Part shown: piece after piece, positions 1 to 39,184 of the stretch
How the letters are laid out: every line of letters starts with the position of its first letter
Position numbering within the stretch: the first letter of the stretch is position 1
Source of the DNA: a virus
Direction: 5' to 3' (one strand)
Virus genome (UHGV): UHGV-1367746
Length of the DNA: 39,184 bases
Notes under the pieces: generated by a model
Seen by the model: only the letters and a program-made list of their open reading frames with translations
Databases searched by the model: none
What the model was told of the DNA's origin: nothing
Program-made: the position numbers and the translations under genes

Positions 1-52
1 GTGACTTATGGTTGTGACTTATGGTTGTGACTTATGGTTGTGACTTATGGTT
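1..52. repeat. Tandem array, 4 perfect copies of 13-mer gtgacttatggtt at window start (terminal repeat region)
   Basis: Direct reading: positions 1-13, 14-26, 27-39, 40-52 are identical; same unit repeated at window end. Confidence 0.9.
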
Positions 53-485
53 ATACAGATAGAGACTCAGAGGCAGACCAATAGTCCCTACCTATCGTCT
101 CCACCACCACCGATAGTCATGACCTATCGTTGACTTGAGGTATTTACAGCCGGTCCAACCTTATGATAGACTGGGGTAGGGCCTTGGTCTGGACTTAAAG
201 AGGGCCTATGGGGAGACTTGAGGTTCTTGAACTGTGAGATGTGGTCTCAAACTTTTGGTCCAAAACTCATCGTCCCTCTTAAGGAGCCAGCTACTGTAGG
301 TCAAGGACCGTAGGTCTAAGACCATCGGATGACGACCAGTGAACCAATCAGTAGGTAGACCAGAGGTGAGAGCCTGAATGGTGTTACCTAAAGTCCTTGA
401 CTACAGTAGCTAAGGTCAGTAGAGTGAGTCTTTATCCACTTACTGACCTTAGGTCTTCCGCTCATGAATCGTTACCATGATTGCG

Positions 486-644
486 TTAATTACACTGAGA
501 GACCAGAGAACATACGAGAGTCTCGACCCACCCGACCCACTGACTTCCATCAGTAACGCCAGCAGCAAGTAGAACAGCAGCAAGAAACCTGTATGTAGCT
601 CGATTGGTCGCCAGAGCTTTAAGTACAGCTTTGGTCTTTGCCAT
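486..644 (-). CDS. Small hydrophobic protein, gene 19.5-like position (about 52 aa)
   Basis: ATG at 644-642 with AGGAGG about 10 nt upstream; hydrophobic stretch FLAAVLLAAGV; lies downstream of large terminase and the phiOR-like promoter as T7 gene 19.5 does; not in supplied ORF track (below 60 aa). Confidence 0.3.
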   Translation of the reverse strand: MAKTKAVLKALATNRATYRFLAAVLLAAGVTDGSQWVGWVETLVCSLVSQCN

Positions 645-823
645 ATGCTACATACCTCCTGTATCTATGGTCGGTGACTATCTGTATTGGAGGTATTATG
701 ATTAATATCACCTCCTTCCATCGGTGCAAGCCTTAGGTAAGAACTCGGAGTCTGCCTCCTAAGGTCTTGCATAAAGTCTGCATATGTATATTCACTACAG
801 TAATACTATAAGTAACCGGGGGT

Positions 824-846
824 CTTCCCTATAGTGATAGTTAAGT
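824..846 (-). promoter_or_regulatory. Phage RNAP promoter (phiOR-like), +1 at 829
   Basis: Minus-strand sequence CTTAACTATCACTATAGGGAAGA; matches the 11-member promoter family; T7 also has a promoter after gene 19. Confidence 0.75.
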
Positions 847-940
847 CTAAACTCCTTGTAAAACAGTAGGTTAGACTGGTAGTAACTATAGGTTACTAAC
901 TGCTTATTCATGCAGCTTTCACCTATAGTTATTCATTCAG

Positions 941-2707
941 CTAGTGAAACGTAACGTAGGCCCCTAGTCCCAGCTCGTCGTCCGTATCGTGAGTTACTCG
1001 GACCCCATTGTCCCAGAACTCAGTGTGGATGGACTCGAAGCCTTTCCGTGGGTTCTCCATCTGTTCCTCCAGCCACTCCTCAGTGACTTCACGTTCGCCT
1101 TTGTTGGCATCCTTAGCCATAGACTCAACGAAGAACTGTACACCGATAGCCAGCGCATCAAGTCGGTCATCGTGTGCCAAGGCTCCACGTTCACGAGAGA
1201 TACGGGTCATCTGGTAGAAGAGAGAGTAGATAGGGTTACGAACACCATCCTTATCAGAGGCTGACTGGTAGTCTTGGACGATAGCAGCAGCGTTAACGAT
1301 AAGTCTGTGAGACCCCATGATAGGCTCCAGAACGTCACAGATGCGGAGTTCCTTCTGACCCTTACTCTTCACTTCAGTTACAGCCGCAGGATGGATACGG
1401 GCCGCTACAGGCTTGAATAACTCAAGGTACATACCATCACCGAAGTTACCCTCAATGACGTATTCGTTGACCTTCCACTTACGACCAATCTTAGCCAGAG
1501 CTTCCAGAGTAGAGTCTTCATAACCTCCACGCATACCACCAACTTCCATAGCGAAGATGTAGCCGTTGAGCTGGTATAGTACCGCATATCCAGTTTCATC
1601 CTTACCACGACCACTAGGGTCAATGACCAGAATCTTCTGGGTGTACGAGCTGAAGGCAGAACCTACAGTCTGATACGTGTGGTATGAGTCACCCATGAGT
1701 CCAACGTTAGGAACGTCCTCACGCTTGTTCTGAGGGTTAGGAAGCCATTGGTAGACCATTGGGCTAGACGCTGGGTCCAAGTCTGCTACGATAAGGTCAC
1801 GGAGCTTCAGAGGGTACTTCTCGGCATCACTCAGGTTAGGGTTAAGCATGAACTGTAGAGCGAAGCCAGCTTTACCATAAGACAGCTCACGTTCCTTCAG
1901 GTCCGTATCATCGAATCGTACTTCATCGGTAGGACGCCAGTAGAAGGACTCAGGGTCCTCTTCCAGCTCTGCCTGAAGCATCGGTGCCAGACGGTCGCCG
2001 TAAGACTGCCAGTCCTTCTTATCACGTGGATAACGAGCAGGCCAGATAGTAGTGGTGTATCCACGGCCTTCCAGCTCACGATACAAGGTCATCTCGTTCT
2101 GAGGAGTACCCAGATAGATGATTGTACCTCCCGGCTTCAGGATAGCGTCGAACTCTTTCACAAGCTCTGACAGACGGTCTCTGGCAGCCTGAGTCGCTGA
2201 GTTGTTCGGAACCTCCACGTCATCGGCAATCAGGATGTCAGCACGACTACCAGTCAACTGACCAGTGATACCAACAGACTTAACCGAAGGTGAGTGGTCT
2301 GGCTTGGCTGGCCCAACGTCGAAGCTAATAACCGCATCTCGCTGTCCCTGCTTAGGTTTGAGTTCCTGAAGCTGAGGCATGAGGTCGATGATTCGCTTGA
2401 TGAAGATGGAGTTCGCATCGGCTCGTTCCTTTGAGGCCGACACAATCATGAACTTCAAGTCTGGGTTGTTCCATAACTTCCAGACCACGAAACCACAGGT
2501 CAGAAACGACTTGCCGATACCACGGAAAGCCTGAAGGATGAAGCGGCGATTATCCCCAGCAGCCAGCTTCTTACACATATCTATCTGGCAGCGTGTTGGA
2601 ACCGGAAGGCTAAGAGCTTTCCAGAGAACGAAGATGAAGAATACGAAGTCGTCCCTCATCCTTCGGGTCATTTCTGCCTGTCTTTCAACAGGTGTTTTCT
2701 TAGACAT
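941..2707 (-). CDS. Terminase large subunit (T7 gp19-like, DNA maturase B)
   Basis: 588 aa; extended identity to remembered T7 gp19 ([96 protein letters not shown]). Confidence 0.95.
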
Positions 2708-3137
2708 AGAGTCCCTCCAGCATTAGGTCCCGGACAGAGATAGCCTCCTCTAAAGTAGGACGTGTTGTTCGCATATAGACATTCCCGCGTTTAACCTGAA
2801 TCCTATAACCATTCTGGTGACGGGTAACGCACTTCACTCCCGTCTTAGAGTCATAATGGCTACCCGTATTCCAAGTGTTCTCAGCGGCAGTAACGAGCCG
2901 TAAGTTACTTAAGGTATTATTGCTGGGGTTCCTGTCGATGTGATCTATTTGCATACCATGTGGTATAGGACCATTGGTTAGTTCCCATATCACGCGATGT
3001 GCCCGCTTACTGCCTAGACTTCGTGTCTGTACTATCCAATATCCCATCCGACTTAATGTCCCCACAGGCTTTCCAGTCCTAACGGAGACCAGACCGGATG
3101 GACTCGCCTGGTCCACTTTGTAGTAATCACTTAACAC
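2700..3137 (-). CDS. HNH homing endonuclease (free-standing)
   Basis: 145 aa; HNH motif region [41 protein letters not shown]; inserted between spanin and large terminase genes and overlapping both ends by a few nt. Confidence 0.85.
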
Positions 3138-3564
3138 CTTGGAGCCTCCTTATTGTGTCCTGAAGCGCCTTCTCCTTAAGGTCTGCCTCCTGAGTTATTC
3201 GGATAAGACTTTTAGAAGTTTCTGGGTGTAGTTCGACTCTACCATTAGGGAAGCATCGACTGACATCTGACTCGGTGAGACCTGAGGTGTTGACCTTGAC
3301 GCGCAGCCGCTTATTGTCAGACTTAAGGTCAGCAATAATCCTATCAGTGCTGCCTTCCAACGAGGACATTTCGTCCTGAAACCGTTTGGACACTTTGTTG
3401 ACTTCAGCTTGGACAGCAAGCCTTGTATCTTCCGATGCCTTAAGATTCGAGGTGTATTCTGCATTGACCTTAGCCTCCCACTTATTGTTAGCGGTGTGGT
3501 AGCCACCAGCAAACATCACTGCTGCAAGTAACCACGGAGCCGCTCTCTTTAAAAATTCGAGCAT
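3127..3564 (-). CDS. i-spanin (Rz-like, T7 gp18.5 homolog)
   Basis: 145 aa; N-terminal TM segment; similarity to T7 gp18.5 (MLEFL..., LEGSTDRII.DL.SDNKRLRV.V.T, ALQDTIR.LQ). Confidence 0.85.
   Translation of the reverse strand: MLEFLKRAAPWLLAAVMFAGGYHTANNKWEAKVNAEYTSNLKASEDTRLAVQAEVNKVSKRFQDEMSSLEGSTDRIIADLKSDNKRLRVKVNTSGLTESDVSRCFPNGRVELHPETSKSLIRITQEADLKEKALQDTIRRLQGVK
3195..3419 (-). CDS. o-spanin (Rz1-like lipoprotein) embedded in +1 frame of the Rz gene; start uncertain
   Basis: Embedded frame encodes hydrophobic signal plus lipobox LTISGC followed by short mature peptide; no ATG or GTG near the signal peptide, TTG at 3419 is one candidate (ORF track uses ATG at 3512). Confidence 0.4.
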   Translation of the reverse strand: MLSKLKSTKCPNGFRTKCPRWKAALIGLLLTLSLTISGCASRSTPQVSPSQMSVDASLMVESNYTQKLLKVLSE

Positions 3565-3627
3565 AGTTGCCCTCCCGGTTTATCAGATTTCACGTAGAGT
3601 CGCCTCCACTAGTTAGTGTTAACCATA

Positions 3628-3654
3628 AAGGCCACTACATATAGTAATGACCTT
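3628..3654 (-). promoter_or_regulatory. Conserved RNA hairpin (candidate RNase III processing site, R18.5-like) between small terminase and spanin genes
   Basis: Minus-strand RNA AAGGUCAUUAC-UAUAU-GUAGUGGCCUU forms an 11-bp stem with 2 G.U pairs; member of a 4-copy family with the same stem core. Confidence 0.5.
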
Positions 3655-3665
3655 GAGTCTAACAC

Positions 3666-3929
3666 TTATTGAACACCATACCCTGTGTCATTATCCTCAG
3701 TCGCTGAAAGCACCTTATCGTACTCTGCGTTCAGGGCCTCCATATCAGCCAGCGTCTTCTCGTCAACAGACACCTTGCTTAACACAAAGTTGTGACGAGC
3801 AAGCAGCTTCTCAATGGCGTTGTAGAGCTGAGGTGAACGCTTAGTGTCATCCCGCAAGTCTTGCAGCATGAGTCGAGCACGTTCAGTATCTAGCATTAAG
3901 AGGAACTTCTCTAAGTCCATCTGCGTCAT
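3666..3929 (-). CDS. Terminase small subunit (T7 gp18-like, DNA maturase A)
   Basis: 87 aa; similarity to T7 gp18 (LEMLDT, RSPQLYNAI.KLL.RH.F); synteny. Confidence 0.85.
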   Translation of the reverse strand: MTQMDLEKFLLMLDTERARLMLQDLRDDTKRSPQLYNAIEKLLARHNFVLSKVSVDEKTLADMEALNAEYDKVLSATEDNDTGYGVQ

Positions 3930-4120
3930 GTTTTACCACCTCCTTTAATCGTTTTGTAGACTAGCACACCAATCTGGACAACGGTGTACGCGATAGCTGC
4001 AACGTAGAACCATTCGTTCAGTGTAAGTCCGAAGAAGAACCGACTGGCACCATCAGCCGCAGCGGTCCCAACGATAGGAGAGGCTTTAAGGACCTCATTC
4101 TTGAAGTCTAACTCAATCAT
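3926..4120 (-). CDS. Holin, class II (T7 gp17.5-like)
   Basis: 64 aa; near-identity to T7 gp17.5 core (KA.PIVGT, FFGL.LNEWFYVAAIAYTVVQIG). Confidence 0.9.
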   Translation of the reverse strand: MIELDFKNEVLKASPIVGTAAADGASRFFFGLTLNEWFYVAAIAYTVVQIGVLVYKTIKGGGKT

Positions 4121-4162
4121 AAAACCTCCAGTTTAAAGCGGGTCGTCCTTGACCCAAAGTTG

Positions 4163-6163
4163 TTACCAGTAGTACCAATCACCTTTCCTACTTCTAATTA
4201 GAACAGAGCAATCGGCAACGGGTACTGTAGATACCCCACCAATCCTTATCTCATATAATTTACTGGGTAGTCTTTTCTTAGTTAGAGATGCTTTAAAATC
4301 TGTACCGGTTACAGTGATATATTCTGTCCCCTCCTCACTAGCTATCTGTAGGTCCAGACCACTGGGACTTGCTGGCAACTTAACATAAAGCTGCTGTTCT
4401 GCTGTACTACCGGCGAAATGACCGATAACGGTAGTTGTCCACTCACTCAAAGTCAGCCCTGAGCGCACAAAATCTACATTAAGGGGTTCCTTAATAAGTG
4501 CAGCAGGTGCGTTGTAATTATGCCCGTTAAGTACATAGTAGTTGCTGCTACCAACCTCTACTGTGTCTGCTGTGCAATAGGAGTGGAAGGTTCTTGAATT
4601 ATCAAAACGATAAAGACTTCTGATTAGCACACGCTCTTGATTACTTCTGGTTAAGATACCACAACCAGCAGATAGGTGAAGTGTAGAGATGGTAAGTGTA
4701 TGACTCTCGCTGTTAGCCTTAGACGACAATAATGATACCTTCGGCTCACCCACCTGAGTGAAGTCTTTACTGTTGCCCTCGCAGTACATAACCCCAATGT
4801 CCCACGCAGCAGGGTCCATTGTTACCACACCAGCACCAGATGTATTCTCAGAGCAAATCACACCAACACTAGTAGATAAACCACGACCTAAGATAATACC
4901 AGCACCTATCGTATATTTACTCGCATCATCTGTGATTGGGTCATAACCTAGTCCAGTAGACTTATCTGTACCCCATGCACTAATGTGAGGGAAGTGTGTA
5001 GCATTTACATAGGTATCCCCTTGCTCACCTTCCGTTGAATAACCTAATGCCACGCCCCTTGCACAGTTGTTTGCATGGAGAGTACCCATTTGAAAATACC
5101 AGCAAGCAAACATTACAATGCCATATCTATTAGCATTATATGCATAGATACTACCCATCTCGGATTCTGCACACATTAGTCGTGCGTAAAAACCATACGA
5201 TGCAATGTCTGCACAGTCTATGTTAAGACTGCCAATCAAACGTAGCCCTCGTACTTGGTTCTCAGTATTAGCTACATCAACGGTTTTGGTTCCAATAGGA
5301 AATTTACTAACACGAACAACAGATTTTAATGCAGGCCATGTTGGACCAATTGCTTTAATTGTTGCCCCATTTAGATTCCCACGTAGGTAAGAGGGGATAA
5401 CAACCTCATCTGTTACGTGGTAGGTAGCCTTGCCATCAAGGTTTAATGTGCCTGTAGCTATGGCCAATTTTATAGCAGGTAGACAGTCAAAGCTGGGGTC
5501 GTTCGGGATTGCCCCAAAGTTCTCAGGTGAGTGCTCATCAAGCCCATTCAGCTTACCTACGTTAGTCCAATTGGAATCAGGGGTTGAACCTGCAGGCACT
5601 GTTTTTGGGAGAGCACCATCCCAGCGGTAATAATAACCATCCTCTTCCCTTAGCAGGACCTCGTTCCATAGTGTAACGGTGAAGCCTTTCTCGAAGGAGC
5701 TACGGGTAATATAGCCAATTAGACCAGCCTCCCTGATACTCGAAACTATTCGTCGTGCTTCGTCCTCGCTATCCTTAGCGCTGCCAGCAGAGTTACCAGC
5801 AGCATCGGCATATTCCTTCGCTAAGTCAACAGTTTGGTCTCGCCCTTCTTCTGCAATATGGATAGCCTGAAGCTCCGAATTGGTCAGGTCACTAGCTGTC
5901 AACACTGAGCCATTCCTGAAGTCTACCACTAAGTCAGTTCCAGTCTGACGGTGAATACGAACGACGTCGAAACCTGATTGGTCAGCCAACATCTCAATCA
6001 TCGTTGGATTAAGGAATCGGTAATCTCGACCAACTTCTAGTACACGGTTCAGGGCAGGGTTAGAGCTATTCACCAGCGTAACAACAACAAACGTTCTGGC
6101 TAGGTAGTCGAACTCAATCCTGTACCGAGTGTTTCCTGAAGGGAATTGTGTAATCGTGGACAT
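4163..6163 (-). CDS. Tail fiber / tailspike (gp17): T7-like N-terminal adaptor domain with divergent C-terminal receptor-binding domain
   Basis: 666 aa; N-terminal about 150 aa matches T7 gp17 (F.YLAR.FVVVTL, DYRF, D.T.GS.L.A.DL); remainder lacks T7 shaft repeats and looks like a beta-helix tailspike (inference). Confidence 0.9.
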
Positions 6164-6209
6164 TATGCCTCCTTTGTGATTTAAATGGAGACCTATGGTA
6201 GCGCCTCCA

Positions 6210-6232
6210 GTTTCCTATAGTGATAGTTTAGT
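6210..6232 (-). promoter_or_regulatory. Phage RNAP promoter (phi17-like), +1 at 6215
   Basis: Minus-strand CTAAACTATCACTATAGGAAACT upstream of tailspike gene with AAGGAGG RBS. Confidence 0.75.
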
Positions 6233-9200
6233 CCTTGATGTGGATGCCTTGCTCCTCAAACGTTCCAAGTAACAGCTTCTGGGTAATTGGGTCGTTCGGA
6301 ACCAGTTCACGGAACGTATTATACATCCCGGTCATGTAGTCACGCTCGTTGACGCGAGTATCAGCCTTGAGGTAGCCAGCCAAGTTGTAAGCCGAAGCGC
6401 CAACGTTAGCAGCATATCCGAAAGCTGGAACCTGCTCCAAGAAGTTACCAACAACATTCATAACAGGGTCACTTGTAGCCGCACCATACGCGATGGCACG
6501 TTCAGGCTTCTCTGTAGGCGAACGAGGTAGGATAGACGAACGGAGCATCTTAGTGTCCTCATACCCAGCGATGCCACCCAGAATGTTAGCTACCCCAAGT
6601 GGACCACCCAGATGTGAACTACGGGACAGAGCCGCATAACCAATCATCGTCGGGTCAAGAGCTTGCTTGAGGTATTCACGGTCTCTGCCATCCTGCATAG
6701 CGTAAGCCTTGACGTGAGCCTGAGCCATGTAGTAGATACCAGCCAGACCCATAGACATCACGGTAGATAGAGCAGCATCCATCGCTCGGTTGTTCTTCGT
6801 GGCGTTATAGAAGGTTCGCATGGTACGTCCATTGATGGACTTGATGACGAAGTTCTTAAACTGAAGGACAGTCTTAGCGAGAGGACCATAAGCCTTGGCA
6901 TCCATGTTTGACAGCTTGTGGGGCCGGAGTAACGTTTCGTCAGCGATGGTGTCACCCATACGCCACAGGTCCATAGCCCTTGGGTCCTGACTGAACGCCC
7001 TCTTATCCTTGATGGTGTACTTCCCGTCTGGACCACGAGTCACTGACTCACGGATTAATGACTTAATGCCCTTCCACTGCTCGTCAGATATACCAGCGGT
7101 CTTCAGCCAGCGGTCATCGAACTTACGCTTACTACCAGTCAGGCTATGCTCCACGATGTCAGACAGGAAGCCTTGACGTCCAGCATCTAACAGGTAGTTG
7201 GTCGTACCGTTGAGAACTTTAGTGAACGGAGAGCGTACTGCAAGTTCACCAGTGTAATACTTGGCAGTCCCCAGAGCTGTAGCTGTACCACGACCGAGGT
7301 CACTGTAAGACCGCAGACGGTCAATGACATCCTGTTTAGATGGGCGTATTGAGTCATCAAGTTCCTTACCAAAGATAACATTGTGCAGGTCCTTAATCTC
7401 TGAGGCCCCAACCTTCTTGTTACGGAAGGCTAGGTCACGGAAAATTGGGACTCCATGCAGCATTGCACGAACGTTACCACGGGCCAGCATACCACCAATC
7501 TCCGTTAAGTTCTGAACACCCATATAGGCATTCTTAGCGAAGAACGATAGGTCTGTCATTGTGCGCATCACGGTAGCGAAGGCTGCATCGTCAGCACCAT
7601 CACGTCGAGCACGACCAGTTAGAATCTTAAGTGTGTCACGCAAGGTAGATACTTCACCTTTCAACTTTCCGTCATCACCAGCCTTGTTCATCATGGTCTC
7701 AACCAAGTCCTTCATTTCTTTCGTTGTCTTGCCTGTACCAGCCATAATAGCAATGTCACCATTAACTCGACGGTTGTATGCCGGGACAATCTTGTCCATG
7801 TCCCACTCACGCAGGTTGTTGACACTGAAGGTTTGACCATTAGGAAGAACTATTGACATATCGCTGTCGAACAGGTTACGAGCCTCAAGGAAGCTGTTGT
7901 TCTCCAGACCCACCAGACCATTGATGTTCTCTTCCATTACGGATGAACGCTCGAACTGCTCGGTGTGAGAGATACCATAAGCCTTATCGTTGGCGTACTT
8001 ATCTACCGCAGCCGCAAGTCCTTCTGGAGTCAACGTAGGGTCAGCCTCTAAGAGTGCCTCGTCCACACGTTTCTTGACCTCAGGTCGAGACGCATAGCTG
8101 GTCAACCATGACTTCTTGATGGCCTCCTGTAGTGCCTCTGGACTTCCAAGTTCCTTGATGTACAGCTCCTTCATCTGGTTGCTATATACATGTGGGACGT
8201 AGGTTCCCTTGAATCGGCTACCCGGAAAGATAGACTGAGCGTCTGGACGACCAAACATCGCCGGGTTCTCCATCATCTCACGCTTGGCGTCAAACTGGTT
8301 CTTCAGCAGGTCATAGACTTTCAGTTCTCCCGGAGTCAGTTCAGCCTTCAGGTTCCCACTTCCGTCTTCAATAGCCATAGACACACGCTGGTAGATGTCC
8401 TGACGGAATGCGCCAGAGTCTCTCCAGAATGCTGTCTGGAAGTATGGGTCCTTGAGCGCCTCAGTAACCGCGTCGTCGATGTCGTTGTAGAACCGATGGT
8501 CCACAGCACGAAGTCTCTCGAATACGTCTGACGCAGTGGTCCCGATTTTACCTGAGGCCCCTGACTGCATACCGGTTGGTGAACGCACTAAGTCGGCAGC
8601 GACTCCACGAATCTCAGGGTTCTCAGACCGAAGCAGCTTCAGGCCAATCTCAGTTAGTCCACCAAGGTTCACACCAGCAGCTGCACGTTCAGGCTCAATC
8701 ACTTCGTCAAAGACCTTACGTGTCTTAGGGTTCAGAGGGTTCTCACCAATCAGTATTGAACCATCTTCAAGTCGTACACTACCCGGCTCATTCGGAACGT
8801 CAGCTAACTTAACGCCTTGATGACTAAAGGTCTCCTCACCTTCTTGAATAGGTAGACGAGACAGGTCCTGACCATCAACGTTACGGGCTGTCTCACGAGC
8901 TTCCAGACGTGTGGCTGGACCAGCGAACTCGTTAGTGTTACGACCTAAGGCTCTGCCTAAACCATCAGCGATAGCAGTCATACCTCCACCGAAGAGAGCA
9001 CCGCCAAGGATAGCCTCAGCCACATGAGCATCACCGCCAGCCACTGAGGTACGGGCCATCTCGGACACACCAGCCAGTGCTCCAGATTGAGCAGCCACGG
9101 TGAACATCTTGTTTACTAGCTTACCACCTTTACCAACCTGTCCAGCTATAGGAACGTAGGTCAGCGGGTCTACACCAGCACCAATCACACCAGCAGCTAA

Positions 9201-10115
9201 CTGAGCACCAATCCCTGCCTTGGCCTTCTCTTGGTCCAACTTCTGGTTCTCAAGCGCCAAGTTAATAAGCTCGGTCAGGTTCTGAGGTGAGCCACCAGTA
9301 ATGACCCCGTAATACTGAGGAAGAACTCCAGCGTTACGAATCTGGTCCAGCTCCTCACGAGACCACTTATGGTTGTTCCATCGCGTCGGGTTGAACACAT
9401 CGCCAATGACATCCAGTGAGTCCTCAGTCTGACCAGCGCGGATAGCCACGCCGACCATAGAGTTCTTCACTTCAGCTTCTGTAGCCGCACCAAAACCAAA
9501 CCACGTAGAGCGGTCTTCTCGCTCCTGCATGGTCTTGCCAGTAGATTTATAGAACATCTCACCGAACGATTCGTTTGGAGCTTCAGGTGCTTGACCCTCA
9601 ATATTCAGACCAGCAGCGGTCGGAAGGTTCTCACCCAGAGCTGCTTTAGGTTTAGCCTTGAGTCCTTCCGTGAGTGCGTCAAATACGTTAGCGCTTACTG
9701 GTGGAGTCTTTGGGCTAATGCCATTGAGTGCTCGTGCGACTCCCTTCTGATAGACTTCAGGGTCGTACCGGGAGCCTGTCTCATGGAAGCTGATAGCTTG
9801 AGCCAGAGAAGACAGGGTGTCAGGGTCCGATAGGTCGAGACTCTGGGTAGCTGGAATACCAGTTGCAGCCACCACTGAGTCAATATAAGCCTTAGTGTCG
9901 TTCTCGTTAGGAGGTGCCCATCGGTTGATAATCTTCTCGATGGAGTCATAACCTCGGCGACCGTAGGACAGCAGGTTTTTACCTAAAGCTCGGACGCCAG
10001 ACTCTGGACTATCGAAGGTGACGAATGCGCCATCATCTCCAGTCATTCCTTCCCATTGGTCCTTACTTACCCGGATGTTACCCGGATTGTTATTGCGAAT
10101 ACCACGAGTCGCCAT
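6228..10115 (-). CDS. Internal virion protein D (gp16-like) with non-SLT N-terminal domain
   Basis: 1295 aa; long colinear similarity to T7 gp16 from about residue 200 onward (GA.L.AG.IGAGVDPL.YVP, RLEARETARN, VRSPTGMQSGASGK, NPA.FG, GTYVPHVY, SRPEVK.RVDE, GDIAIMG.TGKTTKE, RSPWTK.LNGTTNYLLDA); N-terminal about 190 aa unlike T7 transglycosylase domain. Confidence 0.9.
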   Translation of the reverse strand: MATRGIRNNNPGNIRVSKDQWEGMTGDDGAFVTFDSPESGVRALGKNLLSYGRRGYDSIEKIINRWAPPNENDTKAYIDSVVAATGIPATQSLDLSDPDTLSSLAQAISFHETGSRYDPEVYQKGVARALNGISPKTPPVSANVFDALTEGLKAKPKAALGENLPTAAGLNIEGQAPEAPNESFGEMFYKSTGKTMQEREDRSTWFGFGAATEAEVKNSMVGVAIRAGQTEDSLDVIGDVFNPTRWNNHKWSREELDQIRNAGVLPQYYGVITGGSPQNLTELINLALENQKLDQEKAKAGIGAQLAAGVIGAGVDPLTYVPIAGQVGKGGKLVNKMFTVAAQSGALAGVSEMARTSVAGGDAHVAEAILGGALFGGGMTAIADGLGRALGRNTNEFAGPATRLEARETARNVDGQDLSRLPIQEGEETFSHQGVKLADVPNEPGSVRLEDGSILIGENPLNPKTRKVFDEVIEPERAAAGVNLGGLTEIGLKLLRSENPEIRGVAADLVRSPTGMQSGASGKIGTTASDVFERLRAVDHRFYNDIDDAVTEALKDPYFQTAFWRDSGAFRQDIYQRVSMAIEDGSGNLKAELTPGELKVYDLLKNQFDAKREMMENPAMFGRPDAQSIFPGSRFKGTYVPHVYSNQMKELYIKELGSPEALQEAIKKSWLTSYASRPEVKKRVDEALLEADPTLTPEGLAAAVDKYANDKAYGISHTEQFERSSVMEENINGLVGLENNSFLEARNLFDSDMSIVLPNGQTFSVNNLREWDMDKIVPAYNRRVNGDIAIMAGTGKTTKEMKDLVETMMNKAGDDGKLKGEVSTLRDTLKILTGRARRDGADDAAFATVMRTMTDLSFFAKNAYMGVQNLTEIGGMLARGNVRAMLHGVPIFRDLAFRNKKVGASEIKDLHNVIFGKELDDSIRPSKQDVIDRLRSYSDLGRGTATALGTAKYYTGELAVRSPFTKVLNGTTNYLLDAGRQGFLSDIVEHSLTGSKRKFDDRWLKTAGISDEQWKGIKSLIRESVTRGPDGKYTIKDKRAFSQDPRAMDLWRMGDTIADETLLRPHKLSNMDAKAYGPLAKTVLQFKNFVIKSINGRTMRTFYNATKNNRAMDAALSTVMSMGLAGIYYMAQAHVKAYAMQDGRDREYLKQALDPTMIGYAALSRSSHLGGPLGVANILGGIAGYEDTKMLRSSILPRSPTEKPERAIAYGAATSDPVMNVVGNFLEQVPAFGYAANVGASAYNLAGYLKADTRVNERDYMTGMYNTFRELVPNDPITQKLLLGTFEEQGIHIKD

Positions 10116-10120
10116 TATGT

Positions 10121-12403
10121 TTACTCCTTACCGATTAGTACGTTTGCGATACCCTCCAGTGAGACGTCATTGTACATCCCACCGCGCTTCTCGATGTCGG
10201 CCTCTCGGTCAGCTCGACGTTTATCACCAGCAGCTTTAGTCCCGACGATACGCGCTCGCTTGTTAGCGTCACGTTCTGCCTGAGCGTATGCGGCATCCTG
10301 TGCCTTCTGCTGTTGTTCGCGGTAGAGTTTACCTACAAGTTCTTTATCGTAGCGAATACGAATAGTACCTGTAGCGTCTTGGAGGAAGATAGAGCCGTTC
10401 TGTTCAACAACGGACAACTGAGAGTTCACTACCCAAGGGTTGGCCTTAATGAGCTGCTTACGGGCGGTGTCGATAATGTCTCGACCTACCTGCCACGACT
10501 CAGGGTTATCCCCGACCATAAGCTGGTGCTTGGACACCATGCCGATGGACTTACCGTCAGAGCCTTCAGACTGGAACGTTACGGTATTTTCATTCAGCCA
10601 TCGTTGAGTCTGCTGAGTTGCAGCGTCAGCGTTACCTGTACGATAGTACCATGAGTCCCAGACCTTACGAGCACTTGAGTCCAGAGACGTAGGAAGACGC
10701 GAAAGGTCCTTATTCCGAGAGTCGTTCTTCAACTCCTGCCACGCCTTGTCTGACTCCATGCGCATCTCACGGCTTTGACTTGCAGCTTGCTTATCAGCTT
10801 CAATCATCGTCTGAGGGTCCAGACCCATCTTGTCCATCTGGTCGAACGTAGAGAACAACTGAGCTTGGTCAGGATACAGAGCAGCGAAACTTGAAGGGTC
10901 CTGAGTGTAGGCACGACGAAGAGACTCGAAGCGCTTCATCTTGTCTGGGTCGTACTGTCCACGGATGACCGCAGCTTGCCACTCACCAGCAGCGTCCTGA
11001 GTAAGCGTCTGGAAGGCATTACGGAACGGACCGTTGTTAGTGTCAGCTCTTAACAATGCCACCTTCTGAGCGTCCTTAGCAGCCTCAGGGATGTCCATCT
11101 GGTCAATCTGCTGTAGCTTGGCAGACGCATAGTTGTTCATGTCTGAACGCTTGAACTCTCCTGTAGCTTCAGAGACCGGAAGGTCCTCATAGTTGGTGGA
11201 CACGTTGTCCCCAGCCAGACGTCGCTGATAAACTTGGTCGATGACCAGTTGCTTGTTCTGGGTCTGGATTAACTTAGTGTTCTCCTTTGCCTGTTCAGCA
11301 GACTTACGCTTGACCGCTTCCAGTAAGCTGGCTTCGGCATTAATAAGCATCTGACGCTGAGGAGTGAGTTCTTCACCCGGCTGAAGCAGGTTGTTCTGCT
11401 CCTTGAGTTTCTGAATCTGGGCAAGACCAATGGTTGGGTCATCCTGAAGAATCGCAGACTGAACGCCTAACGCTAAGTCTTCCTGATACTTAGCCACCAG
11501 CTTGTACTCAGTTCCTTGTGCCTCAACAATAGCAGCGTTGAAGACATCAGGTCCTACAATCTCTTCGACTGTAGCGTCCACACCGTTAAGGGTTATTCGC
11601 TCGCCTCGTACTTGCTGTAGGAAGTTTGAGCCTCCTGACTTCTGGATTGCGTCACGGACCGTCTGGGTGATGACCTCTCGTGCTCTCTGGTCCGAAGGTA
11701 TAGCAGCAGTCGTCAGTCCATCCCGAAGGTAGGCCATGAAGGTCTTTCCAGACTCAGGCGAACGCATCAGGTCCCCATCGTTAAGGAACGAGTTCAACTC
11801 AATACGAGTGTTCAACATTGCTGTCTCTTCAGACTGCTTGCTGAAATACTTATTGAAGGACCCGTAGATAGCGATGTTTCGGTCCGTGATGTTATCGTTG
11901 AATCCACGCTGGAAGAACTCGTCGGTAGGGTTAATACCTGCCTCTTCAGCATAGGACTTAGCGGCATCCTGAAGTCGCTGGTGGCGATATTCTTCCATTT
12001 CCTGACGTGTGCGGAACTCACCGTTCTGAATCTTAACGTTAATCTCGTCGTCTACAGCAAAGGCAGCATTACGACCAGTCTTGACTCGAAGTGCTTCCAT
12101 AGCGTAAGGGTCATCCTGATACAGCAATGTGCCATTCTGGATAGCCTCACGTCTCTGCTGAGGTGTCAACTTACGGATAATCTCGTTAGACCGCTCGTCA
12201 GCTCTGGTCTTCTCATCGTCCTTGAACTGCTTGTACAATCCTGTCCCAGACTCAACGAAGTTAGTTAACGCACGAGCCAGACCGGAGTCACCAGTTGGAG
12301 CCTGAACGCTGGCTGCTTGATAGTTGACGGCGATAGTTTTACCCGGCGCTCTGCCACGACCCATAGTCCGATTAGCCAGAGCTGATTCAATATTACTAGC
12401 CAT
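10121..12403 (-). CDS. Internal virion protein C (gp15-like)
   Basis: 760 aa; similarity to T7 gp15 (ERSNEIIRKLTP.QRREA..NGTLLYQDDPYAMEALRVKTGRNAA, EEMEEYRH.RLQ); synteny. Confidence 0.85.
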   Translation of the reverse strand: MASNIESALANRTMGRGRAPGKTIAVNYQAASVQAPTGDSGLARALTNFVESGTGLYKQFKDDEKTRADERSNEIIRKLTPQQRREAIQNGTLLYQDDPYAMEALRVKTGRNAAFAVDDEINVKIQNGEFRTRQEMEEYRHQRLQDAAKSYAEEAGINPTDEFFQRGFNDNITDRNIAIYGSFNKYFSKQSEETAMLNTRIELNSFLNDGDLMRSPESGKTFMAYLRDGLTTAAIPSDQRAREVITQTVRDAIQKSGGSNFLQQVRGERITLNGVDATVEEIVGPDVFNAAIVEAQGTEYKLVAKYQEDLALGVQSAILQDDPTIGLAQIQKLKEQNNLLQPGEELTPQRQMLINAEASLLEAVKRKSAEQAKENTKLIQTQNKQLVIDQVYQRRLAGDNVSTNYEDLPVSEATGEFKRSDMNNYASAKLQQIDQMDIPEAAKDAQKVALLRADTNNGPFRNAFQTLTQDAAGEWQAAVIRGQYDPDKMKRFESLRRAYTQDPSSFAALYPDQAQLFSTFDQMDKMGLDPQTMIEADKQAASQSREMRMESDKAWQELKNDSRNKDLSRLPTSLDSSARKVWDSWYYRTGNADAATQQTQRWLNENTVTFQSEGSDGKSIGMVSKHQLMVGDNPESWQVGRDIIDTARKQLIKANPWVVNSQLSVVEQNGSIFLQDATGTIRIRYDKELVGKLYREQQQKAQDAAYAQAERDANKRARIVGTKAAGDKRRADREADIEKRGGMYNDVSLEGIANVLIGKE

Positions 12404-12414
12404 TAGTCCTCCTC

Positions 12415-13002
12415 TTAGCTATGACCTGTAGGTGTGCCTTTAGCAGCACTAATAGGTGCAGAACCACCAGAGCTTGAAGTCCCGGCGATAGACTTACCAG
12501 CAGCGTATCCCTGCATCCCGGCGCTGGCAACATTAAGTGCATGAGCCAGTGGGCTGGTCTTGATGATTCTACCTTGACCACGGATAGCAGACTTTGTGTT
12601 CTCAATGTTGGCGATACGGTTCCCGAAGATAGCCGCATAATCGCGGTTGTAACTTTCGGTAATCCCTGCTCGCTCTTTGACTGTATCTCCTTCTACCTGA
12701 CGTTCAATCCTGTCCATAGAGTTACCTTCCAGTCCGGACTCAGCCACCGCAGCTCGGACCATGCCCTGATTGCGGATACCGTTGAGCGTGGTCTCTGTCA
12801 GTTCAGCCATCTGCTGCTCCTTCAGGTCTCGCTCCTGCATCTTCAGGTTGGCGTCAGAGTAGTTCATCTGCTTAACCATTTCCTGAGCCTGTCGGTTCTG
12901 AGCGTCAATTGCTGCACCTTCGGCCTTGGCCTGCTGGGATGCGGACATAGTGGCCCCGGCTACAGCCATGATACCCATGCCGATACTTACGGGTTCACAC
13001 AT
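12415..13002 (-). CDS. Internal virion protein B (gp14-like)
   Basis: 195 aa; starts MC like T7 gp14; motifs LEGSSMDRI, NYRRDY.AIF, API.AAKGT.TG; synteny. Confidence 0.85.
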   Translation of the reverse strand: MCEPVSIGMGIMAVAGATMSASQQAKAEGAAIDAQNRQAQEMVKQMNYSDANLKMQERDLKEQQMAELTETTLNGIRNQGMVRAAVAESGLEGNSMDRIERQVEGDTVKERAGITESYNRDYAAIFGNRIANIENTKSAIRGQGRIIKTSPLAHALNVASAGMQGYAAGKSIAGTSSSGGSAPISAAKGTPTGHS

Positions 13003-13457
13003 ACGTCCTCCTTAGAGATAGTGAATAATTGAAAACGCTCACCAGTTACCGGGCTGATAGTCCAATCATCATGGAACTTAGCCCCAAGCAACTTCAAGAA
13101 TTTAATGTGAGACTTATTGCCTGACCACACGTAGTTCCAGATGGTCCCGTATTGGTCTAACATTAAGTCCCTGTACTCAGAGATACGCTTTATGAACTCT
13201 CGCTTCTCTTTAGGTCTCAGCTTGTGGACCAGACCAGAAGTCAAGAACCATACGTTATCCCCTTGGTTTCCACCATAGGCAAACACTTCACCTACACCGT
13301 TCGTTAAAACCACAGATGATGGGGATAGGTGCTTAAGCAGTCTCTCAGAGAGACCCACGGTTGACCCATAGTTTGCTTTGCACTCATTAACATCATCTGC
13401 TGAAAGATGCCACAGAAAGTAGTGGACATCTGGTTCCGTAGCCTTGCGAATATACAT
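12987..13457 (-). CDS. Internal virion / assembly protein (gp13-like by position)
   Basis: 156 aa ORF between tail tubular B and gp14 homologs, preceded by phage promoter; assignment by synteny only. Confidence 0.6.
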   Translation of the reverse strand: MYIRKATEPDVHYFLWHLSADDVNECKANYGSTVGLSERLLKHLSPSSVVLTNGVGEVFAYGGNQGDNVWFLTSGLVHKLRPKEKREFIKRISEYRDLMLDQYGTIWNYVWSGNKSHIKFLKLLGAKFHDDWTISPVTGERFQLFTISKEDVCVNP

Positions 13458-13486
13458 AAAGTCTCCTTATAACCTTAAGGGCCTAT

Positions 13487-13509
13487 AGTCCCTATAGTGA
13501 TAGTTAAGG
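13487..13509 (-). promoter_or_regulatory. Phage RNAP promoter (phi13-like), +1 at 13492
   Basis: Minus-strand CCTTAACTATCACTATAGGGACT; flanked by 12-bp inverted repeat aagggcctatag / ctataggccctt. Confidence 0.75.
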
Positions 13510-13533
13510 TAAATCTATAGGCCCTTCAATAAG

Positions 13534-15891
13534 TTAGACGGAACGAGCTTTCTTAGCGTATGACGCCTCCCAGCCACACCCAACGATTGACACTGGGGTA
13601 GGATAGTCGGACTCTAAGGTTAGACTCGTGGTTAATGCGTTACCATTCATAGCGAAGCGATACTGCCCGTCACCAATGTTTGTAGTCCCGATGGTTTGCT
13701 GACCAAGGGTGTACCCGTTGAAGGTATTCACGAACTCCCGCTCACCATTTCTGACAATGAGTCTCAGAGCGCCAGTGTCTTTGTAGTTGACCCAAGCCCG
13801 ACGAAGCTGTAGACGACCAGTGTCTTCCGACTGAGTGCCCCTATCATCTTCAATCTTAATCAGGAACCGTGAGAACTTGTAGGACATCAGATAGGGCCGT
13901 CCGATGAACACTGTGCGTCCTGACCAATCGCCGTTGAGGGTAACCACAGTAGAGATACTAGTCAAGTCCCCAAGGTCCACATAAGCACCCTGACTGTCAA
14001 TCAGATAGTACCGACCGGGAGACGGAGCGTTGCCACCATAAGCAGCACCAATGTCAACCGTAGTCTTATGTGTGTCAACGTTGTATGAGCCAATTGGTAT
14101 TACCATAGACACCTTGGAGTCAACGTGGAGTCTATACGGCTCTAATGGAAAGTCAGTTGCCTCCTTGATGAACTTAAGGTGCTCAAGGTCCACGCCGCCT
14201 TGGTGCTGACGAACAATGAACATGGTAGAGCCAATCGACGCAGACGCCAGAATCTTATCAGCTTTAGGGAACTCCCAGTGCGACCAAGAGGCTTGAAGCT
14301 GTATGCCGTCCTTAAACAAGAACTTGTAGAGGTAGATTCGGTTGTATGAACCTGTAGAGTTGACGCAGATGTAGTTCTCAGTCCCTGTTCCCTGAATGTC
14401 AAACACCCCGTTAGGGATATAGGACAGTACGTGACCAGTGGTATCATCGGCATCCTTCACGTCAGACACATCTGCTACAGCGAAGTATCGCTTAATGCTG
14501 GTGAATGACCCACGAGGTGCTGAGAAGAAGACTGAGCGTCCTACAGCGAACGGTCGGGCATTATCTCCTAAGGCAAACTCTGAGCCTACATCAAGCTGGA
14601 TAGACTTCGAGGTAAGGACCCCTGAGCTTGTCATCACGAACTGCACCTCATCTGACCAAAGTAGTAGCTGCTCGCTAAACGGAACGGCATACTTAAGGAT
14701 TGAGATTCTAGGGTGACTTACAGCTACGTCAATAGGATCATCATCACCTAATGTCGCCACACTCTTAGGGAAGAACGCAAAGTAGCTGGCTGAACGGCTC
14801 ATGATTACGTTCTCGCCTGACAAGAACCCCAGCCTATTCCTGTAGAAGAACACATCGTTAATTGTAGCATCCACGAAGCTAGGCATAGGGTTTGTGTCAT
14901 CATTACCAGCACCACGATTAGACCAGTCCAGAGTCTTGAACTCAAAGGAGCCATCAGGCTGTCTGACCAGAGCATGTGGCATTGTGGTGGCATCGAAACC
15001 AGTGACAACTCCCGGCTCCACTGTCTCCTTCCACGTCTTAGTGTTGGAGTCATACATCACGTAGTATTCATCGGCGCTACTGTTTGTCTCACCTTGAATC
15101 TTAATGATATACCCATTAGGAGCTGCAAGAGGTAGTTTAGAGATTGTCTGCACAGTGTCTAGGACTGGGCTTATTAGCTGGTTAGCGTAGCCATCCTCCG
15201 TCTCCACTGAGTTAATGTCAGTCCCTGAAGGAGCTGTGATTAGCAGGAATCCAGACCCAAGGTCGAACGTGAAGGTAGGGTAAGCAGCAACAAGAAGGTC
15301 TCTCAGAGCCGCACCGATAGCCTGAGCATCAACCTTAGGAGGGTCATTCTCGGCATCATTACCTGCTGGCAACTTATGCTCTACCTTAACGCCTCCATTT
15401 ATTCCTACCTTAAGGGTGCGACCATACTGTCCACCACGCAGGTTAATTAAAGCACGAGCTTTACGATTATAACCAGAGTGTGCCTTCTCGCTCCCACCTT
15501 TGACGACAACCTTACGGTTAACGACGAACGTATAGTCTGCCACGGTAACGACACGGATGTCATCTCGTGGGTTGGAGGACTTAACGTAATCTACCGCACC
15601 GGACACTGAGTATTGATTGCCACTCAAGTCAACTACCTGAATGTTGGACCCATTGAACACGATGTAATACTGCTCATGCTCGTCACGGTTAATCAGGTGG
15701 AACTTAGGGTTACTCCCAACGTCGATGTTAAGACGTCTCTTGAAGACTGTAGGTGGGCGCTTCTGGAGGCCATCACTCTCGGATGACCAGCAGTTAACCT
15801 GTGCCTCGCCTTGGTCTGAGAACCTCAGTATATCAGGCTGCTGGCTAATGCCACCTTTAAGGTTCTTGATTGATTGAGTAATTAGTGGCAT
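13534..15891 (-). CDS. Tail tubular protein B (gp12-like)
   Basis: 785 aa; strong similarity to T7 gp12 (SQSIKNLKGGISQQPDILR, GLQKRPP, HLINRDEHEQYY, RMVTVADYTF.VNR, LRRAWVNY, GCGWE). Confidence 0.95.
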   Translation of the reverse strand: MPLITQSIKNLKGGISQQPDILRFSDQGEAQVNCWSSESDGLQKRPPTVFKRRLNIDVGSNPKFHLINRDEHEQYYIVFNGSNIQVVDLSGNQYSVSGAVDYVKSSNPRDDIRVVTVADYTFVVNRKVVVKGGSEKAHSGYNRKARALINLRGGQYGRTLKVGINGGVKVEHKLPAGNDAENDPPKVDAQAIGAALRDLLVAAYPTFTFDLGSGFLLITAPSGTDINSVETEDGYANQLISPVLDTVQTISKLPLAAPNGYIIKIQGETNSSADEYYVMYDSNTKTWKETVEPGVVTGFDATTMPHALVRQPDGSFEFKTLDWSNRGAGNDDTNPMPSFVDATINDVFFYRNRLGFLSGENVIMSRSASYFAFFPKSVATLGDDDPIDVAVSHPRISILKYAVPFSEQLLLWSDEVQFVMTSSGVLTSKSIQLDVGSEFALGDNARPFAVGRSVFFSAPRGSFTSIKRYFAVADVSDVKDADDTTGHVLSYIPNGVFDIQGTGTENYICVNSTGSYNRIYLYKFLFKDGIQLQASWSHWEFPKADKILASASIGSTMFIVRQHQGGVDLEHLKFIKEATDFPLEPYRLHVDSKVSMVIPIGSYNVDTHKTTVDIGAAYGGNAPSPGRYYLIDSQGAYVDLGDLTSISTVVTLNGDWSGRTVFIGRPYLMSYKFSRFLIKIEDDRGTQSEDTGRLQLRRAWVNYKDTGALRLIVRNGEREFVNTFNGYTLGQQTIGTTNIGDGQYRFAMNGNALTTSLTLESDYPTPVSIVGCGWEASYAKKARSV

Positions 15892-15900
15892 AGGCCCTCC

Positions 15901-16128
15901 TTAAATCATACTCATTAGGACGTATCCTTCAGCGATGTCACCAACGTCAGCAATGTGGACAACCTTACGCGCTACCTGTTGTCCAGTATACCCGTTGTCC
16001 CATTCATTCAGGATAAGCCAATCGCCAACCTTAAAGTCCCGGTCGTTAAGTCTCAGCTCTGCTGTCTTTAGACCTAGCTGTACCGGACCAAAGTGCTGGC
16101 GGTGAATCTTCAGGTTGTGACTAGCCAT
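15901..16128 (-). CDS. DUF3850 / ASCH-like small protein (accessory gene between tail tubular A and B)
   Basis: 75 aa; pattern H.LKI....F..V..G.KT.E.R.NDRDF.VGD.L.L.E.D...YTG matches my recollection of DUF3850 proteins; no T7 counterpart at this locus. Confidence 0.6.
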   Translation of the reverse strand: MASHNLKIHRQHFGPVQLGLKTAELRLNDRDFKVGDWLILNEWDNGYTGQQVARKVVHIADVGDIAEGYVLMSMI

Positions 16129-16694
16129 TAGTCCCTCCCGATGTCTGACATCATGTTGTAGCGACCAGTGTCCATCTCGTACTCCATAACCTGCTGATAG
16201 AGTTCTGCTTCCTGCTCACGAAGGTATAGCTCTGACTCTGGGCTACCGAAGAACTTAGCGTTGAACTCACGGCTAGCTTTAGTGACGATGTAGTCCCTGA
16301 AGACCACAGGCATCTCGGAGAATGGCTTCATCTCCACAAGCTCTACCGTGATAGGGGCAGTGAAAGTGGTTGACTGAGTGGACAGGTCGTACAGGTATCC
16401 ACCCATGTTGCTGTAGTAGCTGGTGGCCCCAGCAGTCATTACACGAAGGTATGACGGAAGGAATCGAATCCTATTGTCTTGGACATCAGGTGTCAGGACA
16501 GCAGCTTCGTTGATGTTAAAGTTCCAGCCTTTAGCTTGGACCTGACGATTGACACGATGCAGTATACGTTGAGCGTTCGAGACATCAGCGTTCCCCTCGT
16601 CAAGCTGTAGGACTGCTGGTTCACCGATAGCAGCTAACATATCGTTGATGGCGTCTAAGTCATCGTTAGCATTCAGTGGAATGTATTGAGCCAT
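16128..16694 (-). CDS. Tail tubular protein A (gp11-like)
   Basis: 188 aa; similarity to T7 gp11 (IGEP, NA.RIL...NRQ.Q..GW.FN, EMP..FR.YIVTKASR.FN..FFG.PE, MEYEMD.G.YNM). Confidence 0.9.
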   Translation of the reverse strand: MAQYIPLNANDDLDAINDMLAAIGEPAVLQLDEGNADVSNAQRILHRVNRQVQAKGWNFNINEAAVLTPDVQDNRIRFLPSYLRVMTAGATSYYSNMGGYLYDLSTQSTTFTAPITVELVEMKPFSEMPVVFRDYIVTKASREFNAKFFGSPESELYLREQEAELYQQVMEYEMDTGRYNMMSDIGRD

Positions 16695-16696
16695 TA

Positions 16697-17128
16697 CTAA
16701 TCTCCTTTAAGGTAGCGTATAGCGTTTGCAATATGCTCTGGATTCTCACTTAGGAGTCCTATGGCACAGTTGCACCTCTGACAAAGCACGCCTCGTATTT
16801 CACCAGTGGAGTGACTGTGGTCTACAGCCAGTGTTCTACCAGATGTCTCTACTGTTCGCGAGCAAATCTCACAGGCCCAACCACGAGACTCCATAAGGGA
16901 GAACCACTCGTCATATGTCATACCGAACGAGCTTTTAAGTTGGTAGCCTTTAAGTCTTTCCGCTGAGTATCGTGATTTGTTGGGAGCTTCCTCTCGTATG
17001 GCAGCCTGCCTTGAGTTCTCGCACTCTCGGCATCTGCTTCTGTATTTCTGTGTGCCCTTACATGTCCTGCCATTTGGCGTGAAAGACCCCAAGTCCTTCT
17101 CCGTGTGGCATCCTATACATACCTTCAT
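16697..17128 (-). CDS. HNH homing endonuclease (free-standing), immediately downstream of Tphi-like terminator
   Basis: HNH motif DHSHSTGEIRGVLCQRCNCAIG plus N-terminal Cys cluster; start placed at ATG 17128 with GGAGG 4 nt upstream because the longer ORF (to 17182) would run through the terminator hairpin. Confidence 0.8.
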   Translation of the reverse strand: MKVCIGCHTEKDLGSFTPNGRTCKGTQKYRSRCRECENSRQAAIREEAPNKSRYSAERLKGYQLKSSFGMTYDEWFSLMESRGWACEICSRTVETSGRTLAVDHSHSTGEIRGVLCQRCNCAIGLLSENPEHIANAIRYLKGD

Positions 17129-17138
17129 TAATCCTCCG

Positions 17139-17176
17139 AAAAAAAACCCCTCAAGCACCCGAAGGCACCCAAGGGG
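17139..17176 (-). terminator. Tphi-like terminator for phage RNAP (also intrinsic-terminator-like)
   Basis: Minus RNA CCCCUUGGGUGCC-UUCG-GGUGCUUGAGGGG followed by U8; closely resembles T7 Tphi (AACCCCTTGGGGCCTCTAAACGGGTCTTGAGGGGTTTTTTG) and sits right after the 10B stop. Confidence 0.8.
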
Positions 17177-17182
17177 TTTCAA

Positions 17183-18357
17183 TTAGTTGTTGGACTCAGC
17201 CAGTTTAGCGGCCCTGTTCGCAGCACGAGTACGCGCAGCTTTCTGTTGAGGAGTTAGAGTCTCCTCTTCAGGTACAGCCGCTACAGTAGCGACGTTAGGT
17301 TGGCTAAAGGCGCTTACATCGCTGGGCTGAAAACCAGTGCGCCCGCCGCTTCAGGACGCAGACCACCGTGACCCATAGCGTACTTACCAACAATCAGGTC
17401 ACCCTGAGCATCGACATCACGGTCACGTTCCAGCGCCAAGTCACGCAGTTTCACAGTACCCACAGCAGAACGGTGAGAGAACAGGCCCACAACGTTGTCA
17501 ATAGCAACTTTAACGTCGCCAGCAGTAGTCGCTGGGAATGCGTGTTTCTGACCGGAAGCGATAGTGATACCATCGGCACCACGGGTCTCACCAGCACCAC
17601 CCTGTACCAGATGCGGAACTTCAACAACAACGAAGCCCATCACGTTACGGATGTTACCAGTCTCTGGGTCAATCAGCGCAGCATAGTTAGCAGCGTTAGG
17701 CATCAGAGCCGCGAGGATTGCAGAGTAGTTGTCCGGTGTGGTGTAGAAGTAACGGTCGCCAGCAGGAACGTAGTTGGAGGTCAGCTTCGCACGAGCAATG
17801 GTCAGTTGACCGATGATTGCTTCGCCCAGTTTAGCCGGGGTGTCGAGGTCAGCTTTCTTACCAACTTGCAGTACGGAAGCAGTTCCAAGACCAGCGATGT
17901 TCTCGTTGGATGCAGCTGGGAGGTTACACAGGGTAGCCATTTCAGCCAGAACCGCACCATCAGCAGCGATAGCCAAAGCTTCACCCAACTGGTTGGAATA
18001 CTCACCAGCCACGTCGTAGTGGTTCATCGCGTCTTCAATGTCGAAAATCATCACATCGGCAGTCAGCAGACCATCAATGGTAATCACCTTCTCAGTATGT
18101 TTGATACCTTTACGCTTATCGGACAGTCGCTCACCCGGAGCCAGATACACACCAGAGGTGCGACCCATGACCGGGAACTGAGCAGACTTACCGTTCTGAA
18201 TGGTACGGACAATATGCTTGTCAGCAGTTACAGAGCGGCGAGTGAATGCGGTCAGGACTTCACCAGCAAATACCTTCAGGAACAACGCCAGAGCGTCGGA
18301 ACTGGATTTGCCTTTACCTTGGTCTGTACCAATTTTCTGACCCGGAACGTTTGCCAT
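17183..18357 (-). CDS. Minor capsid protein 10B produced by -1 ribosomal frameshift near the 3' end of 10A (predicted)
   Basis: Slippery G GUU UUC at 17329-17335 as in T7 gene 10; the -1 frame stays open for 48 codons to TAA at 17183-17185 just before the terminator. Confidence 0.55.
17314..18357 (-). CDS. Major capsid protein 10A
   Basis: 347 aa; very high similarity to T7 gp10A (LALFLKVF.GEVLTAF, KSAQFPV.GRT, KHTEKVITIDGLLTADV, DIEDAMNHYDV, YSAILAALMPNAANYAALIDPE.G.IRNVMGF.VVEVPHL, HRSAVGTVKLRDLALER, KYAMGHGGLRPEAAGA). Confidence 0.95.
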   Translation of the reverse strand: MANVPGQKIGTDQGKGKSSSDALALFLKVFAGEVLTAFTRRSVTADKHIVRTIQNGKSAQFPVMGRTSGVYLAPGERLSDKRKGIKHTEKVITIDGLLTADVMIFDIEDAMNHYDVAGEYSNQLGEALAIAADGAVLAEMATLCNLPAASNENIAGLGTASVLQVGKKADLDTPAKLGEAIIGQLTIARAKLTSNYVPAGDRYFYTTPDNYSAILAALMPNAANYAALIDPETGNIRNVMGFVVVEVPHLVQGGAGETRGADGITIASGQKHAFPATTAGDVKVAIDNVVGLFSHRSAVGTVKLRDLALERDRDVDAQGDLIVGKYAMGHGGLRPEAAGALVFSPAM

Positions 18358-18459
18358 ATGATAATTCTCCTATTCAATTGAAAGATAAAGTTTATTACTT
18401 ACTGTATGCCCAATCCGTATGGACTGAAGTAATAGGGGAACCTTGAGTCTATCTCTTGG

Positions 18460-18482
18460 TCTCCCTATAGTGATAGTTTAGT
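18460..18482 (-). promoter_or_regulatory. Phage RNAP promoter (phi10-like, capsid gene), +1 at 18465
   Basis: Minus-strand ACTAAACTATCACTATAGGGAGACCA; -7 to +8 identical to T7 phi10 (CACTATAGGGAGACCA); 5' leader can form a stem. Confidence 0.85.
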
Positions 18483-18483
18483 C

Positions 18484-19368
18484 CTACAGGCTTGAGGCAG
18501 CTACCTTAGCGCGAACTTCCATCGTGTACTTAGCGTCACGCAGGTATCGCGGGTCACTCATAGCCTTAATCATGTCAGACTTGGAGCTGAATGCTTCGGT
18601 CTGAGGAGCCTTAGGTGCGACCACAGGTTTAGCCTGAGTGGTGATGGTACGCTGAGGTTTAACACCCACAGCTTTACCCAGAGTCTTGCAAGCCAGATTC
18701 AGCAGAGCCTTGGTAGTCGCAATGTCCTTACGAACGATAGCAGCTTCCAGTGCTTCACGAGTTGATGGGTCGTTGGACTCAAGGTGTGACAGGATGCGAT
18801 TAAACTGTTCAGCACCACCAGCGTAGCGAACCACACCAGCAGCATACTGTTCAGCCAGAGCTTCCTGACCACGGACAAACGAATCTACGAAACGCTTGGT
18901 GTAACCTGCTTCCTGCAACTTAGCGTAGGATGCATCAGACAGCTTACCGTCCTTGGCGTATTCAGCCTTGATAGCGGTAATTTCATCAGCAGTGACCTTG
19001 CCAGCTTCTACAGCAGAAGACACCATGTCGTCGAATGCAGCTTCGTTTTCATCCAGAGCGGTGACACTTTCGGTCAGCTCTTTTGGTGCATCACCCAGTT
19101 CGATGAACTCAGGCTGCTCACCATCGGTCTCAGACTCTTCGTCATCGGACTCGTGGTCTTCTTCACCTTCAGTCTCTTCGACGTTCTCGTCTTCTTCGGT
19201 CGCCTCTTCGTTTTCGGCTTCCAGTTGCTTGAAGGTAATAGCGTCGTCGCCATCACGAACAGCTACGTCCTGTTCAAGCATAGACTTCTGGTGTTCGTTC
19301 AGGTCCTCAACGGAACCAGTGATTGCATTAGAGCTAACGCCGAACTCGGCATAAACTGATTGAGACAT
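18484..19368 (-). CDS. Capsid assembly scaffolding protein (gp9-like)
   Basis: 294 aa, acidic; similarity to T7 gp9 (VYA.FGV.S, ARDGDDAI, EIGYTKAF.DS..RGQEAL.EQY, IKAMSDPRY); synteny. Confidence 0.9.
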   Translation of the reverse strand: MSQSVYAEFGVSSNAITGSVEDLNEHQKSMLEQDVAVRDGDDAITFKQLEAENEEATEEDENVEETEGEEDHESDDEESETDGEQPEFIELGDAPKELTESVTALDENEAAFDDMVSSAVEAGKVTADEITAIKAEYAKDGKLSDASYAKLQEAGYTKRFVDSFVRGQEALAEQYAAGVVRYAGGAEQFNRILSHLESNDPSTREALEAAIVRKDIATTKALLNLACKTLGKAVGVKPQRTITTQAKPVVAPKAPQTEAFSSKSDMIKAMSDPRYLRDAKYTMEVRAKVAASSL

Positions 19369-19465
19369 TGAGTCATTCTCCTTTAAGTCGTTAATAGGTA
19401 AACACCTACTTGTAGTGTGGGACTAACGGCTACCATATGGTCGGCTTAGTCACTCTTACTTTCGG

Positions 19466-19488
19466 TGTTCCTATAGTGATAGTTTAGG
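19466..19488 (-). promoter_or_regulatory. Phage RNAP promoter (phi9-like), +1 at 19471
   Basis: Minus-strand CCTAAACTATCACTATAGGAACA upstream of scaffold gene. Confidence 0.75.
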
Positions 19489-21052
19489 CTTGAGCCATGT
19501 CCTCACCAGCTCCCTGACCTACAGCAGCACCCATGTTGGCACCAGCAGCAGACGCACCGTTGACCACAGCTCCTTGAGCGGATTGTTCAGCAATACGTTG
19601 CATCTTCTCGTCCTGAGTCAGCAGAAGACCAGCGGTGTCGATACCCAGAGCGTTCAGAAGTCGCAGCTTAAGGGTCGGCAAGTTGATGTCTGGGTCCTGA
19701 GAGAGCTGCTGAAGACCAGTCATCATGTTGACTGCCTGAGTCAGCTTCTCCAAGTCCTGACCACGACCTAACGCTTCAAGACCTGTGGATACCGTAGGCT
19801 CTACCGCTTCTTTCGGAAGGTCAGGAATCATGCCAGCAGACTGAAGCTGGTTCATCAGCACACGGACGATAGGTAACTGAAGCTCTTGGGATTGTACTGA
19901 GTACACGCCACCTAAGGTCGCCTCCAGTTCTCCAGCAACATAACGAATCTCTTCAGCAGTCACTCGCTCAGCATTACGCTGAACAGCACTATTAAGAAGG
20001 AAGGCCCAGCCTAAACGTTGCTCGATAGCGTCAGCTACCGACTTGGCAATCGTAAAGTCCTGACCTTTCGTCAGTTGCAGGAAGTTGATGTCCTCAACGC
20101 GACCGGCCACGAACTCACCTGTAGCCGCCTTGTTCAGACGACGAGGTTGCGTGATACCGTTCGGGTTAACGAGGCCCACCACCTTGGAGGCTACCTTAGC
20201 CATTTTGGTGATAGCTTCTGTAATCGTCTCCAGCGAGTTCAGGTCCCCAAGATACTCCTCGCAATAAGAACGACCATAGTCTTCACCGTCCAGTCGAACC
20301 ATTCGAACCGGGATGTACGGACAGGCAGTCAGTGGGTAAGAACCATCGGTCCCTGCTACCTCAATGCCTTCCACTTCCTCGTAGCGCAGATACTCGTCGT
20401 CCTGACGGTAGATGTGCGTATACACTTCCAGCTCGGTGTCAGGCTCATAGTCGTCTGCGTTGAGTTGGGACTTAACGTCTTCCGGTAGAGCACTAAACGC
20501 TACCTTGTCGAGAGTCACAATCTGCAAGATATTACCGAAAGCATCACGTTGAACAACGTAGGACACTAAGCGGTACATTCGCATAGGACTGTAAGTACCC
20601 TGTTCAGGCTCTGGAATGTAGAGCAGACAGTTACCGGAGACGATAAGCTGCTTCAGAGCTTCGAACAATGGCACACGGAAACTGTTAGTCTCCATGTAGG
20701 CCATCAACACACGCTCGACCATAGCAAGCCCTTCGTCAACACGCGCAGCAGCCTCTGAGTCCTGACTCAAGGTCTTGGCCTCATATTCGGAGACTGTCAG
20801 TCGCATCCACGGTGACTGAGGGAATAACGCCAACATCAGCTTTGCAGCCAAGTTGTTCAAACAGCGAGCACCTACAGCTTGCCACGGAGTTGTGTACTCA
20901 GTAGACGAGTTGTCGGACTCCTTAGGAAACAGTGACGGGATAGTGACAGCAGCACAGTTCTGAGCGCGTGTCTCATATGGCTGTCTACCGTTCTTCAGTC
21001 GGTCATAGACCGCTTTGGCTCCTTCAGCAGCGAACCCTTCACGTTCAGCCAT
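19484..21052 (-). CDS. Portal (head-tail connector) protein (gp8-like)
   Basis: 522 aa; strong similarity to T7 gp8 (YETRAQNCA, TIPSLFPK.SDN.ST.Y.TPWQAVGAR.LNNLA.KLMLALFP, YRL.SYVVQRDAFGN.LQ, RLDGE.YGRSY.EEYLGDL). Confidence 0.95.
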   Translation of the reverse strand: MAEREGFAAEGAKAVYDRLKNGRQPYETRAQNCAAVTIPSLFPKESDNSSTEYTTPWQAVGARCLNNLAAKLMLALFPQSPWMRLTVSEYEAKTLSQDSEAAARVDEGLAMVERVLMAYMETNSFRVPLFEALKQLIVSGNCLLYIPEPEQGTYSPMRMYRLVSYVVQRDAFGNILQIVTLDKVAFSALPEDVKSQLNADDYEPDTELEVYTHIYRQDDEYLRYEEVEGIEVAGTDGSYPLTACPYIPVRMVRLDGEDYGRSYCEEYLGDLNSLETITEAITKMAKVASKVVGLVNPNGITQPRRLNKAATGEFVAGRVEDINFLQLTKGQDFTIAKSVADAIEQRLGWAFLLNSAVQRNAERVTAEEIRYVAGELEATLGGVYSVQSQELQLPIVRVLMNQLQSAGMIPDLPKEAVEPTVSTGLEALGRGQDLEKLTQAVNMMTGLQQLSQDPDINLPTLKLRLLNALGIDTAGLLLTQDEKMQRIAEQSAQGAVVNGASAAGANMGAAVGQGAGEDMAQA

Positions 21053-21063
21053 TCGTCACCTCC

Positions 21064-21312
21064 TTAAATAGAAATACCGCCACCAGAGGTACGAGAGACC
21101 TGAAGGCTACGCTTACCGGAACGCTTCACTTTCTTCTCGTCAGATGCGGCTGTGTCAGTATCCACATCCTCCACTTTGTCGTTCGGTACTTCCACTGGTG
21201 CTGCTGGGGTCTGAGCCTCAACAACCTTAGGCGCGTCATCAGAGCCAAGACCAACGGTCCCTAACGCACCTTTTACTACTTTCTTGAAAGCCTTACTGAT
21301 TGATTTACCCAC
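21064..21312 (-). CDS. Tail assembly / virion protein gp7.3-like
   Basis: 82 aa; lysine-rich N-terminus and C-terminal SGGGISI matching T7 gp7.3 terminus SGGGINI; synteny. Confidence 0.75.
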   Translation of the reverse strand: MGKSISKAFKKVVKGALGTVGLGSDDAPKVVEAQTPAAPVEVPNDKVEDVDTDTAASDEKKVKRSGKRSLQVSRTSGGGISI

Positions 21313-21709
21313 GATTAATCTCCTTAGTTGTTACGATGTCTACCGACCCAGAAACATGCTTGACACGAGAATACCAGCCAAGACCCCAACGCTTGCACTC
21401 TTCGTCTATGATGTGCCTGACAGTCTCAAGAACCTTGCGGGAGGACTGCGAGTCACGACGAATAGCGACGATTGAAAGGTCAAGACCGGGAGTCGGTCGG
21501 TGCCAAGATGCGGTAGCCAGCATGTAGAGATACGCTACTGGTTGACCTGAGACATCGTAGATTGTGTATTCTTCACCGTCGAACTCGTCAGCCATACGGT
21601 AAGTATGAGCCTTGAAGTCCTCGAATGACTTGAAGTTAGACTGCCCGTCTTCCCAGAGGCGACAAGCGCACATGTGGCGACCTTCGCGTGAGTTGAGATA
21701 TGGTAGCAT
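21305..21709 (-). CDS. Virion protein gp7-like (by position)
   Basis: 134 aa ORF at gene 7 position, size similar to T7 gp7; synteny only. Confidence 0.55.
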   Translation of the reverse strand: MLPYLNSREGRHMCACRLWEDGQSNFKSFEDFKAHTYRMADEFDGEEYTIYDVSGQPVAYLYMLATASWHRPTPGLDLSIVAIRRDSQSSRKVLETVRHIIDEECKRWGLGWYSRVKHVSGSVDIVTTKEINRG

Positions 21710-21713
21710 TGTC

Positions 21714-21938
21714 TTACCCCATGTTGACGCCAGAGGCTCGCATAGCGCGGCTAACTGACGATTTATCTTTAGGTGCAGACTCCTTCTTGACCTTCAGGTC
21801 TTTGATACCTTTGGTCTCGTTGGTGTCCACATCAGATTCAGCCCCGATGTCAACTGACGCAACTTCCTCACTCAGAGGTGCTGGTTCAGGTGCTTGGACC
21901 GAAGGCTTCGGAGTGCTAATCTTTGGACTGAAACACAT
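21714..21938 (-). CDS. Virion protein gp6.7-like
   Basis: 74 aa; N-terminus MCFSPKI.TPK and EPAPL match T7 gp6.7. Confidence 0.8.
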   Translation of the reverse strand: MCFSPKISTPKPSVQAPEPAPLSEEVASVDIGAESDVDTNETKGIKDLKVKKESAPKDKSSVSRAMRASGVNMG

Positions 21939-21952
21939 AGTCCCTCCTACAG

Positions 21953-22225
21953 TTAATCGAACTGAACGGTATCTTTCAGCTCACGACGCATAGCAATCGC
22001 AGAGTCGAGAGTGTCAGAGCAATACTGGAGACCCTTGATGAACCCTGCAATGAACGCATCGCTGTAGCCCTGCTGCTTGAGGAGACTGATAGCTCCCATC
22101 TTCTCAGCGTAGCTTGCGTTGAACAATACGTGCAGGAACTGGATGGCAGATTGGGAGATGTTCGGGACATCAAGTCTTTCTTCTTGTAACTGCTTAACAA
22201 CGTTTTCAATAGCATTAATCGCCAT
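21953..22225 (-). CDS. Hypothetical protein (gene 6.5 position)
   Basis: 90 aa ORF downstream of a phage promoter with AGAGGAG RBS; synteny only. Confidence 0.5.
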   Translation of the reverse strand: MAINAIENVVKQLQEERLDVPNISQSAIQFLHVLFNASYAEKMGAISLLKQQGYSDAFIAGFIKGLQYCSDTLDSAIAMRRELKDTVQFD

Positions 22226-22286
22226 CTTGAATCTCCTCTTTAAGTTAAGACTAAAGTCTATCTTATAGTCATATCTTAGGTCCTAA

Positions 22287-22309
22287 AGTCCCTATAGTGA
22301 TAGTTTAGT
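22287..22309 (-). promoter_or_regulatory. Phage RNAP promoter (phi6.5-like), +1 at 22292
   Basis: Minus-strand CTAAACTATCACTATAGGGACTT. Confidence 0.75.
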
Positions 22310-22361
22310 GTTTCACCTATGGATGACTGTTGGATTGATAGGATATGACTATCGGCTAGAC

Positions 22362-22454
22362 TCAGTGTTTAGGACGGTTGTTCGACCCGAACCACTTGTA
22401 CATGCAGTAAAGGGCCAGAAGTCCGACCCAGTAAATTACATGGATGGTGTCCAT
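22362..22454 (-). CDS. Small membrane peptide (about 30 aa; gene 6.3-like position)
   Basis: ATG at 22454 preceded by AAGGAGG at 7-nt spacing; hydrophobic peptide MDTIHVIYWVGLLALYCMYKWF...; not in ORF track (below 60 aa). Confidence 0.35.
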   Translation of the reverse strand: MDTIHVIYWVGLLALYCMYKWFGSNNRPKH

Positions 22455-23356
22455 AGGATGACCTCCTTGGACTTAGGGTCATAGTCGGAGGCTCGACAAA
22501 TACGAGCGACCTGAGCTTGGACCAGAAGTTCCTCCTCGGTCATGCCAGCCTTAGCAGCCAGTGTAACCATGCAGTCCCACAACGTCATGTCCTCTCGCTT
22601 AGGATACTTCTTCCACTCAGTCTTAATCTGGCCTTTGTTCTTGCCAGTCTTAAGCTCACGGCTCTCCTGCACGAAGTAGTACGGCTCGTCAAGGAACGCA
22701 CGAGTTGTGTCCTCGCCCATCCCCGGAATCCCACCGTAGCCATCTGTAGTGTCACCCTTGATGGTCTGCTCCATGTGCCAGTAGTCTGCCTCGGCAGTCG
22801 TATGACTTAGGATTTCACCAGTGGTTAACCAGAAGAACTCACAGTTCGGGATGGTCTTGAAGTCCTTATCACAGGACACCAGAACCGCATGGTCACATCC
22901 GACAATCTGAGGTCGGGTCCCGATGATACCCATACAGTCATCGCCCTCAAGCGTAGGACGTAGGAAGCTGTTGAACCGTGGGTCAGCCATCACTTCGGCT
23001 ACGAACTTCTTGTAACCTACAGGCTTGCGAGAACCTTTACGGTTGGCCTTATAGGTAGGCAGAACGTCCTTACGCCAGTTGTTATCGTCAGTAAAGCACA
23101 TCACAATCTTAGCGTCTTTCCACGCCTTGCGCTTCTTAACGATTTCAGCGATGGTGTTCTCAAGGATACGACGAGCCTTCTCATGGTCGCAGATAAGGGT
23201 CCAGATGTCATCACCCCAGTCTGTCTCGTCCTCGGCAGCAGCCATAGAAGAGAACACTAAGTAGTCACCGTCCAGCACCAGAGCTATTTTCTTTTCGCTC
23301 ACAGGCAGCCTCCGTGTTGGTTCAGGAACTTGGTGCCAGAAGCTGTAATCTCCCAC
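22436..23356 (-). CDS. 5'-3' exonuclease (gp6-like)
   Basis: 306 aa; similarity to T7 gp6 (DGD.LVF..M.AAE, CDH.KAR.ILE, NWRK...P.YKANRK...KPVGY, LEGDD.MG.I, SCDKDFKTIPNC.F.W.TTG, TIKGD.TDGY.GI.G, GKNKGQ, TLWDC, AKAGMTEE); start at 23356 overlaps gp5.7-like gene by 57 nt. Confidence 0.9.
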   Translation of the reverse strand: MGDYSFWHQVPEPTRRLPVSEKKIALVLDGDYLVFSSMAAAEDETDWGDDIWTLICDHEKARRILENTIAEIVKKRKAWKDAKIVMCFTDDNNWRKDVLPTYKANRKGSRKPVGYKKFVAEVMADPRFNSFLRPTLEGDDCMGIIGTRPQIVGCDHAVLVSCDKDFKTIPNCEFFWLTTGEILSHTTAEADYWHMEQTIKGDTTDGYGGIPGMGEDTTRAFLDEPYYFVQESRELKTGKNKGQIKTEWKKYPKREDMTLWDCMVTLAAKAGMTEEELLVQAQVARICRASDYDPKSKEVILWTPSM

Positions 23357-23508
23357 GCACCGTTGTTACGCCCATCCATAGACAGGCAGCTTAGATGTCC
23401 ACGACTCGCAGCCTCAGCCACAAGCGCAGCGTTGTTGCGCACATAGTTGGACTGAAAGGTCTTCGGGCAGGACTTAAGGGCCGCAAGGACCCGAAGGTAT
23501 TCACTCAT
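23299..23508 (-). CDS. gp5.7-like protein
   Basis: 69 aa; near-identity to remembered T7 gp5.7 (MSEYL.VL.A.KSCPKTFQSNYVRNNA.LVAEAASRGH.SCL, GAWEITASGT.FL). Confidence 0.85.
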   Translation of the reverse strand: MSEYLRVLAALKSCPKTFQSNYVRNNAALVAEAASRGHLSCLSMDGRNNGAWEITASGTKFLNQHGGCL

Positions 23509-23789
23509 TGCTTGACCTCGAATCGCAGGTTGGACACACCGAACTGGCCCTCACCAAAGGAGTCTACCAGCTCTTCCTTGATGTTCTTCTTGGCGACAAT
23601 TTCAAGGGCAGACTCAGGGCCTGACTCGATTGCTGCTTTGACCAGAGCCAACTGAAGCCCATCCAACTTCTCACCATCAGCGTAGGCTTTAGTCATCTCA
23701 GCCAGTTGGCGACACACGGTCTCTTCTTCCTTTGAGTTAATAACCATCTTCAGGTCGAAACTTACACGAATACGTTTAGTAATAGCCAT
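23505..23789 (-). CDS. gp5.5-like protein (T7 gp5.5 binds host H-NS)
   Basis: 94 aa; N-terminus MAITKRIRVSFD resembles T7 gp5.5 MAMTKKFKVSFD; synteny. Confidence 0.7.
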   Translation of the reverse strand: MAITKRIRVSFDLKMVINSKEEETVCRQLAEMTKAYADGEKLDGLQLALVKAAIESGPESALEIVAKKNIKEELVDSFGEGQFGVSNLRFEVKQ

Positions 23790-23794
23790 TAGTG

Positions 23795-24193
23795 TTACTC
23801 CTGTTTAAATTGTCCGTACTTCTTGTCAGACGTTAAGTTTATACACATAGAGGTCTTGACTCTAACCTCTTCAGTGAACGGTATAAGCCAGAGGAAATCC
23901 TGATAAACAACCGCTAGTAGGTCGATGTCTCCAGGACTGTAAGTCGGCTTACCACATCCTCCCAGCCTTACCTGTATGCTATTACAGTTCTTCAGCTTCG
24001 TTCCGGTCTTGACCTGAACCCTCGTAAGGGTCCCGTCTATATCGACCACCAAGTCTGCCTTTGACTGCGTGAATGCTGGGAGGAACACTTGATGCCCATT
24101 GGCTGTCAGCCTAAAGCTTGCATATAGCTCACTAGCAGCACCAGTGAAGTGCTGGGACTTTCCGTCAATGGCATTCTTTCCACGTTGGTCCAA
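23795..24193 (-). CDS. Hypothetical protein, possible PD-(D/E)xK-type nuclease (gene 5.3 position); predicted TTG start
   Basis: ORF continues from DNAP 3' overlap; GGAGGG RBS 5 nt upstream of TTG at 24193; motif D-x-D...VQVK suggestive of a restriction-endonuclease-like fold (weak inference); ORF-track ATG start at 24307 would overlap DNAP by 143 nt. Confidence 0.45.
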   Translation of the reverse strand: MDQRGKNAIDGKSQHFTGAASELYASFRLTANGHQVFLPAFTQSKADLVVDIDGTLTRVQVKTGTKLKNCNSIQVRLGGCGKPTYSPGDIDLLAVVYQDFLWLIPFTEEVRVKTSMCINLTSDKKYGQFKQE

Positions 24194-26336
24194 TCTTACC
24201 CTCCGTATCAAGCTCACACTTGAAGTTATAAAAACGTCCGACCTCACGCATTGCTTCTTGTGCAATACGGACGACTTCTTCGGCAATCTCCTGAGTACGA
24301 CACGCAATCTGCAATTCGTCGTGAATCCAAGCCATTAGCGCAAAGTCCCCATCCCAACCGTTACCATAACCAGCCTCCTCAAGTTTCTTCTCCGTCAGAA
24401 CCATCCAGTGCTTACAGACTACCGCACCATCACCTTGAAGTAATGCGTTCAGTGCTGAGTGCGGCGACCGGATGTGGATACGGCGACCATCAAGTCCACG
24501 CAACCAACGGCGTTTCCACTTGACGATATTCTCACCGTCCACCCACTTAGAGTCTGAGATTAACGTATTACTCACAGCTTCCCTGAGGTCTTTGATGGCT
24601 GGTGTACCCTCAATGAATTTCTTCATGAGAGCTGAACCTTCCTTCTTCCCACCGCCTACTATCAGTCCAATCTTAGCGGCCCCTGCACCATACAGGAACG
24701 CATAGATGAACGTCTTAGCGTTGTCACGGAAAGCATCATGGTCGTGGCTCGACTTATCGCGTGGGACGTTAGGTGCTAACCCAGCGTTTACTGCGTTGGC
24801 CCAGTGGATGTCACCTTCGACCACAGTCTTCGCATATGCACCACCATCAAACGGAGCCGCTCTGTTCCCAAGACAACGAAGCTCAAGACCTGAAGCATCC
24901 ACACCCACTTGAATCCAAGGGTCTGGCTTACCATCCGTCTTGTTCCAAGCTGCACCGAAAGCACCACGGCAAATCTCACCATACGGAGCACCGTTAGCAG
25001 GGACCTGAGCCATGTTTGGTGAACTGTGAGTCGCACGTCCGGTTACTGCCCCGCATGGGTTGATTGAACCGTGCATACGTCCGTCTGGACCTACAAGTTT
25101 CAACCATGCGTTCTTACCTTCAGCCGCCTGACCTATGCGCTTCTGGACTACCAGATACTCACGGACCAGCTCTACGCAAGCCTGAGCCTCTGCGTCTGGC
25201 AACTTAACGTGTTCTAACGTCTCGTCATCGACTACAGGTTTCCCTGTGTCAGTGAAGTCCACAGGCTCCCAGCCCCGCTCCATCAAGACTTTCGCTAAGT
25301 GGTCTCCGCTTCCCGGATTAAACTCAACGTAGGTGATAGGTGTGAACGGTGCTCCCTCCATCGTGTCTCGCGTATCGCGTTCACAAGGTTCAAGACCTAA
25401 GCGTTGAGCTTTGTTCTTCGGCTTCTTAAAGATGCCACCTACCTTAGGGTACACGACTCGCGGATACTTCGGAAGGTCCTTGCCTGTCCGTGGGTGCTTG
25501 AAGAACTCCTTGCCTCCCTTTGGTGCGTACCAGCTACCGAAAGTCGAACGCAGCTTGTCCAGCAACTCTGCACGTTTGACGGTGAGTTCACGATATAAGC
25601 CTTCGACCATCTCGATGTTCATCGGATATCCGTTACGTTCCATCTTCGCACAGGTCCACGCAGCATCATGTTCCAGACGCAACGCATAAATCTGGTCGAA
25701 AGCGAACTGTTCAGACTGGAAGTAATACTTGTCAGTCAGGAACTTCTTGAACAAAGCCAGTGTTACCACAACGTCTTGAACGTTATAGTCCAGCATCTCC
25801 TGAGACGGGAACAACCATTCGTCCCCAGCCTTATATTTGATACCTTCAGCCTTGCATTTGGCAACGTAATCATGCTTGTACTCACCCTTCATCTCACCAA
25901 GACGATAACCCCAAGCCTCAAGAGACTGGCGTCCCATCATCTGAGGCGGCAGACGACCAGCTTTCACCGCTCCCATGTCTGAGAACTTGATGTTTGGATA
26001 CATCAAGCGTCCCAGCACCAATGTATCAATCATCTTGTGTTTCGGGAAGTTAAAACGTTTCCCAAAGTACAGACGCTTCAGCTTGTCGATAGCCGGTACG
26101 TCATAGTTGATACCGTTGTGAAATACCAGCATACCATCAGGCGATGCGGCAATCTCTTCCACTTTATGAACATACTCTTTGAAGCCACCGACGATACCGA
26201 CCATCGGAGCTACCCCATACTTAAGGGTCTCATTCGACTCGGCGTTAATCAGGACCCCACAGTGAAACTGGGAGACTGTATCAAGGAGACCGTTGGTCTC
26301 GATGTCAGAACCCCAGATACTCTTAAGGTCAAACAT
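24165..26336 (-). CDS. DNA polymerase (gp5-like, family A) with thioredoxin-binding loop
   Basis: Strong similarity to T7 gp5 throughout (DIE.N.LL, YNVQDVVVT, SWY.PKGG.E.F.HPRTGK.LPKYPR, KVGGIFKKPKNKAQR, GAVTGRATH, PWVQ.G.DASGLELRCL, DNAKTFIY.FLYGAG, VHDE.Q, LDTEGK.GP.W..CH); start set at ATG 26336 (GGAGG RBS) rather than the ORF-track start 26372. Confidence 0.95.
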   Translation of the reverse strand: MFDLKSIWGSDIETNGLLDTVSQFHCGVLINAESNETLKYGVAPMVGIVGGFKEYVHKVEEIAASPDGMLVFHNGINYDVPAIDKLKRLYFGKRFNFPKHKMIDTLVLGRLMYPNIKFSDMGAVKAGRLPPQMMGRQSLEAWGYRLGEMKGEYKHDYVAKCKAEGIKYKAGDEWLFPSQEMLDYNVQDVVVTLALFKKFLTDKYYFQSEQFAFDQIYALRLEHDAAWTCAKMERNGYPMNIEMVEGLYRELTVKRAELLDKLRSTFGSWYAPKGGKEFFKHPRTGKDLPKYPRVVYPKVGGIFKKPKNKAQRLGLEPCERDTRDTMEGAPFTPITYVEFNPGSGDHLAKVLMERGWEPVDFTDTGKPVVDDETLEHVKLPDAEAQACVELVREYLVVQKRIGQAAEGKNAWLKLVGPDGRMHGSINPCGAVTGRATHSSPNMAQVPANGAPYGEICRGAFGAAWNKTDGKPDPWIQVGVDASGLELRCLGNRAAPFDGGAYAKTVVEGDIHWANAVNAGLAPNVPRDKSSHDHDAFRDNAKTFIYAFLYGAGAAKIGLIVGGGKKEGSALMKKFIEGTPAIKDLREAVSNTLISDSKWVDGENIVKWKRRWLRGLDGRRIHIRSPHSALNALLQGDGAVVCKHWMVLTEKKLEEAGYGNGWDGDFALMAWIHDELQIACRTQEIAEEVVRIAQEAMREVGRFYNFKCELDTEGKIGPTWKECH

Positions 26337-26354
26337 GGTTAATCCTCCGTTTAG

Positions 26355-26379
26355 TCTAATCATAAAGGCCACTCTATGT
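26355..26379 (-). promoter_or_regulatory. Conserved RNA hairpin (candidate RNase III site) upstream of DNA polymerase gene
   Basis: Minus RNA AAGGUCAUUC-ACAUA-GAGUGGCCUU, 10-bp stem; same stem core as hairpins at 3628, 33421, 37443. Confidence 0.5.
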
Positions 26380-26399
26380 GAATGACCTTGAGTTTAGAC

Positions 26400-26564
26400 C
26401 TATAAGTCTGTACGCAAGAAGTGATACATAAACTTACGGTTAGCTTTCTTCCATGCCTTAGAGTCGAACCTCTGGTCTCCCAGAATGTTGGACAGGCAGG
26501 TTGCTGCGTCGCTCCACCATTTGTACATGAACCGATGGTAGCGAGCTTTAAGTTTTCTTAGCAT
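26400..26564 (-). CDS. Small hypothetical protein (54 aa) between primase-helicase and DNA polymerase
   Basis: ATG at 26564 with CAGGAG RBS 6 nt upstream; the longer ORF-track form (to 26639) overlaps the gp4 3' end. Confidence 0.5.
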   Translation of the reverse strand: MLRKLKARYHRFMYKWWSDAATCLSNILGDQRFDSKAWKKANRKFMYHFLRTDL

Positions 26565-26617
26565 TATTTCTCCTGTCTGAATCGTTGAGTTCTTGCCACT
26601 CGTCGAATGACTCCCAG

Positions 26618-28602
<1,985 letters not shown>

Positions 28603-28626
28603 TGAGTTGTTCTCCTTTAGAGTTTA

Positions 28627-29085
28627 TTAACCACGGTCGGAAGTGACCAGTTCGTTGGTAGATAGCCAGCGTTGCAAGTCAAAACTTGGACACGCCTTCG
28701 GTGCCACGTCATGGTGTGCTTTGATTTCTGCCTGAGGATACAGGACCTTCAGGTCAGCCAGCTTGTTGCGCAGGGAGTTCATCTGGGCTGGAGTGAAGTT
28801 AGCTTCAAACTGACCCTTAGCGTCTATTCCACCTACAAGGCAGACGCCTACAGACCGTGAGTTCCAGTCCTTAACATGTGACCCTACGACATTGACCGGG
28901 CGGCCCTCTTCCACAGTACCGTCACGTTTGATGATAAAGTGGTAGCCTACGTCCAGCCATCCTTGCTGCTTGTGCCACATACGGATGGTCTCTACCCCGA
29001 TGTCCATCTCTGGCTTGGTAGCCGAACAGTGAACGAAGATAGCGTCAGTACGGGACCGTGGGTTGAACTGTACCTTACTTACCAT
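28627..29085 (-). CDS. T7 lysozyme-like N-acetylmuramoyl-L-alanine amidase (gp3.5-like)
   Basis: 152 aa; very high similarity to T7 gp3.5 (VQF..R..TDAIFVHCSATKP, WH..QGWLDVGYHFIIKRDGTVE.GR, GVCLVGGID.KG.F.ANFTPAQM.SLR, AHH.VAPKACPSFDL.RW...NELVTSDRG). Confidence 0.95.
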   Translation of the reverse strand: MVSKVQFNPRSRTDAIFVHCSATKPEMDIGVETIRMWHKQQGWLDVGYHFIIKRDGTVEEGRPVNVVGSHVKDWNSRSVGVCLVGGIDAKGQFEANFTPAQMNSLRNKLADLKVLYPQAEIKAHHDVAPKACPSFDLQRWLSTNELVTSDRG

Positions 29086-29533
29086 TGTACACCACCAATT
29101 CTACGACCACCAGATTCAGGTGCTGGGTGAAGCGTTGTGCGTCCGTGGTGTGCATCTGGAGACGCTTATGGTTGAAGACGTGTGAGTTGCTAATCTTCAC
29201 GTAAACTTCTTCAGGCTTTCCGTGGACGATGAACGTCTGACCTACACCAATCTTGTCGATTGTCAGGACTTCACGCTTCACAGTCACAGGCGGTACGCTA
29301 GAAGCTGGCAGGACCTGAGGCTGTTCAACAACTTCTACACTGTAGGTCTCGTGACCATTCCAGCTGGTAGTCTCCCCAATGTAATCCTCAGGATGCCACC
29401 CCTTCTCCACAATTACGCTATGGTCTTCTCGCTTTTCAAAAACAGCATCAGTGAATTGGGGGTTATTCATCAGTGTGTTCTTTGAGAATCTGTAACGTGT
29501 TCCAACTTCAAGGTCTTTACAGGTAATCATCAC
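29075..29533 (-). CDS. Hypothetical protein (ORFan inserted between endonuclease I and lysozyme genes)
   Basis: 152 aa ORF filling the gene 3 / gene 3.5 junction, which is not occupied in T7; no recognised motif. Confidence 0.6.
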   Translation of the reverse strand: MMITCKDLEVGTRYRFSKNTLMNNPQFTDAVFEKREDHSVIVEKGWHPEDYIGETTSWNGHETYSVEVVEQPQVLPASSVPPVTVKREVLTIDKIGVGQTFIVHGKPEEVYVKISNSHVFNHKRLQMHTTDAQRFTQHLNLVVVELVVYNGK

Positions 29534-29982
29534 TTAACTCCTTTCTTCTTAGGGATGAGGATGCCGGAAGGAAGACGTACAGTCACCTCCCTCAGCCACT
29601 CAACTGGGATAAACTTGTCGGCAAACTTAAAGCCGTTCTTTTCGCACCATGCGCCATACGTGGTCGGAGACCCTTTGTATAACTTGGAGCGGGAACTTGA
29701 GAACACGAACCGTATGTCCAGCTCAGGGTGTTGTTCTCGTACCAGAAGGTGCTTCTTACGGTCATCACTATCGAAGATACCTTTGGTCTCCACGATGATA
29801 CCGTTAGGAAGGATAAAGTCTGGTGTGTACTTGTGGTCGGAAGCCGGAATCACATAGTTGATATAATGGCTTTCGTACTCCGCTTTGACGCCGTTCTGTT
29901 CCAGCCACTGCTGGTTCTTGGCTTCAAGTCCAGAGCGGTAGGCACCCACAGAGTGCCCCCGTTTTGCAGACCATTGGGCCAT
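29530..29982 (-). CDS. Endonuclease I (Holliday junction resolvase, gp3-like)
   Basis: 150 aa; strong similarity to T7 gp3 (GAFRSGLE, YVIPAS.H.YTPDF.LPNGI.VETKG...SDDRKKHLL.REQHPELDIR.VFSSSR.KLYKGSPT.YG..CEK.G.KFADK.IP.EW). Confidence 0.95.
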   Translation of the reverse strand: MAQWSAKRGHSVGAYRSGLEAKNQQWLEQNGVKAEYESHYINYVIPASDHKYTPDFILPNGIIVETKGIFDSDDRKKHLLVREQHPELDIRFVFSSSRSKLYKGSPTTYGAWCEKNGFKFADKFIPVEWLREVTVRLPSGILIPKKKGVK

Positions 29983-30680
29983 TAGAAGTCGTAATCGCCA
30001 CCAGAGTTAGAGTCGTCACCACCTTCGGAACCATCGTCACCGAAGTCATCAGACCCGAAGTCACCATCGGTTGACGCTTTGTAGCCAGTACCGAGGTCTT
30101 CATCATCACCCCAGCCACCATCGCCACCAGCACCATCACCTTTCCACTCCTTCAGTTCTACCAGAAGGCATGACTCAAGCTGGAGCTTAACGCTTGCACC
30201 AGTCGCAGCGTTCCACTTGAACGGCAGGACTTTAAACTTGACCTTCAGTTTGGAGCCAGCGCCAATATTCGGGACGTCACGGATTAACTTAGCATCGGTG
30301 TCGTAGAACCGTAATACTATAGGCTCTGACTTACCATCCTTCAGGTAAGACGCAAAGCATTTAAACTTCAGGGTAACAGTACCGTCACCATTCTCAATCC
30401 ACGGCATGTCGCCTTCTCGTGGTTCAATAGGCTTCTTGCCACGCTGAACCTGAGGTGGGTTCTTCTCGTGGTCTGCGAGTGCTTTCGCATACGCATCGTC
30501 GTGAATCTTCTGTAAGACATCAATCATCTTACGGACCTTCGGGTTGCTCAGGTCGAACGTCAGGTTAACCTTATGCTCACCACGCTCATTAAACTTGGTG
30601 TCTGCTTTGTTCAGCCATGCGTAAGGCTCAACGATACCAGCTACCGGAGTGGTGAAAGTCTTCAGTTGCTCTTTAGCCAT
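29982..30680 (-). CDS. Single-stranded DNA-binding protein (gp2.5-like)
   Basis: 232 aa; similarity to T7 gp2.5 (EPYA, NPP.V.RGKKP, EGDMP, NGDGT.T.KFKC.AS, GSKLKVK, VGASVKLQLES..LVEL) with acidic C-terminal tail ending in F. Confidence 0.95.
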   Translation of the reverse strand: MAKEQLKTFTTPVAGIVEPYAWLNKADTKFNERGEHKVNLTFDLSNPKVRKMIDVLQKIHDDAYAKALADHEKNPPQVQRGKKPIEPREGDMPWIENGDGTVTLKFKCFASYLKDGKSEPIVLRFYDTDAKLIRDVPNIGAGSKLKVKFKVLPFKWNAATGASVKLQLESCLLVELKEWKGDGAGGDGGWGDDEDLGTGYKASTDGDFGSDDFGDDGSEGGDDSNSGGDYDF

Positions 30681-30719
30681 TGGTGTAAATCTCCTAATTT
30701 AAAGTTACGAACTGGACGT

Positions 30720-30742
30720 CTGTCCTACAGTGATAGTTTAGG
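30720..30742 (-). promoter_or_regulatory. Phage RNAP promoter (phi2.5-like), +1 at 30725; single mismatch at -3
   Basis: Minus-strand CCTAAACTATCACTGTAGGACAG upstream of SSB gene. Confidence 0.6.
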
Positions 30743-30896
30743 CCTCAGGACGAATCCGTCCGACCACAAACCCAGCGTCCTCATACTCTTGGGACTTCAA
30801 GGTAGCCTCTTCGAGAGACTTTGCGTACACCGGAACCTCGAAGGACTGAACGCGACCCTCAAGCTCCACGATGTATTTCTTCTCAACCTCAGTCAT
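30738..30896 (-). CDS. Inhibitor of host RNA polymerase (gp2-like)
   Basis: Similarity to T7 gp2 (SFEVP.YA..L.EA, AGF.V.R.RP); start placed at ATG 30896 with AAGGAG RBS (52 aa); ORF track extends to a GTG at 30974. Confidence 0.75.
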
Positions 30897-30974
30897 AAAC
30901 CGCGCTCCTTCCATTGGTTGTATAACGTAATGTAGTCCGGGTTGAGAGTCTTCTCGTACATCTCCCGGCACCAC

Positions 30975-31415
30975 TCACTCGGAATCATAGCATTTACCCT
31001 TATGCAGGTCGAACAGCTCCTGATAGAAGGCCGCTTTGTTCAGGTCCTTCTCCATAGTAGCCAGCTCGGACTTCTTGCCAGCTCGTAGTCGATACTTCAG
31101 GACGTTACCCATGCAGAAACCACGGAACTCGCTGACAGTCATGGACCGGGCGATAATCTCAATGGACTCTACGCCGTCAAAGACCTGATAGTGGGATGGC
31201 TTGCGTACAGCGTCGTCACGGACTTCTGGTTTGTCCTGAACAGTATTGGTGATAATTAGTGCGGCTTTACCGTGTTTAACTGGCTCAATAAGCCCAGGCC
31301 ATTTCACCTCTACTGAGTCCCCTGAGTTACATACGCTAAGAACCTTACCATCATAGCGGCCAATAAATTGACTATGCGTCCCAGCGTAGCGAACAACATC
31401 CCCGACCTTAATCAT
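30975..31415 (-). CDS. Nucleotide kinase gp1.7-like
   Basis: 146 aa; C-terminal half closely matches T7 gp1.7 (KPSHY..FD..E.IE.IARSMTV..F.G.C.GN.LKYRLRAGKKSELA..EKDL.KA.FY.ELF..HK.KCY). Confidence 0.8.
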   Translation of the reverse strand: MIKVGDVVRYAGTHSQFIGRYDGKVLSVCNSGDSVEVKWPGLIEPVKHGKAALIITNTVQDKPEVRDDAVRKPSHYQVFDGVESIEIIARSMTVSEFRGFCMGNVLKYRLRAGKKSELATMEKDLNKAAFYQELFDLHKGKCYDSE

Positions 31416-31668
31416 TGACCACCTCCTTCACGAACTCAACGAACAGACGAACACGAGGCCATTTAGTGTAGACCACGGGTACGTTGGTCTCACGCTTCTG
31501 GCGAGCCTCTTCAGCTTTACCCGGAGTAATCAGAGCGAAGACTGTAGGTGACAGCTTAACGGCCTTCCCGAAGTAGCCCAGCTTCTCGTTGCGCTCAATG
31601 CAAGCGAATGGGTTGTTAGACAGGTGGAATGTACTGGTATAACGATTGAACATTAAGTTCTTAAACAT
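31408..31668 (-). CDS. Hypothetical protein (gene 1.6 position)
   Basis: 86 aa ORF directly after a phage promoter with AAGGAGG RBS; synteny only. Confidence 0.55.
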   Translation of the reverse strand: MFKNLMFNRYTSTFHLSNNPFACIERNEKLGYFGKAVKLSPTVFALITPGKAEEARQKRETNVPVVYTKWPRVRLFVEFVKEVVND

Positions 31669-31695
31669 GTCGGCCTCCTTAGGTCGAAGTTATGG

Positions 31696-31718
31696 TTGTC
31701 CTATAGTGATAGCTTAGG
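31696..31718 (-). promoter_or_regulatory. Phage RNAP promoter (phi1.5/1.6-like), +1 at 31701
   Basis: Minus-strand CCTAAGCTATCACTATAGGACAA. Confidence 0.7.
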
Positions 31719-31740
31719 GTCAGGCTGGTGGCCCAGACGA

Positions 31741-31781
31741 TAGCTAGCTAGCACAAAGCAAAGAAACCCAGCAGTCCGAAG
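31741..31781 (-). terminator. TE-like early terminator (intrinsic) after the ligase gene
   Basis: Minus RNA CCCAGUGGUC-UUCG-GACUGCUGGG (10-bp stem, UUCG tetraloop) followed by UUUCUUUGCUUUG; location matches T7 TE after gene 1.3. Confidence 0.7.
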
Positions 31782-31801
31782 ACCACTGGGTTGACGTTTA
31801 G

Positions 31802-32893
31802 TTAGCTCTTAACGGTTGGATTGTCTTCCGTTCCACGCCAGCACTTGAAGCTGGGATGACGGAGTGAGCCATCCGGGAACCGCTCCATGAATAGGACTTC
31901 ACACTGCCAGCCGTGGTAGGGGTTGGTGTCTTCAGGTTCAGACCCGAAGTCTTCAAAGTCCTCACGGAAGCTAATGGTCTGTTTAACCTTAGCTGTGAAC
32001 TCGTCCTTCTGTTCTTCAGTCAGACCACAGGCGTTAACCACCATGCCATCCTCAAGCAGCACCTCGAAGCCAATCACCTTACCTTCGTTCGCCTTACCAG
32101 GAGTCCCCCACACGAGGCCACACACGGTCCCGTCGATGGTCTCCTCAGGCTTCATTTTCCACATGCCAGACTTCTTGCCACGCTTGTATTTACCCAGCGG
32201 GTCCTTGACTACCAGACCCTCATGTCCTTCCAGACGCTTCTGTTCGTACAGGGAGTTGAGCGACTCAAGGTCATAGACCGTGTGAGACTCAGACAGAACC
32301 CAGTCGATTTCCGGGAAGTATTTCTGGAGGAGAGGGACAATAGCTTCGGCCTTCAGGCGAGTGACGCTATGGATGGGACCTTCGGCTTTCGGGTCGTTGA
32401 TGACGTTAAGGTCGATGACCCCGTAGACGACCACTTGTAGGAACTCAGGGCTAATCTGGAATGGAACCTTGTTAGACTTCTTGGTCTCCATATCGGCCTT
32501 AGGGTTAATGTTCCACTTGTAGTTCTTGCGGTCAGACCACATGGTGCGGATAAGACCTGAGGATGTGTTGAAGTCTACACCCTTGACCATCACCTCTCCG
32601 TCAATCATCAGGCCAGAGACTTCATGTCCTGCTTGCTTCAGGAACCATCGCCAGTCGGACGCACGGCATGCTCCGATGTCCTGACCAACTGTTGACAAAT
32701 GGTCTAAGGCCGGAAGCGTCTTTGACTCACGGCTTAACCATTCAGTTCGCCCATCAGGGAAGACCGGAATATTCAACCGCACACCGTCATACTTAACTTC
32801 AGCTTCCAGAGACCCGGCAGCAGCCAGCGCCTTCTTAACGCCAGACTCAGAGTAATCTACAGCGCGGTGCGGGTTAGTTTTGATAGTTGTCAT
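31802..32893 (-). CDS. ATP-dependent DNA ligase (gp1.3-like)
   Basis: 363 aa; strong similarity to T7 ligase (IKTNP, E.KYDGVR, WLSR.SKT.PAL.HL, DGE.MVKGVDFNT.SGL.RT, YFPEI.W, LYEQKR.EGHEGL.VKDP...YKRGKKSG.WKMKPE, GLVWGT.G.ANEGKVIGFEVLLE, PDGSLRHPSF..RGTEDNP). Confidence 0.95.
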   Translation of the reverse strand: MTTIKTNPHRAVDYSESGVKKALAAAGSLEAEVKYDGVRLNIPVFPDGRTEWLSRESKTLPALDHLSTVGQDIGACRASDWRWFLKQAGHEVSGLMIDGEVMVKGVDFNTSSGLIRTMWSDRKNYKWNINPKADMETKKSNKVPFQISPEFLQVVVYGVIDLNVINDPKAEGPIHSVTRLKAEAIVPLLQKYFPEIDWVLSESHTVYDLESLNSLYEQKRLEGHEGLVVKDPLGKYKRGKKSGMWKMKPEETIDGTVCGLVWGTPGKANEGKVIGFEVLLEDGMVVNACGLTEEQKDEFTAKVKQTISFREDFEDFGSEPEDTNPYHGWQCEVLFMERFPDGSLRHPSFKCWRGTEDNPTVKS

Positions 32894-32910
32894 CGTTAAT
32901 GTCTCCAGAA

Positions 32911-33198
32911 TTAAAGGAATCGACCAGTGTAGTCGTTGAACTGTTTGTTAAACCAAGTGGCAACCGCTACGGTCTGCACGTCTTCGTCATGAATATTCGG
33001 GTACTCCGTGAAGTCCTTCTCGATTAGGACCTCTTTCGTATGGCTGTGGACTATAACCACCCGGACGCAGTGCCTGTTCATCACTGGGTCAAACCAAGTG
33101 CTGACCTCTGCATTGTATTCCGTCTCGGTCTGCCAGTTGTGGATGGCTGTACGCAGAGTGTTCAGGTTGCCGCTATGCGCTCTTGAAAACATGCCCAT
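32911..33198 (-). CDS. gp1.2-like protein (T7 gp1.2 is a host dGTPase inhibitor)
   Basis: 95 aa; weak similarity to T7 gp1.2 (N-terminal SGNL, internal HDEDV) plus synteny. Confidence 0.65.
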   Translation of the reverse strand: MGMFSRAHSGNLNTLRTAIHNWQTETEYNAEVSTWFDPVMNRHCVRVVIVHSHTKEVLIEKDFTEYPNIHDEDVQTVAVATWFNKQFNDYTGRFL

Positions 33199-33200
33199 GT

Positions 33201-33381
33201 TTATGCTCCTACGAAGTATTTCTCTTGGTTGACCATAGAGTCTTTGCCTTCAGCGTTACGGAAAGCACCTTTGACACCGCCTCCACGCTTTGTCTTGTTC
33301 AGCTTGCGGCCCTTCGGAATGTAGCCTTCAGTCTTCTGACGTTCACGGATGCGCTCGAAGTTGATAGTGTTCTGATACATG
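33201..33381 (-). CDS. gene 1.1-like small basic protein with apparent frameshift (possible pseudogene or sequence error)
   Basis: ATG at 33381 opens a frame that stops after 12 codons; the adjacent frame encodes ...FERIRERQKTEGYIPKGRKLNKTKRGGG... (matching T7 gp1.1 GRKLNKTKR) but has no in-frame start; removing one C of AACCTTC would fuse them into one 59-aa ORF. Confidence 0.4.
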
Positions 33382-33420
33382 TTGTAGCTCCAGTTGTTTA
33401 GGTTATAGGGTTAATCATGA

Positions 33421-33445
33421 AGGCCACGACTTTAAGTCATGACCT
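33421..33445 (-). promoter_or_regulatory. Conserved RNA hairpin (candidate RNase III site, R1.1-like)
   Basis: Minus RNA AGGUCAUGAC-UUAAA-GUCGUGGCCU, 10-bp stem with 2 G.U; immediately downstream of the promoter at 33457. Confidence 0.5.
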
Positions 33446-33451
33446 TGAGTC

Positions 33452-33474
33452 TAATCCTATAGTGATAGTTTAGG
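33452..33474 (-). promoter_or_regulatory. Phage RNAP promoter (phi1.1-like), +1 at 33457
   Basis: Minus-strand CCTAAACTATCACTATAGGATTA. Confidence 0.75.
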
Positions 33475-33548
33475 TCAACCTCTTCTGCGTTGGATTAAAG
33501 TGAATACTGCTAGTGCTCCCAGCCACAAGGCCAGTAACTGTAGGTGTG

Positions 33549-33764
33549 TCATTTGGTCTGCTCCAGCTTGGACACTGCGTCTTTCAGGTACTTCTCGTGG
33601 CTGGATTCCACAAGATAGACGAGGGTCTTGAATGGGACGTTAAGCTGTTTTGACATCTCGGTAGGAATGACAGTGGTCTTCACCAGACCCTTGCCGTTGT
33701 GTTCTGTTACGGTCACGATTTGAGTCCCGCCCTTAACTCCAGCCTGCTTGTGTGCAAAATTCAT
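33549..33764 (-). CDS. Hypothetical protein (early/class II ORFan)
   Basis: 71 aa ORF downstream of RNAP gene; no recognised homolog. Confidence 0.5.
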   Translation of the reverse strand: MNFAHKQAGVKGGTQIVTVTEHNGKGLVKTTVIPTEMSKQLNVPFKTLVYLVESSHEKYLKDAVSKLEQTK

Positions 33765-33774
33765 AACTCTCTCC

Positions 33775-34005
33775 TTATCTAATCATAGGGAATGACGGAT
33801 ATTGAGTGCGCTCGTCTTCCCTCCACGCGTTAAGCACTTCATCAATCGAGGCTATAAGGTTGTACTCGTTAGGTTGAATCCACCCAGTCACACCTGCTTG
33901 TAATCTTTCGCGGAGAATGACTAAATCCTTATAAGTAAGCTCTACATGGCAACGTCCTGACCCATCGTTGAATGCCTTGTTGTGTGCTACAAGTTTCATT
34001 GACAT
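33775..34005 (-). CDS. Hypothetical protein (early/class II ORFan)
   Basis: 76 aa ORF immediately downstream of RNAP gene; no recognised homolog. Confidence 0.5.
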   Translation of the reverse strand: MSMKLVAHNKAFNDGSGRCHVELTYKDLVILRERLQAGVTGWIQPNEYNLIASIDEVLNAWREDERTQYPSFPMIR

Positions 34006-34020
34006 ATACTTCTCCTGCTG

Positions 34021-36702
34021 TTAAGCGAATGCAAAGTCTGAAGACAAGATGTCCTCGATATTCAGTTTACCTTTCTTCGGAAGCTCAGGCAACTTGTCGC
34101 GCTGGCTCTCGTGAAGCTGGTATTCAAACTGCTCGTAGAAGTCAAGCAGCACATCGTTGTCGCGGTAAGTCTCTACCATCGTCTCACGGACGCCACGGAA
34201 CAGATACTCAGCGTCAGCCGGGATGGTCCCGAAGCTATCGTGAATCACTGCGAATGACATCACGCCATACTTGCGGTGAGTGTGGACTACAGTCTTTCGG
34301 AGGTGGCTACCATCTTGTGAGTGGACGAAGTTCGGGCTAATGCCTGACTCCTGCTTGTGCTTGTCCAGCTCTTTCTTCGTGCCTTTGTTGACTGTAGGCT
34401 GAAGGTTGAATGACCCTAAGAACATCAGGTTCAGACGAGTGGTATCCTTCTTGCGGTATTCCTGCCATACCGGGAACCCATCAGGTGTGACCCAGTGTAC
34501 CGGAAGACAAGGCTTCAGGATTTCTCCAGTCTTCTTGTCCTTCACCTCAGCAGCCAGCAGCTTGGCAGCACCTTGAAGCCACTTCATCGCGTCAACCGCA
34601 GCAACTACTGTCACACTCACAGCTTCCCAAATCATCTTAGCCATGAAGCGAGACGCTTGGCTTGGTTCAGTGAACATAGCGCCAGACCCTGAGTCAATCG
34701 CTGGCATCACGATGTCCTCGTATACTTGGTCTGCGAAGCCGTACTCTTTCGACCCGTAGGCCAGAGTCATGACCGAACGCTTAGTGACCTTGCGTGACAT
34801 ACCGTAGGTCAGCCACTGACGGGCCAGCTCTCGTGTCCCCAGCTTGAGACGCTCGGTAATCTCACCAGTTTTCTTGTCCTCGTGAGTTGCCATCTCGTTG
34901 TCCGTACCGTTAACCAGCAGGACTTTGAGTTCCTCCTCAATGCGGTCAGACACAATGCGATAGATGTCTTGGACCTTACCGGATGGCGTTAGGTTTACTG
35001 CATGCCCACCGATGTGGTCACGAAGCATCGCGCTGAAGTGCTGAATCCCAGAGCAGGACCCATCGAAAGCTATCGGCAGCGAGCAGGAGTAAGACAAACC
35101 GTGGTGCATTACGCCAGCATACTCGAAGCAGAACGCTAGGAAGCAGAACGGAGAGTCTAACTTACCCCACCACTCAATGCTGTCCATCGGTGCCTTAGCG
35201 GTAGCCATGATGTTGTCGTGGTTATCTTCCACCCACTTGATGCGCTCCTCGAAGGTTACTTTATCAATACCCGCACAGTTTGCACCGTGGACCTTCAGCC
35301 ATTTGAAACCATCAGCACCAATAGGCTTACCGACTGCCAGAGTCAGGAGACCCTTTTGCATGTCGTTACCCTGAGGGTTGAACATCGGCACAGCGTAGAC
35401 GCGACCGCGCCAGTCCATGTTGTACGGAAACCAGATGGCCTTGAACTGAGAGAACTTGTTCGCTTGGTTAACGATAAAGCTCAGTGACAATCTACGTGAC
35501 TGCCGGGCCTTCTCTCGGCGGTAGATACCAGCAGCAGCCTTCTTCCATGCCTTGAGTTCCTCTTCAGTCTCACCCGCATAGTCTTCAGGCTTCAGTGGCT
35601 CCATCTGAGGGATGTCATCAATAGGTGTGTTGTTCAACTTCTCGACCATGTTCACCACGTCCAGCACCTTCTTGTTCACTTTCCAAGGTGTATTCTGGAT
35701 GATATTCACAGCGTCATAGACTTCAGGCATGTATACGTCTTCATAACGTGCCACCGCTGACTTAGACCCTAAGCGAATCAGGGGCAGCGGTCTGCGACCT
35801 TTGGCCCAGTACCCACCGCCTACGACACCAGTCCACGGCTTAGGTGGAACGACGCAAGGCTGGTAGACTGGAGCGATACCCGCAAGGCTGAATCCTCGTT
35901 GTGCCATCTTCTTGACCCAGCAGTCTGACAGGTGGACCATCTCTACGTCAGCCGCTGCATTGCCAGCACCGTACCGCTTAAGCTCGACCAGTTGTGTTGA
36001 CTGGATGACAATCTCAAGCATCTTGATGCCAACGTGGACAGCCTCTGTAGGACTCCAAGTCCCCCACGCATCTTCCAGTTGGCCTTGCTCCAGCATGGAT
36101 GCCTCGACCGCTTGCATGTAGGCTTTCTTGTAGGACGCCCCGGCCCGCTTATTCAGGTTATCAGCTATCGCCTTCTTGAAGTGCTCTTTCTCCTTGTCAC
36201 GGATGCGGCCGAAGCGGATTTCGTCCTCAAGTGTGCGACCTATCGCGGAGGCCATCGGTGTAATCGGTATCCCTTCAGGCTTGACCAGCTTGGAGAGTAT
36301 GACCTTCAGTATGATAACCGCAGCAGACTCACATGAGATGCGCAGAGAGCGGTCCTTGACGGCCTTCTCTTCAGTGCTCAACATGGTGAACGCCACGCTA
36401 GGACGAGAGGTTGACAGCTTCCCGTCTGGCCCTTCATGCCACTCCCTTACGGCTTGCGCAATCTTAGGGACCAGAGTCTGCATCAAAGGCTTGGCGACCT
36501 GATTGTCTGCCAGTTCCCCGCGCTCAGTCTGGCGCTCAAGGTTCTTGATGAAACGTCGCTCGCCTTCAGTGTATGCCTCGTGCTCAAGCTGAAGCTGTTT
36601 GACTGCAAGGTCTTGCCCGTAGTGGTCAGCCAGCAGGTTAAACGGCTCAATGGCGTTCGACACATCAGAGAAGTCGTGTTTTTCAATAGAGATGACGCTC
36701 AT
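34021..36702 (-). CDS. Single-subunit DNA-directed RNA polymerase (T7 RNAP-like, gene 1)
   Basis: 893 aa; extensive identity to T7 RNAP (DFSD, PFN.LADHYG, IWFPYNMDWRGRVYAV.MFNPQGNDM.KGLLTLA.GKPIG, WLK.HGANCAG.DKV.F.ERIK..E.NH.NIMA, DSPFCFLAFCFEYAGV.HHGLSY.CSLP.AFDGSCSGIQHFSAMLRD, RSVMTLAYGSKE.GF, HDSFGT, C-terminal FAFA). Confidence 0.98.
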   Translation of the reverse strand: MSVISIEKHDFSDVSNAIEPFNLLADHYGQDLAVKQLQLEHEAYTEGERRFIKNLERQTERGELADNQVAKPLMQTLVPKIAQAVREWHEGPDGKLSTSRPSVAFTMLSTEEKAVKDRSLRISCESAAVIILKVILSKLVKPEGIPITPMASAIGRTLEDEIRFGRIRDKEKEHFKKAIADNLNKRAGASYKKAYMQAVEASMLEQGQLEDAWGTWSPTEAVHVGIKMLEIVIQSTQLVELKRYGAGNAAADVEMVHLSDCWVKKMAQRGFSLAGIAPVYQPCVVPPKPWTGVVGGGYWAKGRRPLPLIRLGSKSAVARYEDVYMPEVYDAVNIIQNTPWKVNKKVLDVVNMVEKLNNTPIDDIPQMEPLKPEDYAGETEEELKAWKKAAAGIYRREKARQSRRLSLSFIVNQANKFSQFKAIWFPYNMDWRGRVYAVPMFNPQGNDMQKGLLTLAVGKPIGADGFKWLKVHGANCAGIDKVTFEERIKWVEDNHDNIMATAKAPMDSIEWWGKLDSPFCFLAFCFEYAGVMHHGLSYSCSLPIAFDGSCSGIQHFSAMLRDHIGGHAVNLTPSGKVQDIYRIVSDRIEEELKVLLVNGTDNEMATHEDKKTGEITERLKLGTRELARQWLTYGMSRKVTKRSVMTLAYGSKEYGFADQVYEDIVMPAIDSGSGAMFTEPSQASRFMAKMIWEAVSVTVVAAVDAMKWLQGAAKLLAAEVKDKKTGEILKPCLPVHWVTPDGFPVWQEYRKKDTTRLNLMFLGSFNLQPTVNKGTKKELDKHKQESGISPNFVHSQDGSHLRKTVVHTHRKYGVMSFAVIHDSFGTIPADAEYLFRGVRETMVETYRDNDVLLDFYEQFEYQLHESQRDKLPELPKKGKLNIEDILSSDFAFA

Positions 36703-36771
36703 ACTTAAAGTCCTTGTTATTAGTCTTTCACTTAAAGTCTCTTTGGTCTTTCACTTGGAGTCTTAGACCTT

Positions 36772-36794
36772 GAGTCCTATAGTGATAGTTAAGT
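36772..36794 (-). promoter_or_regulatory. Phage RNAP promoter located directly upstream of the RNAP gene, +1 at 36777
   Basis: Minus-strand ACTTAACTATCACTATAGGACTC, 75 nt upstream of gene 1 ATG; full match to family core CACTATAGG. Confidence 0.65.
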
Positions 36795-36799
36795 CATAA

Positions 36800-37126
36800 T
36801 TACTTGCATATCAGAGGGTTAGCGTGAAGATGACTGAAGTCACCGTGAGTCGTGTGCTTGATGGTTGACCGTTGGTCTATCGCCTTCCAGCCTGAGACCA
36901 GAAGTTTACCATCGTCGGTGATTGGTCGTCCACCATACGCCAGACACATCAGCTCGGACTTATGGCCCTCTGCCCTGAGTCGTGCCTGTAGTACACGGTC
37001 CCGCTCCTGCTGTTGACGTGCGGTGTGACTTGACGTTCCGTGACGATACCCGGTAGCCAGTAGGCTTAACATGTTCATTTCTGCGTCCATAGAGCGTACC
37101 AAATTAATCCCGTATGACTTGTTCAT
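36800..37126 (-). CDS. Hypothetical early protein (ORFan)
   Basis: 108 aa ORF between ocr and RNAP; start ATG abuts stop of upstream ORF; no recognised homolog (T7 has 0.7 kinase here, which is absent). Confidence 0.6.
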   Translation of the reverse strand: MNKSYGINLVRSMDAEMNMLSLLATGYRHGTSSHTARQQQERDRVLQARLRAEGHKSELMCLAYGGRPITDDGKLLVSGWKAIDQRSTIKHTTHGDFSHLHANPLICK

Positions 37127-37323
37127 TACAGTTTGCTCCCAAGAGTTGCTATATCCCAGACGTTCGCTAAGTTACGCGCGAATCGCCCATTAGGTTGGCG
37201 TACAGTCCAGCGGCCCAGACGTGCATAGTTGAATTTATAGACTTTACGTGCCTTGTTGATGTCTCTCATCAGCATGTAGGCGATAAGTCCATAGCCTATG
37301 GCTATCAATAGTTCGATACTCAT
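37126..37323 (-). CDS. Hypothetical small membrane protein (early ORFan)
   Basis: 65 aa; N-terminal hydrophobic helix IELLIAIGYGLIAYMLM followed by basic region. Confidence 0.55.
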   Translation of the reverse strand: MSIELLIAIGYGLIAYMLMRDINKARKVYKFNYARLGRWTVRQPNGRFARNLANVWDIATLGSKL

Positions 37324-37442
37324 AGTGATTTCCGTTTAATACAATCGTATATCCCATAACCTATCATCCAGATAACTGGCGCTAGGCATACCAAATATCC
37401 CACACTCATAGTTAACCCCTATCAATGTAAGTGATAATCTTT

Positions 37443-37468
37443 GAGGCCACCTATCAGTCGATGACCTC
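37443..37468 (-). promoter_or_regulatory. Conserved RNA hairpin (candidate RNase III site) in early region
   Basis: Minus RNA GAGGUCAUC-GACUGAUA-GGUGGCCUC, 9-bp stem with 2 G.U pairs; same stem core as other family members. Confidence 0.45.
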
Positions 37469-37611
37469 TCGTTTATCACTCAGTATCCACCTGTCAGCGT
37501 TATGGTCAAGCTATGGTGATTAGCCACGTAGCAAGCCCCGCGCTTCATCATCTCGTAGCACCCATCGTAGAACGCCTGTTCACTGCTATAAGTTATCTGG
37601 TACATTTCTGC

Positions 37612-37845
37612 TTACCCTTGGAATCCTACAGTGTTAGGCCACAGCGTAACGGTCCTACGCTTGGAGGTGATAAGGTCGGTAAATGATATCCGATATGCTG
37701 TGCCCTCAGGTGCTAGTATGTTGCCCTCATAGACCGCTTTCAGGTGGCGCATAGTCGCATCGTGGTTTAACTGCCCGGTCTTGACCATAAGCCGGGCGTT
37801 GGTGACGTGGTGCTGGCAGAGACCATAAGTCACTATCACTCGCAA
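37612..37845 (-). CDS. Hypothetical early protein (ORFan)
   Basis: 77 aa ORF immediately after ocr; start may be internal (overlaps ocr 3' end by 10 nt). Confidence 0.5.
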   Translation of the reverse strand: MRVIVTYGLCQHHVTNARLMVKTGQLNHDATMRHLKAVYEGNILAPEGTAYRISFTDLITSKRRTVTLWPNTVGFQG

Positions 37846-38180
37846 TCCTCCTCGTCTGCCTCTTCATCCTCAAACCAGACCACATCCGAGCTATTAGACA
37901 CGTCGTTATAAAGCGCCTCATAGATGCGGGCTTGCAGTATACGCGTTACATCCTTGGTTTCAGGCATCAGCCCAGAGTCCTCAAACTCGTGGTCTATACC
38001 ATCAGCAGCCATTACCGTGAAAATCTCGTGGTAATAGTGCGGAACCATATAGTCTACGACTTCATGCAGCGCATCGTAATAATCATCGCCTTCAGCTATT
38101 TCGTCGTACTGAATACGCTCATTGAACAGCTCAACGGTTGCAGCCAGCAGGTCATAGTATGCGTTAGCGTTACGTTCCAT
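37836..38180 (-). CDS. ocr: Ocr-like DNA-mimic anti-restriction protein (gp0.3)
   Basis: 114 aa, highly acidic; similarity to T7 Ocr (N.R.QYDEI...DD..DA.HE..D..VPHYY..IF.VMA..GID.EFEDSGLMP.TKDV.RILQARIYE, acidic C-terminus); first early gene position. Confidence 0.9.
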   Translation of the reverse strand: MERNANAYYDLLAATVELFNERIQYDEIAEGDDYYDALHEVVDYMVPHYYHEIFTVMAADGIDHEFEDSGLMPETKDVTRILQARIYEALYNDVSNSSDVVWFEDEEADEEDCE

Positions 38181-38261
38181 ATTTATATCCTCTCAAAGTT
38201 AATTGTGTGTATGTTAGTGACTATCAATCAGGCCGCTATGAGTCTAACGACCTGTAGTTAA

Positions 38262-38438
38262 TCACTGGCAATTGAACGCATGGTTCAGGCACTTATTGAA
38301 CGCGTCCTGCGCTTGCTCACGGCTATCCCACTCAGTCTTAGACAATCCGTAGATTATCACATGCTTAGTGCGATACTTATAGTCGTTAGCCGTATACCAG
38401 ATTACGCCCAGTTCTTCGTTCATCGCTATGATTTTCAT
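38262..38438 (-). CDS. Small hypothetical early protein (58 aa)
   Basis: ATG at 38438 to TGA at 38262-38264; preceded by the same leader element (hairpin plus TTGATAGTCACTAAC) that precedes ocr; not in ORF track (below 60 aa). Confidence 0.35.
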   Translation of the reverse strand: MKIIAMNEELGVIWYTANDYKYRTKHVIIYGLSKTEWDSREQAQDAFNKCLNHAFNCQ

Positions 38439-38619
38439 AATGTTACCCTATTTAAGTTAGTGACTATCAGTCAAGGCCTTCAGATGTAGACTCAAAGACC
38501 CTGTAGTTAGTCGCTATCGGCGCACATTAAGAGTTTATCCAGATTGTTAAAGAGCATTCGCGTTGGCTGTCGTCGCCGTGCTATCCCGTTTCAGTGTTGG
38601 GACTCACTGTCGTTTCGAT

Positions 38620-38656
38620 GTGGTACAGCTTACAGCTTTTAAAGGAGGCTGTCAAC
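38620..38656 (-). promoter_or_regulatory. Candidate host sigma70 early promoter (T7 A3-like)
   Basis: Minus strand TTGACA-N17-TAAGCT then GTACCACATCGAAACGACAGTGAGTC, which closely resembles my recollection of the T7 A3 promoter start region. Confidence 0.5.
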
Positions 38657-38766
38657 CTGTTATTCTTTTATGCGGTGAGTGACCGAATTCGACTCACAGC
38701 TGGTGCCTTATCCTTGGCTGGTCTCGGGCAGGTTTCTCGGTTCCTATCCCTACGCCATCTTGCTAC

Positions 38767-38804
38767 GTGGTACATACTACTTTAAGTCGGTACAGCTTGT
38801 CAAC
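38767..38804 (-). promoter_or_regulatory. Candidate host sigma70 early promoter (T7 A2-like)
   Basis: Minus strand TTGACA-N18-TAGTAT followed by GTACCACGTAGC; shares downstream motif with promoter at 38620. Confidence 0.45.
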
Positions 38805-38906
38805 TGCTTCTGTCATCTGCCTGTTGTTCGTATGACTTATCAGGCTGTCTACTTAACCGGGATGACCCGGCGTCTTCACTATCGGTTGTTGCCGTGTCGT
38901 GTTGAC

Positions 38907-38943
38907 GGAATCTATTAAGCCATAGTCTAGACCTGTAGTCAAT
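38907..38943 (-). promoter_or_regulatory. Candidate host sigma70 early promoter (A1-like)
   Basis: Minus strand TTGACT-N17-CTTAAT; most upstream of three tandem candidates at the genome left end. Confidence 0.35.
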
Positions 38944-39080
38944 AGGTAATTTGAAATAATATTGAGTAAGCTATCGTCGGCCCCATGGTGTAAGAGGATA
39001 TAGTCTTTGACTAACATGTCTTTGACCTTAAGTCTATAGCTGTGTGTCGATTAACTGTAGGCCTTTGACTGTAGGCGTTG

Positions 39081-39184
39081 GTGTCTTATGGTTGTGACTT
39101 ATGGTTGTGACTTATGGTTGTGACTTATGGTTGTGACTTATGGTTGTGACTTATGGTTGTGACTTATGGTTGTGACTTATGGTT
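39081..39184. repeat. Tandem array of 13-mer gtgacttatggtt (7 perfect copies plus 1 variant gtgtcttatggtt) at window end (terminal repeat region)
   Basis: Direct reading 39081-39184; same unit as positions 1-52, so both genome ends carry the array. Confidence 0.9.

What the first reader, a model, noticed from the sequence alone, without database searches (positions are those of the whole stretch)
2700..3137. Free-standing HNH endonuclease inserted between spanin and large terminase genes
T7 has no gene between 18.5/18.7 and 19. Here a 145-aa ORF with a clear HNH motif ([12 protein letters not shown]...AAEN) occupies that junction and overlaps both neighbours by a few nt, which is typical of a mobile homing endonuclease gene that invaded a conserved junction. 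HNH nucleases next to terminase genes can also take part in packaging in some phages, so it may be selfish or co-opted.
Basis: partly seen in the sequence, partly recalled or inferred. Interest (0 to 1): 0.5.

Follow-up and report, generated by a model that had tools for sequence, protein, structure and literature searches.

The report
Known HNH homing endonuclease gene
A small selfish nuclease gene sits between the lysis (spanin) and DNA-packaging (large terminase) genes of this T7-like phage; the same gene at the same spot is already annotated and published in close relatives, so it is ordinary, apart from a tidy trail of in-frame deletion scars in phages that lost it.

Summary
Window 2700-3137 (- strand) is an intact 145-aa ORF with a strong HNH_3 match (E 6.7e-21). 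Its predicted fold is an I-HmuI-like nuclease followed by an AP2-like DNA-binding domain. It overlaps the Rz spanin stop by 11 nt and the gene 19 ATG by 8 nt.

The window is a Kayfunavirus (K1F group of T7-like phages). The same gene at the same junction is annotated in Citrobacter phage CR44b (gene 3.8A, "predicted homing endonuclease", 98% identical). It is also described in Hafnia phage Ca.

Its distribution is sporadic:
- 14 phage records carry this allele and 41 carry a 67%-identical allele.
- One record carries a third, unrelated HNH at the same junction.
- Seven records have a clean empty site; most relatives, including T7, have nothing there.
- Four independent internal deletions leave remnants.

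Where present, the gene is under purifying selection (dN/dS 0.06-0.27). This supports a free-standing homing endonuclease gene and argues against a packaging cofactor. Homing itself is inferred, not shown.

One small new point: all four deletion remnants stay in frame and end at the TAA that overlaps the terminase ATG. This suggests a constraint from terminase translation.

Novelty: already known. Interest: low.

The parts
2700..3137 (-). Free-standing HNH homing endonuclease gene, 145 aa, GTG start (equivalent to CR44b gene 3.8A)
   Evidence: ORF list. Pfam HNH_3 E 6.7e-21. phrog_99 E 4.8e-40. 97.5% nt identity to CR44b 3.8A. AlphaFold2 mean pLDDT 91.6.
2877..3008 (-). HNH_3 catalytic core, residues 44-87 (H47, D65-H66, N74, N78, N87)
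   Evidence: Pfam stretch 44-87. Aligns with the I-HmuI motif DHkDgNkdNN..NLRwVT. H47, D65, H66, L79, R80, N87 and N90 are invariant in 29 homologues.
2718..2840 (-). C-terminal AP2-like DNA-binding domain (about residues 100-140: three strands plus a helix)
3145..3150 (-). Shine-Dalgarno AGGAGG for the HNH GTG, lying inside the last Rz codons. In empty-site phages the same AGGAGG precedes the terminase GTG start.
   Evidence: Sequence. Comparison with pO2.
2700..2718 (-). Gene 19 translation-initiation region carried inside the HNH 3' end: GGAGGG (2713-2718), a 5-nt spacer, ATG (2705-2707), and the HNH stop TAA (2700-2702) overlapping as ATGTCTAA
   Evidence: Sequence. The same 8-nt ATGnnTAA overlap occurs in 49-51%-identical homologues from metagenomic T7-like contigs. 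It is retained in every deletion remnant.
3110..3114 (-). 5' copy of the GGACC microhomology used by the 384-nt deletion seen in phages KM02, Penshu1 and R1
2726..2730 (-). 3' copy of the GGACC microhomology (right end of the 384-nt deletion)
   Evidence: The 31-nt match of KM02 and R1 to window 2700-2730 ends here.
941..2707 (-). Gene 19, terminase large subunit. Its first ~70 nt (MSKKTP... allele) occur in only 69 records, most of which carry this HNH or its remnants; 7 carry a clean empty site with a close variant (MANKKTP).
   Evidence: 78-nt allele census.
3127..3564 (-). Gene 18.5 (Rz i-spanin), with the embedded 18.7 o-spanin. Its last codons and stop (GTT AAG TGA) lie inside the HNH 5' end.
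   Evidence: CR44b annotation.
6214..6235 (-). Nearest upstream phage-RNAP promoter (one of an 11-copy family; - strand reads ...TAAACTATCACTATAGG). There is no promoter between it and the HNH, so the HNH is read as part of the late 17-19 transcript.
   Evidence: Repeat family D2. The promoter call rests on resemblance to the T7 consensus, which is my own knowledge.
828..849 (-). Next phage promoter copy, downstream of gene 19
   Evidence: Repeat family D2. CR44b annotates a promoter at the equivalent place.

Best explanation
The ORF is a free-standing homing endonuclease gene of the HNH-plus-AP2 class. It has an I-HmuI-like nuclease core and a C-terminal AP2-like DNA-binding domain. It has settled exactly at the Rz(18.5)/gene 19 junction of a Kayfunavirus.

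Shown here:
- The domain content and the intact catalytic residues.
- The patchy distribution among close relatives.
- A precise empty site.
- Several independent losses.
- Purifying selection where the gene is present.
- Anatomy of the insert: it takes over the AGGAGG and GTG position that serve as the terminase start in empty-site genomes. It supplies a new stop for Rz in its first 11 nt. It supplies a new Shine-Dalgarno and ATG for gene 19 in its last 19 nt.
- It has no promoter of its own and lies in the late 17-19 transcript.

Inferred:
- In a mixed infection the enzyme nicks or cuts the HNH-less allele at or near the Rz/19 junction.
- Repair from the HNH-carrying genome copies in the gene together with the first codons of gene 19.
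- The carrier genome is protected because the insertion splits or alters the target.

The gene is dispensable for packaging.
For: Domains and fold:
- HNH_3 E 6.7e-21.
- The model is confident, pLDDT 91.6.
- Catalytic H/D-H/N residues are invariant across homologues.

Distribution:
- 14 records carry this allele (type A) and 41 carry a 67%-aa-identical allele (type B), out of 954 records sharing the segment.
- A third HNH, only 36% identical, sits at the same junction in pO91.
- TM1 and EFA-1, the closest genomes overall, have nothing there, and neither does T7.
- pO2-type genomes (7 records) have a clean empty site with a near-identical gene 19 5' allele.

Losses: four independent microhomology deletions were found. 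They are 384, 396, 294 and 365+1 nt long.

Selection: dN/dS is 0.06-0.20 within type A and 0.27 between types A and B.

Wider family: 49-51%-identical homologues in metagenomic T7-like contigs also sit directly upstream of the terminase gene with the same 8-nt overlap.

Prior work:
- CR44b 3.8A is annotated 'predicted homing endonuclease'.
- Hafnia phage Ca ORF48 is described as an HNH homing endonuclease gene, and a spontaneous 397-bp deletion was seen.
- HNH+AP2 homing endonuclease genes are a recognised class that often sits next to terminase genes (PMC10448857).
Against: - No cleavage, nicking or homing has been demonstrated for this protein or its close relatives, here or in the papers read.
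- The target site is unknown.
- Pfam AP2 is not significant for this protein, so the DNA-binding domain call rests on predicted structure and on relatives.
- The Hafnia phage Ca study linked loss of the gene to small plaques. Taken at face value, that hints at some benefit or a polar effect rather than pure selfishness.
- Sporadic distribution could in principle also arise from ordinary mosaic recombination.
Confidence: 0.82

Rival explanations
1. It is a packaging cofactor. Like the HNH protein gp74 of phage HK97, the nuclease would work with the terminase to cut concatemers and would be part of the packaging module.
For: It sits immediately upstream of, and overlaps, the terminase large subunit gene. 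The Hafnia phage Ca authors raised this idea and saw small plaques in populations dominated by the deletion genome. Barth et al. note that the two readings are not mutually exclusive for HK97-like phages.
Against: - It is absent from about 90% of related genomes, including T7 and the closest relatives TM1 and EFA-1.
- Isolated phages with the same terminase allele have deleted it (KM02, Penshu1, R1, Ro45lw) or never had it (pO2, IME177).
- It belongs to the I-HmuI-like HNH_3 family with an AP2 domain, i.e. homing-endonuclease architecture.
- T7-type packaging needs only gp18 and gp19 (established knowledge).
Confidence: 0.03
2. It is a domesticated nuclease kept because it helps the phage. It might damage co-infecting competitor phages (interference competition or marker exclusion) or host or defence-element DNA, rather than merely copying itself.
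For: Purifying selection where present. Late co-expression with essential genes. The small-plaque association of the deletion in Hafnia phage Ca. From my own knowledge: intron and free-standing endonucleases that act as weapons between phages have been reported.
Against: A gene that must keep homing to persist is expected to show the same purifying selection. Repeated natural loss argues against a strong benefit. Nothing identifies a target outside the junction. This is not really exclusive of the main explanation, because cutting a rival's terminase region is both homing and competition.
Confidence: 0.1
3. It is a decaying relic: a former homing endonuclease gene that no longer makes an active enzyme in this phage.
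For: Deletion remnants in relatives show that the element does decay. The GenBank record of Hafnia phage yong1 has a +1 T frameshift in the gene.
Against: In the window the ORF is full length. All invariant catalytic residues are present. It has a good Shine-Dalgarno. Substitutions among type A copies are mostly synonymous (dN/dS 0.06-0.20).
Confidence: 0.05

Closest known systems
Citrobacter phage CR44b gene 3.8A, and the same gene in Hafnia phage Ca/vB_HpaA_yong1 ORF48, Salmonella phages CHRF_30030, ST56 and others
   Same: The same gene at the same Rz/gene 19 junction with the same overlaps. 97.5-98% nt identity; 2 aa differences from CR44b. Annotated 'predicted homing endonuclease'. Described in PMC8861465.
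   Different: Only point substitutions. The yong1 record has an extra T that shifts the first 19 codons.
CR8-type '3.8A' HNH (type B; Caroctavirus CR8, RDN8.1, PRF-SP/STP-SP Salmonella phages)
   Same: Same junction, same length (145-146 aa), same HNH_3 architecture. The last ~90 nt and the start of gene 19 are nearly identical to the window.
   Different: Only 67% aa and 72% nt identity over the first 114 codons, where synonymous sites are saturated. ATG start in an ATGA overlap with the Rz stop, instead of a GTG 8 nt upstream of the stop.
I-HmuI (Bacillus phage SPO1 intron-encoded HNH nicking homing endonuclease, PDB 1U3E)
   Same: Best structural and sequence match among solved structures: an N-terminal beta-sheet DNA-contact region plus the HNH core, with the motif DH..N..NN...NLR.VT...N.
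   Different: I-HmuI is intron-encoded and has a helix-turn-helix C-terminal domain (my knowledge). Here the gene is free-standing and the C-terminal domain is AP2-like. About 22% identity.
HNH-AP2 homing endonucleases ('IPA-HNH' of vibriophage ICP1; Barth, Dunham and Seed 2023)
   Same: N-terminal HNH plus C-terminal AP2 architecture, free-standing, often next to essential genes including terminase genes.
   Different: Different phage lineage. The AP2 domain here is detected by fold only. I made no direct sequence comparison with the ICP1 proteins.
T7 gp3.8 (and HNH genes near the ligase gene in other T7-like phages)
   Same: Same HNH_3 family within the same phage subfamily. 36% identity over 68% of the protein (T7), 40-43% (P1338, PH1061).
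   Different: Different genomic site (early/DNA-metabolism region). T7 gp3.8 is shorter and aligns only as far as query residue 105, so it lacks most of the C-terminal domain.
HK97 gp74-type terminase-associated HNH proteins
   Same: An HNH nuclease encoded next to terminase genes.
   Different: The HK97 type is conserved and required for cos cleavage in HK97-like siphophages (Kala et al. 2014, as cited). Here the gene is sporadic, dispensable, and in a T7-like packaging system.

Membership tests
HNH_3 / I-HmuI-like HNH endonucleases | Significant match to the family profile | tested here: met
   PF13392 E 6.7e-21, 74.1 bits against a cut-off of 24.8.
HNH_3 / I-HmuI-like HNH endonucleases | Catalytic His (general base) and metal-binding Asp/Asn residues of the beta-beta-alpha-metal motif are present | tested here: met
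   D65-H66, N74, N78 and N87 align with I-HmuI DH..NN..N...N. H47, D65, H66, N87 and N90 are invariant in 29 homologues.
HNH_3 / I-HmuI-like HNH endonucleases | Fold similarity to a solved member | tested here: met
HNH_3 / I-HmuI-like HNH endonucleases | Metal-dependent DNA nicking or cleavage | not testable with these tools
   Needs purified protein.
HNH-AP2 (IPA-HNH) homing endonucleases | C-terminal AP2 DNA-binding domain after the HNH domain | tested here: inconclusive
Free-standing homing endonuclease gene (functional definition) | Presence/absence polymorphism among close relatives at one fixed site | tested here: met
Free-standing homing endonuclease gene (functional definition) | An intact empty site exists that differs only by the insert | tested here: met
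   pO2-type junction: AGGAGGTTGCGTGGCGAATAAGAAAACACC, with otherwise near-identical flanks. 7 records.
Free-standing homing endonuclease gene (functional definition) | The enzyme cuts the empty allele at or near the insertion site | not testable with these tools
   No biochemical data found.
Free-standing homing endonuclease gene (functional definition) | Super-Mendelian transfer with co-conversion of flanks in mixed infection | not testable with these tools
   Indirect evidence only. The gene 19 5' allele is found almost only with the HNH, its remnants or the pO2-type site. Types A and B share a recombinant 3' end.
Terminase-associated packaging HNH (HK97 gp74 type) | Conserved in all members of the phage group | tested here: not met
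   Absent from most relatives and from T7.
Terminase-associated packaging HNH (HK97 gp74 type) | Required for a viable phage | tested here: not met
   Isolated phages KM02, Penshu1, R1 and Ro45lw carry only 17-23-codon remnants.

The most novel reading that the evidence does not exclude
The element may be entrenched through translation of the essential terminase gene.

The anatomy:
- The HNH ORF starts where the terminase ORF starts in empty-site genomes.
- It ends in an ATGTCTAA overlap with the new terminase start.

The observation: all four independent natural deletions (384, 396, 294 and 365+1 nt) keep a 13-47-codon mini-ORF. Each mini-ORF runs from the HNH start to that same TAA. One of the four needed a second, compensating 1-nt deletion to do so.

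The reading: only in-frame losses survive.
- One out-of-frame class would extend the terminase at its N-terminus.
- The other would send ribosomes across its start site.

So the homing endonuclease gene has made its own removal costly and leaves a functional 'bridge' ORF behind. This would also explain the small-plaque phenotype reported for deletion variants of Hafnia phage Ca, as a polar effect on gene 19.
Probability: 0.35. Interest if true: 0.4.

Novelty: already known. Interest (0 to 1): 0.2.

Why it matters
For the scan, this finding can be closed as a correctly recognised, already annotated selfish gene. It says nothing new about T7-type packaging.

Its modest value is as a clean natural series for one homing endonuclease site. 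All of these occur within one well-sampled, easily manipulated phage genus:
- naive alleles;
- a precise empty site;
- three different HNH cassettes;
- a recombinant between two of the cassettes;
- four independent deletion scars.

That makes two things easy to measure directly: homing, and the cost of losing the element through its effect on terminase translation. It also matters practically. Kayfunaviruses are used in phage-therapy cocktails, and a homing nuclease can move flanking terminase and lysis alleles between cocktail members.

Tried and rejected
- Paralogues in the window: tblastn of the protein against the window found only the gene itself. CR44b's second HNH (3.8B), Ro45lw's and pO91's HNH genes hit only this locus, at 32-36% identity. 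The window therefore has one HNH of this family.
- Pfam at E up to 10 gave no AP2 or NUMOD hit for the window protein. The AP2 call had to come from structure.
- Base composition: no GC anomaly over the insert, 0.47-0.49 against 0.46-0.53 in the flanks. This gives no compositional evidence of foreign origin.
- The gapped pattern search for remnants in IMG/VR found nothing. The simple 21-nt pattern found 4 viral contigs and 11 metagenome contigs. Seven of the 11 metagenome hits (L029, L031-L035, L037) are unrelated chance matches.
- Enterobacter phage 03_vB_Eclo_IJM looked like a degraded HNH, but its terminase is also split into five ORFs. I treated it as a low-quality assembly and ignored it.
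- The Rz 3' allele is not linked to the HNH. Type B occurs with both Rz alleles, so the divergence between the window and TM1 inside Rz is ordinary mosaicism, not clearly a co-conversion tract.
- The CR8/CR44b genome announcement does not discuss the gene.
- The exact end-points of the 397-bp Hafnia phage Ca deletion are in a figure that is not held. I inferred them from the only 4-nt or longer repeat at that spacing (TGGA). A metagenomic contig carries exactly that junction (L030).

Full report

Yes. Window 2700..3137 on the - strand is a 145-aa ORF.
- It starts with GTG at 3135-3137, preceded by AGGAGG at 3145-3150.
- It ends with TAA at 2700-2702.
- It overlaps the stop of the upstream ORF 3127..3564 by 11 nt.
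- It overlaps the ATG of the downstream ORF 941..2707 by 8 nt (ATGTCTAA).

The upstream ORF is the Rz-type i-spanin with the embedded T7-type o-spanin. The downstream ORF is the T7-type large terminase. Further upstream lie the small terminase subunit and the holin.

It also matches PHROG 99, 'HNH endonuclease', at E 4.8e-40.

In the T7 reference record, gene 18.5 ends at 37348 and gene 19 starts at 37370, with nothing between them.

**2. What genome is this?**

The segment 1-6200 matches 954 phage records. The best are Kayfunavirus genomes (Studiervirinae, the K1F group of T7-like phages) at 93-96% identity. The window is in reverse orientation relative to the usual T7 map.

An 11-copy repeat, CCTATAGTGATAGTTTAG on the + strand, reads ...TAAACTATCACTATAGG on the - strand. 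It resembles the T7 promoter consensus (my knowledge), so I take it as the phage-RNAP promoter family. The copies nearest the ORF are at 6214-6235, upstream of gene 17, and at 828-849, downstream of gene 19. The HNH gene therefore has no promoter of its own and belongs to the late 17-19 transcript.

**3. The protein.**

An AlphaFold2 model built on 29 homologues is confident (mean pLDDT 91.6).
- Residues H47, D65, H66, L79, R80, N87 and N90 are invariant in the homologue alignment. They correspond to the I-HmuI-type catalytic motif.
- The Pfam AP2 profile itself is not significant for this protein, although more distant homologues do carry it.

The architecture is therefore HNH plus an AP2-like domain. 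This is a recognised class of homing endonucleases, called 'IPA-HNH' by Barth et al. 2023, who also note that such genes often lie beside terminase genes.

**4. Distribution at this junction.**

| Class | Examples | Records |
|---|---|---|
| Type A: this allele, ≥95% nt | CR44b, Hafnia phage yong1/Ca, CHRF and ST Salmonella phages, TH16, AN17P1 | 14 |
| Type B: 72% nt, 67% aa | CR8, RDN8.1, PRF-SP/STP-SP/CRW-SP Salmonella phages, some Enterobacter phages | 41 |
| Type C: a different HNH_3 protein, 128 aa, 36% identical | pO91 | 1 |
| Clean empty site | pO2, IME177, four unannotated Kayfunavirus genomes, one partial record | 7 |
| Naive junction with a divergent gene 19 5' end | TM1, EFA-1 (closest genomes overall), T7, and the great majority | most of 954 |

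In the empty-site genomes the junction reads ...AGGAGGTTGCGTGGCGAATAAGAAAACACC..., and the terminase GTG start overlaps the Rz stop by 11 nt.

A census with the first 78 nt of the window's gene 19 found this allele in only 69 records. Nearly all of them carry type A, type B, a remnant, or the pO2-type site.

More distant homologues (49-51% aa) occur in two metagenomic T7-like contigs. They also sit directly upstream of the terminase gene, with the same 8-nt ATGnnTAA overlap, although their upstream neighbours differ. The family as a whole is tied to the 5' end of gene 19.

**5. Anatomy of the insertion.**

I compared pO2 with the window.
- The insert lies exactly at the Rz-stop/terminase-start overlap.
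- The AGGAGG that precedes the terminase GTG in pO2 precedes the HNH GTG in the window.
- The first 11 nt of the HNH ORF supply the last Rz codons and its stop.
- The last 19 nt supply a new GGAGGG, spacer and ATG for gene 19.
- Only two or three terminal codons of each neighbour are changed.

Types A and B are nearly identical over the last ~90 nt of the HNH and the start of gene 19. They are saturated at synonymous sites before that: dS 0.18 against about 3. So the cassettes have recombined within the 3' end.

**6. Losses.**

Four different internal deletions of the HNH ORF exist, each flanked by a 4-5-nt microhomology in the full-length gene.

| Deletion | Microhomology | Found in |
|---|---|---|
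| 384 nt | GGACC | KM02, Penshu1, R1 (R1 has an extra TAA triplet) |
| 396 nt | TGGA | metagenomic contig L030 |
| 294 nt | ACCAG | metagenomic contig L036 |
| 365 nt plus a separate 1-nt deletion | roughly CTAC | Ro45lw |

Because the end-points are nested inside the ORF and differ from one another, these are derived losses and not alternative empty sites.

The spontaneous 397-bp deletion reported in Hafnia phage Ca cultures fits the TGGA event. That phage's record has a 439-nt allele with one extra T, and TGGA is the only repeat of 4 nt or more at a spacing of 397.

**7. Selection.**

Where the gene is intact it is under purifying selection. dN/dS is 0.06-0.20 among type A copies and 0.27 between types A and B. 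This fits an enzyme that must stay active. It does not distinguish selfish from useful.

**8. Mechanism and rivals.**

The best-supported reading (confidence about 0.8) is a free-standing homing endonuclease gene, expressed late. In mixed infections it would nick or cut HNH-less genomes at or near the Rz/19 junction. Recombinational repair would then copy it in along with the first codons of gene 19. The carrier is protected because the insertion disrupts the site. The domain content, the distribution, the empty site and the losses are shown. Cleavage, target and transfer are inferred.

The packaging-cofactor idea (HK97 gp74-like) is not supported.
- The gene is missing from most relatives.
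- It has been deleted in viable isolates that carry the same terminase allele.
- It belongs to a different HNH subfamily.
- T7-type packaging does not need such a factor.

A role as a weapon against co-infecting relatives is compatible with, and hard to separate from, homing. A decaying relic is unlikely for the window copy, which is intact with mostly synonymous variation.

**9. One thing that may be new.**

All four independent deletions are net multiples of three. Each leaves a mini-ORF of 13, 17(18), 23 or 47 codons. Each mini-ORF starts at the HNH start and stops at the same TAA that overlaps the gene 19 ATG.

In Ro45lw the 365-nt deletion shifts the frame, and a second 1-nt deletion 10 nt before the ATG restores it.

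The chance expectation is about (1/3)^4 = 0.012. Caveats: n is small, and the events were found by a pattern that covers only the gene 19 start.

A plausible cause follows from the anatomy. The HNH start is a strong initiation site.
- One alternative frame is the gene 19 frame itself, so a deletion shifting into it would fuse extra residues onto the terminase N-terminus.
- The other alternative frame would carry ribosomes 35 nt past the gene 19 ATG.

Only in-frame losses would then leave terminase translation undisturbed. This could also underlie the small-plaque phenotype reported for Hafnia phage Ca. It is an inference and needs the experiment described under next steps.

**10. Novelty and verdict.**

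The same gene (98% aa identity) at the same junction has been annotated since 2014 as a predicted homing endonuclease in CR44b. It was described, with its overlaps and a deletion variant, in Hafnia phage Ca in 2022. The class and its habit of sitting beside terminase genes are known.

The finding is correct and its interpretation is supported, but it is already known. The in-frame remnant series is a minor, testable addition. Interest 0.2.

Noticed in passing
window 1-65 and 39068-39184: Tandem 13-nt repeats (GTGACTTATGGTT) at both ends of the window: 8 overlapping 52-nt copies reported. The window looks like a whole phage genome whose ends fall in a repeat array, probably the terminal-repeat/concatemer-junction region of a T7-like genome.
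   Followed up: no
window 828, 6214, 13491, 18464, 19470, 22291, 28373, 30724, 31700, 33456, 36776 (22 nt each, + strand coordinates): An 11-copy family, CCTATAGTGATAGTTTAG. On the - strand it reads TAAACTATCACTATAGG, which resembles the T7 promoter consensus. These are presumably the phage-RNAP promoters, all pointing the same way as the genes.
   Followed up: partly
window 3566-3668 (- strand), repeated at 84% identity at 33406-33454: The spacer between gene 18 and gene 18.5 folds into a stable hairpin (-33.5 kcal/mol, z -3.85). A related copy lies elsewhere in the genome (family D7). It is in the position of the T7 R18.5 RNase III site, so it is probably an RNase III processing site.
   Followed up: partly
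window 903-941; compare L002 (CR44b) 309-742, L004 (Ro45lw) 190-732, L009 (pO91) 1-378: A second nuclease-gene hot spot lies just downstream of gene 19. CR44b (gene 3.8B) and Ro45lw carry annotated HNH genes there, about 32-34% identical to the one studied; pO91 has an unnamed ORF at that position that I did not check. The window has only about 39 nt at that place.
   Followed up: partly
L007 (Hafnia phage vB_HpaA_yong1, MK610268) 2501-2939: The GenBank record has one extra T (CCGTTTAGG against CCGTTAGG), which breaks the usual HNH frame after codon 19. The published 143-aa ORF48 starts instead at a GTG 7 nt downstream in another frame. This is either a real frameshift or a homopolymer sequencing error.
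   Followed up: partly
L009 (Escherichia phage pO91, OR204650) 2127-2513: A third, unrelated HNH_3 gene (128 aa, weak AP2 hit E 0.0047) occupies the same Rz/gene 19 junction. It shares only its first four codons with the window gene and overlaps a different gene 19 5' allele by 29 nt. It is annotated only as a hypothetical protein.
   Followed up: partly
alignment A3 columns 631-760 (window about 2618-2790): Type A and type B HNH genes are about 60% identical over most of their length. They become 97-100% identical from codon 115 through the start of gene 19. This is a recombination joint inside the nuclease gene, and it means the C-terminal helix of the AP2-like domain is shared between the two cassettes.
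   Followed up: partly
L022 (Enterobacter phage 03_vB_Eclo_IJM, OP272492): The terminase large subunit is annotated as five consecutive fragments. The record is probably full of indel errors and should not be used for presence/absence or frame analyses.
   Followed up: no

Follow-up and report, generated by a model that had tools for sequence, protein, structure and literature searches.

Do the repeated hairpins found at gene junctions on the minus strand of a T7-like phage genome act as processing signals for the host enzyme RNase III, how many of them are there, and how do they compare with the sites known from T7 and T3? By BLAST, the window analysed here (the entire 39,184-nt stretch of DNA) represents all or nearly all of the genome of a K1F-like phage (Kayfunavirus, Studiervirinae, T7 group); identities to many Escherichia and Salmonella phages are ~93-98%, and the genes of the window are all carried on the minus strand. 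The original prediction, made from the letters of the window, described a family of four such hairpins as candidate RNase III sites.

That RNase III signals split the mRNAs of T7 and T3 between genes has been textbook knowledge since the 1970s. T7 transcripts are processed by the enzyme at ten sites (PMC6938266), five of which lie within the early precursor (PMC4858673). Where a site has an internal loop, cutting is limited to a single phosphodiester on one strand, and the resulting 3' ends carry protective hairpins (PMC1540722, PMC3867540), whilst proximal and distal boxes within the helix are positive determinants of recognition by RNase III.

At the ends of the window, a 13-bp unit (GTGACTTATGGTT) is found in tandem, four times at positions 1-52 and eight times at 39081-39184. 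The arrays are identical at both ends, which suggests that the genome was opened within the array beside a terminal repeat or concatemer junction.

A family of six hairpins

The exact pattern AGGTCAT-N5-20-GTGGCCT is present four times in the window, always on the minus strand (3629-3653, 26366-26388, 33421-33445 and 37444-37467), whereas 100 dinucleotide-preserving shuffles yield 0.00 on average. The four minus-strand copies with an AGGUCAU/GUGGCCU core that were first reported are thus real, although only three had been placed correctly (3628-3654 and 37443-37468 being the core plus one extra closing pair each); the second had been put at 26355-26379, about 10 nt away from its true core. The core pairs as A-U, G-C, G-C, U.G, C-G, A-U and U.G, with two G.U pairs per copy as described, and these pairs are the same as those of T7 R1.1. 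The compensating distal pairs (UAC/GUA, UC/GA, GAC/GUC) can likewise be read directly in the sequence. Relaxing the pattern to AGGTC-N5-25-GGCCT adds a fifth intergenic copy at 38230-38253, together with one match within the RNA polymerase ORF (34758-34790) that was set aside and has no match to the covariance model described below.

When ~15 nt of flanking sequence is included on each side, the hairpin is seen to be the upper stem of a larger structure, in which an asymmetric internal loop separates it from a lower stem of 7-10 bp. All six sites recognised here (Table 1) adopt this bipartite ~50-60 nt architecture in their minimum-free-energy folds, each with a small terminal loop, and fold z-scores calculated with the flanks run from -4.7 to -5.9 for the four exact copies, with -4.8 for the copy at 38230 and -3.1 for 38455-38517. 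The structure belongs to the sense strand, as had been proposed: sense folds of -19.9 to -25.3 kcal/mol compare with -11.6 to -18.1 kcal/mol for the antisense, the latter being weaker by 3-12 kcal/mol.

When aligned by MAFFT with seven sites from T7 (R0.3, R0.5, R1, R1.1, R1.3, R4.7 and R18.5), the six from the window give the consensus AGTGnTAnACTCAAGGTCATT...AGTGGCCTTnATGATTAnCACT, on which RNAalifold places 9 + 10 pairs with loop strands of 4 nt and 6 nt between them; compensatory changes are seen in 12 of these 19. From this alignment we made a covariance model (called R1 by us, and referred to below as the model, to keep it apart from the T7 site of that name), which was run unfiltered. 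In the window it picks out exactly six sites, each on the minus strand and scoring 40.7-63.8 bits (T7 sites score 39-66 bits), and its next-best match is the antisense of the first site (15.1 bits, against 63.8 bits in the sense direction). The family is therefore larger than the four members first listed: 38212-38268 had been overlooked and 38455-38517 is a divergent full member. A segment of the latter (38476-38501) had been described as a related motif beside a promoter; it does belong to the family, but no phage promoter adjoins it.

The model also recovers T7 R6.5, which was outside the seed, at 47 bits. Neither of two T7 GenBank records carries annotated RNase III features, so the T3 record was taken as an independent benchmark. 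T3 RefSeq NC_003298 has ten stem-loops annotated as 'RNase III recognition site', and the model recovers eight of these to within a few nucleotides, with zero other T3 matches. The two that it misses (R3.8 and R13) are both short hairpins that overlap promoters. A search of Rfam with the whole window, on both strands, gave no match at E<=1, and Rfam appears to have no family for these sites of T7-group phages.

The sites and their surroundings

Table 1. Predicted RNase III-type signals in the window, with two non-canonical candidates of lower confidence; cuts are predictions made by homology with T7 sites, and ^ marks the bond
Feature	Position	Strand	Stem or core	Model score (bits)	Fold	Predicted cut
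R18.5-position signal, predicted	3611-3668	minus	upper stem 3628-3654	63.8 (E=1.2e-11)	-23.4 kcal/mol, z=-5.5	single, between 3625 and 3624, GGCCUUUAU^GGU
R4.7-position signal, predicted	26348-26403	minus	core 26366-26388	63.4	z=-4.7	26362/26361, GGCCUUUAU^GAU, 25 nt ahead of ATG 26336
R1.1-position signal, predicted	33403-33460	minus	core 33421-33445	60.3	z=-5.1	33417/33416, GGCCUUCAU^GAU
Early-region, R0.5-like signal, predicted	37426-37482	minus	core 37444-37467	56.2	-25.5 kcal/mol, z=-5.9	37440/37439, GGCCUCAAA^GAU
R0.3-position signal, predicted	38212-38268	minus	core AGGUCGU...GCGGCCU, 38230-38253	53.8	z=-4.8	38226/38225, GGCCUGAUU^GAU
Divergent signal, predicted	38455-38517	minus	upper stem GGGUCUUU.../...GAAGGCCU	40.7 (E=1.8e-6)	z=-3.1	near 38469/38468, GGCCUUGACU^GAU
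R3.8-like non-canonical candidate, lower confidence	28349-28375	minus	hairpin AGGGAUGGGAC-CAUGA-GUCCUGUCCCU			
R13-like non-canonical candidate, lower confidence	13477-13526	minus	12-bp stem AAGGGCCUAUAG/CUAUAGGCCCUU			

The expectation that the hairpins would occupy the positions of T7 RNase III sites holds up well, with synteny to R18.5, R4.7, R1.1, R0.3 and the early region. The R18.5-type site lies between ORFs for the small terminase subunit (3666-3929) and an Rz-like spanin (3127-3564), both assigned with PHROGs, and the gene 18 stop codon is where its lower stem begins. The 81-nt stretch around it is 100% identical in K1F and is matched in 702 phage records. The R4.7-type site lies between the ORFs for the primase/helicase and the DNA polymerase (PHROGs), directly upstream of the latter. 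At the R1.1-type site, which precedes the gene 1.1/1.2 pair, a phage promoter (33456-33470) overlaps the lower stem, its start region coinciding in part with the stem's 5' strand; downstream are found an ORF for a 59-aa protein and then the dGTPase inhibitor of gene 1.2 (PHROGs).

The remaining three sites are in the early region. The closest T7 or T3 site to 37426-37482, by identity, is T7 R0.5, and a sigma-70-like promoter match (37482-37509, minus strand; TTGACC, 16 nt, GATACT) lies directly upstream of it. Past the predicted cut of this site, at a distance of 30 nt, there is a 29-aa hydrophobic ORF (MSVGYLVCLAPVIWMIGYGIYDCIKRKSL; 37320-37409, minus strand), for which no PHROG match was found. 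An ORF for an ocr-like anti-restriction protein (37836-38180; PHROGs E=5.5e-53) is located downstream of 38212-38268. The divergent site, whose loop is larger, is the first of the early transcript; it is kept in K1F (707-769) and other relatives, and has sigma-70-like early promoters upstream and a conserved 58-aa ORF downstream.

Two strong sigma-70-like promoters can be seen within 38620-38803 (minus strand), upstream of this first processing site: one at 38774-38803 (TTGACA, 18 nt, TAGTAT) and a second near 38625-38655 (TTGACA...TAAGCT). From their sequences, these are probably early promoters of the A type. The gp0.7 kinase stimulates RNase III during T7 infection. No ORF of the size of this kinase (359 aa in T7) is found in the early region of the window (36800-38438, minus strand), where the largest ORFs encode 114 aa (the ocr-like protein) and 108 aa, and an RNase III-stimulating kinase thus appears to be absent from it.

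Conservation and covariation in relatives

Relatives were gathered via their RNA polymerase, terminase and DNA polymerase proteins. The model finds 214 matches in 80 RNA polymerase loci (58-99% identity), 23 in 80 large terminase subunit loci (none in loci at <=60% identity) and 81 in 75 DNA polymerase loci (none in loci at 37-39% identity), and all 318 of these matches are on the coding strand. A search of IMG/VR with the pattern CAAGGTC-N8-18-GGCCTTT returned mostly chance matches in unrelated viruses, and the first 100 loci were kept as a negative control: despite possessing the 14-nt core pattern, 97 of the 100 fail the model, and the three that match it are T7-like genomes of ~40 kb.

In an alignment of 114 distinct sequences, which was fitted to the model and to that extent favours its structure, 92.6% of pair cells hold standard pairs, a share that falls to 27-46% if the partners are shifted by 1-3 columns. 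Double-change cells number 367, compared with 126 after shuffling, and the observed number is attained by 0 of 500 shuffles. The MAFFT/RNAalifold analysis and the folds of orthologues agree with this, and both helices are supported by covariation. Folding and the search of relatives, both of which had been put forward as checks on the four hairpins, thus come out in their favour, and a lack of conservation can be dismissed.

Individual sites tell the same story. Among BLAST-collected orthologues of the R18.5-type site, GGUC/GGCC is replaced by the compensatory GGUU/AGCC. Orthologues of the R4.7-type site are found ~12 nt before the DNA polymerase start in Kayfunavirus loci, and compensatory changes at this site include A-U to G-C replacements and, for example, GGUCAUUC/GAGUGGCC to GGUCGUUAC/AUAGCGGCC. 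The R1.1-type site has orthologues in 55 related loci identified by BLAST (39 distinct sequences), with the same fold in all, whilst orthologues of 37426-37482 display double compensatory changes (for example, GGUCAUC/GGUGGCC to GGCCACUAC/GUAGUGGUC). The records of K1F and EcoDS1, which serve as references for Kayfunavirus, list promoters but have no RNase III sites annotated.

Half-motifs, promoters and non-canonical candidates

Two further stretches, 18432-18450 and 36760-36775, had been described as related motifs beside promoters. Both lie downstream of phage promoters but comprise only the 5' half of the motif (ACUCAAGG), neither is matched by the model, and they are not counted as members of the family. 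The first forms the loop of a 5' leader hairpin (GGGAGACC...GGUUCCCC) in the transcript from the gene 10 promoter. The initial hairpin of this transcript (18432-18468, minus strand) resembles the T7 phi10 leader and the R3.8 hairpin, and a second hairpin follows at ~18402-18425. The other stretch, 36760-36775, is the start of the transcript from the phage promoter upstream of gene 1; its fold is weak (z=-2.9) and is not kept in a second Kayfunavirus subgroup.

The promoter in question is a perfect phage promoter (AACTATCACTATAGG; 36776-36790, minus strand) lying directly upstream of the RNA polymerase gene; after the promoter come the orphan half-motif ACUCAAGGUC and repeats of AAGACU/GACUUUAAG (region 36703-36790). 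This arrangement is kept in Kayfunavirus relatives and the promoter is listed as 'phi' in the EcoDS1 annotation. As read from the sequence, the arrangement implies that a promoter has taken the place of the R1 site of T7 and T3, and that gene 1 would be transcribed by its own product.

Two non-canonical candidates deserve mention. The R3.8-like hairpin at 28349-28375 begins within a phage promoter (28373-28387), just before the primase/helicase gene, and is homologous in both position and sequence to R3.8 of T7 and the annotated R3.8 of T3, with which it has the tail CCCTTTGTTCGCATT in common. It has no match to the model, and T3 R3.8 is likewise unmatched. The stem of the R13-like candidate at 13477-13526 encloses a phage promoter (13491-13505); aligned to R13 of T7 and T3 it shows a loose similarity, and the model does not match it.

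A proposed role in processing and its rivals

We regard the hairpins as signals of the T7-group type for processing by host RNase III, and would put the probability of this at about 0.9. The column-by-column alignment with T7 sites, the recovery of annotated T3 sites and the synteny all favour the reading originally proposed; homology in sequence and structure, strand specificity, conservation and covariation are all observed, and cleavage by RNase III is what they predict. The sites would be transcribed within long polycistronic minus-strand mRNAs, by host RNA polymerase early in infection and by the phage polymerase for the middle and late genes. Each ~56-nt site folds into a lower stem that varies (7-10 bp) and an upper stem of 9-12 bp, with an asymmetric internal loop between them; in the upper stem, the first seven pairs (AGGUCAU/GUGGCCU, with two G.U wobbles) are nearly fixed whilst the distal pairs and loop vary freely. 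By homology with T7 R1.1, an RNase III dimer would bind the coaxial helix and, because the internal loop breaks the duplex, would cut one strand only, at the bond four nucleotides beyond GGCCU on the loop's 3' side (...CCUUUAU^GAU...). The GAU that would follow the cut is conserved in the window sites, with GGU in its place in the R18.5-type site. The upstream mRNA would then end in the upper-stem hairpin, shielded from 3' exonucleases, and the downstream mRNA would acquire a defined 5' end 25-60 nt before its start codon; the exact bond, and any effects on mRNA stability and translation, are expectations by analogy. The recognition boxes of RNase III are probably represented by the nearly fixed core. 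With the box positions placed as we infer them, the sites at 3629 and 26366 have a U.G pair with a U-A pair after it, and those at 33421 and 37444 do not.

Could the hairpins instead be mainly terminators, pause signals or stabilisers of mRNA that are not themselves cut? They are stable, contain G+C pairs, precede a U-rich stretch (UUUAUGAUU) and lie at gene junctions, which favours such a reading. None of the six is terminator-like in a scan, however, and there are too few U residues in their tails: UUAUGGUU, UUAUGAUU, UCAUGAUU and CAAAGAUU do not make the combination of G+C hairpin and U-run. Essential genes would be silenced by termination just ahead of the DNA polymerase or Rz gene, as no promoter follows there; covariation extends to the lower stem and internal loop, which have no role in termination; and the homologous T7 sites are known sites of cleavage. 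We therefore consider this explanation very unlikely. Still less credible is the notion that the repeats function as DNA, as protein-binding palindromes or joints for recombination and module exchange, with the RNA fold being incidental. It would account for ~56-nt repeats at module boundaries. The paralogues within the window also resemble one another as closely as they do their positional orthologues from T7 and T3, and recombination between copies could be the cause. The two conserved G.U pairs, however, are A.C mismatches on the opposite strand, where folding is weaker by the margin given above, every match in relatives is on the coding strand, and the compensatory changes (G-C to G-U among them) preserve pairing in RNA in a way that has no meaning for duplex DNA.

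Another factor (RNase E or G, a phage protein or a translational repressor) might recognise the hairpins in place of RNase III. Conservation of the core does exceed what double-stranded RNA alone would need, columns 16-17 (A-U, G-C) being invariant in the 114 sequences, but the distal and proximal boxes, as positive determinants for RNase III, account for this conservation. The hairpins end 25-60 nt upstream of start codons and leave ribosome-binding sites uncovered, which also counts against this reading. Since the same core is a standard RNase III substrate, there is no need for a different factor, and we think its involvement highly improbable. Processing by RNase III accordingly remains our preferred explanation for all six sites.

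Evolution of the copies and significance

The R18.5-type site of the window is 81% identical to the R4.7-type site of the same genome. Its closest counterparts in T7 and T3 are the two R0.5 sites (78-79%), and the R18.5 sites of T7 and T3 are both outside its six best matches. Such likeness between paralogues hints either at strong shared constraint or at concerted evolution (homogenisation). One could imagine that the copies, which are often joined to promoters, have been homogenised by recombination between paralogues, or that they serve as joints for the exchange of modules between Studiervirinae genomes. This would explain why the R18.5-type site resembles the R4.7-type site of the same genome more than it does R18.5 of T7 or T3, and also the orphan half-motif after the gene 1 promoter, but on balance we consider it improbable.

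The hairpins are a well-known and ordinary kind of element that happens to be unannotated in the K1F and EcoDS1 records, and they open no new biological question. Their main value lies in annotation, with the six sites and two candidates defining the predicted processed mRNA units of a Kayfunavirus. The set is both reduced and rearranged (R1, R1.3, R6.5 and the gp0.7 kinase are lacking, whilst an additional early site and a phage promoter before gene 1 are present) and may as such interest those who model or re-engineer T7-like gene expression. T7 is able to grow without RNase III (PMC6938266), and the contribution of the sites to fitness is therefore probably modest.

Comparison with T7, T3 and perfect duplexes

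The window hairpins have in common with T7 RNase III sites the consensus ACUCAAGGUC...GGCCUUUAUGAUU and, as judged by alignment and model scores, carry the T7-site consensus CAAGGUC...GGCCUUUAUGAU. The T7 signals R0.3, R0.5, R1, R1.1, R1.3, R4.7, R6.5 and R18.5 have the same architecture of two stems and an internal loop and are on the same strand. The loose pattern matches T7 at 1442-1464, 3115-3134, 5862-5883, 6422-6444 and 13868-13888, and these matches end 4 nt before RNase III cuts that we take to be those of R0.5, R1, R1.1, R1.3 and R4.7. The T7 cut coordinates used for placing the scissile bonds are those that Dunn and Studier reportedly gave in 1983; T7 RNA folded around these positions adopts the same architecture as the window sites. 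From R1.1 RNA, cleavage releases 47+13 nt products as well as an upper stem-loop of 28 nt (PMC3839596). By count, the 28-nt product is CAAGG...CCUUUAU, which fits a cut after ...CCUUUAU.

The intercistronic positions of T7 R18.5, R1.1, R0.3 and R0.5 are all matched by window sites, and T7 R1.1 is 79% identical to the site upstream of the DNA polymerase gene. There are differences, however. T7 has eight canonical sites and the window six: the model finds none before gene 1 (R1), the ligase gene (R1.3) or gene 6.5. Gene 4.7 is absent, so that the R4.7-type site adjoins gene 5. Upstream of the R0.3-type site there is one more early site (38455-38517), and no ORF of gp0.7 kinase size that could stimulate RNase III is present. 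With R1, R1.3, R6.5 and such an ORF all missing, processing may be organised differently from that in T7.

T3 provides close parallels. T3 R4.7 is found directly before gene 5, as is 26348-26403 in the window, and T3 R18.5 overlaps the end of gene 18, as does 3611-3668. In T3 the E. coli 'B' promoter abuts R0.5, just as the sigma-70-like match abuts 37426-37482. The T3 R13 stem-loop overlaps the promoter phi13, and the candidate at 13477-13526 likewise overlaps a promoter; for R3.8 and R13 the window has only loosely similar candidates. Canonical R1, R1.3 and R6.5 sites are present in T3 but absent from the window.

The same enzyme also cuts perfect duplexes, such as the stems of the 30S rRNA precursor and synthetic R1.1[WC] variants, cleaving both strands with a 2-nt stagger. 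Perfect duplexes and phage sites alike need about two helical turns and appropriate proximal and distal box content. In the phage sites, unlike the perfect duplexes, the internal loop is expected to limit the cut to one strand, leaving a hairpin at the 3' end.

Follow-up and report, generated by a model that had tools for sequence, protein, structure and literature searches.

Exchange of receptor-binding modules behind a conserved virion anchor is well documented for the tailspikes of Kayfunavirus, Kuttervirus, Lederbergvirus and other phages (PMC10408124, PMC11990801). For several Kayfunavirus spikes O-serogroup specificity has been confirmed experimentally (PMC10408124), and the BASEL study describes the spikes of Kayfunavirus and Lederbergvirus as enzymatic, pectin-lyase-like O-antigen modules mounted on variable anchors (PMC11990801). 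The tailspike module decides which surface polysaccharide a phage can infect, and since it picks that polysaccharide, it also sets the serotype that is infected. Here we describe a spike of this kind in a viral genome, UHGV-1367746, of which a stretch of 39,184 nucleotides (the window) was analysed. The gene at 4163..6163 encodes a Kayfunavirus tailspike that consists of an anchor and an exchanged cassette, and we consider it likely that the latter is a glycoside hydrolase, with O-antigen as the favoured substrate.

Genome setting and probable late expression of the tailspike gene

Written in reverse orientation, the window covers nearly all of a Kayfunavirus genome (K1F-like; Autographiviridae, Studiervirinae), and all large ORFs are on the minus strand. 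Its first 25 kb are 95.5% identical to Escherichia phage TM1 across 93% of their length and 93-95% identical to more than 100 other Kayfunavirus-type phages. The tailspike gene and its immediate surroundings comprise the following features.

6228..10115, minus strand: gp16, internal virion protein of 1295 aa, upstream of the tailspike gene
6214..6227, minus strand: core of a phage RNA-polymerase late promoter, ACTATCACTATAGG, which lies 37 nt upstream of the tailspike start codon and directly follows the end of gp16 (stop at 6228)
6168..6174, minus strand: Shine-Dalgarno sequence AAGGAGG, read from the upstream sequence, 4 nt before the tailspike ATG
4163..6163, minus strand: tailspike gene; the coordinates are those of exactly one ATG-started ORF of 666 aa plus stop codon
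3926..4120, minus strand: class II holin of the T7 family (gp17.5; PF10746, 2.1e-22), downstream of the tailspike gene

The gene order is gp16, tailspike, holin, gp18, Rz, and the succession of gp16, tailspike and holin is identical in TM1. Beyond the holin lie gp18, the small DNA-packaging protein (PF11123), Rz (PF03245), an HNH endonuclease and the large terminase. With gp16 upstream and holin, gp18, Rz and terminase downstream, the gene thus stands where T7-like genomes have gp17 (tail fibre/tailspike), between gp16 and the holin gp17.5. A tailspike protein of identical sequence is encoded on four metagenomic contigs of ~39 kb, in unchanged gene order.

It appears that this gene, which encodes the single receptor-binding tailspike of a K1F-like T7 relative, is transcribed late from a phage-polymerase promoter of its own. 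The promoter core occurs 11 times in the window, always on the minus strand (828, 6214, 13491, 18464, 19470, 22291, 28373, 30724, 31700, 33456 and 36776), against 0.23 copies expected by chance, and as far as can be judged from these motifs the 11 copies give a putative transcription map of the genome. Scans for sigma-70 promoters and intrinsic terminators revealed no excess over the shuffled expectation. A terminator between spike and holin was considered because of a 5-bp hairpin just past the tailspike stop (4140-4155, minus strand), but its folding energy is no better than that of shuffled sequences (z -0.72) and it was rejected.

Two further observations concern the genes downstream of the spike. 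An HNH_3 endonuclease gene (2700-3137, minus strand; Pfam 6.7e-21) intervenes between Rz and the gene of the large terminase subunit, with an overlap on either side. In TM1, the closest phage, this site is without a gene, and an HNH homing endonuclease is found between gp15 and gp16; the window has a gap of just 5 nt there (10116-10120), so mobile endonuclease content varies among near-identical genomes. Moreover, Rz (3127-3564) contains an embedded out-of-frame ORF (3195-3512, minus strand) that probably encodes the Rz1 o-spanin; the annotation of phage ZG49 has an embedded spanin at the equivalent place.

A conserved anchor, an exchanged cassette and their junctions

The gene divides into an N-terminal part that is conserved within the genus and a C-terminal part that is not.

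5819..6163, minus strand: T7 gp17-type anchor, residues 1-115, predicted to dock the spike on the tail (adaptor/nozzle), from PF03906 and the alignment with PDB 7boz
5705..5818, minus strand: neck or linker rich in Ala, Glu and Asp, residues 116-153, conserved within the genus and without assigned domain
5573..5704, minus strand: Tail_spike_N (PF18668; CBA120 TSP1/gp66 type), residues 154-197, the end of which is the recombination junction
4167..5576, minus strand: receptor-binding cassette that has been exchanged, residues ~197-666 (gene nt 588-1997), from pairwise blastn
5511..5590, minus strand: junction island of 80 nt (gene nt 574-653), 85% identical to the UP17 tailspike gene by blastn

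An earlier sequence-only reading had likened the first ~150 residues to T7 gp17, quoting the motif F.YLAR.FVVVTL, and had set the remainder apart from the T7 fibre. The motif is present at residues 18-30 and the likeness is real, but it is shorter than claimed. Pfam Phage_T7_tail (PF03906) covers residues 10-114 (60.9 bits, gathering cut-off 25.2, 1.5e-16), and T7 gp17 (PDB 7boz, a chain of 553 aa) can be aligned to residues 6-115 only (E 4.8e-16) rather than over the full length of a T7-type fibre. Indeed, no homology to the shaft and C-terminal tip of T7 gp17 (T7 residues ~150-553) was detected, and the ~470 residues of the remainder match neither T7 gp17 nor any Pfam family (E<=10). The genus-conserved anchor nevertheless extends to residue ~196, beyond the strictly T7-like ~115 residues, since it includes the neck and a second small domain. 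Residues 116-153 may serve as this neck. The small domain, Tail_spike_N, scores 50.2 bits against a cut-off of 25 (2.7e-13), and CBA120 TSP1, TSP3 and TSP4 in the PDB match residues 151-199. It closes the conserved part of the protein, and it is here that cassettes are exchanged by recombination. The protein is most likely trimeric, and six such trimers would be held on the tail through the gp17-type anchor (residues 1-115) and the neck.

The comparison at the DNA level places the junctions precisely. Among 161 phage records that match the gene, 158 do so only over nt 1 to ~587-590, at ~94% identity, and the remainder of the gene is found in just three: TM1 (99.3%), EFA-1 (98.1%) and EFA-2 (92.8%, from nt 350). 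Such a split between a shared anchor and an unshared cassette (161 versus 3 records) is far beyond chance. Against Kayfunavirus ZG49, which carries other spikes, blastn identity of 94.7% ends at gene nt 587 (window 5577) and returns, at 98%, with the stop codon at nt 1998 (window 4166). The modular swap that had been proposed from the sequence is therefore borne out, with identity to other Kayfunaviruses stopping at nt 587 and resuming at the stop codon. In the reciprocal case, a SU10-like phage of ~72 kb, nt 595-2001 are the sole aligned part (blastn, 85.9%). For the unrelated myovirus Phapecoctavirus UP17 the sole DNA similarity consists of two overlapping patches within gene nt 541-653, across the junction, the larger of which is the 80-nt island; the flanks of this island show no DNA-level alignment. 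The island is likely a recombination hot spot, and it fits the conserved junction motif that has been proposed as a recombination site (PMC10408124).

The records of EFA-1 and EFA-2 deserve a comment of their own. 'Enterococcus phage EFA-1' (GenBank MT350292 / MT350293 with EFA-2) is a Studiervirinae genome ~95.6% identical to the window, and EFA-2 is a Studiervirinae record with the same tailspike module. The EFA-1 protein is flagged UNVERIFIED_ORG by NCBI, and the host label Enterococcus faecalis is almost certainly an error, since both are T7-like phages of enterobacteria.

Fold and spread of the cassette

AlphaFold2, run on residues 199-666 with a 27-sequence alignment, returned a model with mean pLDDT 86.8 and pTM 0.72, in which three parts can be distinguished.

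4535..5569, minus strand: right-handed parallel beta-helix (pectin-lyase fold), residues 199-543, the putative glycan-binding/glycanase body
4481..4534, minus strand: linker between helix and C-terminal domain, residues 544-561 (346-363 of the modelled part), of low confidence or disordered (pLDDT <50)
4190..4480, minus strand: C-terminal 8-stranded jelly-roll beta-sandwich, residues 562-658

Residues 199-543 form a long series of short beta-strands in this model, with block confidence mostly at 87-97. A Foldseek search against the PDB retrieved the depolymerase spikes Klebsiella Kp7 gp52, K2-2 TSP, Depo32, CBA120 TSP2 and Acinetobacter AM24 at probability 1.00 (E 1e-7 to 1e-4, 9-13% identity), and the body is thus a right-handed parallel beta-helix of the pectin-lyase fold. 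The look of a beta-helix noted from the sequence is confirmed by the model, and reading the part as a non-spike fibre tip was rejected on this result. The structural neighbours, 10-17% identical, include non-hydrolases: the AlgE4 epimerase, RbmB, the K1 and K5 lyases and the adhesin PfbA. The jelly-roll domain (562-658) is probably a trimer-stabilising or accessory carbohydrate-binding domain.

At the sequence level, residues 199-666 alone match no Pfam family at E<=10, PF12708 included, and in PHROGs they find a single weak tail-fibre family (9e-5). PDB sequences, searched with the single sequence and with the family profile, gave no match across the helix body, and matches to beta-lactamase and CD8 were spurious. 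The family profile does match the N-terminal cap motif of the GH55 protein 5m5z (3.5e-10); the cap motif of the present protein, FGA..D...D, includes D226. A search with pectate-lyase-like families had been suggested as a check on the fold: PF12708 (Pect-lyase_RHGA_epim, formerly Pectate_lyase_3) misses the protein itself, but it is matched by 6 of 18 diverse relatives, at best with 6.9e-17.

How far the module has spread was addressed with a word-indexed search of 5.8 billion proteins, which gave 66 relatives, and by scanning 1.84 billion cluster representatives exhaustively with HMMER. Only 35 clusters were found in the latter (13 with E<1e-30); the family is small. Its members are attached to the following anchors and contexts.

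T7-type anchor, 666 aa (Kayfunavirus): the present protein
Longer T7-type anchor, 768 aa: module identity 93-94%
Protein of 866 aa: module identity 93%
Tail_spike_N-only anchor, SU10-like phage: module identity 91%
Spike of a Proteus vulgaris prophage, flanked by T7_gp14-like ejection proteins on one side and a holin/endolysin cassette on the other: module identity 55%
Myoviruses of ~150 kb, UP17 and Dompiswa TSP7_1: module identity 41%
P22-type head-binding domain (PF09008), E. coli prophages: module identity 38-41%
Phage_tail_fib anchors: module identity 31-34%
Aeromonas phage KLEA5: module identity 30%

One of the P22-type copies resides in a textbook P22-like prophage with the order gp7, gp20, gp16, arc/ant, tailspike, integrase. 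Bacterial genomes with prophage copies are E. coli T43, CE0021a and GCA_000408625, together with genomes of Salmonella, Proteus and Providencia. Behind other anchors (the SU10-like phage and other Studiervirinae) the identity of the cassette is 86-94%. Many anchors joined to one module are the signature of a receptor-binding module that is traded horizontally. The SU10-like metagenomic phage of ~72 kb encodes two Tail_spike_N spikes in a row, the first of 942 aa and the second of 692 aa (contig L004, 4791-10079). The second of these carries the module at 91% amino acid identity behind a different N-terminus, and its neighbours are the other spike, a SU10-type adaptor and a portal gene; the close match points to a recent cassette transfer between podovirus lineages of very different genome sizes.

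It is conceivable, though we put this forward tentatively and hold it to be somewhat doubtful, that the cassette (197-666) is the founding member of a small and divergent depolymerase family (35 clusters, without solved structure and invisible to Pfam here), with a glycan specificity that is perhaps unrepresented among characterised phage enzymes. The cassette circulates at >85-90% identity in at least three unrelated virulent backbones, and it would thus be a natural building block, ready for use where phages or tailocins are to be retargeted to an untyped enterobacterial serogroup.

Candidate receptor, candidate activity and relation to known spikes

The groove of the beta-helix most likely binds a repeating surface polysaccharide of the enterobacterial host and then cleaves it, which would let the virion descend to the outer membrane. 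The expectation that this domain would name the host surface receptor does not hold from sequence at present; the characterised relatives are too distant. By analogy, O-antigen is favoured over capsule as the predicted substrate. Homologous modules serve P22-like prophages of E. coli and Salmonella, where the anchor is of the P22 head-binding type and the group has been described as specific for O-antigen. The O-serogroup specificities confirmed for other Kayfunavirus spikes (PMC10408124) and the BASEL description of Kayfunavirus and Lederbergvirus spikes (PMC11990801) count in the same direction. These considerations argue against the alternative that the substrate is a capsule (K-antigen) or other exopolysaccharide, for which several points can nevertheless be made. 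K1F, the type phage of the genus, targets the K1 capsule, the top Foldseek matches are capsule depolymerases of Klebsiella and Acinetobacter, and a K32 capsular depolymerase (Acinetobacter, by annotation), 31.6% identical to the module over 209 aa, is the one relative whose substrate has been annotated, although the specificity of relatives that are 30-40% identical cannot be transferred with certainty. On balance we regard a capsular substrate as rather unlikely and retain O-antigen as the prediction. The serogroup was also sought through prophage copies: the cassette DNA has no match in 5,426 complete E. coli genomes, and the variant from P22-like prophages, 40% identical, occurs in just two complete E. 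coli genomes, which come without serotype names.

Candidate catalytic residues emerge from an alignment of 38 family members that reaches down to ~27% identity. Acidic residues kept in at least 32 of the 38 are D226, E253, D316, E333, E380, D383, E439 and E462; K280, R284, S286, Y326, S334, W355, N387 and Y460 are kept as well. D226 and E253 belong to the N-terminal cap, which in the profile search matches the GAxGDGxxDD motif of GH55 glucanases, mannuronan epimerases and iota-carrageenase, and they are probably structural. The six other carboxylates are on the helix body, and their conservation suggests a putative glycanase. Among them, E439 and E462 are 23 residues apart and each ends a long strand on consecutive rungs of the AlphaFold2 model, a layout that might suit a catalytic pair. 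In Acinetobacter, most of the characterised spikes with this type of fold are hydrolases, and some are lyases or esterases (PMC11126041). Given this prevalence, the conserved carboxylates, the PF12708 relatives and the annotated depolymerase, carboxylate-catalysed glycoside hydrolysis is the favoured chemistry, with D316, E333, E380, D383, E439 and E462 as candidates, and we hold this reading, the overall architecture included, to be probable. Against it count the missing Pfam match of residues 199-666, the failure of sequence searches to find any solved structure across the helix body, and the low identity of the structural neighbours, some of which are not hydrolases.

The main chemical alternative, a polysaccharide lyase within the same architecture, is improbable; it would act by beta-elimination on a capsule or O-antigen that is acidic (uronic-acid-containing). 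Lyases and hydrolases cannot be told apart by their fold alone; retention of the six non-cap carboxylates, as in glycoside-hydrolase tailspikes, and the preponderance of hydrolases among the characterised Acinetobacter spikes (PMC11126041) speak against it. Still less credible is a non-catalytic adhesin that would set host range by reversible binding of a surface glycan or protein without degradation, since conservation of the acidic residues and of the ES, GETGD, SE and YxE motifs stays strong down to 27% identity as the other surface diverges, relatives in P22-like prophages stand in the position of enzymatic tailspikes, and the Kayfunavirus spikes known so far are enzymatic; as against the favoured glycoside hydrolase, a pure binder is a minor prospect.

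How does this spike compare with described proteins? Its closest counterpart is the 'tail fibers protein' of TM1 (USL94541.1, OM908436), a full-length match of 99.3% at the nucleotide level and 99.6% at the amino acid level in the C-terminal module. A nearly identical module has thus already been deposited under that annotation, by which alone it is known. The TM1 protein likewise has 666 aa and an equal genomic position, but the TM1 backbone is ~4.5% divergent from the window and the HNH endonuclease insertion sites differ. The tail fiber protein of 'Enterococcus' phage EFA-1 is a second close match of the full gene, also known from annotation only.

Solved examples of the same anchor exist in two tailspikes of related phages: PDB 9vvr ('Tail spike protein', 843 aa, 18 chains) is near-identical over residues 1-198 (E 6e-114), and PDB 9lna ('Tail fibers protein') is a clear homologue across residues 2-206 (E 7e-66). 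In both, similarity ends at residue ~198-206, and their receptor-binding parts have no sequence kinship to the present module. T7 gp17 shares the N-terminal tail-attachment domain (residues 6-115) and the genome position, but its shaft and tip are absent, with Tail_spike_N and a beta-helix spike in their place. K1F gp17, an endosialidase, shares genus and anchor, and K1-specific Kayfunavirus records match nt 1-587 at ~94.6%; however, the K1F protein has a beta-propeller of the sialidase type and a C-terminal chaperone domain that undergoes autocleavage, whereas the present module is a beta-helix with a jelly-roll, and neither the sialidase beta-propeller nor the Peptidase_S74 chaperone has a Pfam match in the present protein. 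The P22-type head-binding domain PF09008, present on the 38-41% identical E. coli prophage homologues of the C-terminal module, is likewise absent from it by Pfam. CBA120 TSP2 (O157 O-antigen-specific; PDB 5w6p, 6w4q) is 10-11% identical and its helix body has no sequence match; it is part of the branched four-spike complex of a myovirus, whereas the present protein is the single spike of a podovirus. The PF12708 tailspike depolymerases, such as the K-specific spikes of Acinetobacter, have the fold and the N-terminal cap motif in common with the module, but their HMM reaches distant relatives and not the present protein, which belongs to a small, divergent branch (35 clusters).

The exact junctions and the list of natural anchors can be used for host-range engineering and for predicting the hosts of metagenomic phages. 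The design itself is ordinary and well described: an exchangeable beta-helix module follows a conserved anchor, with Tail_spike_N at the junction. Since the principle is already documented for related phages, what this locus contributes is one more uncharacterised specificity rather than a new mechanism.

Follow-up and report, generated by a model that had tools for sequence, protein, structure and literature searches.

The gp16 gene and its surroundings

The window analysed here is the whole stretch of 39,184 nucleotides of the virus genome UHGV-1367746. Judged by its sequence, it is essentially the whole genome of a T7-like Kayfunavirus (K1F-like) in reverse orientation, and its positions 9400-10300 are 97-98% identical at the nucleotide level to many Kayfunavirus phages, including vB_EcoP_F, Vec13, PE3-1 and Pkp-1. 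The gene for internal virion protein D, gp16, lies on the minus strand at 6228..10115 and encodes 1295 amino acids, with an ORF that starts MATRGIRNNNPGNIRVSKDQWEG. By direct sequence reading, a Shine-Dalgarno motif AAGGAG was found on the same strand at 10124..10129, separated by 8 nt from the gp16 ATG (10113-10115) and adjoining the gp15 stop codon (10121-10123). Two short ORFs within 9546..10115, namely 9591..9833 (plus) and 9695..9949 (minus), were set aside as mechanical ORFs inside the well-supported gp16 gene.

The neighbouring genes follow the order gp14-gp15-gp16-tail fibre of a T7-like late region, as expected for a T7-type gp16. The gp14 gene (12415..13002) was recognized by its match to Pfam T7_gp14, and gp15, coding for internal virion protein C (10121..12403, minus), by BLASTP with 47% identity to T7 gp15. 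The tail fibre or spike of 666 aa (4163..6163, minus) carries a T7 tail-fibre N-terminal domain, after which a TSP1/gp66-type tailspike N domain was observed. It is not the K1F endosialidase, an enzyme of about 1060 aa, so the receptor is probably something other than the K1 capsule. Farther away, a gp3.5-type Amidase_2 gene (28627..29085) represents a separate lysis enzyme of the window genome, which serves lysis and lysozyme-type regulation.

Comparison of the gp16 body with T7

Apart from its N-terminal head, the window gp16 aligns as an ordinary internal virion protein D of the T7 type. BLASTP against T7 gp16 (NC_001604) aligned 1182 columns at 53% identity, starting at window residue 125 (T7 residue 152) and ending at the C-terminus, and phmmer against the T7 gp16 chains in the PDB likewise started only at window residue 126 (T7 residue 153). 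This colinear homology to the C-terminus is what places the protein among T7-type gp16s. Furthermore, the window gp16 matched phrog_342 at an E value of 0, and the PDB chain 9vvp_L ('Gp29') matched it over the full 1295 aa.

To describe the similarity along the chain, identities in a global alignment with T7 gp16 were taken in 25-residue windows. They were at noise level (8-28%) for residues 1-125, 24-28% for residues 126-200 and 48-72% from residue 201 onward. An earlier sequence-only reading of this DNA had placed the start of colinearity with T7 at about residue 200 and had taken roughly 190 residues as replaced. The strong identity does indeed set in at residue 201, but the alignment already begins at about residue 125. 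As delimited by these alignments, the differing module comprises residues 1 to ~125-130 (window 9726..10115), and residues 131-200 form a diverged but colinear linker.

This linker (9516..9725, minus) is colinear with residues ~157-228 of T7 gp16, and the positions GI[ST]PK...PE[AE]..F...F are kept in the gp16 alignment. In T7, residues 157-228 are described as a 'molecular tape' that cements the periplasmic tunnel of gp15 (PMC8954989). The conserved body, residues 201-1295 (6228..9515, minus), would by T7 homology be the part of the ejectosome that crosses the inner membrane. At the nucleotide level, comparison of T7 with the window located no recombination breakpoint; the similarity was patchy (67-74%) and absent around the junction.

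Absence of the transglycosylase domain

In T7, the N-terminal position is occupied by a lytic transglycosylase domain, as the sequence-only reading had stated, and the T7 gp16 N-terminus, used as a positive control, matched SLT PF01464 at 5e-31. The window gp16, searched as a whole protein and as residues 1-200, gave no match in Pfam (E<=1) or in NCBIfam. BLASTP of residues 1-190 against the first 200 aa of T7 reached a best E value of only 3, and a profile of 32 family sequences compared with T7 residues 1-156 obtained an hhalign probability of 0.2%. Neither GLMQ nor AYNxG was found in the window gp16 N-terminus. Membership in SLT/GH23 of the T7 gp16-N type is thus not indicated by PF01464 or by the motif and profile comparisons.

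Within residues 1-200, 'ES' dipeptides occur only at 38 and 182. The first of these, at 38-39, lies near T7 E37-S38 and was considered as a transglycosylase motif, which was rejected because both residues vary across the family: E38 is not a conserved catalytic residue, as other family members have V, Q or K there. The proposals made from the sequence alone, that the head does not resemble the T7 SLT domain and lacks lytic transglycosylase motifs, are therefore borne out.

Identity of the N-terminal head

Homology and predicted fold identify residues 1-130 of gp16 (9726..10115, minus) as a peptidoglycan glycosidase domain of the Enc34/PM2-P5 (PHA02564) type. When the first 200 residues were searched against the PDB with phmmer, it was not an SLT protein that was returned, but 7q47_A, annotated as 'Endolysin', with an E value of 3.9e-15 over residues 3-122. 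Six PHROG families containing the domain were also matched, with E values down to 4e-56. Their annotations comprise endolysin, head protein, tape-measure protein and tail-injection transglycosylase, with the domain embedded in larger virion proteins.

For the analysis of conserved positions, the window head was aligned with 31 diverse homologues (42-58% identity), giving 32 sequences. The family motif RGIRNNNPGNIR opens the head at residues 4-15 and is mostly invariant across this alignment. In the HMMER alignment, Trp79, Tyr95 and Glu131 of Enc34 correspond to window residues W66 (9918-9920), Y77 (9885-9887) and E112 (9780-9782), all on the minus strand, which are proposed here as active-site residues. 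Y77 and E112 are invariant among the 32 sequences and W66 is kept in at least 90% of them. Among other gp16 proteins, those of Dev2, Kc166A and Pipis all retain Y77 and E112. That of Kosakonia phage Kc166A has Tyr at the W66 position, and in that of Pipis a Gln takes the place of the His preceding the Glu.

An AlphaFold2 model of the head, built from the 32-sequence alignment, had a mean pLDDT of 88. In a Foldseek search of this model against the PDB, 7q47 was the sole significant match (TM 0.81, probability 1.0), so that structure prediction and structural-alphabet search point to the same protein as phmmer does. Sequence similarity, a model that superposes on 7Q47 and the aligned Trp/Tyr/Glu signature altogether place the head within the Enc34/PM2-P5 family. 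The domain identity, its fold, the conserved active-site residues, its position in gp16 and its distribution are established by the present analysis. The proposal that a domain swap had brought in a different wall-targeting module accordingly holds, with an Enc34-type domain in the SLT position; the option of some 'other ejection module', not directed at the wall, finds no support, the proposed catalytic Trp/Tyr/Glu signature being intact.

Relation to characterised enzymes

The structure 7Q47 is the catalytic domain of the ORF39 endolysin of Hafnia phage Enc34, belonging to CDD family PHA02564 (PMC8943055). This domain (ORF39ΔC) lyses outer-membrane-permeabilised E. coli, P. aeruginosa and H. 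alvei (PMC8943055). It is built entirely of helices, arranged much like the α-lobe of lysozyme after circular permutation (PMC8943055). From structural superposition, its authors proposed Trp79/Tyr95/Glu131 as a signature common to GH73 and GH23 enzymes; they also suggested shared ancestry with both families and concluded that the family members are probably β-N-acetylglucosaminidases (PMC8943055). A second enzyme, M4LysΔTMD of Salmonella phage BSPM4, degrades purified peptidoglycan and strips GlcNAc from muropeptides (PMC7143992). The M4Lys data have been read both as glucosaminidase and as endopeptidase activity. The fold has also already been tied to two virion proteins, the structural protein P5 of PM2 (PMC9502842) and GP11 of vibriophage NO16 (PMC13552765).

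The context of the window copy differs from that of these enzymes. Enc34 ORF39 and M4Lys are lysis-cassette endolysins of ~26 kDa with a C-terminal transmembrane domain, whereas the window copy is the head of a packaged ejection protein of 1295 aa; compared with Enc34, it has shorter loops, with several gaps in the alignment. PM2 P5, NO16 GP11 and Tyrion gp16 are closer in setting, as they carry the same domain in or on the virion with a presumed entry role. However, PM2 and NO16 are tailless membrane-containing phages in which the proteins are small and free-standing, unlike the gp16-fused head, and in Tyrion gp16 the domain is internal and the rest of the protein is unrelated to the window gp16.

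With regard to the T7 SLT domain (GH23, residues 1-156, catalytic E37), the two heads occupy the same N-terminal place and are followed by the same linker and body. They presumably also perform the same job of making way through the murein for the ejectosome. The Enc34 authors trace both, as distant descendants, to the α-lobe of the lysozyme fold (PMC8943055). Yet no sequence or profile similarity is detectable between them, and their core helices follow one another in a permuted order. The T7 domain is a non-hydrolytic transglycosylase and the window head would, by analogy, be a hydrolytic glucosaminidase, so that the two probably cut different bonds by different chemistry. Compared with the GH73 N-acetylglucosaminidases (Thermotoga TM0633, FlgJ and the glucosaminidase domain of C. 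difficile Ecd09610), the window head lacks a β-lobe, has a permuted order of helices and shows no detectable sequence similarity; it falls outside GH73 in the current definition of that family.

Bond specificity and annotation

Altogether, we consider that the gp16 head is an Enc34/PM2-P5 (PHA02564)-type domain which replaces the SLT domain, that it is probably an N-acetylglucosaminidase and that it cuts the wall at entry; we give this reading a probability of about 0.8. The muralytic activity of the window copy, its bond specificity and its entry role would follow by analogy with T7 and with the enzyme family.

Among the alternatives, the one that survives best concerns the reaction. The Enc34 fold could carry lytic transglycosylase or muramidase chemistry, acting on MurNAc-β1,4-GlcNAc, in which case the sequence would have changed and the reaction stayed the same. 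The Enc34 Glu superposes on that of the transglycosylases φKZ gp144 and MltC (PMC8943055), which agrees with this idea, as does the common ancestry with GH73 and GH23, and one figure legend on M4Lys mentions muramidase activity. Many GenBank records also label these proteins as transglycosylases: for Kayfunavirus gp16 (OQ703102, ON637250, MT496969, KX689784) the names include 'peptidoglycan transglycosylase', 'peptidoglycan lytic exotransglycosylase' and 'endo-type membrane-bound chitopentaose', and at least one paper counts Kayfunavirus gp16 among the lysis genes. The 'lytic transglycosylase' names on these genes were, however, inherited from T7 by way of the conserved body and are probably wrong. 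By fold, GH73 is the nearest enzyme class. Given the differing readings of the M4Lys data, a transglycosylase or muramidase reaction is conceivable, but we regard it as unlikely.

Proposed role in the virion

In the case of T7, gp16 is an internal-core protein that is ejected following gp14, and its transglycosylase domain is periplasmic and needed for highly cross-linked murein (PMC8954989). T7 gp16 has also been named among the virion-associated lysins (PMC5380687). The window gp16 retains the linker and body of the T7 protein, and its partner proteins are present too, among them gp15, with which the gp16 N-terminus pairs in the periplasmic tunnel. For the Kayfunavirus type of gp16, presence in the virion has been detected by mass spectrometry in the K1F/Dev2-like phages SH3 and SH4 (PMC4925675). 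In addition, PDB entry 9vvp contains four chains of a protein that is 98% identical to the window gp16. The N-terminus of the 9vvp protein, compared with phage records by tblastn, had a best match of 99.5% and no exact one, and our literature search found no relevant paper describing this entry.

With the N-acetylglucosaminidase reading, the following sequence of events can be proposed. The window gp16 would be packaged in the capsid core and, at infection, would leave through the tail after gp14. The head would then refold in the periplasm and cut glycan strands locally, with Glu112 acting as the general acid and Tyr77 and Trp66 positioning the substrate. Opening of the murein mesh would allow the gp15:gp16 tunnel to assemble, in which residues 131-200 of gp16 may serve as the 'tape' on gp15. 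The scissile bond would probably be GlcNAc-β1,4-MurNAc, by a GH73-like hydrolysis, and not the MurNAc-GlcNAc bond that T7 cleaves non-hydrolytically. The lytic domain of T7 is dispensable under standard conditions, which implies that cutting of the wall may matter only in some conditions. In T7, gp16 E37 mutants show a delay at 20 °C and on stationary-phase cells.

It could also be argued that the head is catalytically silent and was kept for its shape, either as a 'wing' of the periplasmic gp15:gp16 tunnel or as an element of core packing. In favour of this, the head has diverged somewhat faster than the body among the gp16s of the genus (78-81% against 86-96% identity). However, E112, Y77 and RGIRNNNPGNIR are shared with free-standing enzymes of the family at only ~45-58% identity and are also kept across divergent Kayfunavirus gp16s. 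A purely structural role would not preserve these residues, and this explanation is accordingly rather improbable.

Even less probable is an action at the end of infection, with the head serving as an extra endolysin and not at entry. Its free-standing relatives in χ-like phages are lysis-cassette endolysins; here, however, the domain is fused to a packaged core protein of 1295 aa whose gene is flanked by those of gp15 and the tail fibre, a gp3.5-type amidase is encoded separately in the genome and the T7 counterpart works at entry. Finally, an uncharacterised and possibly new ejection or wall-targeting module, as the sequence-only reading had contemplated, has next to no chance: Pfam and NCBIfam offer no model, Pfam domains are absent from all 120 listed homologues and no paper in the library searched names both 'Enc34' and 'internal virion protein', but the phmmer match to 7Q47 and the Foldseek match to 7q47 refute it by leading to a characterised family.

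Distribution of the head

The occurrence of each head was assessed in phage records. In tblastn searches, the Enc34-type domain (residues 1-130) matched 701 phage records. With the gp16 N-terminus (residues 1-200) of the 98%-identical 9vvp sequence, again by tblastn, 220 phage records were matched, all at 60% identity or more; the hosts of these Kayfunavirus-type gp16 records are E. coli, Salmonella, Citrobacter, Enterobacter, Cronobacter, Shigella and Klebsiella. The T7 SLT head had matches in 1139 phage records, those of T7 and of T3/YeO3-12-like, Klebsiella, Pectobacterium and gh-1-like phages.

The Enc34-type domain also occurs, among others, in the endolysins of χ-like siphophages, in DMS3-like Pseudomonas phages, in PM2 P5, in NO16-like vibriophages and in small phages with 'P5-like' proteins. 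Outside Kayfunavirus, the closest relative found in a phage is the copy in gp16 of the ε15-like phage Tyrion (Uetakevirus), an ejection protein of 837 aa whose residues 254-379 are 54% identical to the window head (E 5e-42). SP6 gp36 and gp37 were tested as further carriers and the domain was absent in both.

In a representative library of 1.84 billion proteins, the family comprised 16,958 clusters at E<=1e-3 and 2,380 at E<=1e-30, counted at 50% identity. The copies in this library are either free-standing (~135 aa) or situated N-terminally, in the middle or C-terminally in long proteins. In one library protein of 762 aa (P0121), the Enc34-type profile matched four stretches, which suggests tandem copies. 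Another protein, of 1421 aa (P0219), has the same head at its N-terminus with 47% identity, followed by a body that is 22% identical to gp16 (E 3e-5). The architecture of head plus gp16 is consequently not confined to Kayfunavirus. Regarding protein length within the genus, gp16 of Kc166A (locus L005, CDS from 1456; record 30727..35121) is annotated with 1464 aa, ~170 aa longer than the 1295 aa of the window.

The gp15/gp16 junction and possible exchange of heads

A further observation concerns the end of gp15. BLASTP against T7 gp15 ends at residue 720 of 760, and the last ~40 residues (~721-760; about 10124..10243, minus) are unrelated to the T7 gp15 tail. Dev2, Kc166A and Pipis have this tail in conserved form, different from that of T7. 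As both the gp15 tail and gp16 residues 1-124 are non-T7, they make up one unbroken non-T7 segment of ~500 nt across the junction, and the two parts may have been exchanged, or may be co-evolving, as a unit.

HNH genes were also seen at this place in other phages. In Pipis, an HNH nuclease gene (1025..1474 of locus L006) lies between gp15 and gp16, and in Klebsiella T7-like phages HNH endonuclease genes are annotated beside the gp16 start. A homing endonuclease acting between gp15 and gp16 could favour the swapping of gp16 heads.

A more far-reaching idea is that the heads of podophage ejectosomes are freely exchangeable cassettes, passed on, along with the gp15 tail that fits them, among T7-like, ε15-like and more distant lineages, and that the Kayfunaviruses have in this way switched their wall-entry chemistry from a lytic transglycosylase to an N-acetylglucosaminidase. 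We put this forward tentatively and consider it doubtful. Were it true, entry could depend in another way on the cross-linking of peptidoglycan or on growth phase, could proceed with no release of anhydro-muropeptides, and could be insensitive to wall modifications that block transglycosylases.

Significance

Much of what bears on this locus is already public: the gene, near-identical copies of it, a structure deposit of the whole protein, the domain family, a crystal structure and the activity of the family. Ejection proteins have also already been described as mosaics with a mobile peptidoglycan-hydrolase domain (PMC8954989). The swap is therefore real but ordinary, a known domain in a known protein. 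Our literature search, to which the K1F genome paper did not belong, found no paper that gives Kayfunavirus gp16 an Enc34-type head in place of the SLT domain.

The main value of the finding thus lies in annotation: in these gp16 proteins SLT is absent, and the enzyme is of the Enc34 type and probably a glucosaminidase. It further draws attention to a very large phage domain family, with ~17,000 clusters at 50% identity, that has no model in the copies of Pfam and NCBIfam searched. For the biology of infection, the N-termini of T7 gp16 and of K1F-type gp16 form a natural pair for asking if the kind of wall cut affects the entry of the genome.

Follow-up and report, generated by a model that had tools for sequence, protein, structure and literature searches.

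The closest described counterpart of the gene analysed here is F-CphI, the product of ORF177 of cyanophage S-PM2, which has been shown experimentally to be a free-standing homing endonuclease and which founded the 'DHHRN' family (Zeng, Bonocora & Shub 2009; Fang et al. 2018, PMC6083498). Mutations of its residues D101, H102, H104, R110 and N118 abolished cleavage, and an endonuclease clade, with the motif placed C-terminally, was distinguished from a resolvase clade, in which the motif is N-terminal (PMC6083498). Within the Endo VII-motif family, this analysis identified no other homing endonuclease that has been characterised by experiment. In T7-like phages, Endo VII-type paralogues are routinely annotated at intergenic sites other than the one considered here, and no specific report of a nuclease gene between genes 10 and 11 of these phages turned up in the literature that we searched. 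Family and lifestyle are known; what is new is the present lineage and its landing site directly behind the terminator Tphi.

The window, by which we mean the whole stretch of DNA that was analysed (39,184 nucleotides, virus genome UHGV-1367746), represents an entire T7-like genome (about 39 kb) read in reverse, with all genes on the minus strand; the scaffold is also recorded as a metagenome assembly. It is a Kayfunavirus with 93-97% identity to phages EcoDS1, ST31, TM1, EFA-1 and Penshu1. One of these closest relatives, recorded as 'Enterococcus phage EFA-1' (L018, MT350292), is a Kayfunavirus that is flagged UNVERIFIED_ORG, and the host label of this record (Enterococcus) is probably wrong. 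The gene under study, which encodes a protein of 143 aa, occupies 17128..16697 of the minus strand, with its ATG at 17128-17126 and the stop codon TAG at 16699-16697. The initial annotation had the coordinates and length of this ORF right, as well as its position between the capsid gene terminator and gene 11, which is read directly from the sequence; the strand is what had to be amended.

The upstream neighbour is gene 10A, encoding the major capsid protein (18357..17314, minus strand; Pfam Gp10A-like, E=4.7e-105). The slippery site GGTTTTC (17335..17329, minus strand) precedes its stop codon, and frameshift translation with a -1 shift at this site yields 10B, a protein of 391 aa ending with TAA at 17185-17183; the same 10A/10B frameshift feature is annotated in Penshu1 and EcoDS1. 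The end of 10B lies 2 nt before the hairpin of a Tphi-like intrinsic terminator (17139..17180, minus strand), which consists of a 17-bp hairpin with a UUCG loop (17180..17143) and a U8 tract (17146..17139). Its free energy is -29.1 kcal/mol with z = -2.7 by RNA folding, and it was also picked up by a terminator scan. In EcoDS1 the element carries the annotation phiTE, and in Penshu1 it is likewise annotated as a terminator. Relatives have an identical hairpin whether or not they carry the insert, although the U-tract and its next base read U8-C here and U6-G in the empty alleles; the 3' arm and U-run match those of the T7-group terminators. The features of a class I, Tphi-type terminator are present, namely a stable, G+C-rich hairpin with a U-run downstream of gene 10. 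An Rfam search over the whole window matched no family.

A single C separates the U-tract from GGAGG (17133..17137, minus strand), the Shine-Dalgarno sequence of the endonuclease gene as read from the sequence, which is followed by ATTA and the nuclease ATG, so that the ribosome-binding site begins one base after the U-tract, as had been noted before. RNA folding of 17133-17196 (minus strand) places the terminator hairpin inside a weak 5-bp pairing, formed by the GG of this Shine-Dalgarno sequence and AUU on one side and by GAGUC(C) from the end of 10B on the other. At the other end of the ORF, AAGGAG (16702..16707, minus strand; likewise read from the sequence), the Shine-Dalgarno sequence of gene 11, lies within the last codons of the nuclease ORF, whose stop codon is found 2 nt ahead of the gene 11 ATG at 16694. 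Gene 11, the downstream neighbour that would be co-transcribed with the nuclease gene, encodes tail tubular protein A (16128..16694, minus strand; Pfam Tube, E=3e-46). All orthologous loci keep the start and a purine-rich Shine-Dalgarno sequence (GGAGG in most, GAGG in L022), and the orthologous nuclease ORFs extend over the start of gene 11, with overlaps of 4-29 nt. A mechanically called ORF of 161 aa starting from TTG at 17182 was rejected, since this TTG falls within the terminator hairpin and the orthologues all begin with the MK.C codon.

The initial annotation had called the product a second HNH endonuclease, to be checked by an HNH profile search. In Pfam, at a threshold of E <= 0.01, the only matches reported for the 143-aa protein were Endonuclease_7 (PF02945, 'Recombination endonuclease VII'; E=1.6e-19, residues 64-141 of 143) and a weak one to His_Me_b4a2; the canonical HNH families (HNH, HNH_2-5) were not matched at this threshold. 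PHROG 'endonuclease VII' families also match, with E-values down to 2.4e-32, and NCBIfam gave no match for this protein nor for the window's two other nucleases. The protein is a His-Me-finger nuclease and HNH-like in that sense, but the profile that identifies it is Endonuclease_7 and not that of an HNH family. The word 'second' is accurate, as the window also encodes a 145-aa HNH_3 endonuclease (3137..2700, minus strand; Pfam HNH_3, E=6.7e-21; phrog_99, E=4.8e-40). In Hafnia phage Ca a homing endonuclease gene (HEG) occupies the position that the HNH_3 gene has in the window (2700-3137), and a variant with a 397-bp deletion of the Hafnia phage gene has been reported (PMC8861465). Furthermore, a 170-aa ORF downstream of the DNA polymerase gene (23795-24307, minus strand) matches PDDEXK_5 of the PD-(D/E)XK endonuclease family (E=4.9e-10) and may be a third optional nuclease gene. 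The window does not have a gene 13.5-type nuclease copy; gene 13 (13457..12987) runs directly into gene 14.

The protein has two parts. Residues 2-39 (17012..17125, minus strand) form a beta4-alpha2-like zinc ribbon with C4, C7, C33 and C36, matched by His_Me_b4a2 at E=1.2e-4, which is below the curated cut-off, and modelled with a pLDDT of about 90; this ribbon is presumed to be a DNA-binding module. Residues 64-141, the Pfam Endonuclease_7 stretch (16706..16939, minus strand), form the beta-beta-alpha-metal nuclease domain, in which C86-x2-C89 and C116-x2-C119 are the zinc ligands and D103, H104, H106, R112 and N120, encoded at 16769-16822, are the catalytic residues (residues 103-124 read DHSHSTGEIRGVLCQRCNCAIG). 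The orthologue alignment shows no variation at the five catalytic residues or at C36, C86, C89, C116 and C119, and almost none at C4, C7 and C33. BLASTP aligned residues 2-141 with residues 10-139 of F-CphI (32% identity over 140 residues, E=5e-23), placing D103, H104, H106, R112 and N120 on D101, H102, H104, R110 and N118. The AlphaFold (AF2) model has a pLDDT of 81, and its top Foldseek matches are Hpy99I and T4 endonuclease VII, both with probability 1.0. In a phmmer search of the PDB, Hpy99I was the top match with both domains aligned (E=3.3e-10), followed by residues 14-69 of T4 endonuclease VII. The protein belongs to the F-CphI or 'DHHRN' (Endo VII-motif) family, which shares its fold superfamily with HNH.

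The name of the Pfam family and the alignment with residues 14-69 of T4 endonuclease VII could be taken to mean that the protein is a junction-resolving recombination enzyme like the latter. We consider this extremely improbable. Only the catalytic motif of T4 endonuclease VII aligns and its dimerisation part does not, and the nuclease motif is found in the C-terminal half behind the zinc ribbon, as in F-CphI and Hpy99I, which is the layout of the endonuclease clade (PMC6083498). The phage, moreover, already encodes endonuclease I, a T7-type resolvase (29982..29530, minus strand; Pfam E=1.7e-81), and about 60 relatives dispense with the gene. A restriction enzyme of the Hpy99I type was also considered and rejected: the neighbours are capsid and tail genes without an adjacent methyltransferase, and CGWCG is not depleted, with 53 sites in the window against 61.5 +/- 7.2 expected. 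Since the window carries these 53 sites, the specificity of Hpy99I cannot apply to its own nuclease.

The Endonuclease_7 match, the PHROG matches and the purifying selection on the orthologues together indicate that the ORF is not a chance ORF. Comparison of the window's allele with that of the metagenomic phage L010 gave a dN/dS of about 0.08, with synonymous sites near saturation (pS 0.65), and from such sequence comparison the gene is judged to be under purifying selection. These values bear on a further explanation, according to which the ORF is what remains of an old insertion, decaying and without function, or else an HNH accessory factor for DNA packaging. A deleted copy does exist in Penshu1, and some phages use HNH proteins with their terminase (discussed in PMC8861465); yet the window's ORF is intact, its catalytic and zinc-binding residues are invariant and its dN/dS is low, while the gene is situated 14 kb from the terminase genes and T7-like relatives package their DNA without it. 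We therefore regard both variants of this explanation as very unlikely. The base composition of the nuclease gene (G+C 0.488, against 0.499 for the genome) was unremarkable when G+C and GC3 were used to check for a foreign origin.

The initial annotation had proposed that the gene is a mobile-element-like insertion and that it should be compared with relatives lacking it, and this comparison bears the proposal out: almost no close relative has the insert, its boundaries are sharp, and it occurs at the same site in several genera. A 2.5-kb query around the locus was covered to at least 80% by 61 records of the phage collection, in two pieces from which the 432-nt gene is missing, and about 60 sequenced Kayfunavirus isolates have the empty site. 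Alignments against EcoDS1, ST31, TM1 and EFA-1 delimit an inserted segment of ~429 nt (16712..17140, minus strand) that replaces one G between GGGGTTTTTT and CTTAAAG, the precise empty site in these four phages being GGGGTTTTTT-G-CTTAAAGTGAGAGGAGACTTATG. The 23-mer CTTGAGGGGTTTTTTGCTTAAAG of the empty site is common to Kayfunavirus and Teseptimavirus. Across about 5 kb of aligned flanks, no fixed differences between carriers and non-carriers were found outside the insert.

Two further states of the locus were encountered. Penshu1 (L001, MK903281; 1772-1960) has a nuclease remnant in which an out-of-frame deletion of 247 nt between GAAATAC repeats has taken out the catalytic motif. In its record this debris is annotated as a 'hypothetical protein' of 40 aa and as a 19-residue N-terminal extension of the 'tail tubular protein A'; the true gene 11 start is that of the conserved MAQYIPL. 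ASO2B (L003, about 1766-1876) and its relatives have, at the junction corresponding to window positions 16712-17140, a different filler of 95 nt with its own AAGGAGG and an ORF for a hydrophobic peptide of 29 aa (MVLIYTGLALFVLFWAYLLSSSPSSAYDR). This allele is also seen in records whose match length equals that of ASO2B, such as Mt1B1_P3 and vB_EcoP_F. The occurrence of a different filler at the same site shows this junction to be a recurrent landing pad.

Intact members of the lineage were found in metagenomic data. A search of 5.8 billion proteins returned seven clusters of close orthologues, all metagenomic, with 65-97% identity. All six of the clusters that were looked up (P0001-P0005 and P0007; 64-97% identity) lie directly behind the terminator, in the space that separates genes 10 and 11, with nuclease ORFs that begin 9-20 nt past the U-tract and end on or over the gene 11 start. 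The carriers at this site comprise Kayfunavirus, Teseptimavirus and other T7-like phages, at least three groups: L012 is a Teseptimavirus with flanks 95% identical to those of EG1, whose site is empty, and L013, L022 and L023 represent further T7-like lineages, whose gp11 is 47-50% identical to that of the window. Among isolates the lineage is represented by a remnant only, that of Penshu1, which was the single copy at the Tphi/gene 11 junction in the phage collection; by tblastn, the 50,697 phage records contained no other copy above 60% identity. IMG/VR holds at least 533 members of the family, none of them above 50% identity, and the lineage is absent there. T7-like phages also have paralogues elsewhere, with 37-38% identity over the full length, in the intergenic spaces 13/14 and 18.5/19. 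The metagenomic Kayfunaviruses L004, L005, L006 and L007, which encode a 97%-identical endonuclease, have a further Endonuclease_7 gene after gene 13, and L004 additionally has an HNH_3 gene before gene 8.

The nuclease genes and their flanks have different histories. Between L010 and the window the flanks are 96-100% identical and the nuclease genes 78-86%. The nuclease of L023 is 73% identical to the window's and 61% to that of L022; for gp11 the corresponding values are 48% and 85%. In its nuclease gene the window resembles L004, with 7 mismatches over about 430 nt; its gene 11 differs from that of L004 at 38 of 567 positions, against 8 of 567 for ST31, which lacks the HEG. This adjacency of an L004-type nuclease gene and an ST31-like gene 11 places a recombination boundary at the 3' edge of the insert. 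No co-conversion tract shared with the closest HEG-carrying genomes was found; the sequence switches abruptly at the 3' junction instead. By these comparisons the nuclease tree is discordant with that of the flanking genes, a mosaic pattern of a kind described for phage HEGs generally (PMC10448857). Since the divergence of the nuclease between genera (64-73% aa identity) is similar to that of gp10 (67-71%), ancient vertical inheritance combined with frequent losses could account for part of the distribution.

As to expression, the Kayfunavirus promoter consensus matched the minus strand at 36785, 33473, 31709, 22308, 19487, 18481, 13508, 6231 and 845. The nearest upstream promoter able to drive the nuclease gene is phi10 (18460..18481, minus strand), an exact match to the phi10 of EcoDS1, and the next one downstream, found by the phage promoter scan, is phi13 (13487..13508, minus strand). 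The consensus scan found no phage promoter between 18481 and 13508, and no sigma-70-like site was found ahead of the nuclease ORF. With no promoter between Tphi and phi13, the nuclease gene, gene 11, a DUF3850 gene and gene 12 would all need read-through of the terminator; in T7, genes 11 and 12 depend on Tphi read-through (PMC2952870). The DUF3850/ASCH ('RNA-binding protein') gene encodes 75 aa and lies between genes 11 and 12 (15901-16128, minus strand). It is absent from L010, which is otherwise 96-100% identical and in which gene 12 comes directly after gene 11, and it is therefore another optional gene in the same read-through operon.

It had been suggested that dependence on read-through serves to keep the nuclease at a low level. 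The dependence itself holds, by inference from the promoter positions, but it is not special to the nuclease: as the essential genes 11 and 12 depend on read-through equally, it is not a nuclease-specific throttle. The level of the nuclease should be below that of gene 10. The accompanying statement that the insertion lies in the most highly transcribed region has to be revised, since the gene sits just past the terminator that ends this region. In the sequence of events that we propose, the phage RNA polymerase would transcribe the gene late, from phi10 and upstream promoters, and only on those molecules that read through Tphi, so that the nuclease would be carried on the same mRNAs as the essential genes 11 and 12. 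It would be translated from its own GGAGG and would supply or overlap the Shine-Dalgarno sequence of gene 11.

The locus has the traits of a free-standing HEG, being optional between conserved genes, with precise boundaries, presence/absence polymorphism, recurrence at one site and a discordant history. We estimate at about three in four the probability that the insert is such a gene, belonging to the Endo VII-motif family of which F-CphI is the type. Binding to DNA probably involves both the protein's zinc ribbon and its nuclease domain, as in Hpy99I and F-CphI. On co-infection, the enzyme would cut the HEG-less allele at or near the conserved junction of CTTGAGGGGTTTTTTG with CTTAAAG, and recombinational repair on the HEG-carrying template would copy the gene into the empty site; the carrier genome would be immune, the junction being split by the insertion. 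Cleavage and gene conversion are here what we infer, and so is the target, for which the insertion point and the lack of other fixed differences between carriers and non-carriers suggest the junction itself. Free-standing HEGs often cut within a neighbouring gene, some distance away, and the junction may for this reason not be the target.

A more specific version of the homing reading, which we put forward tentatively and with the odds somewhat against it, is that the homing site is the non-coding junction between Tphi and the gene 11 ribosome-binding site, that the element hops across genera via this regulatory element, and that its placement is self-protecting. By targeting conserved regulatory rather than coding sequence, one HEG lineage could move between T7-like genera. 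Its placement would protect it in that it would be transcribed only with the read-through obligatory for genes 11 and 12, and in that its 3' end contains the Shine-Dalgarno sequence of gene 11. If this is true, the read-through coupling and the embedded Shine-Dalgarno sequence would mean that neither silencing nor imprecise deletion is free for the phage, and the cost of imprecise deletion may explain why the Penshu1 remnant has kept both ends.

Several of these observations can also be read in favour of a domesticated nuclease that benefits the phage by cutting other DNA, be it that of related phages in the same cell (interference or marker exclusion), of the host or of a satellite, its fixed position being simply where such a gene is tolerated. 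Strong purifying selection, retention on the transcript of essential genes and the fact that Hpy99I, the nearest match among solved structures, is a restriction enzyme with sequence specificity would all agree with this, and HEG-like nucleases near essential phage genes have been discussed as drivers of competition and exchange (PMC10448857). We nonetheless think it unlikely. Hardly any isolate of the genus has the gene, and in Penshu1 it decays, a pattern that fits a selfish element better, and the finding of one lineage at exactly one junction across genera is what homing predicts. The two readings are compatible and not mutually exclusive.

The element interpreted here as a homing endonuclease gene is of an ordinary kind and reveals no new mechanism. 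It adds a well-documented case to the Endo VII-motif family, with empty, occupied and degenerate alleles in several genera, and it allows a concrete candidate target of 23 nt to be named, in a terminator junction whose sequence is carried by common T7 expression vectors as well. That the non-coding junction after a T7-type late terminator is a recurrent landing pad for optional genes matters for the annotation and engineering of T7-like phages; the N-terminal 'extension' of gene 11 in Penshu1, which is HEG debris, is an example on the side of annotation.

Compared with known systems, the gene resembles other optional phage nucleases. The T4 seg and mob HEGs and the Kayfunavirus HNH_3 HEG before the terminase gene are likewise optional small nuclease genes between conserved genes, and the T4 seg/mob HEGs and that of Hafnia phage Ca (PMC8861465) overlap neighbouring starts and have deletion variants seen in populations; the T4 seg/mob and Hafnia Ca genes, however, belong to other nuclease families (GIY-YIG, canonical HNH and HNH_3). 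The nucleases of EcoDS1 (gp13.5), Klebsiella phage P509 and Escherichia phage ECA2 are of the same family, with 37-38% identity over the full length, and their genes too are small optional ORFs wedged between conserved late genes. Genes of this type are placed between 13 and 14 or between 18.5 and 19, unlike the window's.

At the protein level, T4 endonuclease VII (gp49, 157 aa) has the catalytic, zinc-bound beta-beta-alpha-metal motif in common with the window protein, but it resolves junctions, and in it the motif stands at the N-terminus and a dimerisation domain at the C-terminus. Hpy99I (PDB 3FC3) shares more, as both its beta4-alpha2 zinc ribbon (76-113) and its beta-beta-alpha-Me domain (134-196) align; unlike the window protein it has an extra N-terminal domain of about 75 residues. 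F-CphI is alike in length (142 against 143 aa) and two-part architecture and aligns from end to end, with the D, H, H, R and N residues and both CxxC pairs conserved, and its gene is also free-standing between conserved phage genes. The two differ in their setting. F-CphI comes from a T4-like cyanomyovirus, the window's nuclease from a T7-like coliphage, and whereas the F-CphI site lies next to psbA, with immunity conferred via a group I intron ('collaborative homing'), the window's gene is found without an intron at the junction between a terminator and a ribosome-binding site.

Follow-up and report, generated by a model that had tools for sequence, protein, structure and literature searches.

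The capsid gene of the phage genome studied here very probably carries a T7-type gene 10 programmed -1 ribosomal frameshift of a Kayfunavirus-type phage, located at a G GUU UUC heptamer close to the 3' end of the gene. The 10A/10B frameshift of T7 is a textbook case; the feature described below is a member of that T7-type class, and frameshifting has already been described within the same genus. For K1F, which is the genus's type species, the -1 frameshift has been described and stable fluorescent phages were obtained only from g10b::gfp (PMC6277420), and adhesins have been displayed on K1F virions via a frameshift-dependent g10b fusion (PMC13370021). A first-pass annotation of the DNA had proposed a conserved -1 frameshift for minor capsid protein 10B, a proposal that is borne out by comparison with T7 and K1F, by the homology of the tail, by selection acting on it and by the co-occurrence of site and tail among relatives.

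Genome context and host gene

The analysis covered one stretch of viral DNA of 39,184 nucleotides (UHGV-1367746), referred to here as the window. Judged by its sequence, the window is a Kayfunavirus-type genome (Autographiviridae, Studiervirinae; T7 supergroup) in reverse orientation, and it is ~95% identical over ~90% of 25 kb to TM1, EFA-1, yong1, phiHAO1-1 and Penshu1. Features of the gene 10 region are collected in Table 1.

Table 1. Features of the gene 10 region of the window.
Feature	Position	Strand	Details
Major capsid protein, gene 10A-like	17314..18357	minus	347 aa, C-terminus ..GALVFSPAM*; from the ORF list plus domain and structure matches
Slippery heptamer G GUU UUC	17329..17335	minus	0-frame register ctG GTT TTC (Val342-Phe343)
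10A stop codon TAA	17314..17316	minus	Fifth codon past the heptamer
Predicted -1 extension	17183..17329	minus	48 sense codons plus TAA at 17185..17183
Best-conserved tail block	17208..17255	minus	16 codons, LTPQQKAARTRAANRA; in 19/19 short-type loci, at least 5 lineages
Tphi-like terminator, intrinsic or phage-RNAP	17139..17180	minus	17-bp stem 17180..17143, UUCG loop
Terminator sub-elements	U8 17146..17139; CCCC 17176..17173	minus	CCCC within stem

The gene that hosts the site encodes a T7-like major capsid protein, as in the T7-type gene 10 frameshift: the 347-aa ORF matched PF21703 in Pfam (Gp10A-like, E=6e-105) and, among PDB chains, 9vvq_I (E=8e-216) and T7 10A (2xvr, E=5e-146). None of the solved PDB chains extends into a 10B tail.

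Two small ORFs in the neighborhood were also noted. Unlike T7, the window carries an endonuclease VII-type gene after the terminator. This 143-aa endonuclease VII / His-Me finger ORF (16697..17128, minus strand; Pfam PF02945, E=1.6e-19; PHROG endonuclease VII) begins directly after the terminator U run, between genes 10 and 11, and is preceded by the ribosome-binding site GGAGGA at 17137..17132. No full-length copy of it was returned by megablast against 50,697 phage records, and Penshu1 holds at this position only a two-piece remnant, annotated as a 123-nt hypothetical gene; the ORF looks like a rare homing-endonuclease insertion. Between the tail tubular genes 11 and 12 lies a 75-aa DUF3850/ASCH-domain ORF (15901..16128, minus strand), which is kept in Penshu1, P7124 and PRF-SP2 as a "hypothetical protein".

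Slip site and reading frames

At the site the plus strand reads GAAAACC, giving GGTTTTC on the minus strand, and this heptamer occurs as a single copy in the 39-kb window when both strands are scanned. The 0 frame continues as ctG GTT TTC AGC CCA GCG ATG TAA, with four sense codons ahead of the stop. T7 gene 10, which is the same Gp10A-like capsid gene, carries an identical heptamer that is read in an identical register (gtG GTT TTC aaa gtg gag TAA). Three codons stand between it and the 10A stop as against four in the window, so that in both the in-register G GUU UUC lies a handful of codons ahead of that stop. After a slip the next codon would start at 17329, and the -1 frame encodes the 48-residue tail QPSDVSAFSQPNVATVAAVPEEETLTPQQKAARTRAANRAAKLAESNN, uninterrupted until the TAA that precedes the terminator. 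There is no independent start in this frame, as no ATG, GTG or TTG occurs between the preceding stop and the TAA. The predicted 10B consists of 10A residues 1-343 plus 48, or 391 aa, which is also the length of the 10B join annotated in Penshu1. The distance from the heptamer to the -1 stop is 144 nt, 128 nt of it beyond the 10A stop.

Most of the particulars in the first-pass annotation proved exact. It had placed the heptamer near the end of the capsid gene without giving a strand, and the heptamer is present there, on the minus strand. The likeness to the T7 gene 10 shift site that it had drawn is an identity, register included, the T7 site being G_GUU_UUC (PMC5009743). The counts of 48 open -1 codons and of a 0-frame stop at the fifth codon are correct, the 25-residue -1 frame peptide agrees letter for letter, and the TAA said to lie directly before the Tphi-like hairpin is separated from it by 2 nt. 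Two numbers need correction: the extended product was put at roughly 387 aa where 343+48 residues give 391, and a stop-free stretch quoted as 138 nt agrees with neither the 144-nt nor the 128-nt distance.

In the proposed mechanism, most ribosomes would read Val342 (GUU), Phe343 (UUC), Ser, Pro, Ala and Met and terminate, yielding the 347-aa 10A. A minority would slip by -1 with GUU in the P site and UUC in the A site, tRNA-Phe re-pairing from UUC to UUU and tRNA-Val, partially, from GUU to GGU. These shifted ribosomes would go on to read CAG CCC AGC and so forth, adding 48 codons to give a 391-aa minor capsid protein 10B that would co-assemble into the head alongside 10A. Note that the slip mechanism, the efficiency of ~10% (T7) and the incorporation into virions (K1F) are taken from the literature. 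In T7, ~10% of gene 10 translations frameshift (PMC1635266), and we infer a similar rate of shifting in this phage.

Two other kinds of frameshift cassette were considered and rejected. Phages of the T3 type resemble the window in that the homologous capsid gene has a -1 frameshift a few codons short of its end and yields a C-terminally extended minor species, but their slip site differs (C CCA AAG in T3; ACA AAG G or GAA AAG G in metagenomic relatives) and their tail is Big_2 Ig-like and ~85-90 aa long, whereas the tail in the window matches no Pfam domain and lacks the length needed for an Ig fold. T3-type tails match Big_2 at E=3e-18, and a Pfam search with the 391-aa product of the window returned nothing beyond residue 342. 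For a dnaX-type cassette (A AAA AAG with a stable stem-loop 5-6 nt downstream), the heptamer differs, the 69 nt downstream have a folding z-score of +0.17 and no Rfam frameshift element was found.

Chance statistics of the window alone

From base composition, the probability of 48 open codons is 0.09-0.16. An empirical estimate came from the mechanical ORF listing of the window: among ORFs of 100 aa or more, 19% keep the -1 frame open for 48 codons or longer beyond their end. The assertion in the first-pass annotation that the open -1 frame is unlikely by chance was therefore overstated (P 0.09-0.19). Given the conserved Leu-Val-Phe, a rough estimate from codon choice puts the occurrence of the heptamer by chance at ~6%. 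Taken by itself, then, the window argues against chance, but weakly. Open-frame statistics, which are not significant alone, were dropped as the main argument; because an open -1 frame is not rare by chance, the case rests on comparison with relatives.

Homology of the tail and selection on it

The -1 peptide of the window is 64% identical to the T7 10B tail over 36 aligned positions (BLASTP, E=5e-11). Both are short, homologous, non-Ig tails containing EETLTPxQxAARTRAANxAxK; the T7 tail is 56 aa long as against 48 aa in the window, and the N-terminal half has diverged. Within Kayfunavirus, the 48-codon tail of gene 10b (K1F, EcoDS1, CR44b, Penshu1) has ~92-94% amino acid identity to that of the window, with few residue changes (D4, A7, V23), and over the whole interval from heptamer to terminator, tail stop included, the K1F and Penshu1 sequences align with the window free of gaps. 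The Penshu1 and CR44b records carry a joined 10B CDS, and the EcoDS1 record marks a "slippery sequence" and a "region of similarity to gp10B". Altogether, ~79 deposited phages encode a tail that covers 80% or more of the 48 residues; identities range from 80 to 99% and are mostly 90-95%. In PHROGs, the tail matches phrog_12582 and phrog_20538, both described as "head protein".

Tails of seven lineages, including Kayfunavirus, T7, Berlinvirus P694, Pectobacterium ZXLW2, Klebsiella RCIP0083 and Erwinia pEp_SNUABM_10, were aligned and have 16 invariant columns, chiefly LTPxQxAAxTRAxNxAxK. Codon variation was then scored in the best-conserved block (Table 1), using all 19 short-tail loci at hand, which reduce to 11 distinct DNA versions; the search pattern excluded none. 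Of the third codon positions in the block 15/16 vary, compared with six of the first and four of the second positions. Scored in the -1 frame, pairwise codon comparisons give 420 synonymous versus 82 non-synonymous differences, and the same changes read in the other two frames give synonymous/non-synonymous counts of 27/443 and 23/429, more than 90% non-synonymous. The extension is thus both homologous to the 10B tail and evolving as protein in the -1 frame, as in the T7-type class. This pattern of substitution, the mark of a translated peptide and not of an RNA or DNA element, indicates that purifying selection on the 10B tail is confined to the -1 frame. The close Kayfunavirus relatives taken alone have 13, 7 and 8 variable columns at codon positions 3, 1 and 2, respectively; these are too few substitutions for a codon-position test to decide, and the cross-genus block was used instead.

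Co-occurrence of site and tail in relatives

Capsid-gene ends were compared after collapsing 78 IMG/VR loci plus GenBank loci to unique site-and-tail combinations, giving 72 distinct ends. Where GTT TTY is present in register, the -1 frame stays open for 40 codons or more in 34/36 distinct loci; where it is not, the frame is open in 13/36 and closed in 23/36 (Fisher p=2e-7, a value that overstates independence since the loci are related). Most of these 13 pair another slip site (ACA AAG G or GAA AAG G) with a Big_2 tail, and 3 of the open loci represent chance read-through across the terminator. Tail-less relatives encode the same Val-Phe as GTC TTC or GTA TTC, a synonymous change that abolishes the U run, and relatives with GTC or GTA as the Val codon mostly have no extension. 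The first base of the heptamer is G, C or A among relatives, the constant core being GUU UUC; every Kayfunavirus-like locus has the heptamer unchanged.

Slip site and extension are thus kept or lost together in relatives, as in the T7-type class, with two interrupted tails. In L009 (2523-2570; a contig of 39,300 bp) the heptamer is intact and the tail is broken by a 1-nt deletion (GTAAGC to GTAGC); in Yep-phi (L087, 466-530) the heptamer is likewise intact and a stop stands at tail codon 20. A further locus, L012, has an intact heptamer and a long tail with an internal frameshift. The first-pass annotation had held that stops in the -1 frame of relatives would speak against it; among relatives with in-register GTT TTY, the 34/36 open frames are in its favor and the interruptions in L009 and Yep-phi are not. 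Because 10B is reported to be non-essential in T7 and T3 (PMC5592923, PMC3276506), the interrupted tails of L009, Yep-phi and L012 are compatible with the occasional loss of a dispensable product, or with sequencing error.

Terminator and candidate stimulators

As in T7, the tail stop of the window falls just before a Tphi-type terminator containing CCCC. The terminator hairpin has a folding energy of -25.2 kcal/mol (z=-4.2), with no shuffle equally stable, and it aligns with T7 Tphi and with the K1F and Penshu1 terminators; the homologous hairpin is annotated as a terminator in EcoDS1 and Penshu1. The CCCC of the T7 terminator, more than 200 nt downstream of the site, has been reported to contribute to frameshifting (PMC5009743). 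In the window the CCCC lies in the terminator stem ~153 nt from the site, and its presence proves nothing because tail-less relatives carry the same type of hairpin, which makes it non-discriminating.

Nearer to the site, the 69 nt past the heptamer fold no better than shuffles (z=+0.17), so that no canonical proximal stimulator is visible, and the same 69-nt region of close relatives has no excess folding either (z=+0.67, +0.78 and -0.23). An 8-bp stem, AGCGAUGU/ACGUCGCU, beginning 5 nt past the heptamer was rejected as a demonstrated stimulator, since it is mismatched in K1F and lies in a region with z~0; it tolerates wobble-type changes in relatives. An Rfam scan returned no frameshift family, the only matches being sub-threshold chance matches on the terminator hairpin.

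T7 differs in this respect, having a predicted hairpin ~20 nt after the site (z=-2.3) where the lineage of the window has z~0. Hairpins 20-30 nt downstream are likewise found in other lineages, with z=-4.65 for P694, -3.24 for L037, -2.88 for ZXLW2 and -2.32 for T7. Strong hairpins of differing sequence were observed at 20-30 nt after the heptamer in L083-L085, L037, L008, L024 and L004 (Berlinvirus-type, T7 and others). The hairpin following the heptamer in these other lineages may be a lineage-specific frameshift stimulator that the lineage of the window does without.

Alternative explanations

It is highly improbable that this phage makes 10A alone, the heptamer and the open -1 frame having arisen by chance or surviving as a nonfunctional remnant. 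Such a reading can draw on the chance estimates given above (P ~0.09-0.19 for the open frame; ~6% for the heptamer given Leu-Val-Phe), on the dispensability of 10B in T7 and T3, on the two relatives with interrupted tails and on the lack of significant local stimulatory structure, but it does not accommodate the strong purifying selection on the tail in the -1 frame across genera, nor a heptamer that is invariant in Kayfunavirus-like loci when tail-less relatives use GTC or GTA, and the near-identical sequence of K1F yields a -1 product that is incorporated into virions. The downstream conservation might instead belong to a nucleotide-level element (mRNA 3' structure, terminator context, or a distal signal for frameshifting or stability) and not to a peptide. 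The region does lie directly upstream of the terminator, the fold of a 216-nt region is somewhat more stable than those of shuffled sequences (z=-2.9), and frameshifting in T7 is affected by a distal terminator element (PMC5009743). However, the z-score of the 216-nt region is largely due to the terminator hairpin, the proximal 69 nt having z~0, and an RNA element would not yield a 3-periodic pattern in which 15/16 third positions vary, amino acids are kept and the other frames are more than 90% non-synonymous. We regard this explanation as having an extremely small probability.

A comparably slight chance attaches to a transcriptional origin of the -1 product, with the phage RNA polymerase slipping along the T run. 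Productive polymerase-slippage sites usually need seven or more bases, and the site, although it contains a homopolymeric U4/T4 run, is short for productive slippage at T4. Frameshifted products of this origin are known in some bacterial and phage genes, but T7 gene 10 is classed as ribosomal X_XXY_YYZ frameshifting (PMC5009743 for both), and the dependence on register that relatives display is a feature of tRNA re-pairing and not of slippage by a polymerase. Finally, the extension could be a separate gene, small and independently translated (a "head protein" or a "putative minor capsid protein"), as ZXLW2 and pEp_SNUABM_10 annotate stand-alone ORFs of 40-50 aa over the homologous region and PHROGs holds two such small families. 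This independent small-ORF reading was rejected, its probability being next to nil, because the -1 frame of the window is without any start codon up to the TAA; independent initiation would also leave the conserved frame relation to the heptamer unexplained. With programmed -1 ribosomal frameshifting as the preferred explanation, the stand-alone "head protein" ORFs and phrog_12582 and phrog_20538 most probably represent 10B tails that were annotated in error as separate genes.

Tail diversity, annotation and significance

Other tails were encountered behind the same type of site. In close Kayfunavirus relatives (L010, L013-L022, L068, L072 and L073, from ~2524, and GenBank H54-H60), GGTTTTC is followed by a different -1 tail of ~94 aa, of the form ..VGTSLKVDFPELSDVTDWSLL..YSRRTNSLYFKA..GYDGSPVRSFNVSFTN, which has no match in Pfam and does not resemble the Big_2 tail of T3. 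From these sequences, the segment between slip site and terminator in Kayfunavirus behaves as an exchangeable cassette, apparently holding either the 48-aa T7-type tail or the unrelated ~94-aa tail. Two metagenomic T7-like capsid genes, L036 (~1250 onward) and L052 (~965 onward), combine GGTTTTT with a -1 extension of 475 aa, in which an N-terminal Big_2 domain (E=1.5e-10) is followed by ~390 aa without a Pfam match; this extension is a putative, unusually large frameshift-added capsid decoration.

Most relatives annotate 10A only, and some label the 10A ORF "minor capsid protein". This label is given to the 347-aa 10A ORF in PQ133619, OM867676, many PRF-SP/STP-SP Salmonella phages and PDB 9vvq, and in genome records labelled in this way the true frameshift product is unannotated. 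The genome described here should carry a 10B CDS, complement join 18357..17329 + 17329..17183, 391 aa. The scientific gain from this assignment is small, as the same site has been annotated and engineered in K1F-like phages; if the phage were to be engineered, the locus would be a natural low-copy display site.

We know of no established function for the T7 10B tail. The basic C-terminal block LTPxQKAARTRAANxAxK is under purifying selection in at least 5 Studiervirinae lineages, and the linker that precedes it drifts freely. That conserved basic block, together with the exchange of cassettes, raises the tentative and still rather doubtful suggestion that the 10B tail is not a passive appendage and may have a specific binding role. 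Across the relatives, the tabulation of slip codons against tails indicates that the synonymous choice of Val-Phe codons tracks the presence of the frameshift product.

Follow-up and report, generated by a model that had tools for sequence, protein, structure and literature searches.

Eleven 23-bp sites on the minus strand of the viral genome UHGV-1367746 (39,184 nt; this whole stretch of DNA is referred to here as the window) almost certainly serve a K1F-like coliphage (Kayfunavirus) as promoters for the single-subunit RNA polymerase (RNAP) that its gene 1 encodes. Searching the whole window for ACTATCACTATAGG with up to two mismatches returned 11 matches, all on the minus strand, compared with a mean of 0.23 and a maximum of 2 expected by chance in dinucleotide-preserving shuffles. 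The +1 G of these matches lies at positions 829, 6215, 13492, 18465, 19471, 22292, 28374, 30725, 31701, 33457 and 36777, which recovers, at identical coordinates, all eleven minus-strand promoters that an initial annotation had listed from the sequence alone. Alignment of the 11 copies from -17 to +6 gave the consensus (A/C)CT(A/T)AACTATCACTATAGG(G/A), in agreement with the one written in that annotation. A 23-nt weight matrix was built from the same copies and used to scan both strands of the window. The 11 sites scored 30.8–37.1 bits and the next best match anywhere, on either strand, reached 15.0 bits; given this gap (31–37 versus 15 bits), the promoter family is sharply bounded at eleven members. 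The weak match, with its +1 position at 22263, was the single product of the matrix search of both strands for extra or cryptic copies, and it was rejected as a promoter because +1 is not a G and neither -7 nor -11 is a C.

Positions -12 to -8 of the 23-mers read ACTAT and positions -7 to +2 read CACTATAGG, an arrangement that is exact in 8 of the 11 copies; the other three depart by one or two bases, at -12, at -3, or at both -4 and -3. The aligned copies bear out the proposal that the ACTAT block is distinct from those of T7, T3, SP6 and K11. Every copy departs from the T7 promoter as defined by CGACT at -12 to -8 and TAATA at -17 to -13, with 7–10 mismatches to the T7 consensus from -17 to -1, and the best matches to known promoter types found in the window had at least 5 mismatches in 18 positions for T7, K11 and SP6, and at least 4 in 18 for T3. 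The T3 block had been quoted as CCCTC, which is shifted by one base; the textbook T3 consensus at -12 to -8 is ACCCT. The suggestion that the entire initiation half (-7 to +6) equals that of T7 holds for the phi10 copy, the only one in which the T7-like GGGAGA (+1 to +6) is complete, but not for the others, which from +1 have only GG(G/A) in common. T7 promoters share with these sites the same 23-bp architecture, the CACTATAGG core from -7 to +2 and an upstream-block TAA that doubles as a stop codon. They differ in having CGACT rather than ACTAT at -12 to -8 and TAATA rather than MCTWA at -17 to -13, and the T7 polymerase has R756 in place of N756.

All 11 sites lie on the coding strand, 11–185 nt before the next gene start called by an ORF finder, and each occupies an intergenic gap or extends across the stop codon of the preceding gene; at four of them, the TAA at -15 to -13 is itself that stop codon. 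The downstream genes are 1, 1.1, 1.6, 2.5, 4, 6.5, 9, 10, 13, 17 and 19.5. Read along the minus strand, the first site is the gene 1 (RNAP) promoter (ACTTAACTATCACTATAGGACTC, 36772..36794, +1 at 36777), which equals the EcoDS1 feature 2244-2266 and its K1F counterpart and is followed by a 75-nt leader, in which no unusual folding was detected (z = -0.28). Next come the promoter upstream of gene 1.1 (CCTAAACTATCACTATAGGATTA, 33452..33474, +1 at 33457), phi1.6 (CCTAAGCTATCACTATAGGACAA, 31696..31718, +1 at 31701), with G at -12, and phi2.5 (CCTAAACTATCACTGTAGGACAG, 30720..30742, +1 at 30725), with G at -3 and with the TAA at -15 to -13 forming the stop codon of the upstream ORF. The promoter upstream of gene 4 (primase/helicase; ACTAAACTATCACCTTAGGGATG, 28369..28391, +1 at 28374) has C at -4 and T at -3 and is the weakest matrix match of the 11 (30.8 bits). 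Its 11-nt leader probably reflects an over-extended gene 4 ORF, because EcoDS1 annotates the start further downstream. The remaining sites are phi6.5 (ACTAAACTATCACTATAGGGACT, 22287..22309, +1 at 22292), phi9 (CCTAAACTATCACTATAGGAACA, 19466..19488, +1 at 19471), which overlaps the gene 8 stop codon, phi10 (ACTAAACTATCACTATAGGGAGA, +1 at 18465), phi13 (CCTTAACTATCACTATAGGGACT, 13487..13509, +1 at 13492), phi17 (ACTAAACTATCACTATAGGAAAC, 6210..6232, +1 at 6215), which overlaps the gene 16 stop codon, and phiOR (ACTTAACTATCACTATAGGGAAG, 824..846, +1 at 829), downstream of gene 19. Coordinates 18460-18482 correspond to positions -17 to +6 of the phi10 copy, which stands upstream of the major capsid gene with a 108-nt leader. 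Two terminator-like hairpins were found on the same strand: one with a T-run after the ligase gene (31765..31792), matching the early terminator (TE) feature of EcoDS1, and one with a T8 run after the capsid gene (17148..17165), matching an EcoDS1 phage-RNAP terminator feature. The resulting layout, with phi1.1, 1.6, 2.5, 4, 6.5, 9, 10, 13, 17 and OR together with TE and Tphi terminators, is common to T7 and the window.

The 11 window sites map one to one, and in order, onto the 11 'regulatory/promoter phi' features of the EcoDS1 record (EU734172), which also lists three host promoters, TE and phage terminators. Two of the 23-mers differ between the two genomes by a single base, at -17 or -16, and the others are identical; the annotation of one EcoDS1 promoter feature is offset by one base. 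When K1F (NC_007456) was scanned with the window matrix, 11 strong matches were obtained in the same gene contexts; 10 of the 11 23-mers are identical to those of K1F and the eleventh, phiOR, differs only at +3 to +6 (GGGAAG here, GGAAGA in K1F). Synteny with the K1F and EcoDS1 promoters is held throughout, that is, before genes 1, 1.1, 1.6, 2.5, 4, 6.5, 9, 10, 13 and 17 and after gene 19. Across the 11 sites, conservation from -17 to +2 exceeds that of the 150-nt flanks in comparisons with K1F (100% versus 93.1%), EcoDS1 (99.5% versus 94.0%) and Ro45lw (96.7% versus 84.7%). Ro45lw has the same promoter set plus a twelfth site before gene 5. This promoter-like sequence (GCTTAACTATCACTGTAGGATAG, +1 at 12462, 25.9 bits) precedes the DNA polymerase gene, is unannotated in the Ro45lw record and is absent from the window, K1F and EcoDS1.

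The 11 repeats could instead belong to some other dispersed phage element, such as a signal for packaging, recombination or replication, which only happens to look like the T7 promoter core, a reading we regard as very improbable. Some promoters of T7-like phages also act as replication origins, so a second role is possible for some copies (phiOR, phi6.5), and a promoter-like degenerate copy is present 29 nt downstream of phi6.5. However, all 11 copies are oriented with the genes and closely precede gene starts, the family has the universal CACTATAGG initiation core, the syntenic sites were annotated as promoters by GenBank curators, and the same 21-mer drives RNAP-dependent transcription in vitro for Ro45lw, whose RNAP is 94% identical. 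Promoters of the phage RNAP, as first proposed for these sites, is the reading borne out by their gene-strand position shortly before start codons, their synteny with EcoDS1, K1F and Ro45lw promoters and a conservation above that of their flanks, and no feature of the sequence speaks against it. The sequence family, its placement, its conservation and the identity of the polymerase's specificity loop (below) are direct observations.

Judged from its sequence, the window represents the entire genome of a K1F/EcoDS1-like Kayfunavirus, in reverse orientation. The RNAP gene indicated by the initial annotation was confirmed at 34021..36702 on the minus strand by its ORF and by protein homology. It encodes a single-subunit RNAP of 893 aa that shares 99.4% protein identity with the Vec13 RNAP, 99% (884/893) with K1F gp1, 94% with the Ro45lw RNAP and 64% with T7 RNAP in a multiple alignment (62.5% by tblastn). 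At the DNA level, EcoDS1 and numerous further Kayfunavirus records match the RNAP region with 96% identity, followed by hundreds of weaker matches; elsewhere in the window, identity to other K1F-like coliphages, the nearest database records, is ~95%. The catalytic residues D537, K631, Y639, H784 and D812 are invariant in an alignment with T7, T3, K1F and EcoDS1, which identifies the protein as a T7-like single-subunit RNAP.

The specificity loop (YRKKDTTRLNLMFLGSFNLQPTVNKGTKKELD, 34363..34458, minus strand) comprises residues 749-780, corresponding to T7 739-770, and is identical to the loops of K1F and EcoDS1, including the K1F-type residues S754, N756 and V761 (T7 numbering). Comparison of the loop with T7, which had been suggested as a check on a separate specificity, revealed a difference at the residue that reads -9 (R756N), plus Q754S and I761V, with R746, N748 and Q758 retained. 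Two substitutions separate the Ro45lw loop from that of the window: M750L (T7 numbering) and, in the distal part, a T-to-S exchange. The role of the AT-rich recognition loop in T7 RNAP has been established by structural work. In the aligned counterpart of this loop (T7 93-101; GPDGKLSTSRPSV, 36394..36432, minus strand), Ser replaces both R96 and K98 of T7 and single residues are inserted at two places, changes that may go with the presence of MCTWA rather than T7 TAATA at -17 to -13. Directly after this loop, K1F-type RNAPs, including that of the window, carry an 11-residue insertion relative to T7 and T3 (STEEKAVKDRS; residues about 105-115; 36340-36390).

As 9 of the 893 RNAP residues differ from K1F gp1 and the whole genome is only about 95% identical to the nearest database records, one could suppose that the family represents a new RNAP/promoter specificity, distinct even from K1F. 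The chance of this appears very small: none of the nine differences falls in the specificity loop or the AT-rich-loop counterpart, the 23-mers are those of K1F apart from +3 to +6 of a single copy, and the motif occurs elsewhere, with the 15-mer AACTATCACTATAGG present in >100 IMG/VR stretches (for the most part belonging to ~40-kb contigs) and eight copies of CTWAACTATCACTATAGG reported in a 2026 genome note for another Kayfunavirus, phage Sparklingdew. The preferred reading is that the specificity is that of K1F itself. The nine substitutions relative to K1F gp1 are conservative, all lie outside the DNA-reading loops and leave essentially nothing relevant different, and K1F and EcoDS1 (Kayfunavirus, Autographiviridae/Studiervirinae) have eleven sites, the same gene contexts and the same specificity loop as the window.

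In T7 RNAP, the specificity loop (739-770) reads -12 to -7 via R746, N748, R756 and Q758 (cited in PMC11880802). By analogy, host RNA polymerase would first transcribe the early region, including gene 1, and the phage RNAP would then bind each 23-bp site, with its specificity loop reading -12 to -7 (ACTATC) in the major groove and its N-terminal AT-rich-loop counterpart reading -17 to -13; the TATA block at -4 to -1 would be melted and RNA would start at the +1 G. R746 and Q758, kept in the loop, would go together with the promoter C at -7 and T at -8, and the change of R756 to Asn with A for C at -9, resulting in a specificity unlike that of T7, T3, K11 or SP6. Perfect copies before genes 6.5, 9, 10, 13 and 17 would drive the late genes. 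These residue-to-base contacts (R756N with -9 etc.) are predictions extrapolated from the T7 RNAP-promoter structure. Loop context must contribute as well, because N748 is retained despite the departures from T7 at -10 and -11, and one-residue-one-base logic alone falls short of the whole specificity switch.

Activity, start site and orthogonality are attributed to the window's pair by analogy with literature on close relatives. Takatsuki et al. 2025 (PMC12272871) purified the Ro45lw RNAP, observed in vitro transcription from a minimal promoter (ACTTAACTATCACTATAGGGA) and placed the +1 of the transcript at G by deep sequencing; this minimal promoter equals the window's phiOR at 21/21 positions and phi13 at 20/21. 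With the K1F loop transplanted into T7 RNAP, Temme et al. 2012 (PMC3458549) obtained 17-fold induction from the matching promoter and found the K1F-loop variant to be orthogonal to T7, T3 and N4 variants. The K1F-loop variant of T7 RNAP is given as 754S/756N/761V with the cognate block ACTAT in Table 2 of PMC11880802, where the orthogonality of the grafted K1F-loop variant set is judged limited. A K1F-loop sigma fragment (K1FR) forms part of the split 'resource allocator' polymerase of Segall-Shapiro et al. 2014 (PMC4299498), and the whole K1F RNAP has been used with PK1F in Halomonas and E. coli for expression and mutator systems (PMC12218169, citing Zhao 2017), with little crosstalk between K1F RNAP/PK1F and the MmP1 and VP4 systems. 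The engineered pair of Temme 2012 has the same loop substitutions (754S, 756N, 761V) and the same ACTAT block as the window. It differs in that the engineered K1F-loop pair uses a T7 RNAP body, whereas the window has native sites with (A/C)CT(A/T)A and a different AT-rich-loop counterpart. In the 2012 engineered PK1F promoter, the T7 TAATA at -17 to -13 was reportedly kept.

The view that these sites and their RNAP constitute a distinct specificity pair usable for orthogonal expression is well founded in the ACTAT block, the loop difference and the published K1F pair already in use. Its implied novelty is unsupported, since the window's pair is the known K1F pair, annotated in EcoDS1 (EU734172) since 2008 and engineered as an orthogonal expression tool since 2012.

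Two of the copies, 28374 and 30725, had been described as degenerate at -4 to -3, suggesting graded strengths. This is correct for 28374, which departs at both positions, but 30725 departs at -3 only (A to G), and a third sub-consensus copy, 31701, which was absent from the earlier description, has G for A at -12. The phi1.6, phi2.5 and phi4 variants are common to all four phages (the window, K1F, EcoDS1 and Ro45lw), with one further change in the phi4 of Ro45lw, and the idea of graded promoter strengths, which is plausible, gains support from this recurrence. As to relative strengths, we infer that the sites preceding genes 1.6, 2.5 and 4 probably serve as middle-gene (class II-like) promoters of deliberately reduced strength and that phi10 is probably the strongest of the promoters. 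The suggestion runs parallel to the class II and class III promoters of T7, in which middle-gene promoters are likewise weaker than late ones.

The degenerate promoter-like 23-mer downstream of phi6.5 (CCTAAGATATGACTATAAGATAG, 22246-22268, minus strand, +1-equivalent at 22263) is conserved in position in both K1F and Ro45lw, the Ro45lw copy carrying three changes. The sequence that follows phi6.5, which includes this 23-mer, was examined for stable RNA structure of the kind expected at an R6.5-like RNase III site, and the folding score (z = 0.0) lent no support to one. It is conceivable, if rather unlikely, that the sub-consensus variants and this 23-mer together form a tuned Kayfunavirus regulatory layer. 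If so, such a layer might fix relative promoter strengths, or act through an RNAP site that serves as a decoy, pause or origin-associated element, and it would refine T7-type class II/III logic modestly without amounting to a new system.

Other repeats were observed in the window. A 49-nt direct repeat (84% identity) occurs on the minus strand at 3614-3662 and 33406-33454; one copy belongs to the leader that follows the gene 1.1 promoter, and the other separates genes 18 and 18.5. Each copy forms a long hairpin on folding (z = -2.3 and -5.0), and from their positions we take the two to resemble the RNase III processing sites R1.1 and R18.5 of T7. The 10-mer GACTCAAGGT occurs 7 times in the window, with 0.19 occurrences expected, at 3650, 18440, 33442 and 36767 on the minus strand and at 18776, 20764 and 32262 on the plus strand. 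Of the four minus-strand copies, three fall in the initial 30 nt of phage transcripts, two of them immediately downstream of the promoters of genes 1 and 1.1 and one downstream of phi10, and the 10-mer may be part of RNase III-type hairpins or a leader element. At both extremities (1-52 and 39081-39184), the window lies inside one perfect 13-nt tandem array of GTGACTTATGGTT, of which the first stretch has 4 copies and the last 8 (12 if joined); next to the array, at about 18-239, lies a single homologue of the EcoDS1/K1F terminal repeat. With its ends inside the array and the terminal repeat mapped once, the window looks like a circularised assembly that was opened inside the GTGACTTATGGTT array and holds a single terminal-repeat copy. 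Copies in the corresponding region of EcoDS1 and K1F are few, scattered and imperfect, and there are none in Ro45lw; the copy number in the window may be an assembly artefact.

Overall, the K1F-type RNAP/promoter pair is useful in synthetic biology but is already in use, and its identification here is of little importance beyond correct annotation. The window is a further natural example of a genome carrying these 11 promoters, and its small comparative value lies in the non-consensus middle-gene promoters, which recur nearly base for base across these phages.

Follow-up and report, generated by a model that had tools for sequence, protein, structure and literature searches.

Gene 3.2 of a K1F-like phage: a near-invariant C-terminal domain, exchangeable N-terminal modules and a possible role in host interaction

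What lies between the endonuclease I and lysozyme genes of K1F-like phages, and what might it do there? In T7 the corresponding genes, 3 and 3.5, meet directly at position 10706; a sequence-only reading of the present locus had correctly called them adjacent. The window, by which we mean the whole 39,184-nucleotide stretch of DNA analysed here, is a K1F-like genome (Kayfunavirus, Studiervirinae; T7-like) read on the minus strand, and unlike T7 it carries an open reading frame at the gene 3/3.5 position. Since the two T7 genes abut, this is an extra gene relative to T7. The sequence-only reading had taken it for an ORFan lacking recognisable similarity, a description that does not hold: tblastn matches it in 221 deposited phage records at up to 98.7% identity (216Ecol046PP), a large protein database holds 254 related proteins, and the name gp3.2 is already annotated in K1F and EcoDS1, with Cronobacter phage Dev2 also in the family. 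The ORF is almost certainly gene 3.2 of the K1F-like phages, a genuine class II gene that is under purifying selection and is transcribed together with genes 2.5, 3, 3.5 and 3.7.

Gene 3.2, its neighbours and its relatives

The locus and its transcription unit comprise the following features.

30724-30745, minus strand: phage-RNAP promoter copy upstream of gene 2.5 (repeat family D2; reverse complement ..AAACTATCACTATAGG), which opens the gp3.2 transcription unit
29530-29982, minus strand: gene 3, endonuclease I, the upstream neighbour (Pfam Phage_endo_I, E 1.7e-81)
29538-29544, minus strand: Shine-Dalgarno sequence AAAGGAG of gp3.2, within the end of gene 3 and 7 nt ahead of the ATG, read from the sequence
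29075-29530, minus strand: gp3.2 coding sequence, 151 aa (ATG 29530-29528; stop TAA 29077-29075)
29075-29085, minus strand: 11-nt stretch, ATGGTAAGTAA, in which the end of gp3.2 and the beginning of gene 3.5 overlap, kept in the Kayfunavirus loci checked
28627-29085, minus strand: gene 3.5, amidase/lysozyme, the downstream neighbour (Pfam Amidase_2, E 2.4e-16)
28373-28394, minus strand: following phage-RNAP promoter copy, ahead of gene 4 (repeat family D2)

The ORF list entry for gp3.2 spans 29075-29533 on the minus strand and counts 152 aa from a GTG at 29533. Its placement between the Phage_endo_I and Amidase_2 genes was as first described. The start is more likely the ATG at 29530-29528, because a GGAG lies 7 nt upstream of it and relatives are annotated in the same way, so that a protein of 151 aa is likelier than one of 152. 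Internal initiation yielding a C-terminal product from the long gene is unsupported; GTG codons are present at V82 and V84 but have no Shine-Dalgarno sequence ahead of them. ATGA-type overlaps with both neighbours had also been proposed, and these were misread. On the upstream side the TGA stop of gene 3 and the gp3.2 ATG have only base 29530 in common (sequence GTGATG), a 4-nt GTGA overlap arising only if the GTG start is used, and on the downstream side the overlap is 11 nt long.

The window has 11 copies of the phage promoter repeat (reverse complement of CCTATAGTGATAGTTTAG). The interval from the copy at 30724-30745 to that at 28373-28394 is free of promoter and terminator consensus sequences, and scans of positions 28300-30800 for sigma-70 promoters and intrinsic terminators found none. 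With flanking promoters, none in between and no terminator, genes 2.5, 3, 3.2, 3.5 and 3.7 therefore form one unit. Given this single unit and the tight overlaps, coupled expression is plausible, and gp3.2 is placed so that its translation could be coupled to that of endonuclease I on the upstream side and of the amidase on the downstream side; the earlier proposal of coupling within a class II operon thus survives, although the overlap types on which it was built do not. An Rfam scan of the whole window gave no match.

The 2.3-kb stretch around gp3.2 matched 224 deposited phage records, nearly all of them Kayfunavirus, at 90–96% identity, and the best matches to the right-hand 24 kb (15000-39184) reached 93–94% identity over ~90% coverage. 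Over its full length the protein is 97–98.7% identical to hypothetical proteins of Vec13, SEA1f and 216Ecol046PP, and its residues 68–151 are 94–96% identical to gp3.2 of K1F and EcoDS1. It matches two PHROG families, phrog_16385 (E 2.3e-51) and phrog_15211 (E 4.8e-40), both listed as 'unknown function' and corresponding to the long and short forms, respectively, of the K1F, EcoDS1 and Dev2 proteins; these have the same slot, the same 11-nt overlap with gene 3.5 and the same invariant motif as gp3.2 of the window. Sequence similarity, C-domain motif and position after endonuclease I all place the window protein in this family.

The gene is near-universal in Kayfunavirus. Its frame is intact in 22/22 IMG/VR loci that carry the C-domain, including CR44b with a motif variant, and the gene is intact in all 14 loci with a Kayfunavirus-type endonuclease I. 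Absence or disruption in all close relatives, which the sequence-only reading had named as grounds for doubting the gene, was thus not seen, the gene being intact in each relative inspected. Among the best 80 endonuclease I loci in IMG/VR, genes 3 and 3.5 are adjacent as in T7 in 56, gp3.2 is present in 14, all with the Kayfunavirus-type endonuclease I, and the other ten contain different inserts, either HNH endonucleases or proteins of 74–91 aa (e.g. in Dickeya phages). The family is narrow: when 1.84 billion cluster representatives were searched exhaustively with an HMMER profile, only 14 clusters were recovered, all with the gp3.2 C-domain or, in one 50-aa fragment, the linker and the start of that domain. 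The most distant homologues come from Providencia-type Studiervirinae and are 36–46% identical in the C-domain; they too come straight after Phage_endo_I, which they overlap by 4 nt, including where two further ORFs stand between them and the lysin.

A literature search found no functional study of gp3.2. In the literature searched, the phage protein appears only as an annotation-table entry for Citrobacter phages (PMC4925675), and recent Kayfunavirus work makes no mention of it (PMC11990801). It therefore belongs to an already catalogued family with no assigned function, for which the modular description given below may be new, but is descriptive.

A constant C-terminal domain and exchangeable N-terminal modules

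Within the protein, four segments can be distinguished.

29321-29530, minus strand: N-terminal module 'type A', residues 1–70, acidic (pI 4.8), hypervariable and exchangeable, a predicted SH3-like beta-barrel
29273-29320, minus strand: proline-rich linker, residues 71–86, PQVLPASSVPPVTVKR, delimited from alignments and of low AF2 confidence
29078-29272, minus strand: constant C-terminal domain, residues 87–151, mildly basic and His-rich, a predicted SH3-like barrel
29129-29191, minus strand: invariant polar motif S114-N-S-H-x-F-N120 ... Q125-M-H-T-T129 ... R133-F134, from invariant columns of alignments A2 and A3

In the homologue alignment the protein is nearly invariant across Kayfunavirus from residue ~76 onward, beginning in the linker at ...PQVLPASSVPPVTVKRE..., and in roughly half of the phages the C-domain alone constitutes the entire gp3.2, a short form of 74 aa to which the C-domain of the window protein is ~78–80% identical. 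The motif G..F...Y..(I/M)SNSHxFN....QMHTT...RF covers residues 97–134. Its columns are invariant in alignments A2 and A3, except that G97, F100 and M126 are only nearly invariant in A3, and the motif is retained in the 36–46% identical Providencia-type homologues. This polar motif is the presumed binding site. Selection on this half of the gene is purifying, with dN/dS ~0.13 (pairwise Nei-Gojobori over the last 70 codons, 120 pairs, dS up to 1.4) compared with 0.11 for the adjacent amidase. The domain is His-rich with a small net charge, its pI being 8.4 in the window protein and 9.7 in the short forms; this mildly basic, His-rich character is as compatible with binding of nucleic acid or metal as with protein docking.

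The first 60–90 residues behave quite differently from this constant part. Homologue alignments resolve at least five classes of N-module, and hhalign finds no similarity between them beyond the linker tail, except between classes A and A2 (99% probability). Among the 221 deposited phage records, 27 carry type A, 56 type C, 10 type D and 2 type B, and most of the remaining ~100-plus encode the 74-aa C-only protein. K1F and EcoDS1 have a type C module that is unrelated to the type A module of the window, and an N-module is lacking altogether in Dev2, GW1 and the SH phages. Where an N-module is present, it adjoins the end of gene 3 in every match listed, and the proline-rich linker, common to all long forms, is the 3' boundary of the variable block. 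Two proteins carry two different heads in tandem before the same C-domain. One, P0105, combines a B-like with an A-like head and is encoded at the usual gene 3/3.5 position of a 39.8-kb contig; the other, P0121, combines a C-like with an A-like head. No variant, these tandem forms included, departs from the reading frame, the linker or the 11-nt overlap. The HMMER search of 1.84 billion representatives detected no type A module outside gp3.2.

At the DNA level the exchange has sharp limits. Relatives are at least 90% identical through genes 2.5 and 3; identity drops to 30–55% from the gp3.2 start codon to ~29300, within the linker, and then returns to 90–100%. Endonuclease I remains 96–100% conserved where the adjoining N-module is wholly replaced. 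Compared with six complete Kayfunavirus genomes, the variable block is one of ~12 islands with a mean tile identity below 65%, in a genome whose median tile identity is 91% and which is otherwise conserved at ~91–94%. Several of the other islands correspond to the distal tailspike, early genes and free-standing HNH, Endo VII or PD-(D/E)XK ORFs, the homing-endonuclease ORFs elsewhere in the window matching HNH_3 (E 6.7e-21), Endonuclease_7 (E 2.1e-19) and PDDEXK_5 (E 4.9e-10). Unlike several of these, the gp3.2 island is an in-frame domain replacement.

Comparisons among type A modules bear on the age of this variation. Their synonymous sites are saturated, whereas the C-domains attached to them differ by a dS of 0.3–0.9, so the modules are old recombined lineages and not fast-evolving copies. 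Where dS can be estimated, type A omega lies between 0.09 and 0.25, with a single pair at 0.49. Type A modules are lower in GC than their flanks (0.44 vs 0.50 in the window; 0.44–0.47 vs ~0.50–0.54 in relatives). As an indicator of foreign origin, base composition is weak (GC 0.438, z = -1.7, with 7.5% of tiles equally low). There is no linkage between head and tailspike types, as Vec13 combines a 95% identical head with a different tailspike, and the N-module types are spread over phages of E. coli, Klebsiella, Enterobacter and Salmonella with no obvious host partitioning.

AF2 with a same-type alignment modelled residues 1–73 at a pLDDT of ~90 and the remainder below 50; a second run with a more diverse C-domain alignment, still shallow at 19 rows, reached a mean pLDDT of 82.8 with the core above 90. 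The protein is predicted to consist of two SH3-like small beta-barrels and a proline-rich linker, the C-barrel constant and the N-barrel optional and repeatedly replaced. Origin of the two barrels by internal duplication was rejected, as hhalign gave a probability of at most 2% for any N-class against the C-domain. Structure-comparison matches are generic SH3-like folds, including the nucleic-acid binders L2, KOW, Sm and Tudor, and at the level of the modelled fold gp3.2 would resemble FeoA, the C-terminal SH3-like domain of DtxR/IdeR, KapB, the KOW domains of EF-P/Spt5, ribosomal L2, Tudor and Sm barrels. Neither the window protein (E up to 10) nor 29 homologues matched the Pfam families FeoA, KOW, SH3, Tudor or LSM, so this likeness is one of fold resemblance only.

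Family searches with the window protein found no match in Pfam, NCBIfam or PADLOC even at E up to 10 (the PADLOC library comprising models of defence and not of anti-defence proteins), and a PDB profile search with alignment A1 gave 0 matches. The remote homology search and structure prediction that had been suggested for this ORF yielded distant Providencia-type homologues and two predicted barrels, but no family of known function. Pfam searches with the 29 homologues returned sub-threshold noise only (Imm11, NAC, DUF4851, Paramyxo_PNT). Imm11 (PF07791) was matched in five homologues with a best E-value of 0.037, and membership was treated as chance: the two detailed matches scored 11–12 bits over 27–28 residues against a gathering threshold of 22.1 bits. 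No nuclease catalytic motif or Pfam nuclease match was found in gp3.2.

Candidate roles of gp3.2

The position and architecture of gp3.2 invite comparison with other phage proteins. The T7 class II host-takeover and anti-defence proteins gp2, gp1.2, gp5.9, gp4.5, gp5.5 and gp5.7 are small, non-enzymatic, middle-expressed, dispensable-looking and binding-based, as is proposed here for gp3.2. They have no sequence similarity or specific structural similarity to it, and, to our knowledge, an architecture of constant and exchangeable domains is not a feature of any of them. Closer in position are the 74–91-aa proteins that occupy the same gene 3/3.5 slot in the Dickeya phages Katbat, Dagda, Luksen and Mysterion. 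A Foldseek search with the C-domain model matched the 85-aa protein A0A385IGQ2 of Luksen (E 0.023, TM ~0.6); since tblastn gives a match of equal length in the Luksen slot, this is taken to be the protein encoded there. A W-x-G-H-E motif occurs both in the Dickeya slot proteins and in type A N-modules. Homology of the slot proteins to gp3.2 was not significant (hhalign at most 23% against A modules and 4.5% against the C-domain), and they lack the gp3.2 motif SNSHxFN..QMHTT.

Tentatively, we infer that gp3.2 is an adaptor serving host takeover or counter-defence, in which the docking domain stays constant and the head can be swapped. In-frame cassette exchange, additive tandem heads and a narrow taxonomic range are as might be expected of such an adaptor, and an accessory host-interaction factor is the most attractive reading of this gene, which we regard as a candidate for that role. 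As the protein lacks a catalytic signature and its predicted fold is one usually associated with binding, it probably acts stoichiometrically. The polar patch of the constant C-barrel would dock on a conserved target, shared either by Enterobacterales hosts or by the phages; conserved synteny suggests that endonuclease I might be considered first, or else the replication/recombination machinery. The swappable N-head could confer a second, lineage-specific specificity for a variable, strain-specific host factor, and gp3.2 would be dispensable in permissive hosts. Because the N-module is absent in about half of the phages, the head is not central to core function. The missing host partitioning of N-module types counts against this adaptor model, as does the consideration that mosaicism near homing-endonuclease insertion sites could be neutral.

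A more elaborate version, which we consider unlikely as it stands, would make gp3.2 a polymorphic adaptor whose constant barrel sits on a conserved hub (endonuclease I, the replisome or a core host protein) and whose interchangeable, sometimes tandem N-barrels each target a different host factor that varies between strains, for neutralisation or recruitment.

The best-surviving alternative, possible though rather doubtful, is that gp3.2 is an accessory factor of DNA metabolism with no part in defence evasion: the constant barrel would bind nucleic acid or endonuclease I and tune junction resolution, host-DNA breakdown or packaging, and the N-modules would be tolerated decorations. The strictly kept slot right after Phage_endo_I, with overlapping stop and start even in distant homologues, is consistent with this role, as are the mildly basic (pI 8.4–9.7), His-rich C-domain, the nucleic-acid binders among the fold matches and the sufficiency of the C-domain alone in ~half of the phages. 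Its net charge is small, however, and no nucleic-acid-binding family is matched by sequence. Moreover, T7, T3-like phages and most other Studiervirinae do without gp3.2, as the adjacency of genes 3 and 3.5 in the majority of the best endonuclease I loci illustrates. Finally, endonuclease I stays conserved at 96–100% beside complete replacement of the head, so that the head cannot be co-evolving with it.

Quite unlikely, in our assessment, is the proposal that gp3.2 is neutral mosaic filler, in which a dispensable C-domain and unrelated small morons have become fused in frame at a recombination-prone boundary. Homologous recombination, possibly aided by nearby homing endonucleases, would reshuffle the morons at the linker and the gene 3 end, with no adaptive recognition of a target. 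HNH genes do lie at or beside the gene 3/3.5 junction in PH1061, TM1 and Penshu1, and the Dickeya phages place other unrelated small proteins in the same slot; the somewhat low GC of type A relative to its flanks and the spread of module types over hosts also fit. Against neutrality, both halves of gp3.2 are under purifying selection, every variant keeps reading frame, linker and 11-nt overlap, and the C-domain motif stays unchanged in homologues as little as 36% identical. T7-like genomes are also compact and rarely retain useless sequence.

The extra DNA between genes 3 and 3.5 is very improbably a mobile or selfish element of the homing-endonuclease type. Such insertions do occur nearby, since four IMG/VR loci of other Studiervirinae have a 145-aa HNH ORF separating endonuclease I from the amidase and several other islands of the window are HNH, Endonuclease VII or PD-(D/E)XK ORFs. 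The idea is effectively refuted for gp3.2, which lacks a nuclease motif, is without matches in Pfam, NCBIfam and the PDB, is predicted to fold as two small barrels, and is fixed across the genus instead of sporadic. That the frame is a chance ORF and no gene is hardly conceivable, as nothing beyond the absence of a named family speaks for it, and it is refuted by a frame intact in all relatives at the dN/dS and dS given above, a Shine-Dalgarno sequence at the right spacing, confidently modelled AF2 domains and plus-strand antisense ORFs that are short and not conserved as ORFs.

Implications for K1F-like phages

As an ORF, gp3.2 is ordinary: hundreds of deposited copies go by the name 'hypothetical protein' or gp3.2. 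Its anatomy may be the useful part, in that a near-invariant C-barrel with a polar motif follows a sharply bounded N-terminal cassette of at least five unrelated types. Domain swapping in frame, within a T7-like genome that is otherwise conserved at this level, is typical of genes that engage variable host factors. Kayfunaviruses such as K1F, LM33_P1, CLB_P1 and others are in use for phage therapy and engineering, and K1F can be edited by CRISPR selection (PMC6277420). This makes gp3.2 a cheap and well-defined target for deletion and module exchange, which could explain strain-level differences in productive infection. Should the polymorphic adaptor reading prove true, gp3.2 would be an intracellular analogue of the exchangeable receptor-binding domains of tail fibres, and would represent a new class of modular phage accessory protein.

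Genome ends and promoters

Tandem arrays of a 13-nt unit, GTGACTTATGGTT, occur at both ends of the window; they presumably belong to the linear genome's direct terminal repeats:

1-65, array of the 13-nt unit
39068-39184, array of the 13-nt unit

A 22-nt repeat (reverse complement ..AAACTATCACTATAGG) is present in 11 copies, at positions 828, 6214, 13491, 18464, 19470, 22291, 28373, 30724, 31700, 33456 and 36776. These copies are the promoter set of the phage RNA polymerase, and each is oriented for minus-strand transcription.

Other variable modules

Two further variable regions lie outside gp3.2, the modular protein encoded between gene 3 (endonuclease I) and gene 3.5 (amidase/lysozyme):

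4201-5550, minus strand, distal two-thirds of the tailspike or fibre gene (within ORF 4163-6163)
30975-31415, minus strand, gp1.7-like gene, with the Pfam domain DUF3310 (E = 2e-21) over residues 70-132

The distal tailspike or fibre segment has no detectable nucleotide similarity in any of the six related genomes compared, and the receptor-binding module of the window phage therefore differs from theirs. Vec13 is among the six, though it and the window have the gp3.2 head in common.

The gp1.7-like gene is a second gene of the class II region, which also holds gp3.2, in which a variable N-module is joined to a conserved C-domain. An extra N-terminal module of ~69 residues (MIKVGDVVRY...) precedes DUF3310, and part of its DNA (31201-31350) is present in just one of the six Kayfunavirus genomes, ST31.

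Occupants of the gene 3/3.5 slot

Distant gp3.2 homologues follow Phage_endo_I directly at two loci of relatives, L004 (Providencia phage PSTCR2, 2246-3278) and L037 (2200-2598); C-domain identity is 36-46% and the N-modules are their own. In PSTCR2, two more hypothetical ORFs (117 and 79 aa) separate the homologue from the endolysin.

Unrelated proteins of 74-91 aa fill the slot in other Studiervirinae, at loci L071, L072, L084 and L112 (~2946-3221 in each) and in the Dickeya phages Katbat, Dagda, Luksen and Mysterion. These proteins carry a W-x-G-H-E motif also found in the type A N-module of gp3.2; hhalign comparison with that module gives probabilities of at most 23%. Foldseek weakly matches the 85-aa Luksen protein to the model of the gp3.2 C-domain (E = 0.023). 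Small barrel proteins may generally collect in this slot.

Nuclease genes in the window and in relatives

Three free-standing nuclease ORFs, each missing in most of the six relatives compared, lie in other variable islands of the window and are probably homing endonucleases:

2700-3137, minus strand, HNH_3 (E = 6.7e-21)
16697-17182, minus strand, Endonuclease_7 and His-Me finger (E = 2.1e-19)
23795-24307, minus strand, PD-(D/E)XK (E = 4.9e-10)

Among relatives, an HNH homing-endonuclease gene underlies or adjoins the gp3.2 match in the deposited records of PH1061 (H34) and TM1 (H14), and another lies between genes 2.5 and 3 in Penshu1 (L036, 9022-9462). Carried by some relatives beside gp3.2 or gene 3, such HNH insertions could favour gene conversion and mosaicism locally.

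Follow-up and report, generated by a model that had tools for sequence, protein, structure and literature searches.

Does a phage of the T7 family transcribe its polymerase gene from a promoter read by that same polymerase, and if so, was the promoter kept to amplify polymerase synthesis or for some other purpose? The locus considered here lies in a 39,184-bp stretch of DNA (the window), which is the whole genome of a Kayfunavirus (K1F-like, T7-family) phage whose genes all run along the minus strand. The segment 36400-37200 matches 216 phage records, headed by Kayfunavirus phages at 96-97% identity, and over the narrower segment 36560-36860 the identity is 98% with K1F and 97% with EcoDS1. 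As assembled, the window is circularly permuted: one terminal-repeat copy falls at about window 20-239, and the two window ends each hold part of a 13-nt tandem array. The features at the center of the question are:

34021..36702, minus strand: gene 1, encoding the single-subunit RNA polymerase (RNAP) of 893 aa, an intact open reading frame (Pfam RNA_pol, 1.8e-106).
36772..36794, minus strand: phage-RNAP promoter 'phi1', 23 bp (-17 to +6), ACTTAACTATCACTATA/GGACTC, with the +1 G at 36777.
36800..37126, minus strand: gp0.38 homologue of 108 aa, PHROG 7066 (function unknown), directly upstream of the promoter; the name is taken from the EcoDS1, K1F and CR8 records.
33452..33474, minus strand: the next phage promoter, downstream of gene 1, with +1 at 33457; a member of the same set.

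The promoter is placed within the 97-nt gap between genes 0.38 and 1. The stop codon of gp0.38 (TAA, 36802..36800) is 5 nt from the -17 position at 36794, and 75 nt separate the +1 (36777) from the gene 1 ATG (36702). The minus-strand sequence across the site is GCAAGTAATTATGACTTAACTATCACTATA/GGACTCAAGGTC, in which the first G after TATA is 36777, and the 17-mer TAACTATCACTATAGGA occupies 36791..36775 on the same strand. The T7-group core CACTATAG can be read directly from the sequence as ATCACTATA/GGAC, with GG at +1/+2. Searching the window with the 17-mer at up to 3 mismatches returns 10 matches where 0.11 are expected, every one of them on the minus strand, and a 20-mer consensus finds 11 co-oriented minus-strand sites against 0.00 expected. 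With a leave-one-out matrix built from the other 10 sites (+1 at 33457, 31701, 30725, 28374, 22292, 19471, 18465, 13492, 6215 and 829), the gene 1 site scores 32.3 bits and ranks tenth among approximately 78,000 positions, while the best non-promoter site reaches 13.7 bits. These match counts and the matrix score make the gene 1 site a full member of the promoter set, and bear out the initial annotation, which had placed a full phage promoter with +1 at 36777, 75 nt before gene 1.

The gene 1 promoter departs from the majority sequence only at -14, where it has a T that is common to two other members. It starts with GGAC as opposed to the GGGA of the phi10-type, presumed strong late promoters, and in one subclade of relatives the gene 1 promoter alone carries an A in place of T at -2 (CACTAAAGG), a variant seen in T7 class II promoters. 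The GGAC start and the subclade's -2A suggest a promoter of modest to moderate strength, so that the gain of any loop it drives may be small. Overall, the element is very probably a functional class-II-type promoter for the phage's own single-subunit RNAP. The window has no equivalent of the T7 promoter phiOL, in that no further phage promoter was found from the 36777 site to the left end; the gene 1 promoter is thus the leftmost of the 11 phage promoters. A phiOL-like candidate, AACACTGTAGG at 37625-37635, was rejected as it is without the upstream half of a promoter.

Conservation of the site was assessed in 80 IMG/VR loci around relatives of the RNAP, which were searched in two ways, for T7-type cores by means of a regular expression and for recurring 18-mers de novo. 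All 20 loci with an RNAP at least 79% identical have their own promoter directly before gene 1; the count includes one incomplete locus (L016) that was called negative by the automated scan and has the promoter. The +1 of these promoters lies at -75/-76, -81 or, in Citrobacter phage CR8, -102 relative to the gene 1 ATG. A promoter before gene 1 is also found in K1F, EcoDS1, Kc166A, EP1, IME278, PRF-SP11 and MII_004. Positions -18 to -23, just 5′ of the promoter, vary freely among genomes, whereas the promoter is constant. A scan of IMG/VR with the exact 16-mer AAGGACTTTAAGTATG returned mostly unrelated chance matches and almost no new relatives.

A more telling comparison is that between the promoter and the polymerase that would read it. 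Polymerases were aligned, and the residues of the specificity loop were read at T7 positions 748/756/758, giving three lineages:

Window, EcoDS1 and L011: loop N/N/Q, promoter AACTATCACTATAGG (AACTATC).
L017 and L036 (GW1-like): loop D/R/Q, as in a T3-like locus, promoter AACCCTCACTATAGG, TTAAACCCTCACTATAGG (AACCCTC).
CR8 (L015): loop K/Q/R, promoter GGTACACTATAGG, GGAAGGTACACTATAGG (AGGTACA).

Within each lineage the site before gene 1 is that lineage's own version of the promoter, with positions -12 to -8 switching together with the specificity loop. In the GW1-like genomes the lineage-specific promoter sits inside flanks that are otherwise homologous to those of the window. A site that tracks the recognition loop of the polymerase is one kept as a promoter, and the co-variation indicates that the gene 1 site is maintained for recognition by its cognate polymerase. 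The correspondence between loop and promoter has an experimental precedent: when the K1F specificity loop is grafted into T7 RNAP, the chimera activates a promoter with the K1F-subfamily consensus at -12 to -7, with a reported 17-fold induction (PMC3458549).

The arrangement does not extend throughout the T7 family. No cognate promoter was found within 250 nt of gene 1 in 57 loci (T7-, T3-, K11/KP32-type and others) whose RNAPs are 58-63% identical, apart from two cases. One of these, in L064, is a spurious match that resembles a ribosome-binding site and not a promoter; the other locus, L082, which is related to Pseudomonas phages, probably does have a promoter before its RNAP gene. The T3-type genomes have no such promoter within 300 nt of gene 1, the T7- and K11/KP32-type genomes are likewise without it, and none was found in the 3.4 kb before the RNAP gene of SP6. 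In the T7-, T3- and K11-type genomes a phiOL-like promoter is found instead, at -2.4 to -2.9 kb from gene 1. As far as these sequences show, a promoter directly before gene 1 is a trait of a clade and not of the whole family. Its absence from the T7-, T3-, K11/KP32- and SP6-type genomes also means that it is not essential to the T7 lifestyle.

What the promoter would do depends on how the first polymerase is made and on what follows it. The relevant features of the surrounding genome are:

38774..38803, minus strand: candidate host sigma-70-type early promoter, TTGACA-18-TAGTAT, from a consensus scan.
31765..31792, minus strand: early terminator TE, the first terminator-like hairpin on the minus strand, after the ligase gene; annotated equivalently in EcoDS1.
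30738..30974, minus strand: homologue of gp2, the inhibitor of host RNAP (Pfam RNA_pol_inhib, 5.6e-20).
28627..29085, minus strand: homologue of the gp3.5 amidase/lysozyme (Pfam Amidase_2, 2.4e-16).

In T7, host transcription is brought to an end by gp2, and the phage RNAP has its natural inhibitor in gp3.5 lysozyme, which acts especially at weaker or class II promoters. The sigma-70 consensus scan gave 8 sites against 7.7 expected and so is not above chance by itself; the DNA around 38803..38774 aligns with a stretch of EcoDS1 that carries three annotated host promoters. The host promoter candidate and this alignment together provide a priming route and suggest that, as in T7, gene 1 is first transcribed by host RNAP. 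On the minus strand no terminator-like site was found from 39184 to 34021, that is, from the left end to the end of gene 1, and TE is the end of early transcription by host RNAP.

From these parts a circuit can be proposed. Host RNAP would start at the left-end early promoters and read through gene 1 to TE, yielding the first molecules of phage RNAP. The new polymerase would then initiate at G 36777, giving a second mRNA for gene 1, whose 75-nt leader is unstructured and has an AAGGA ribosome-binding site of its own. Gene 1 would in this way be both an early gene and a gene transcribed by the phage RNAP, self-amplifying and independent of the host enzyme after shut-off by gp2, and gp3.5 lysozyme would be the likely brake that damps the loop. 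The layout is that of an autogene: a cognate promoter on the same strand as an intact RNAP open reading frame, with no terminator-like site between them. Together with the gp2 and gp3.5 homologues, this makes for a positive loop that the host primes and that is braked after a delay, in which the parts are present in the genome and the dynamics, including the size of the feedback, are extrapolated from them. Host-primed positive autoregulation of the RNAP is the best-supported mechanism for this locus and a likely one, resting as it does on promoter identity, conservation and co-variation with the polymerase. In the searchable literature we found no transcription start mapping for Kayfunavirus or K1F, nor any report of initiation at 36777.

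The leader of this second mRNA contains several elements of note:

36703..36777, minus strand: A-rich 75-nt leader of the gene 1 mRNA made by phage RNAP, analyzed by folding.
36711..36715, minus strand: Shine-Dalgarno (SD) sequence AAGGA, 8 nt before the ATG, read from the sequence.
36746..36756, minus strand: direct repeat copy 1, AAGTGAAAGAC (extended unit 36743-36763).
36723..36733, minus strand: direct repeat copy 2, AAGTGAAAGAC (extended unit 36720-36740).
36766..36776, minus strand: GACTCAAGGTC (plus-strand GACCTTGAGTC), transcript positions +2 to +12, which also occurs after the next promoter (+1 33457).

Folded from +1, the leader is no more stable than shuffled sequences (dG -12.7, z +0.62), and AAGGA is invariant in all 13 distinct leaders that were aligned. 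With an unstructured leader and AAGGA 8 nt before the ATG, the transcript from 36777 should be translated. The sequence ACTTTAAG bears what we take to be a resemblance to the 'epsilon' enhancer of T7 gene 10.

The initial annotation had drawn attention to two direct repeats and a further motif in the leader, and had suggested that they may modulate translation or processing. There are indeed two exact copies of AAGTGAAAGAC, which are the only two in the whole window; the copy at 36723-36733 had been placed correctly, and the other lies at 36746-36756 rather than 2 nt away at 36748-36758. At 86% identity the repeated unit lengthens to 21 nt, with the two copies spaced 23 nt apart. Any role for them as repeats is doubtful. 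The 13 distinct leaders sort into four leader types: in the GW1-like leaders the upstream copy is degraded (TTCAGTTAAAGACC), and two other types are rearranged, one of them being 6 nt longer. The repeats are therefore not conserved as repeats across the genus. What is kept in all four leader types is AGTGA[A/T]AAGAC beside the ribosome-binding site. The motif reported as gaccttgagtc is present as described, on the plus strand at 36766-36776, and its transcript-sense form GACTCAAGGTC is complementary to the SD/spacer sequence GGACUUUAAGU. The pattern GACTYYAAGK is enriched in the window (13 occurrences against 0.8 expected); as a translation signal it was dropped, since its copies outside the leader lie inside coding sequence and not near start codons.

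A functional promoter at this position need not have been selected through gene 1, because it also serves genes 1.1-1.3 and beyond. Transcription in T7 serves DNA entry and origin function, and the promoter could have been kept for genome entry, for expression of genes 1.1-1.3 or for the priming of left-end replication, with feedback on gene 1 as a by-product. With no phiOL in the genome and no phage promoter further to the left, it would be the first point at which the fast phage RNAP could take over; the T7-, T3- and K11-type genomes have their phiOL-like promoter at -2.4 to -2.9 kb, and transcripts from 36777 must run into the downstream genes, with no terminator-like site following. Against this, the gain in DNA entry would be small, as host transcription would already have brought in gene 1, and probably the 33457 promoter as well, before any phage RNAP exists. 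In addition, the promoter keeps a tightly fixed position, 75-102 nt before the ATG, in three specificity lineages, and the ribosome-binding site there is conserved, which points to gene 1 as the target. Feedback as a mere by-product is accordingly unlikely, and a role in entry or replication is compatible with one in gene 1 feedback.

A further alternative turns on the RNA that reads across the promoter rather than on the RNA that begins at it. The structure concerned is:

36725..36788, minus strand: irregular hairpin of 64 nt and 21 bp, whose 5′ arm is the promoter from -11 to +12 (dG -17.4, z -2.1 to -2.3).

In this fold the promoter core UCACU pairs with the AGUGA of repeat copy 2 in the 3′ arm, and the inner helices are AGG/CUU, CUC/GAG and GGUCU/AGACC. 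Since the 5′ arm starts upstream of +1, only read-through transcripts made by the host RNAP would form the full hairpin. Similar folds are predicted for the other three leader types (z -2.3 to -2.6), and the L011 type forms a perfect 11-bp helix, UAUCACUAAAG/CUUUAGUGAUA, that depends on the -2A present only at its gene 1 promoter. Compensatory changes cannot be counted as support, because promoter function fixes the 5′ arm. The hairpin was not recovered by RNAalifold on a MAFFT alignment of the 13 distinct leaders, where indels misalign the 3′ arm; all that this fold yielded was an invariant pairing that joins +3 to +12 with the SD region, at -4 kcal/mol. The hairpin is also not kept in the CR8 leader, and the only Rfam match in 36500-37000 is to a snoRNA, below threshold (E = 0.34). 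For comparison, the hairpin after the next promoter is far stronger, with a z of -4.7.

The genomic slot of the hairpin, from the gp0.38 stop (36800) to the gene 1 ATG (36702), corresponds to that of the T7 R1 hairpin, which lies within 3100-3171. No sequence similarity to T7- or T3-type genomes was found upstream of the coding region, as the matches to these genomes start at query position 184-186, approximately 25 nt inside gene 1; homology to R1 could thus not be established. The folding predictions nevertheless leave room for the hairpin as an added layer on top of the promoter, and we tentatively put it forward as a possible counterpart of the R1 RNase III site. A more elaborate and more doubtful proposal is that promoter core and leader together form an isoform switch, in which hairpin-bearing transcripts made by the host would be processed or translated otherwise than the unstructured ones made by the phage's own RNAP. 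Expression of gene 1 would then move over from an mRNA that depends on the host and is processed to one that amplifies itself, and the same bases would tune both promoter strength and hairpin strength.

It is a different matter to hold that the conserved sequence acts mainly as RNA, as an RNase III hairpin equivalent to R1, and that its likeness to a promoter is secondary. The shared slot with R1 and the similar folds of all four Kayfunavirus leader types, including the perfect 11-bp helix, are what such a view could draw on. It would leave unexplained why positions -12 to -8 switch with the specificity loop and why the site has a full promoter score over -17 to +6, and the structure itself is weak next to the hairpin after the next promoter, is absent from CR8 and was missed by RNAalifold, all of which makes a primarily RNA-based function highly improbable. 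That the site only resembles a promoter, by chance or through decay, and does not function is effectively refuted by the comparative data, given the 0.00-0.11 matches expected, its conservation in every relative examined and its co-variation with RNAP specificity.

Positive autoregulation of the polymerase from its own promoter is therefore the reading to be set beside what is known of other phages. The site is neither unusual nor new but standard for the genus, and it is annotated in EcoDS1 and CR8. The EcoDS1 record (EU734172) lists, in the interval from gp0.38 to gene 1 (2336), a 'promoter phi' (2244-2266), which is the same element in the same slot, and ten further annotated phage promoters of EcoDS1 match the window's set one for one. 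Its leader matches that of the window and its promoter differs at -18 only; the record is without a functional statement. In K1F the promoter and leader are identical to the window's and in the same slot, with no substantive difference. Citrobacter phage CR8 (Caroctavirus, HG818824) has a 'predicted promoter' at 3356-3378, between 0.38 and gene 1, in the same slot and orientation; it differs from the window in its promoter (GGAAGGTACACTATAGG), its K/Q/R loop, a 102-nt leader with another predicted structure, and an RNAP that is 79% identical. In a Kayfunavirus phage, Sparklingdew, described in 2026, eight CTWAACTATCACTATAGG repeats were reported, one of them at the 3′ end of SPD_007, which by its numbering is directly before the RNAP gene, SPD_008 (PMC13298934).

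T7 itself shares with the window the gene order, the early-to-middle logic and a hairpin-bearing regulatory slot directly before gene 1. The left end of T7 has phiOL at 405, the E. coli promoter C at 3113, R1, gene 1 at 3171 and phi1.1A/B at 5848/5923. The slot before gene 1 is thus filled in T7 by the minor host promoter C (3113), and in the window by the phage's own promoter. The T7 record has no T7 promoter from 405 to 5848, and phiOL, which is rightward and 2.8 kb distant, is the sole T7 promoter upstream of gene 1. Because phiOL (405) points toward gene 1, the earlier claim that gene 1 of T7 is transcribed only by host RNAP is an overstatement.

Autoregulation of this kind has been published for other Autographiviridae. 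In the Pseudomonas phage LUZ100, phi1 lies directly before the RNAP gene, and priming by host read-through followed by positive feedback was proposed (PMC10134795). LUZ100 is a distant, temperate-like relative of T7 whose loop is gated by a proposed MarR-like repressor and whose transcription starts were mapped by ONT-cappable-seq, whereas the window phage is strictly lytic, has no evident repressor and is known here from its sequence. In Vibrio phage phiA318, a predicted phi-A8 immediately before the kinase and RNAP genes was read as autoregulation (PMC4099482); in that SP6/K1E-like phage two genes follow the promoter, which is itself only a prediction. The engineered T7 'autogene' of Dubendorff and Studier (1991), as the text citing it in PMC1500874 presents it, places a cognate promoter before the RNAP gene and gives autocatalytic expression once triggered. 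The T7 autogene is synthetic and plasmid-borne, and the window would hold a natural version triggered by early transcription by the host.

The promoter itself is already known, being annotated in close relatives, and with the idea of feedback also published, little is added here as discovery. What is added is the co-variation evidence, the distribution of the arrangement, the corrected repeat coordinates and the idea of a promoter/leader hairpin. Synthetic biology employs K1F-type polymerase/promoter pairs as orthogonal parts, and naturally co-evolved promoter/polymerase triplets can be taken from these genomes. A natural autogene would make the supply of RNAP independent of a host enzyme soon to be inactivated by the phage, and such a loop might bring speed, make the phage robust across many hosts or let it tolerate weak early promoters. 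Comparison of Kayfunavirus and Caroctavirus, which have the promoter, with T7, T3, K11 and SP6, which are without it, could show what benefit such a loop brings to a lytic phage.

The phage promoter in front of gene 1, the RNA polymerase gene, carries an A at position -2 (CACTAAAGG) in one Kayfunavirus subclade, comprising L011, L012, L013, L018, L019, L171 (EP1) and L172 (IME278). The substitution is confined to the gene 1 promoter, whereas the other promoters examined in these genomes (two to three per locus) lack it and mostly read CACTATAGG, with some reading CACTGTAGG. The variant makes the 11-bp helix with CTTTAGTGATA perfect, and the leader in this subclade is 81 nt long. In the window, a second complementarity joins the first transcribed bases of the gene 1 leader to its SD/spacer segment. 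Every pair of it is invariant in 13 leaders, among which no covariation was found, and the pairing is predicted to contribute only about -4 kcal/mol.

About -100 to -20 relative to the RNAP ATG, -2A subclade: promoter and leader region with the -2A variant
36766-36775 and 36704-36713, minus strand: complementary ACUCAAGGUC (+3 to +12) and SD/spacer GGACUUUAAGU

Candidate promoters also precede the polymerase gene in two more distant loci. L082, a Pseudomonas-phage-related contig whose RNAP is 58% identical, has TTAAAAACCCTCACTTAAAG approximately 100 nt upstream of the RNAP gene and a near-identical second copy 4.5 kb downstream. A promoter in front of gene 1 has probably arisen independently here. 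In L038, a T3-like 36-kb contig, the early genes are missing (region 1-3000); a promoter resembling phiOL, the T7 promoter far upstream of gene 1, lies 617 nt upstream of the RNAP gene, and no ORF of at least 50 aa is found between the two on that strand.

2875-2900 and 7430-7450, L082: the two copies of TTAAAAACCCTCACTTAAAG

The ORF immediately upstream of gene 1 is a gene 0.38 homologue. In the Citrobacter phage CR8, gene 0.38 contains a tandem repeat of which approximately 39 nt are exactly duplicated (-317 to -279 and -266 to -228), while the ends of the copies diverge; the 51-nt period equals 17 codons and the repeat is therefore in frame. The gene is unannotated in the first K1F record (L001, DQ111067; region 2208-2566) and is annotated as a shorter ORF, 2208-2468, in the second (AM084414), and K1F differs from window 36800-37126 by indels in the 5′ half of the gene. 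Upstream of gene 1 (window 36800-39184), minus-strand ORFs do not exceed 114 aa, so the gene 0.7 kinase is absent from this isolate; it is annotated in some Kayfunavirus relatives (EP1, IME278).

About 2680-2777, L015 (CR8), -321 to -224 relative to the RNAP match start: 51-nt tandem unit within gene 0.38

A 13-nt tandem array is divided between the two window ends, with about eight copies at one and about four at the other. Because this split array lies beside a single collapsed terminal repeat, the assembly is circularly permuted relative to the close relative EcoDS1 (EU734172).

1 to ~50 and ~39085-39184: 13-nt tandem array, AACCATAAGTCAC
~20-239: direct terminal repeat, one collapsed copy, adjoining the array

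Elsewhere in the window, a strong hairpin (dG -22.9, z -4.7; none of 200 shuffles was equally stable) begins inside the next phage promoter (+1 at 33457) and probably represents an RNase III site of the R1.1 type. GACTCAAGGTC is common to the leader of this promoter and that of gene 1. The 17-mer search did not pick up an eleventh promoter, whose core is divergent; its counterpart in EcoDS1 is the ‘phi’ annotated at 11107-11129.

33404-33461, minus strand: strong hairpin
28371-28390, minus strand: promoter with core CTAAACTATCACCTTAGGGA, +1 at 28374, preceding the primase/helicase gene
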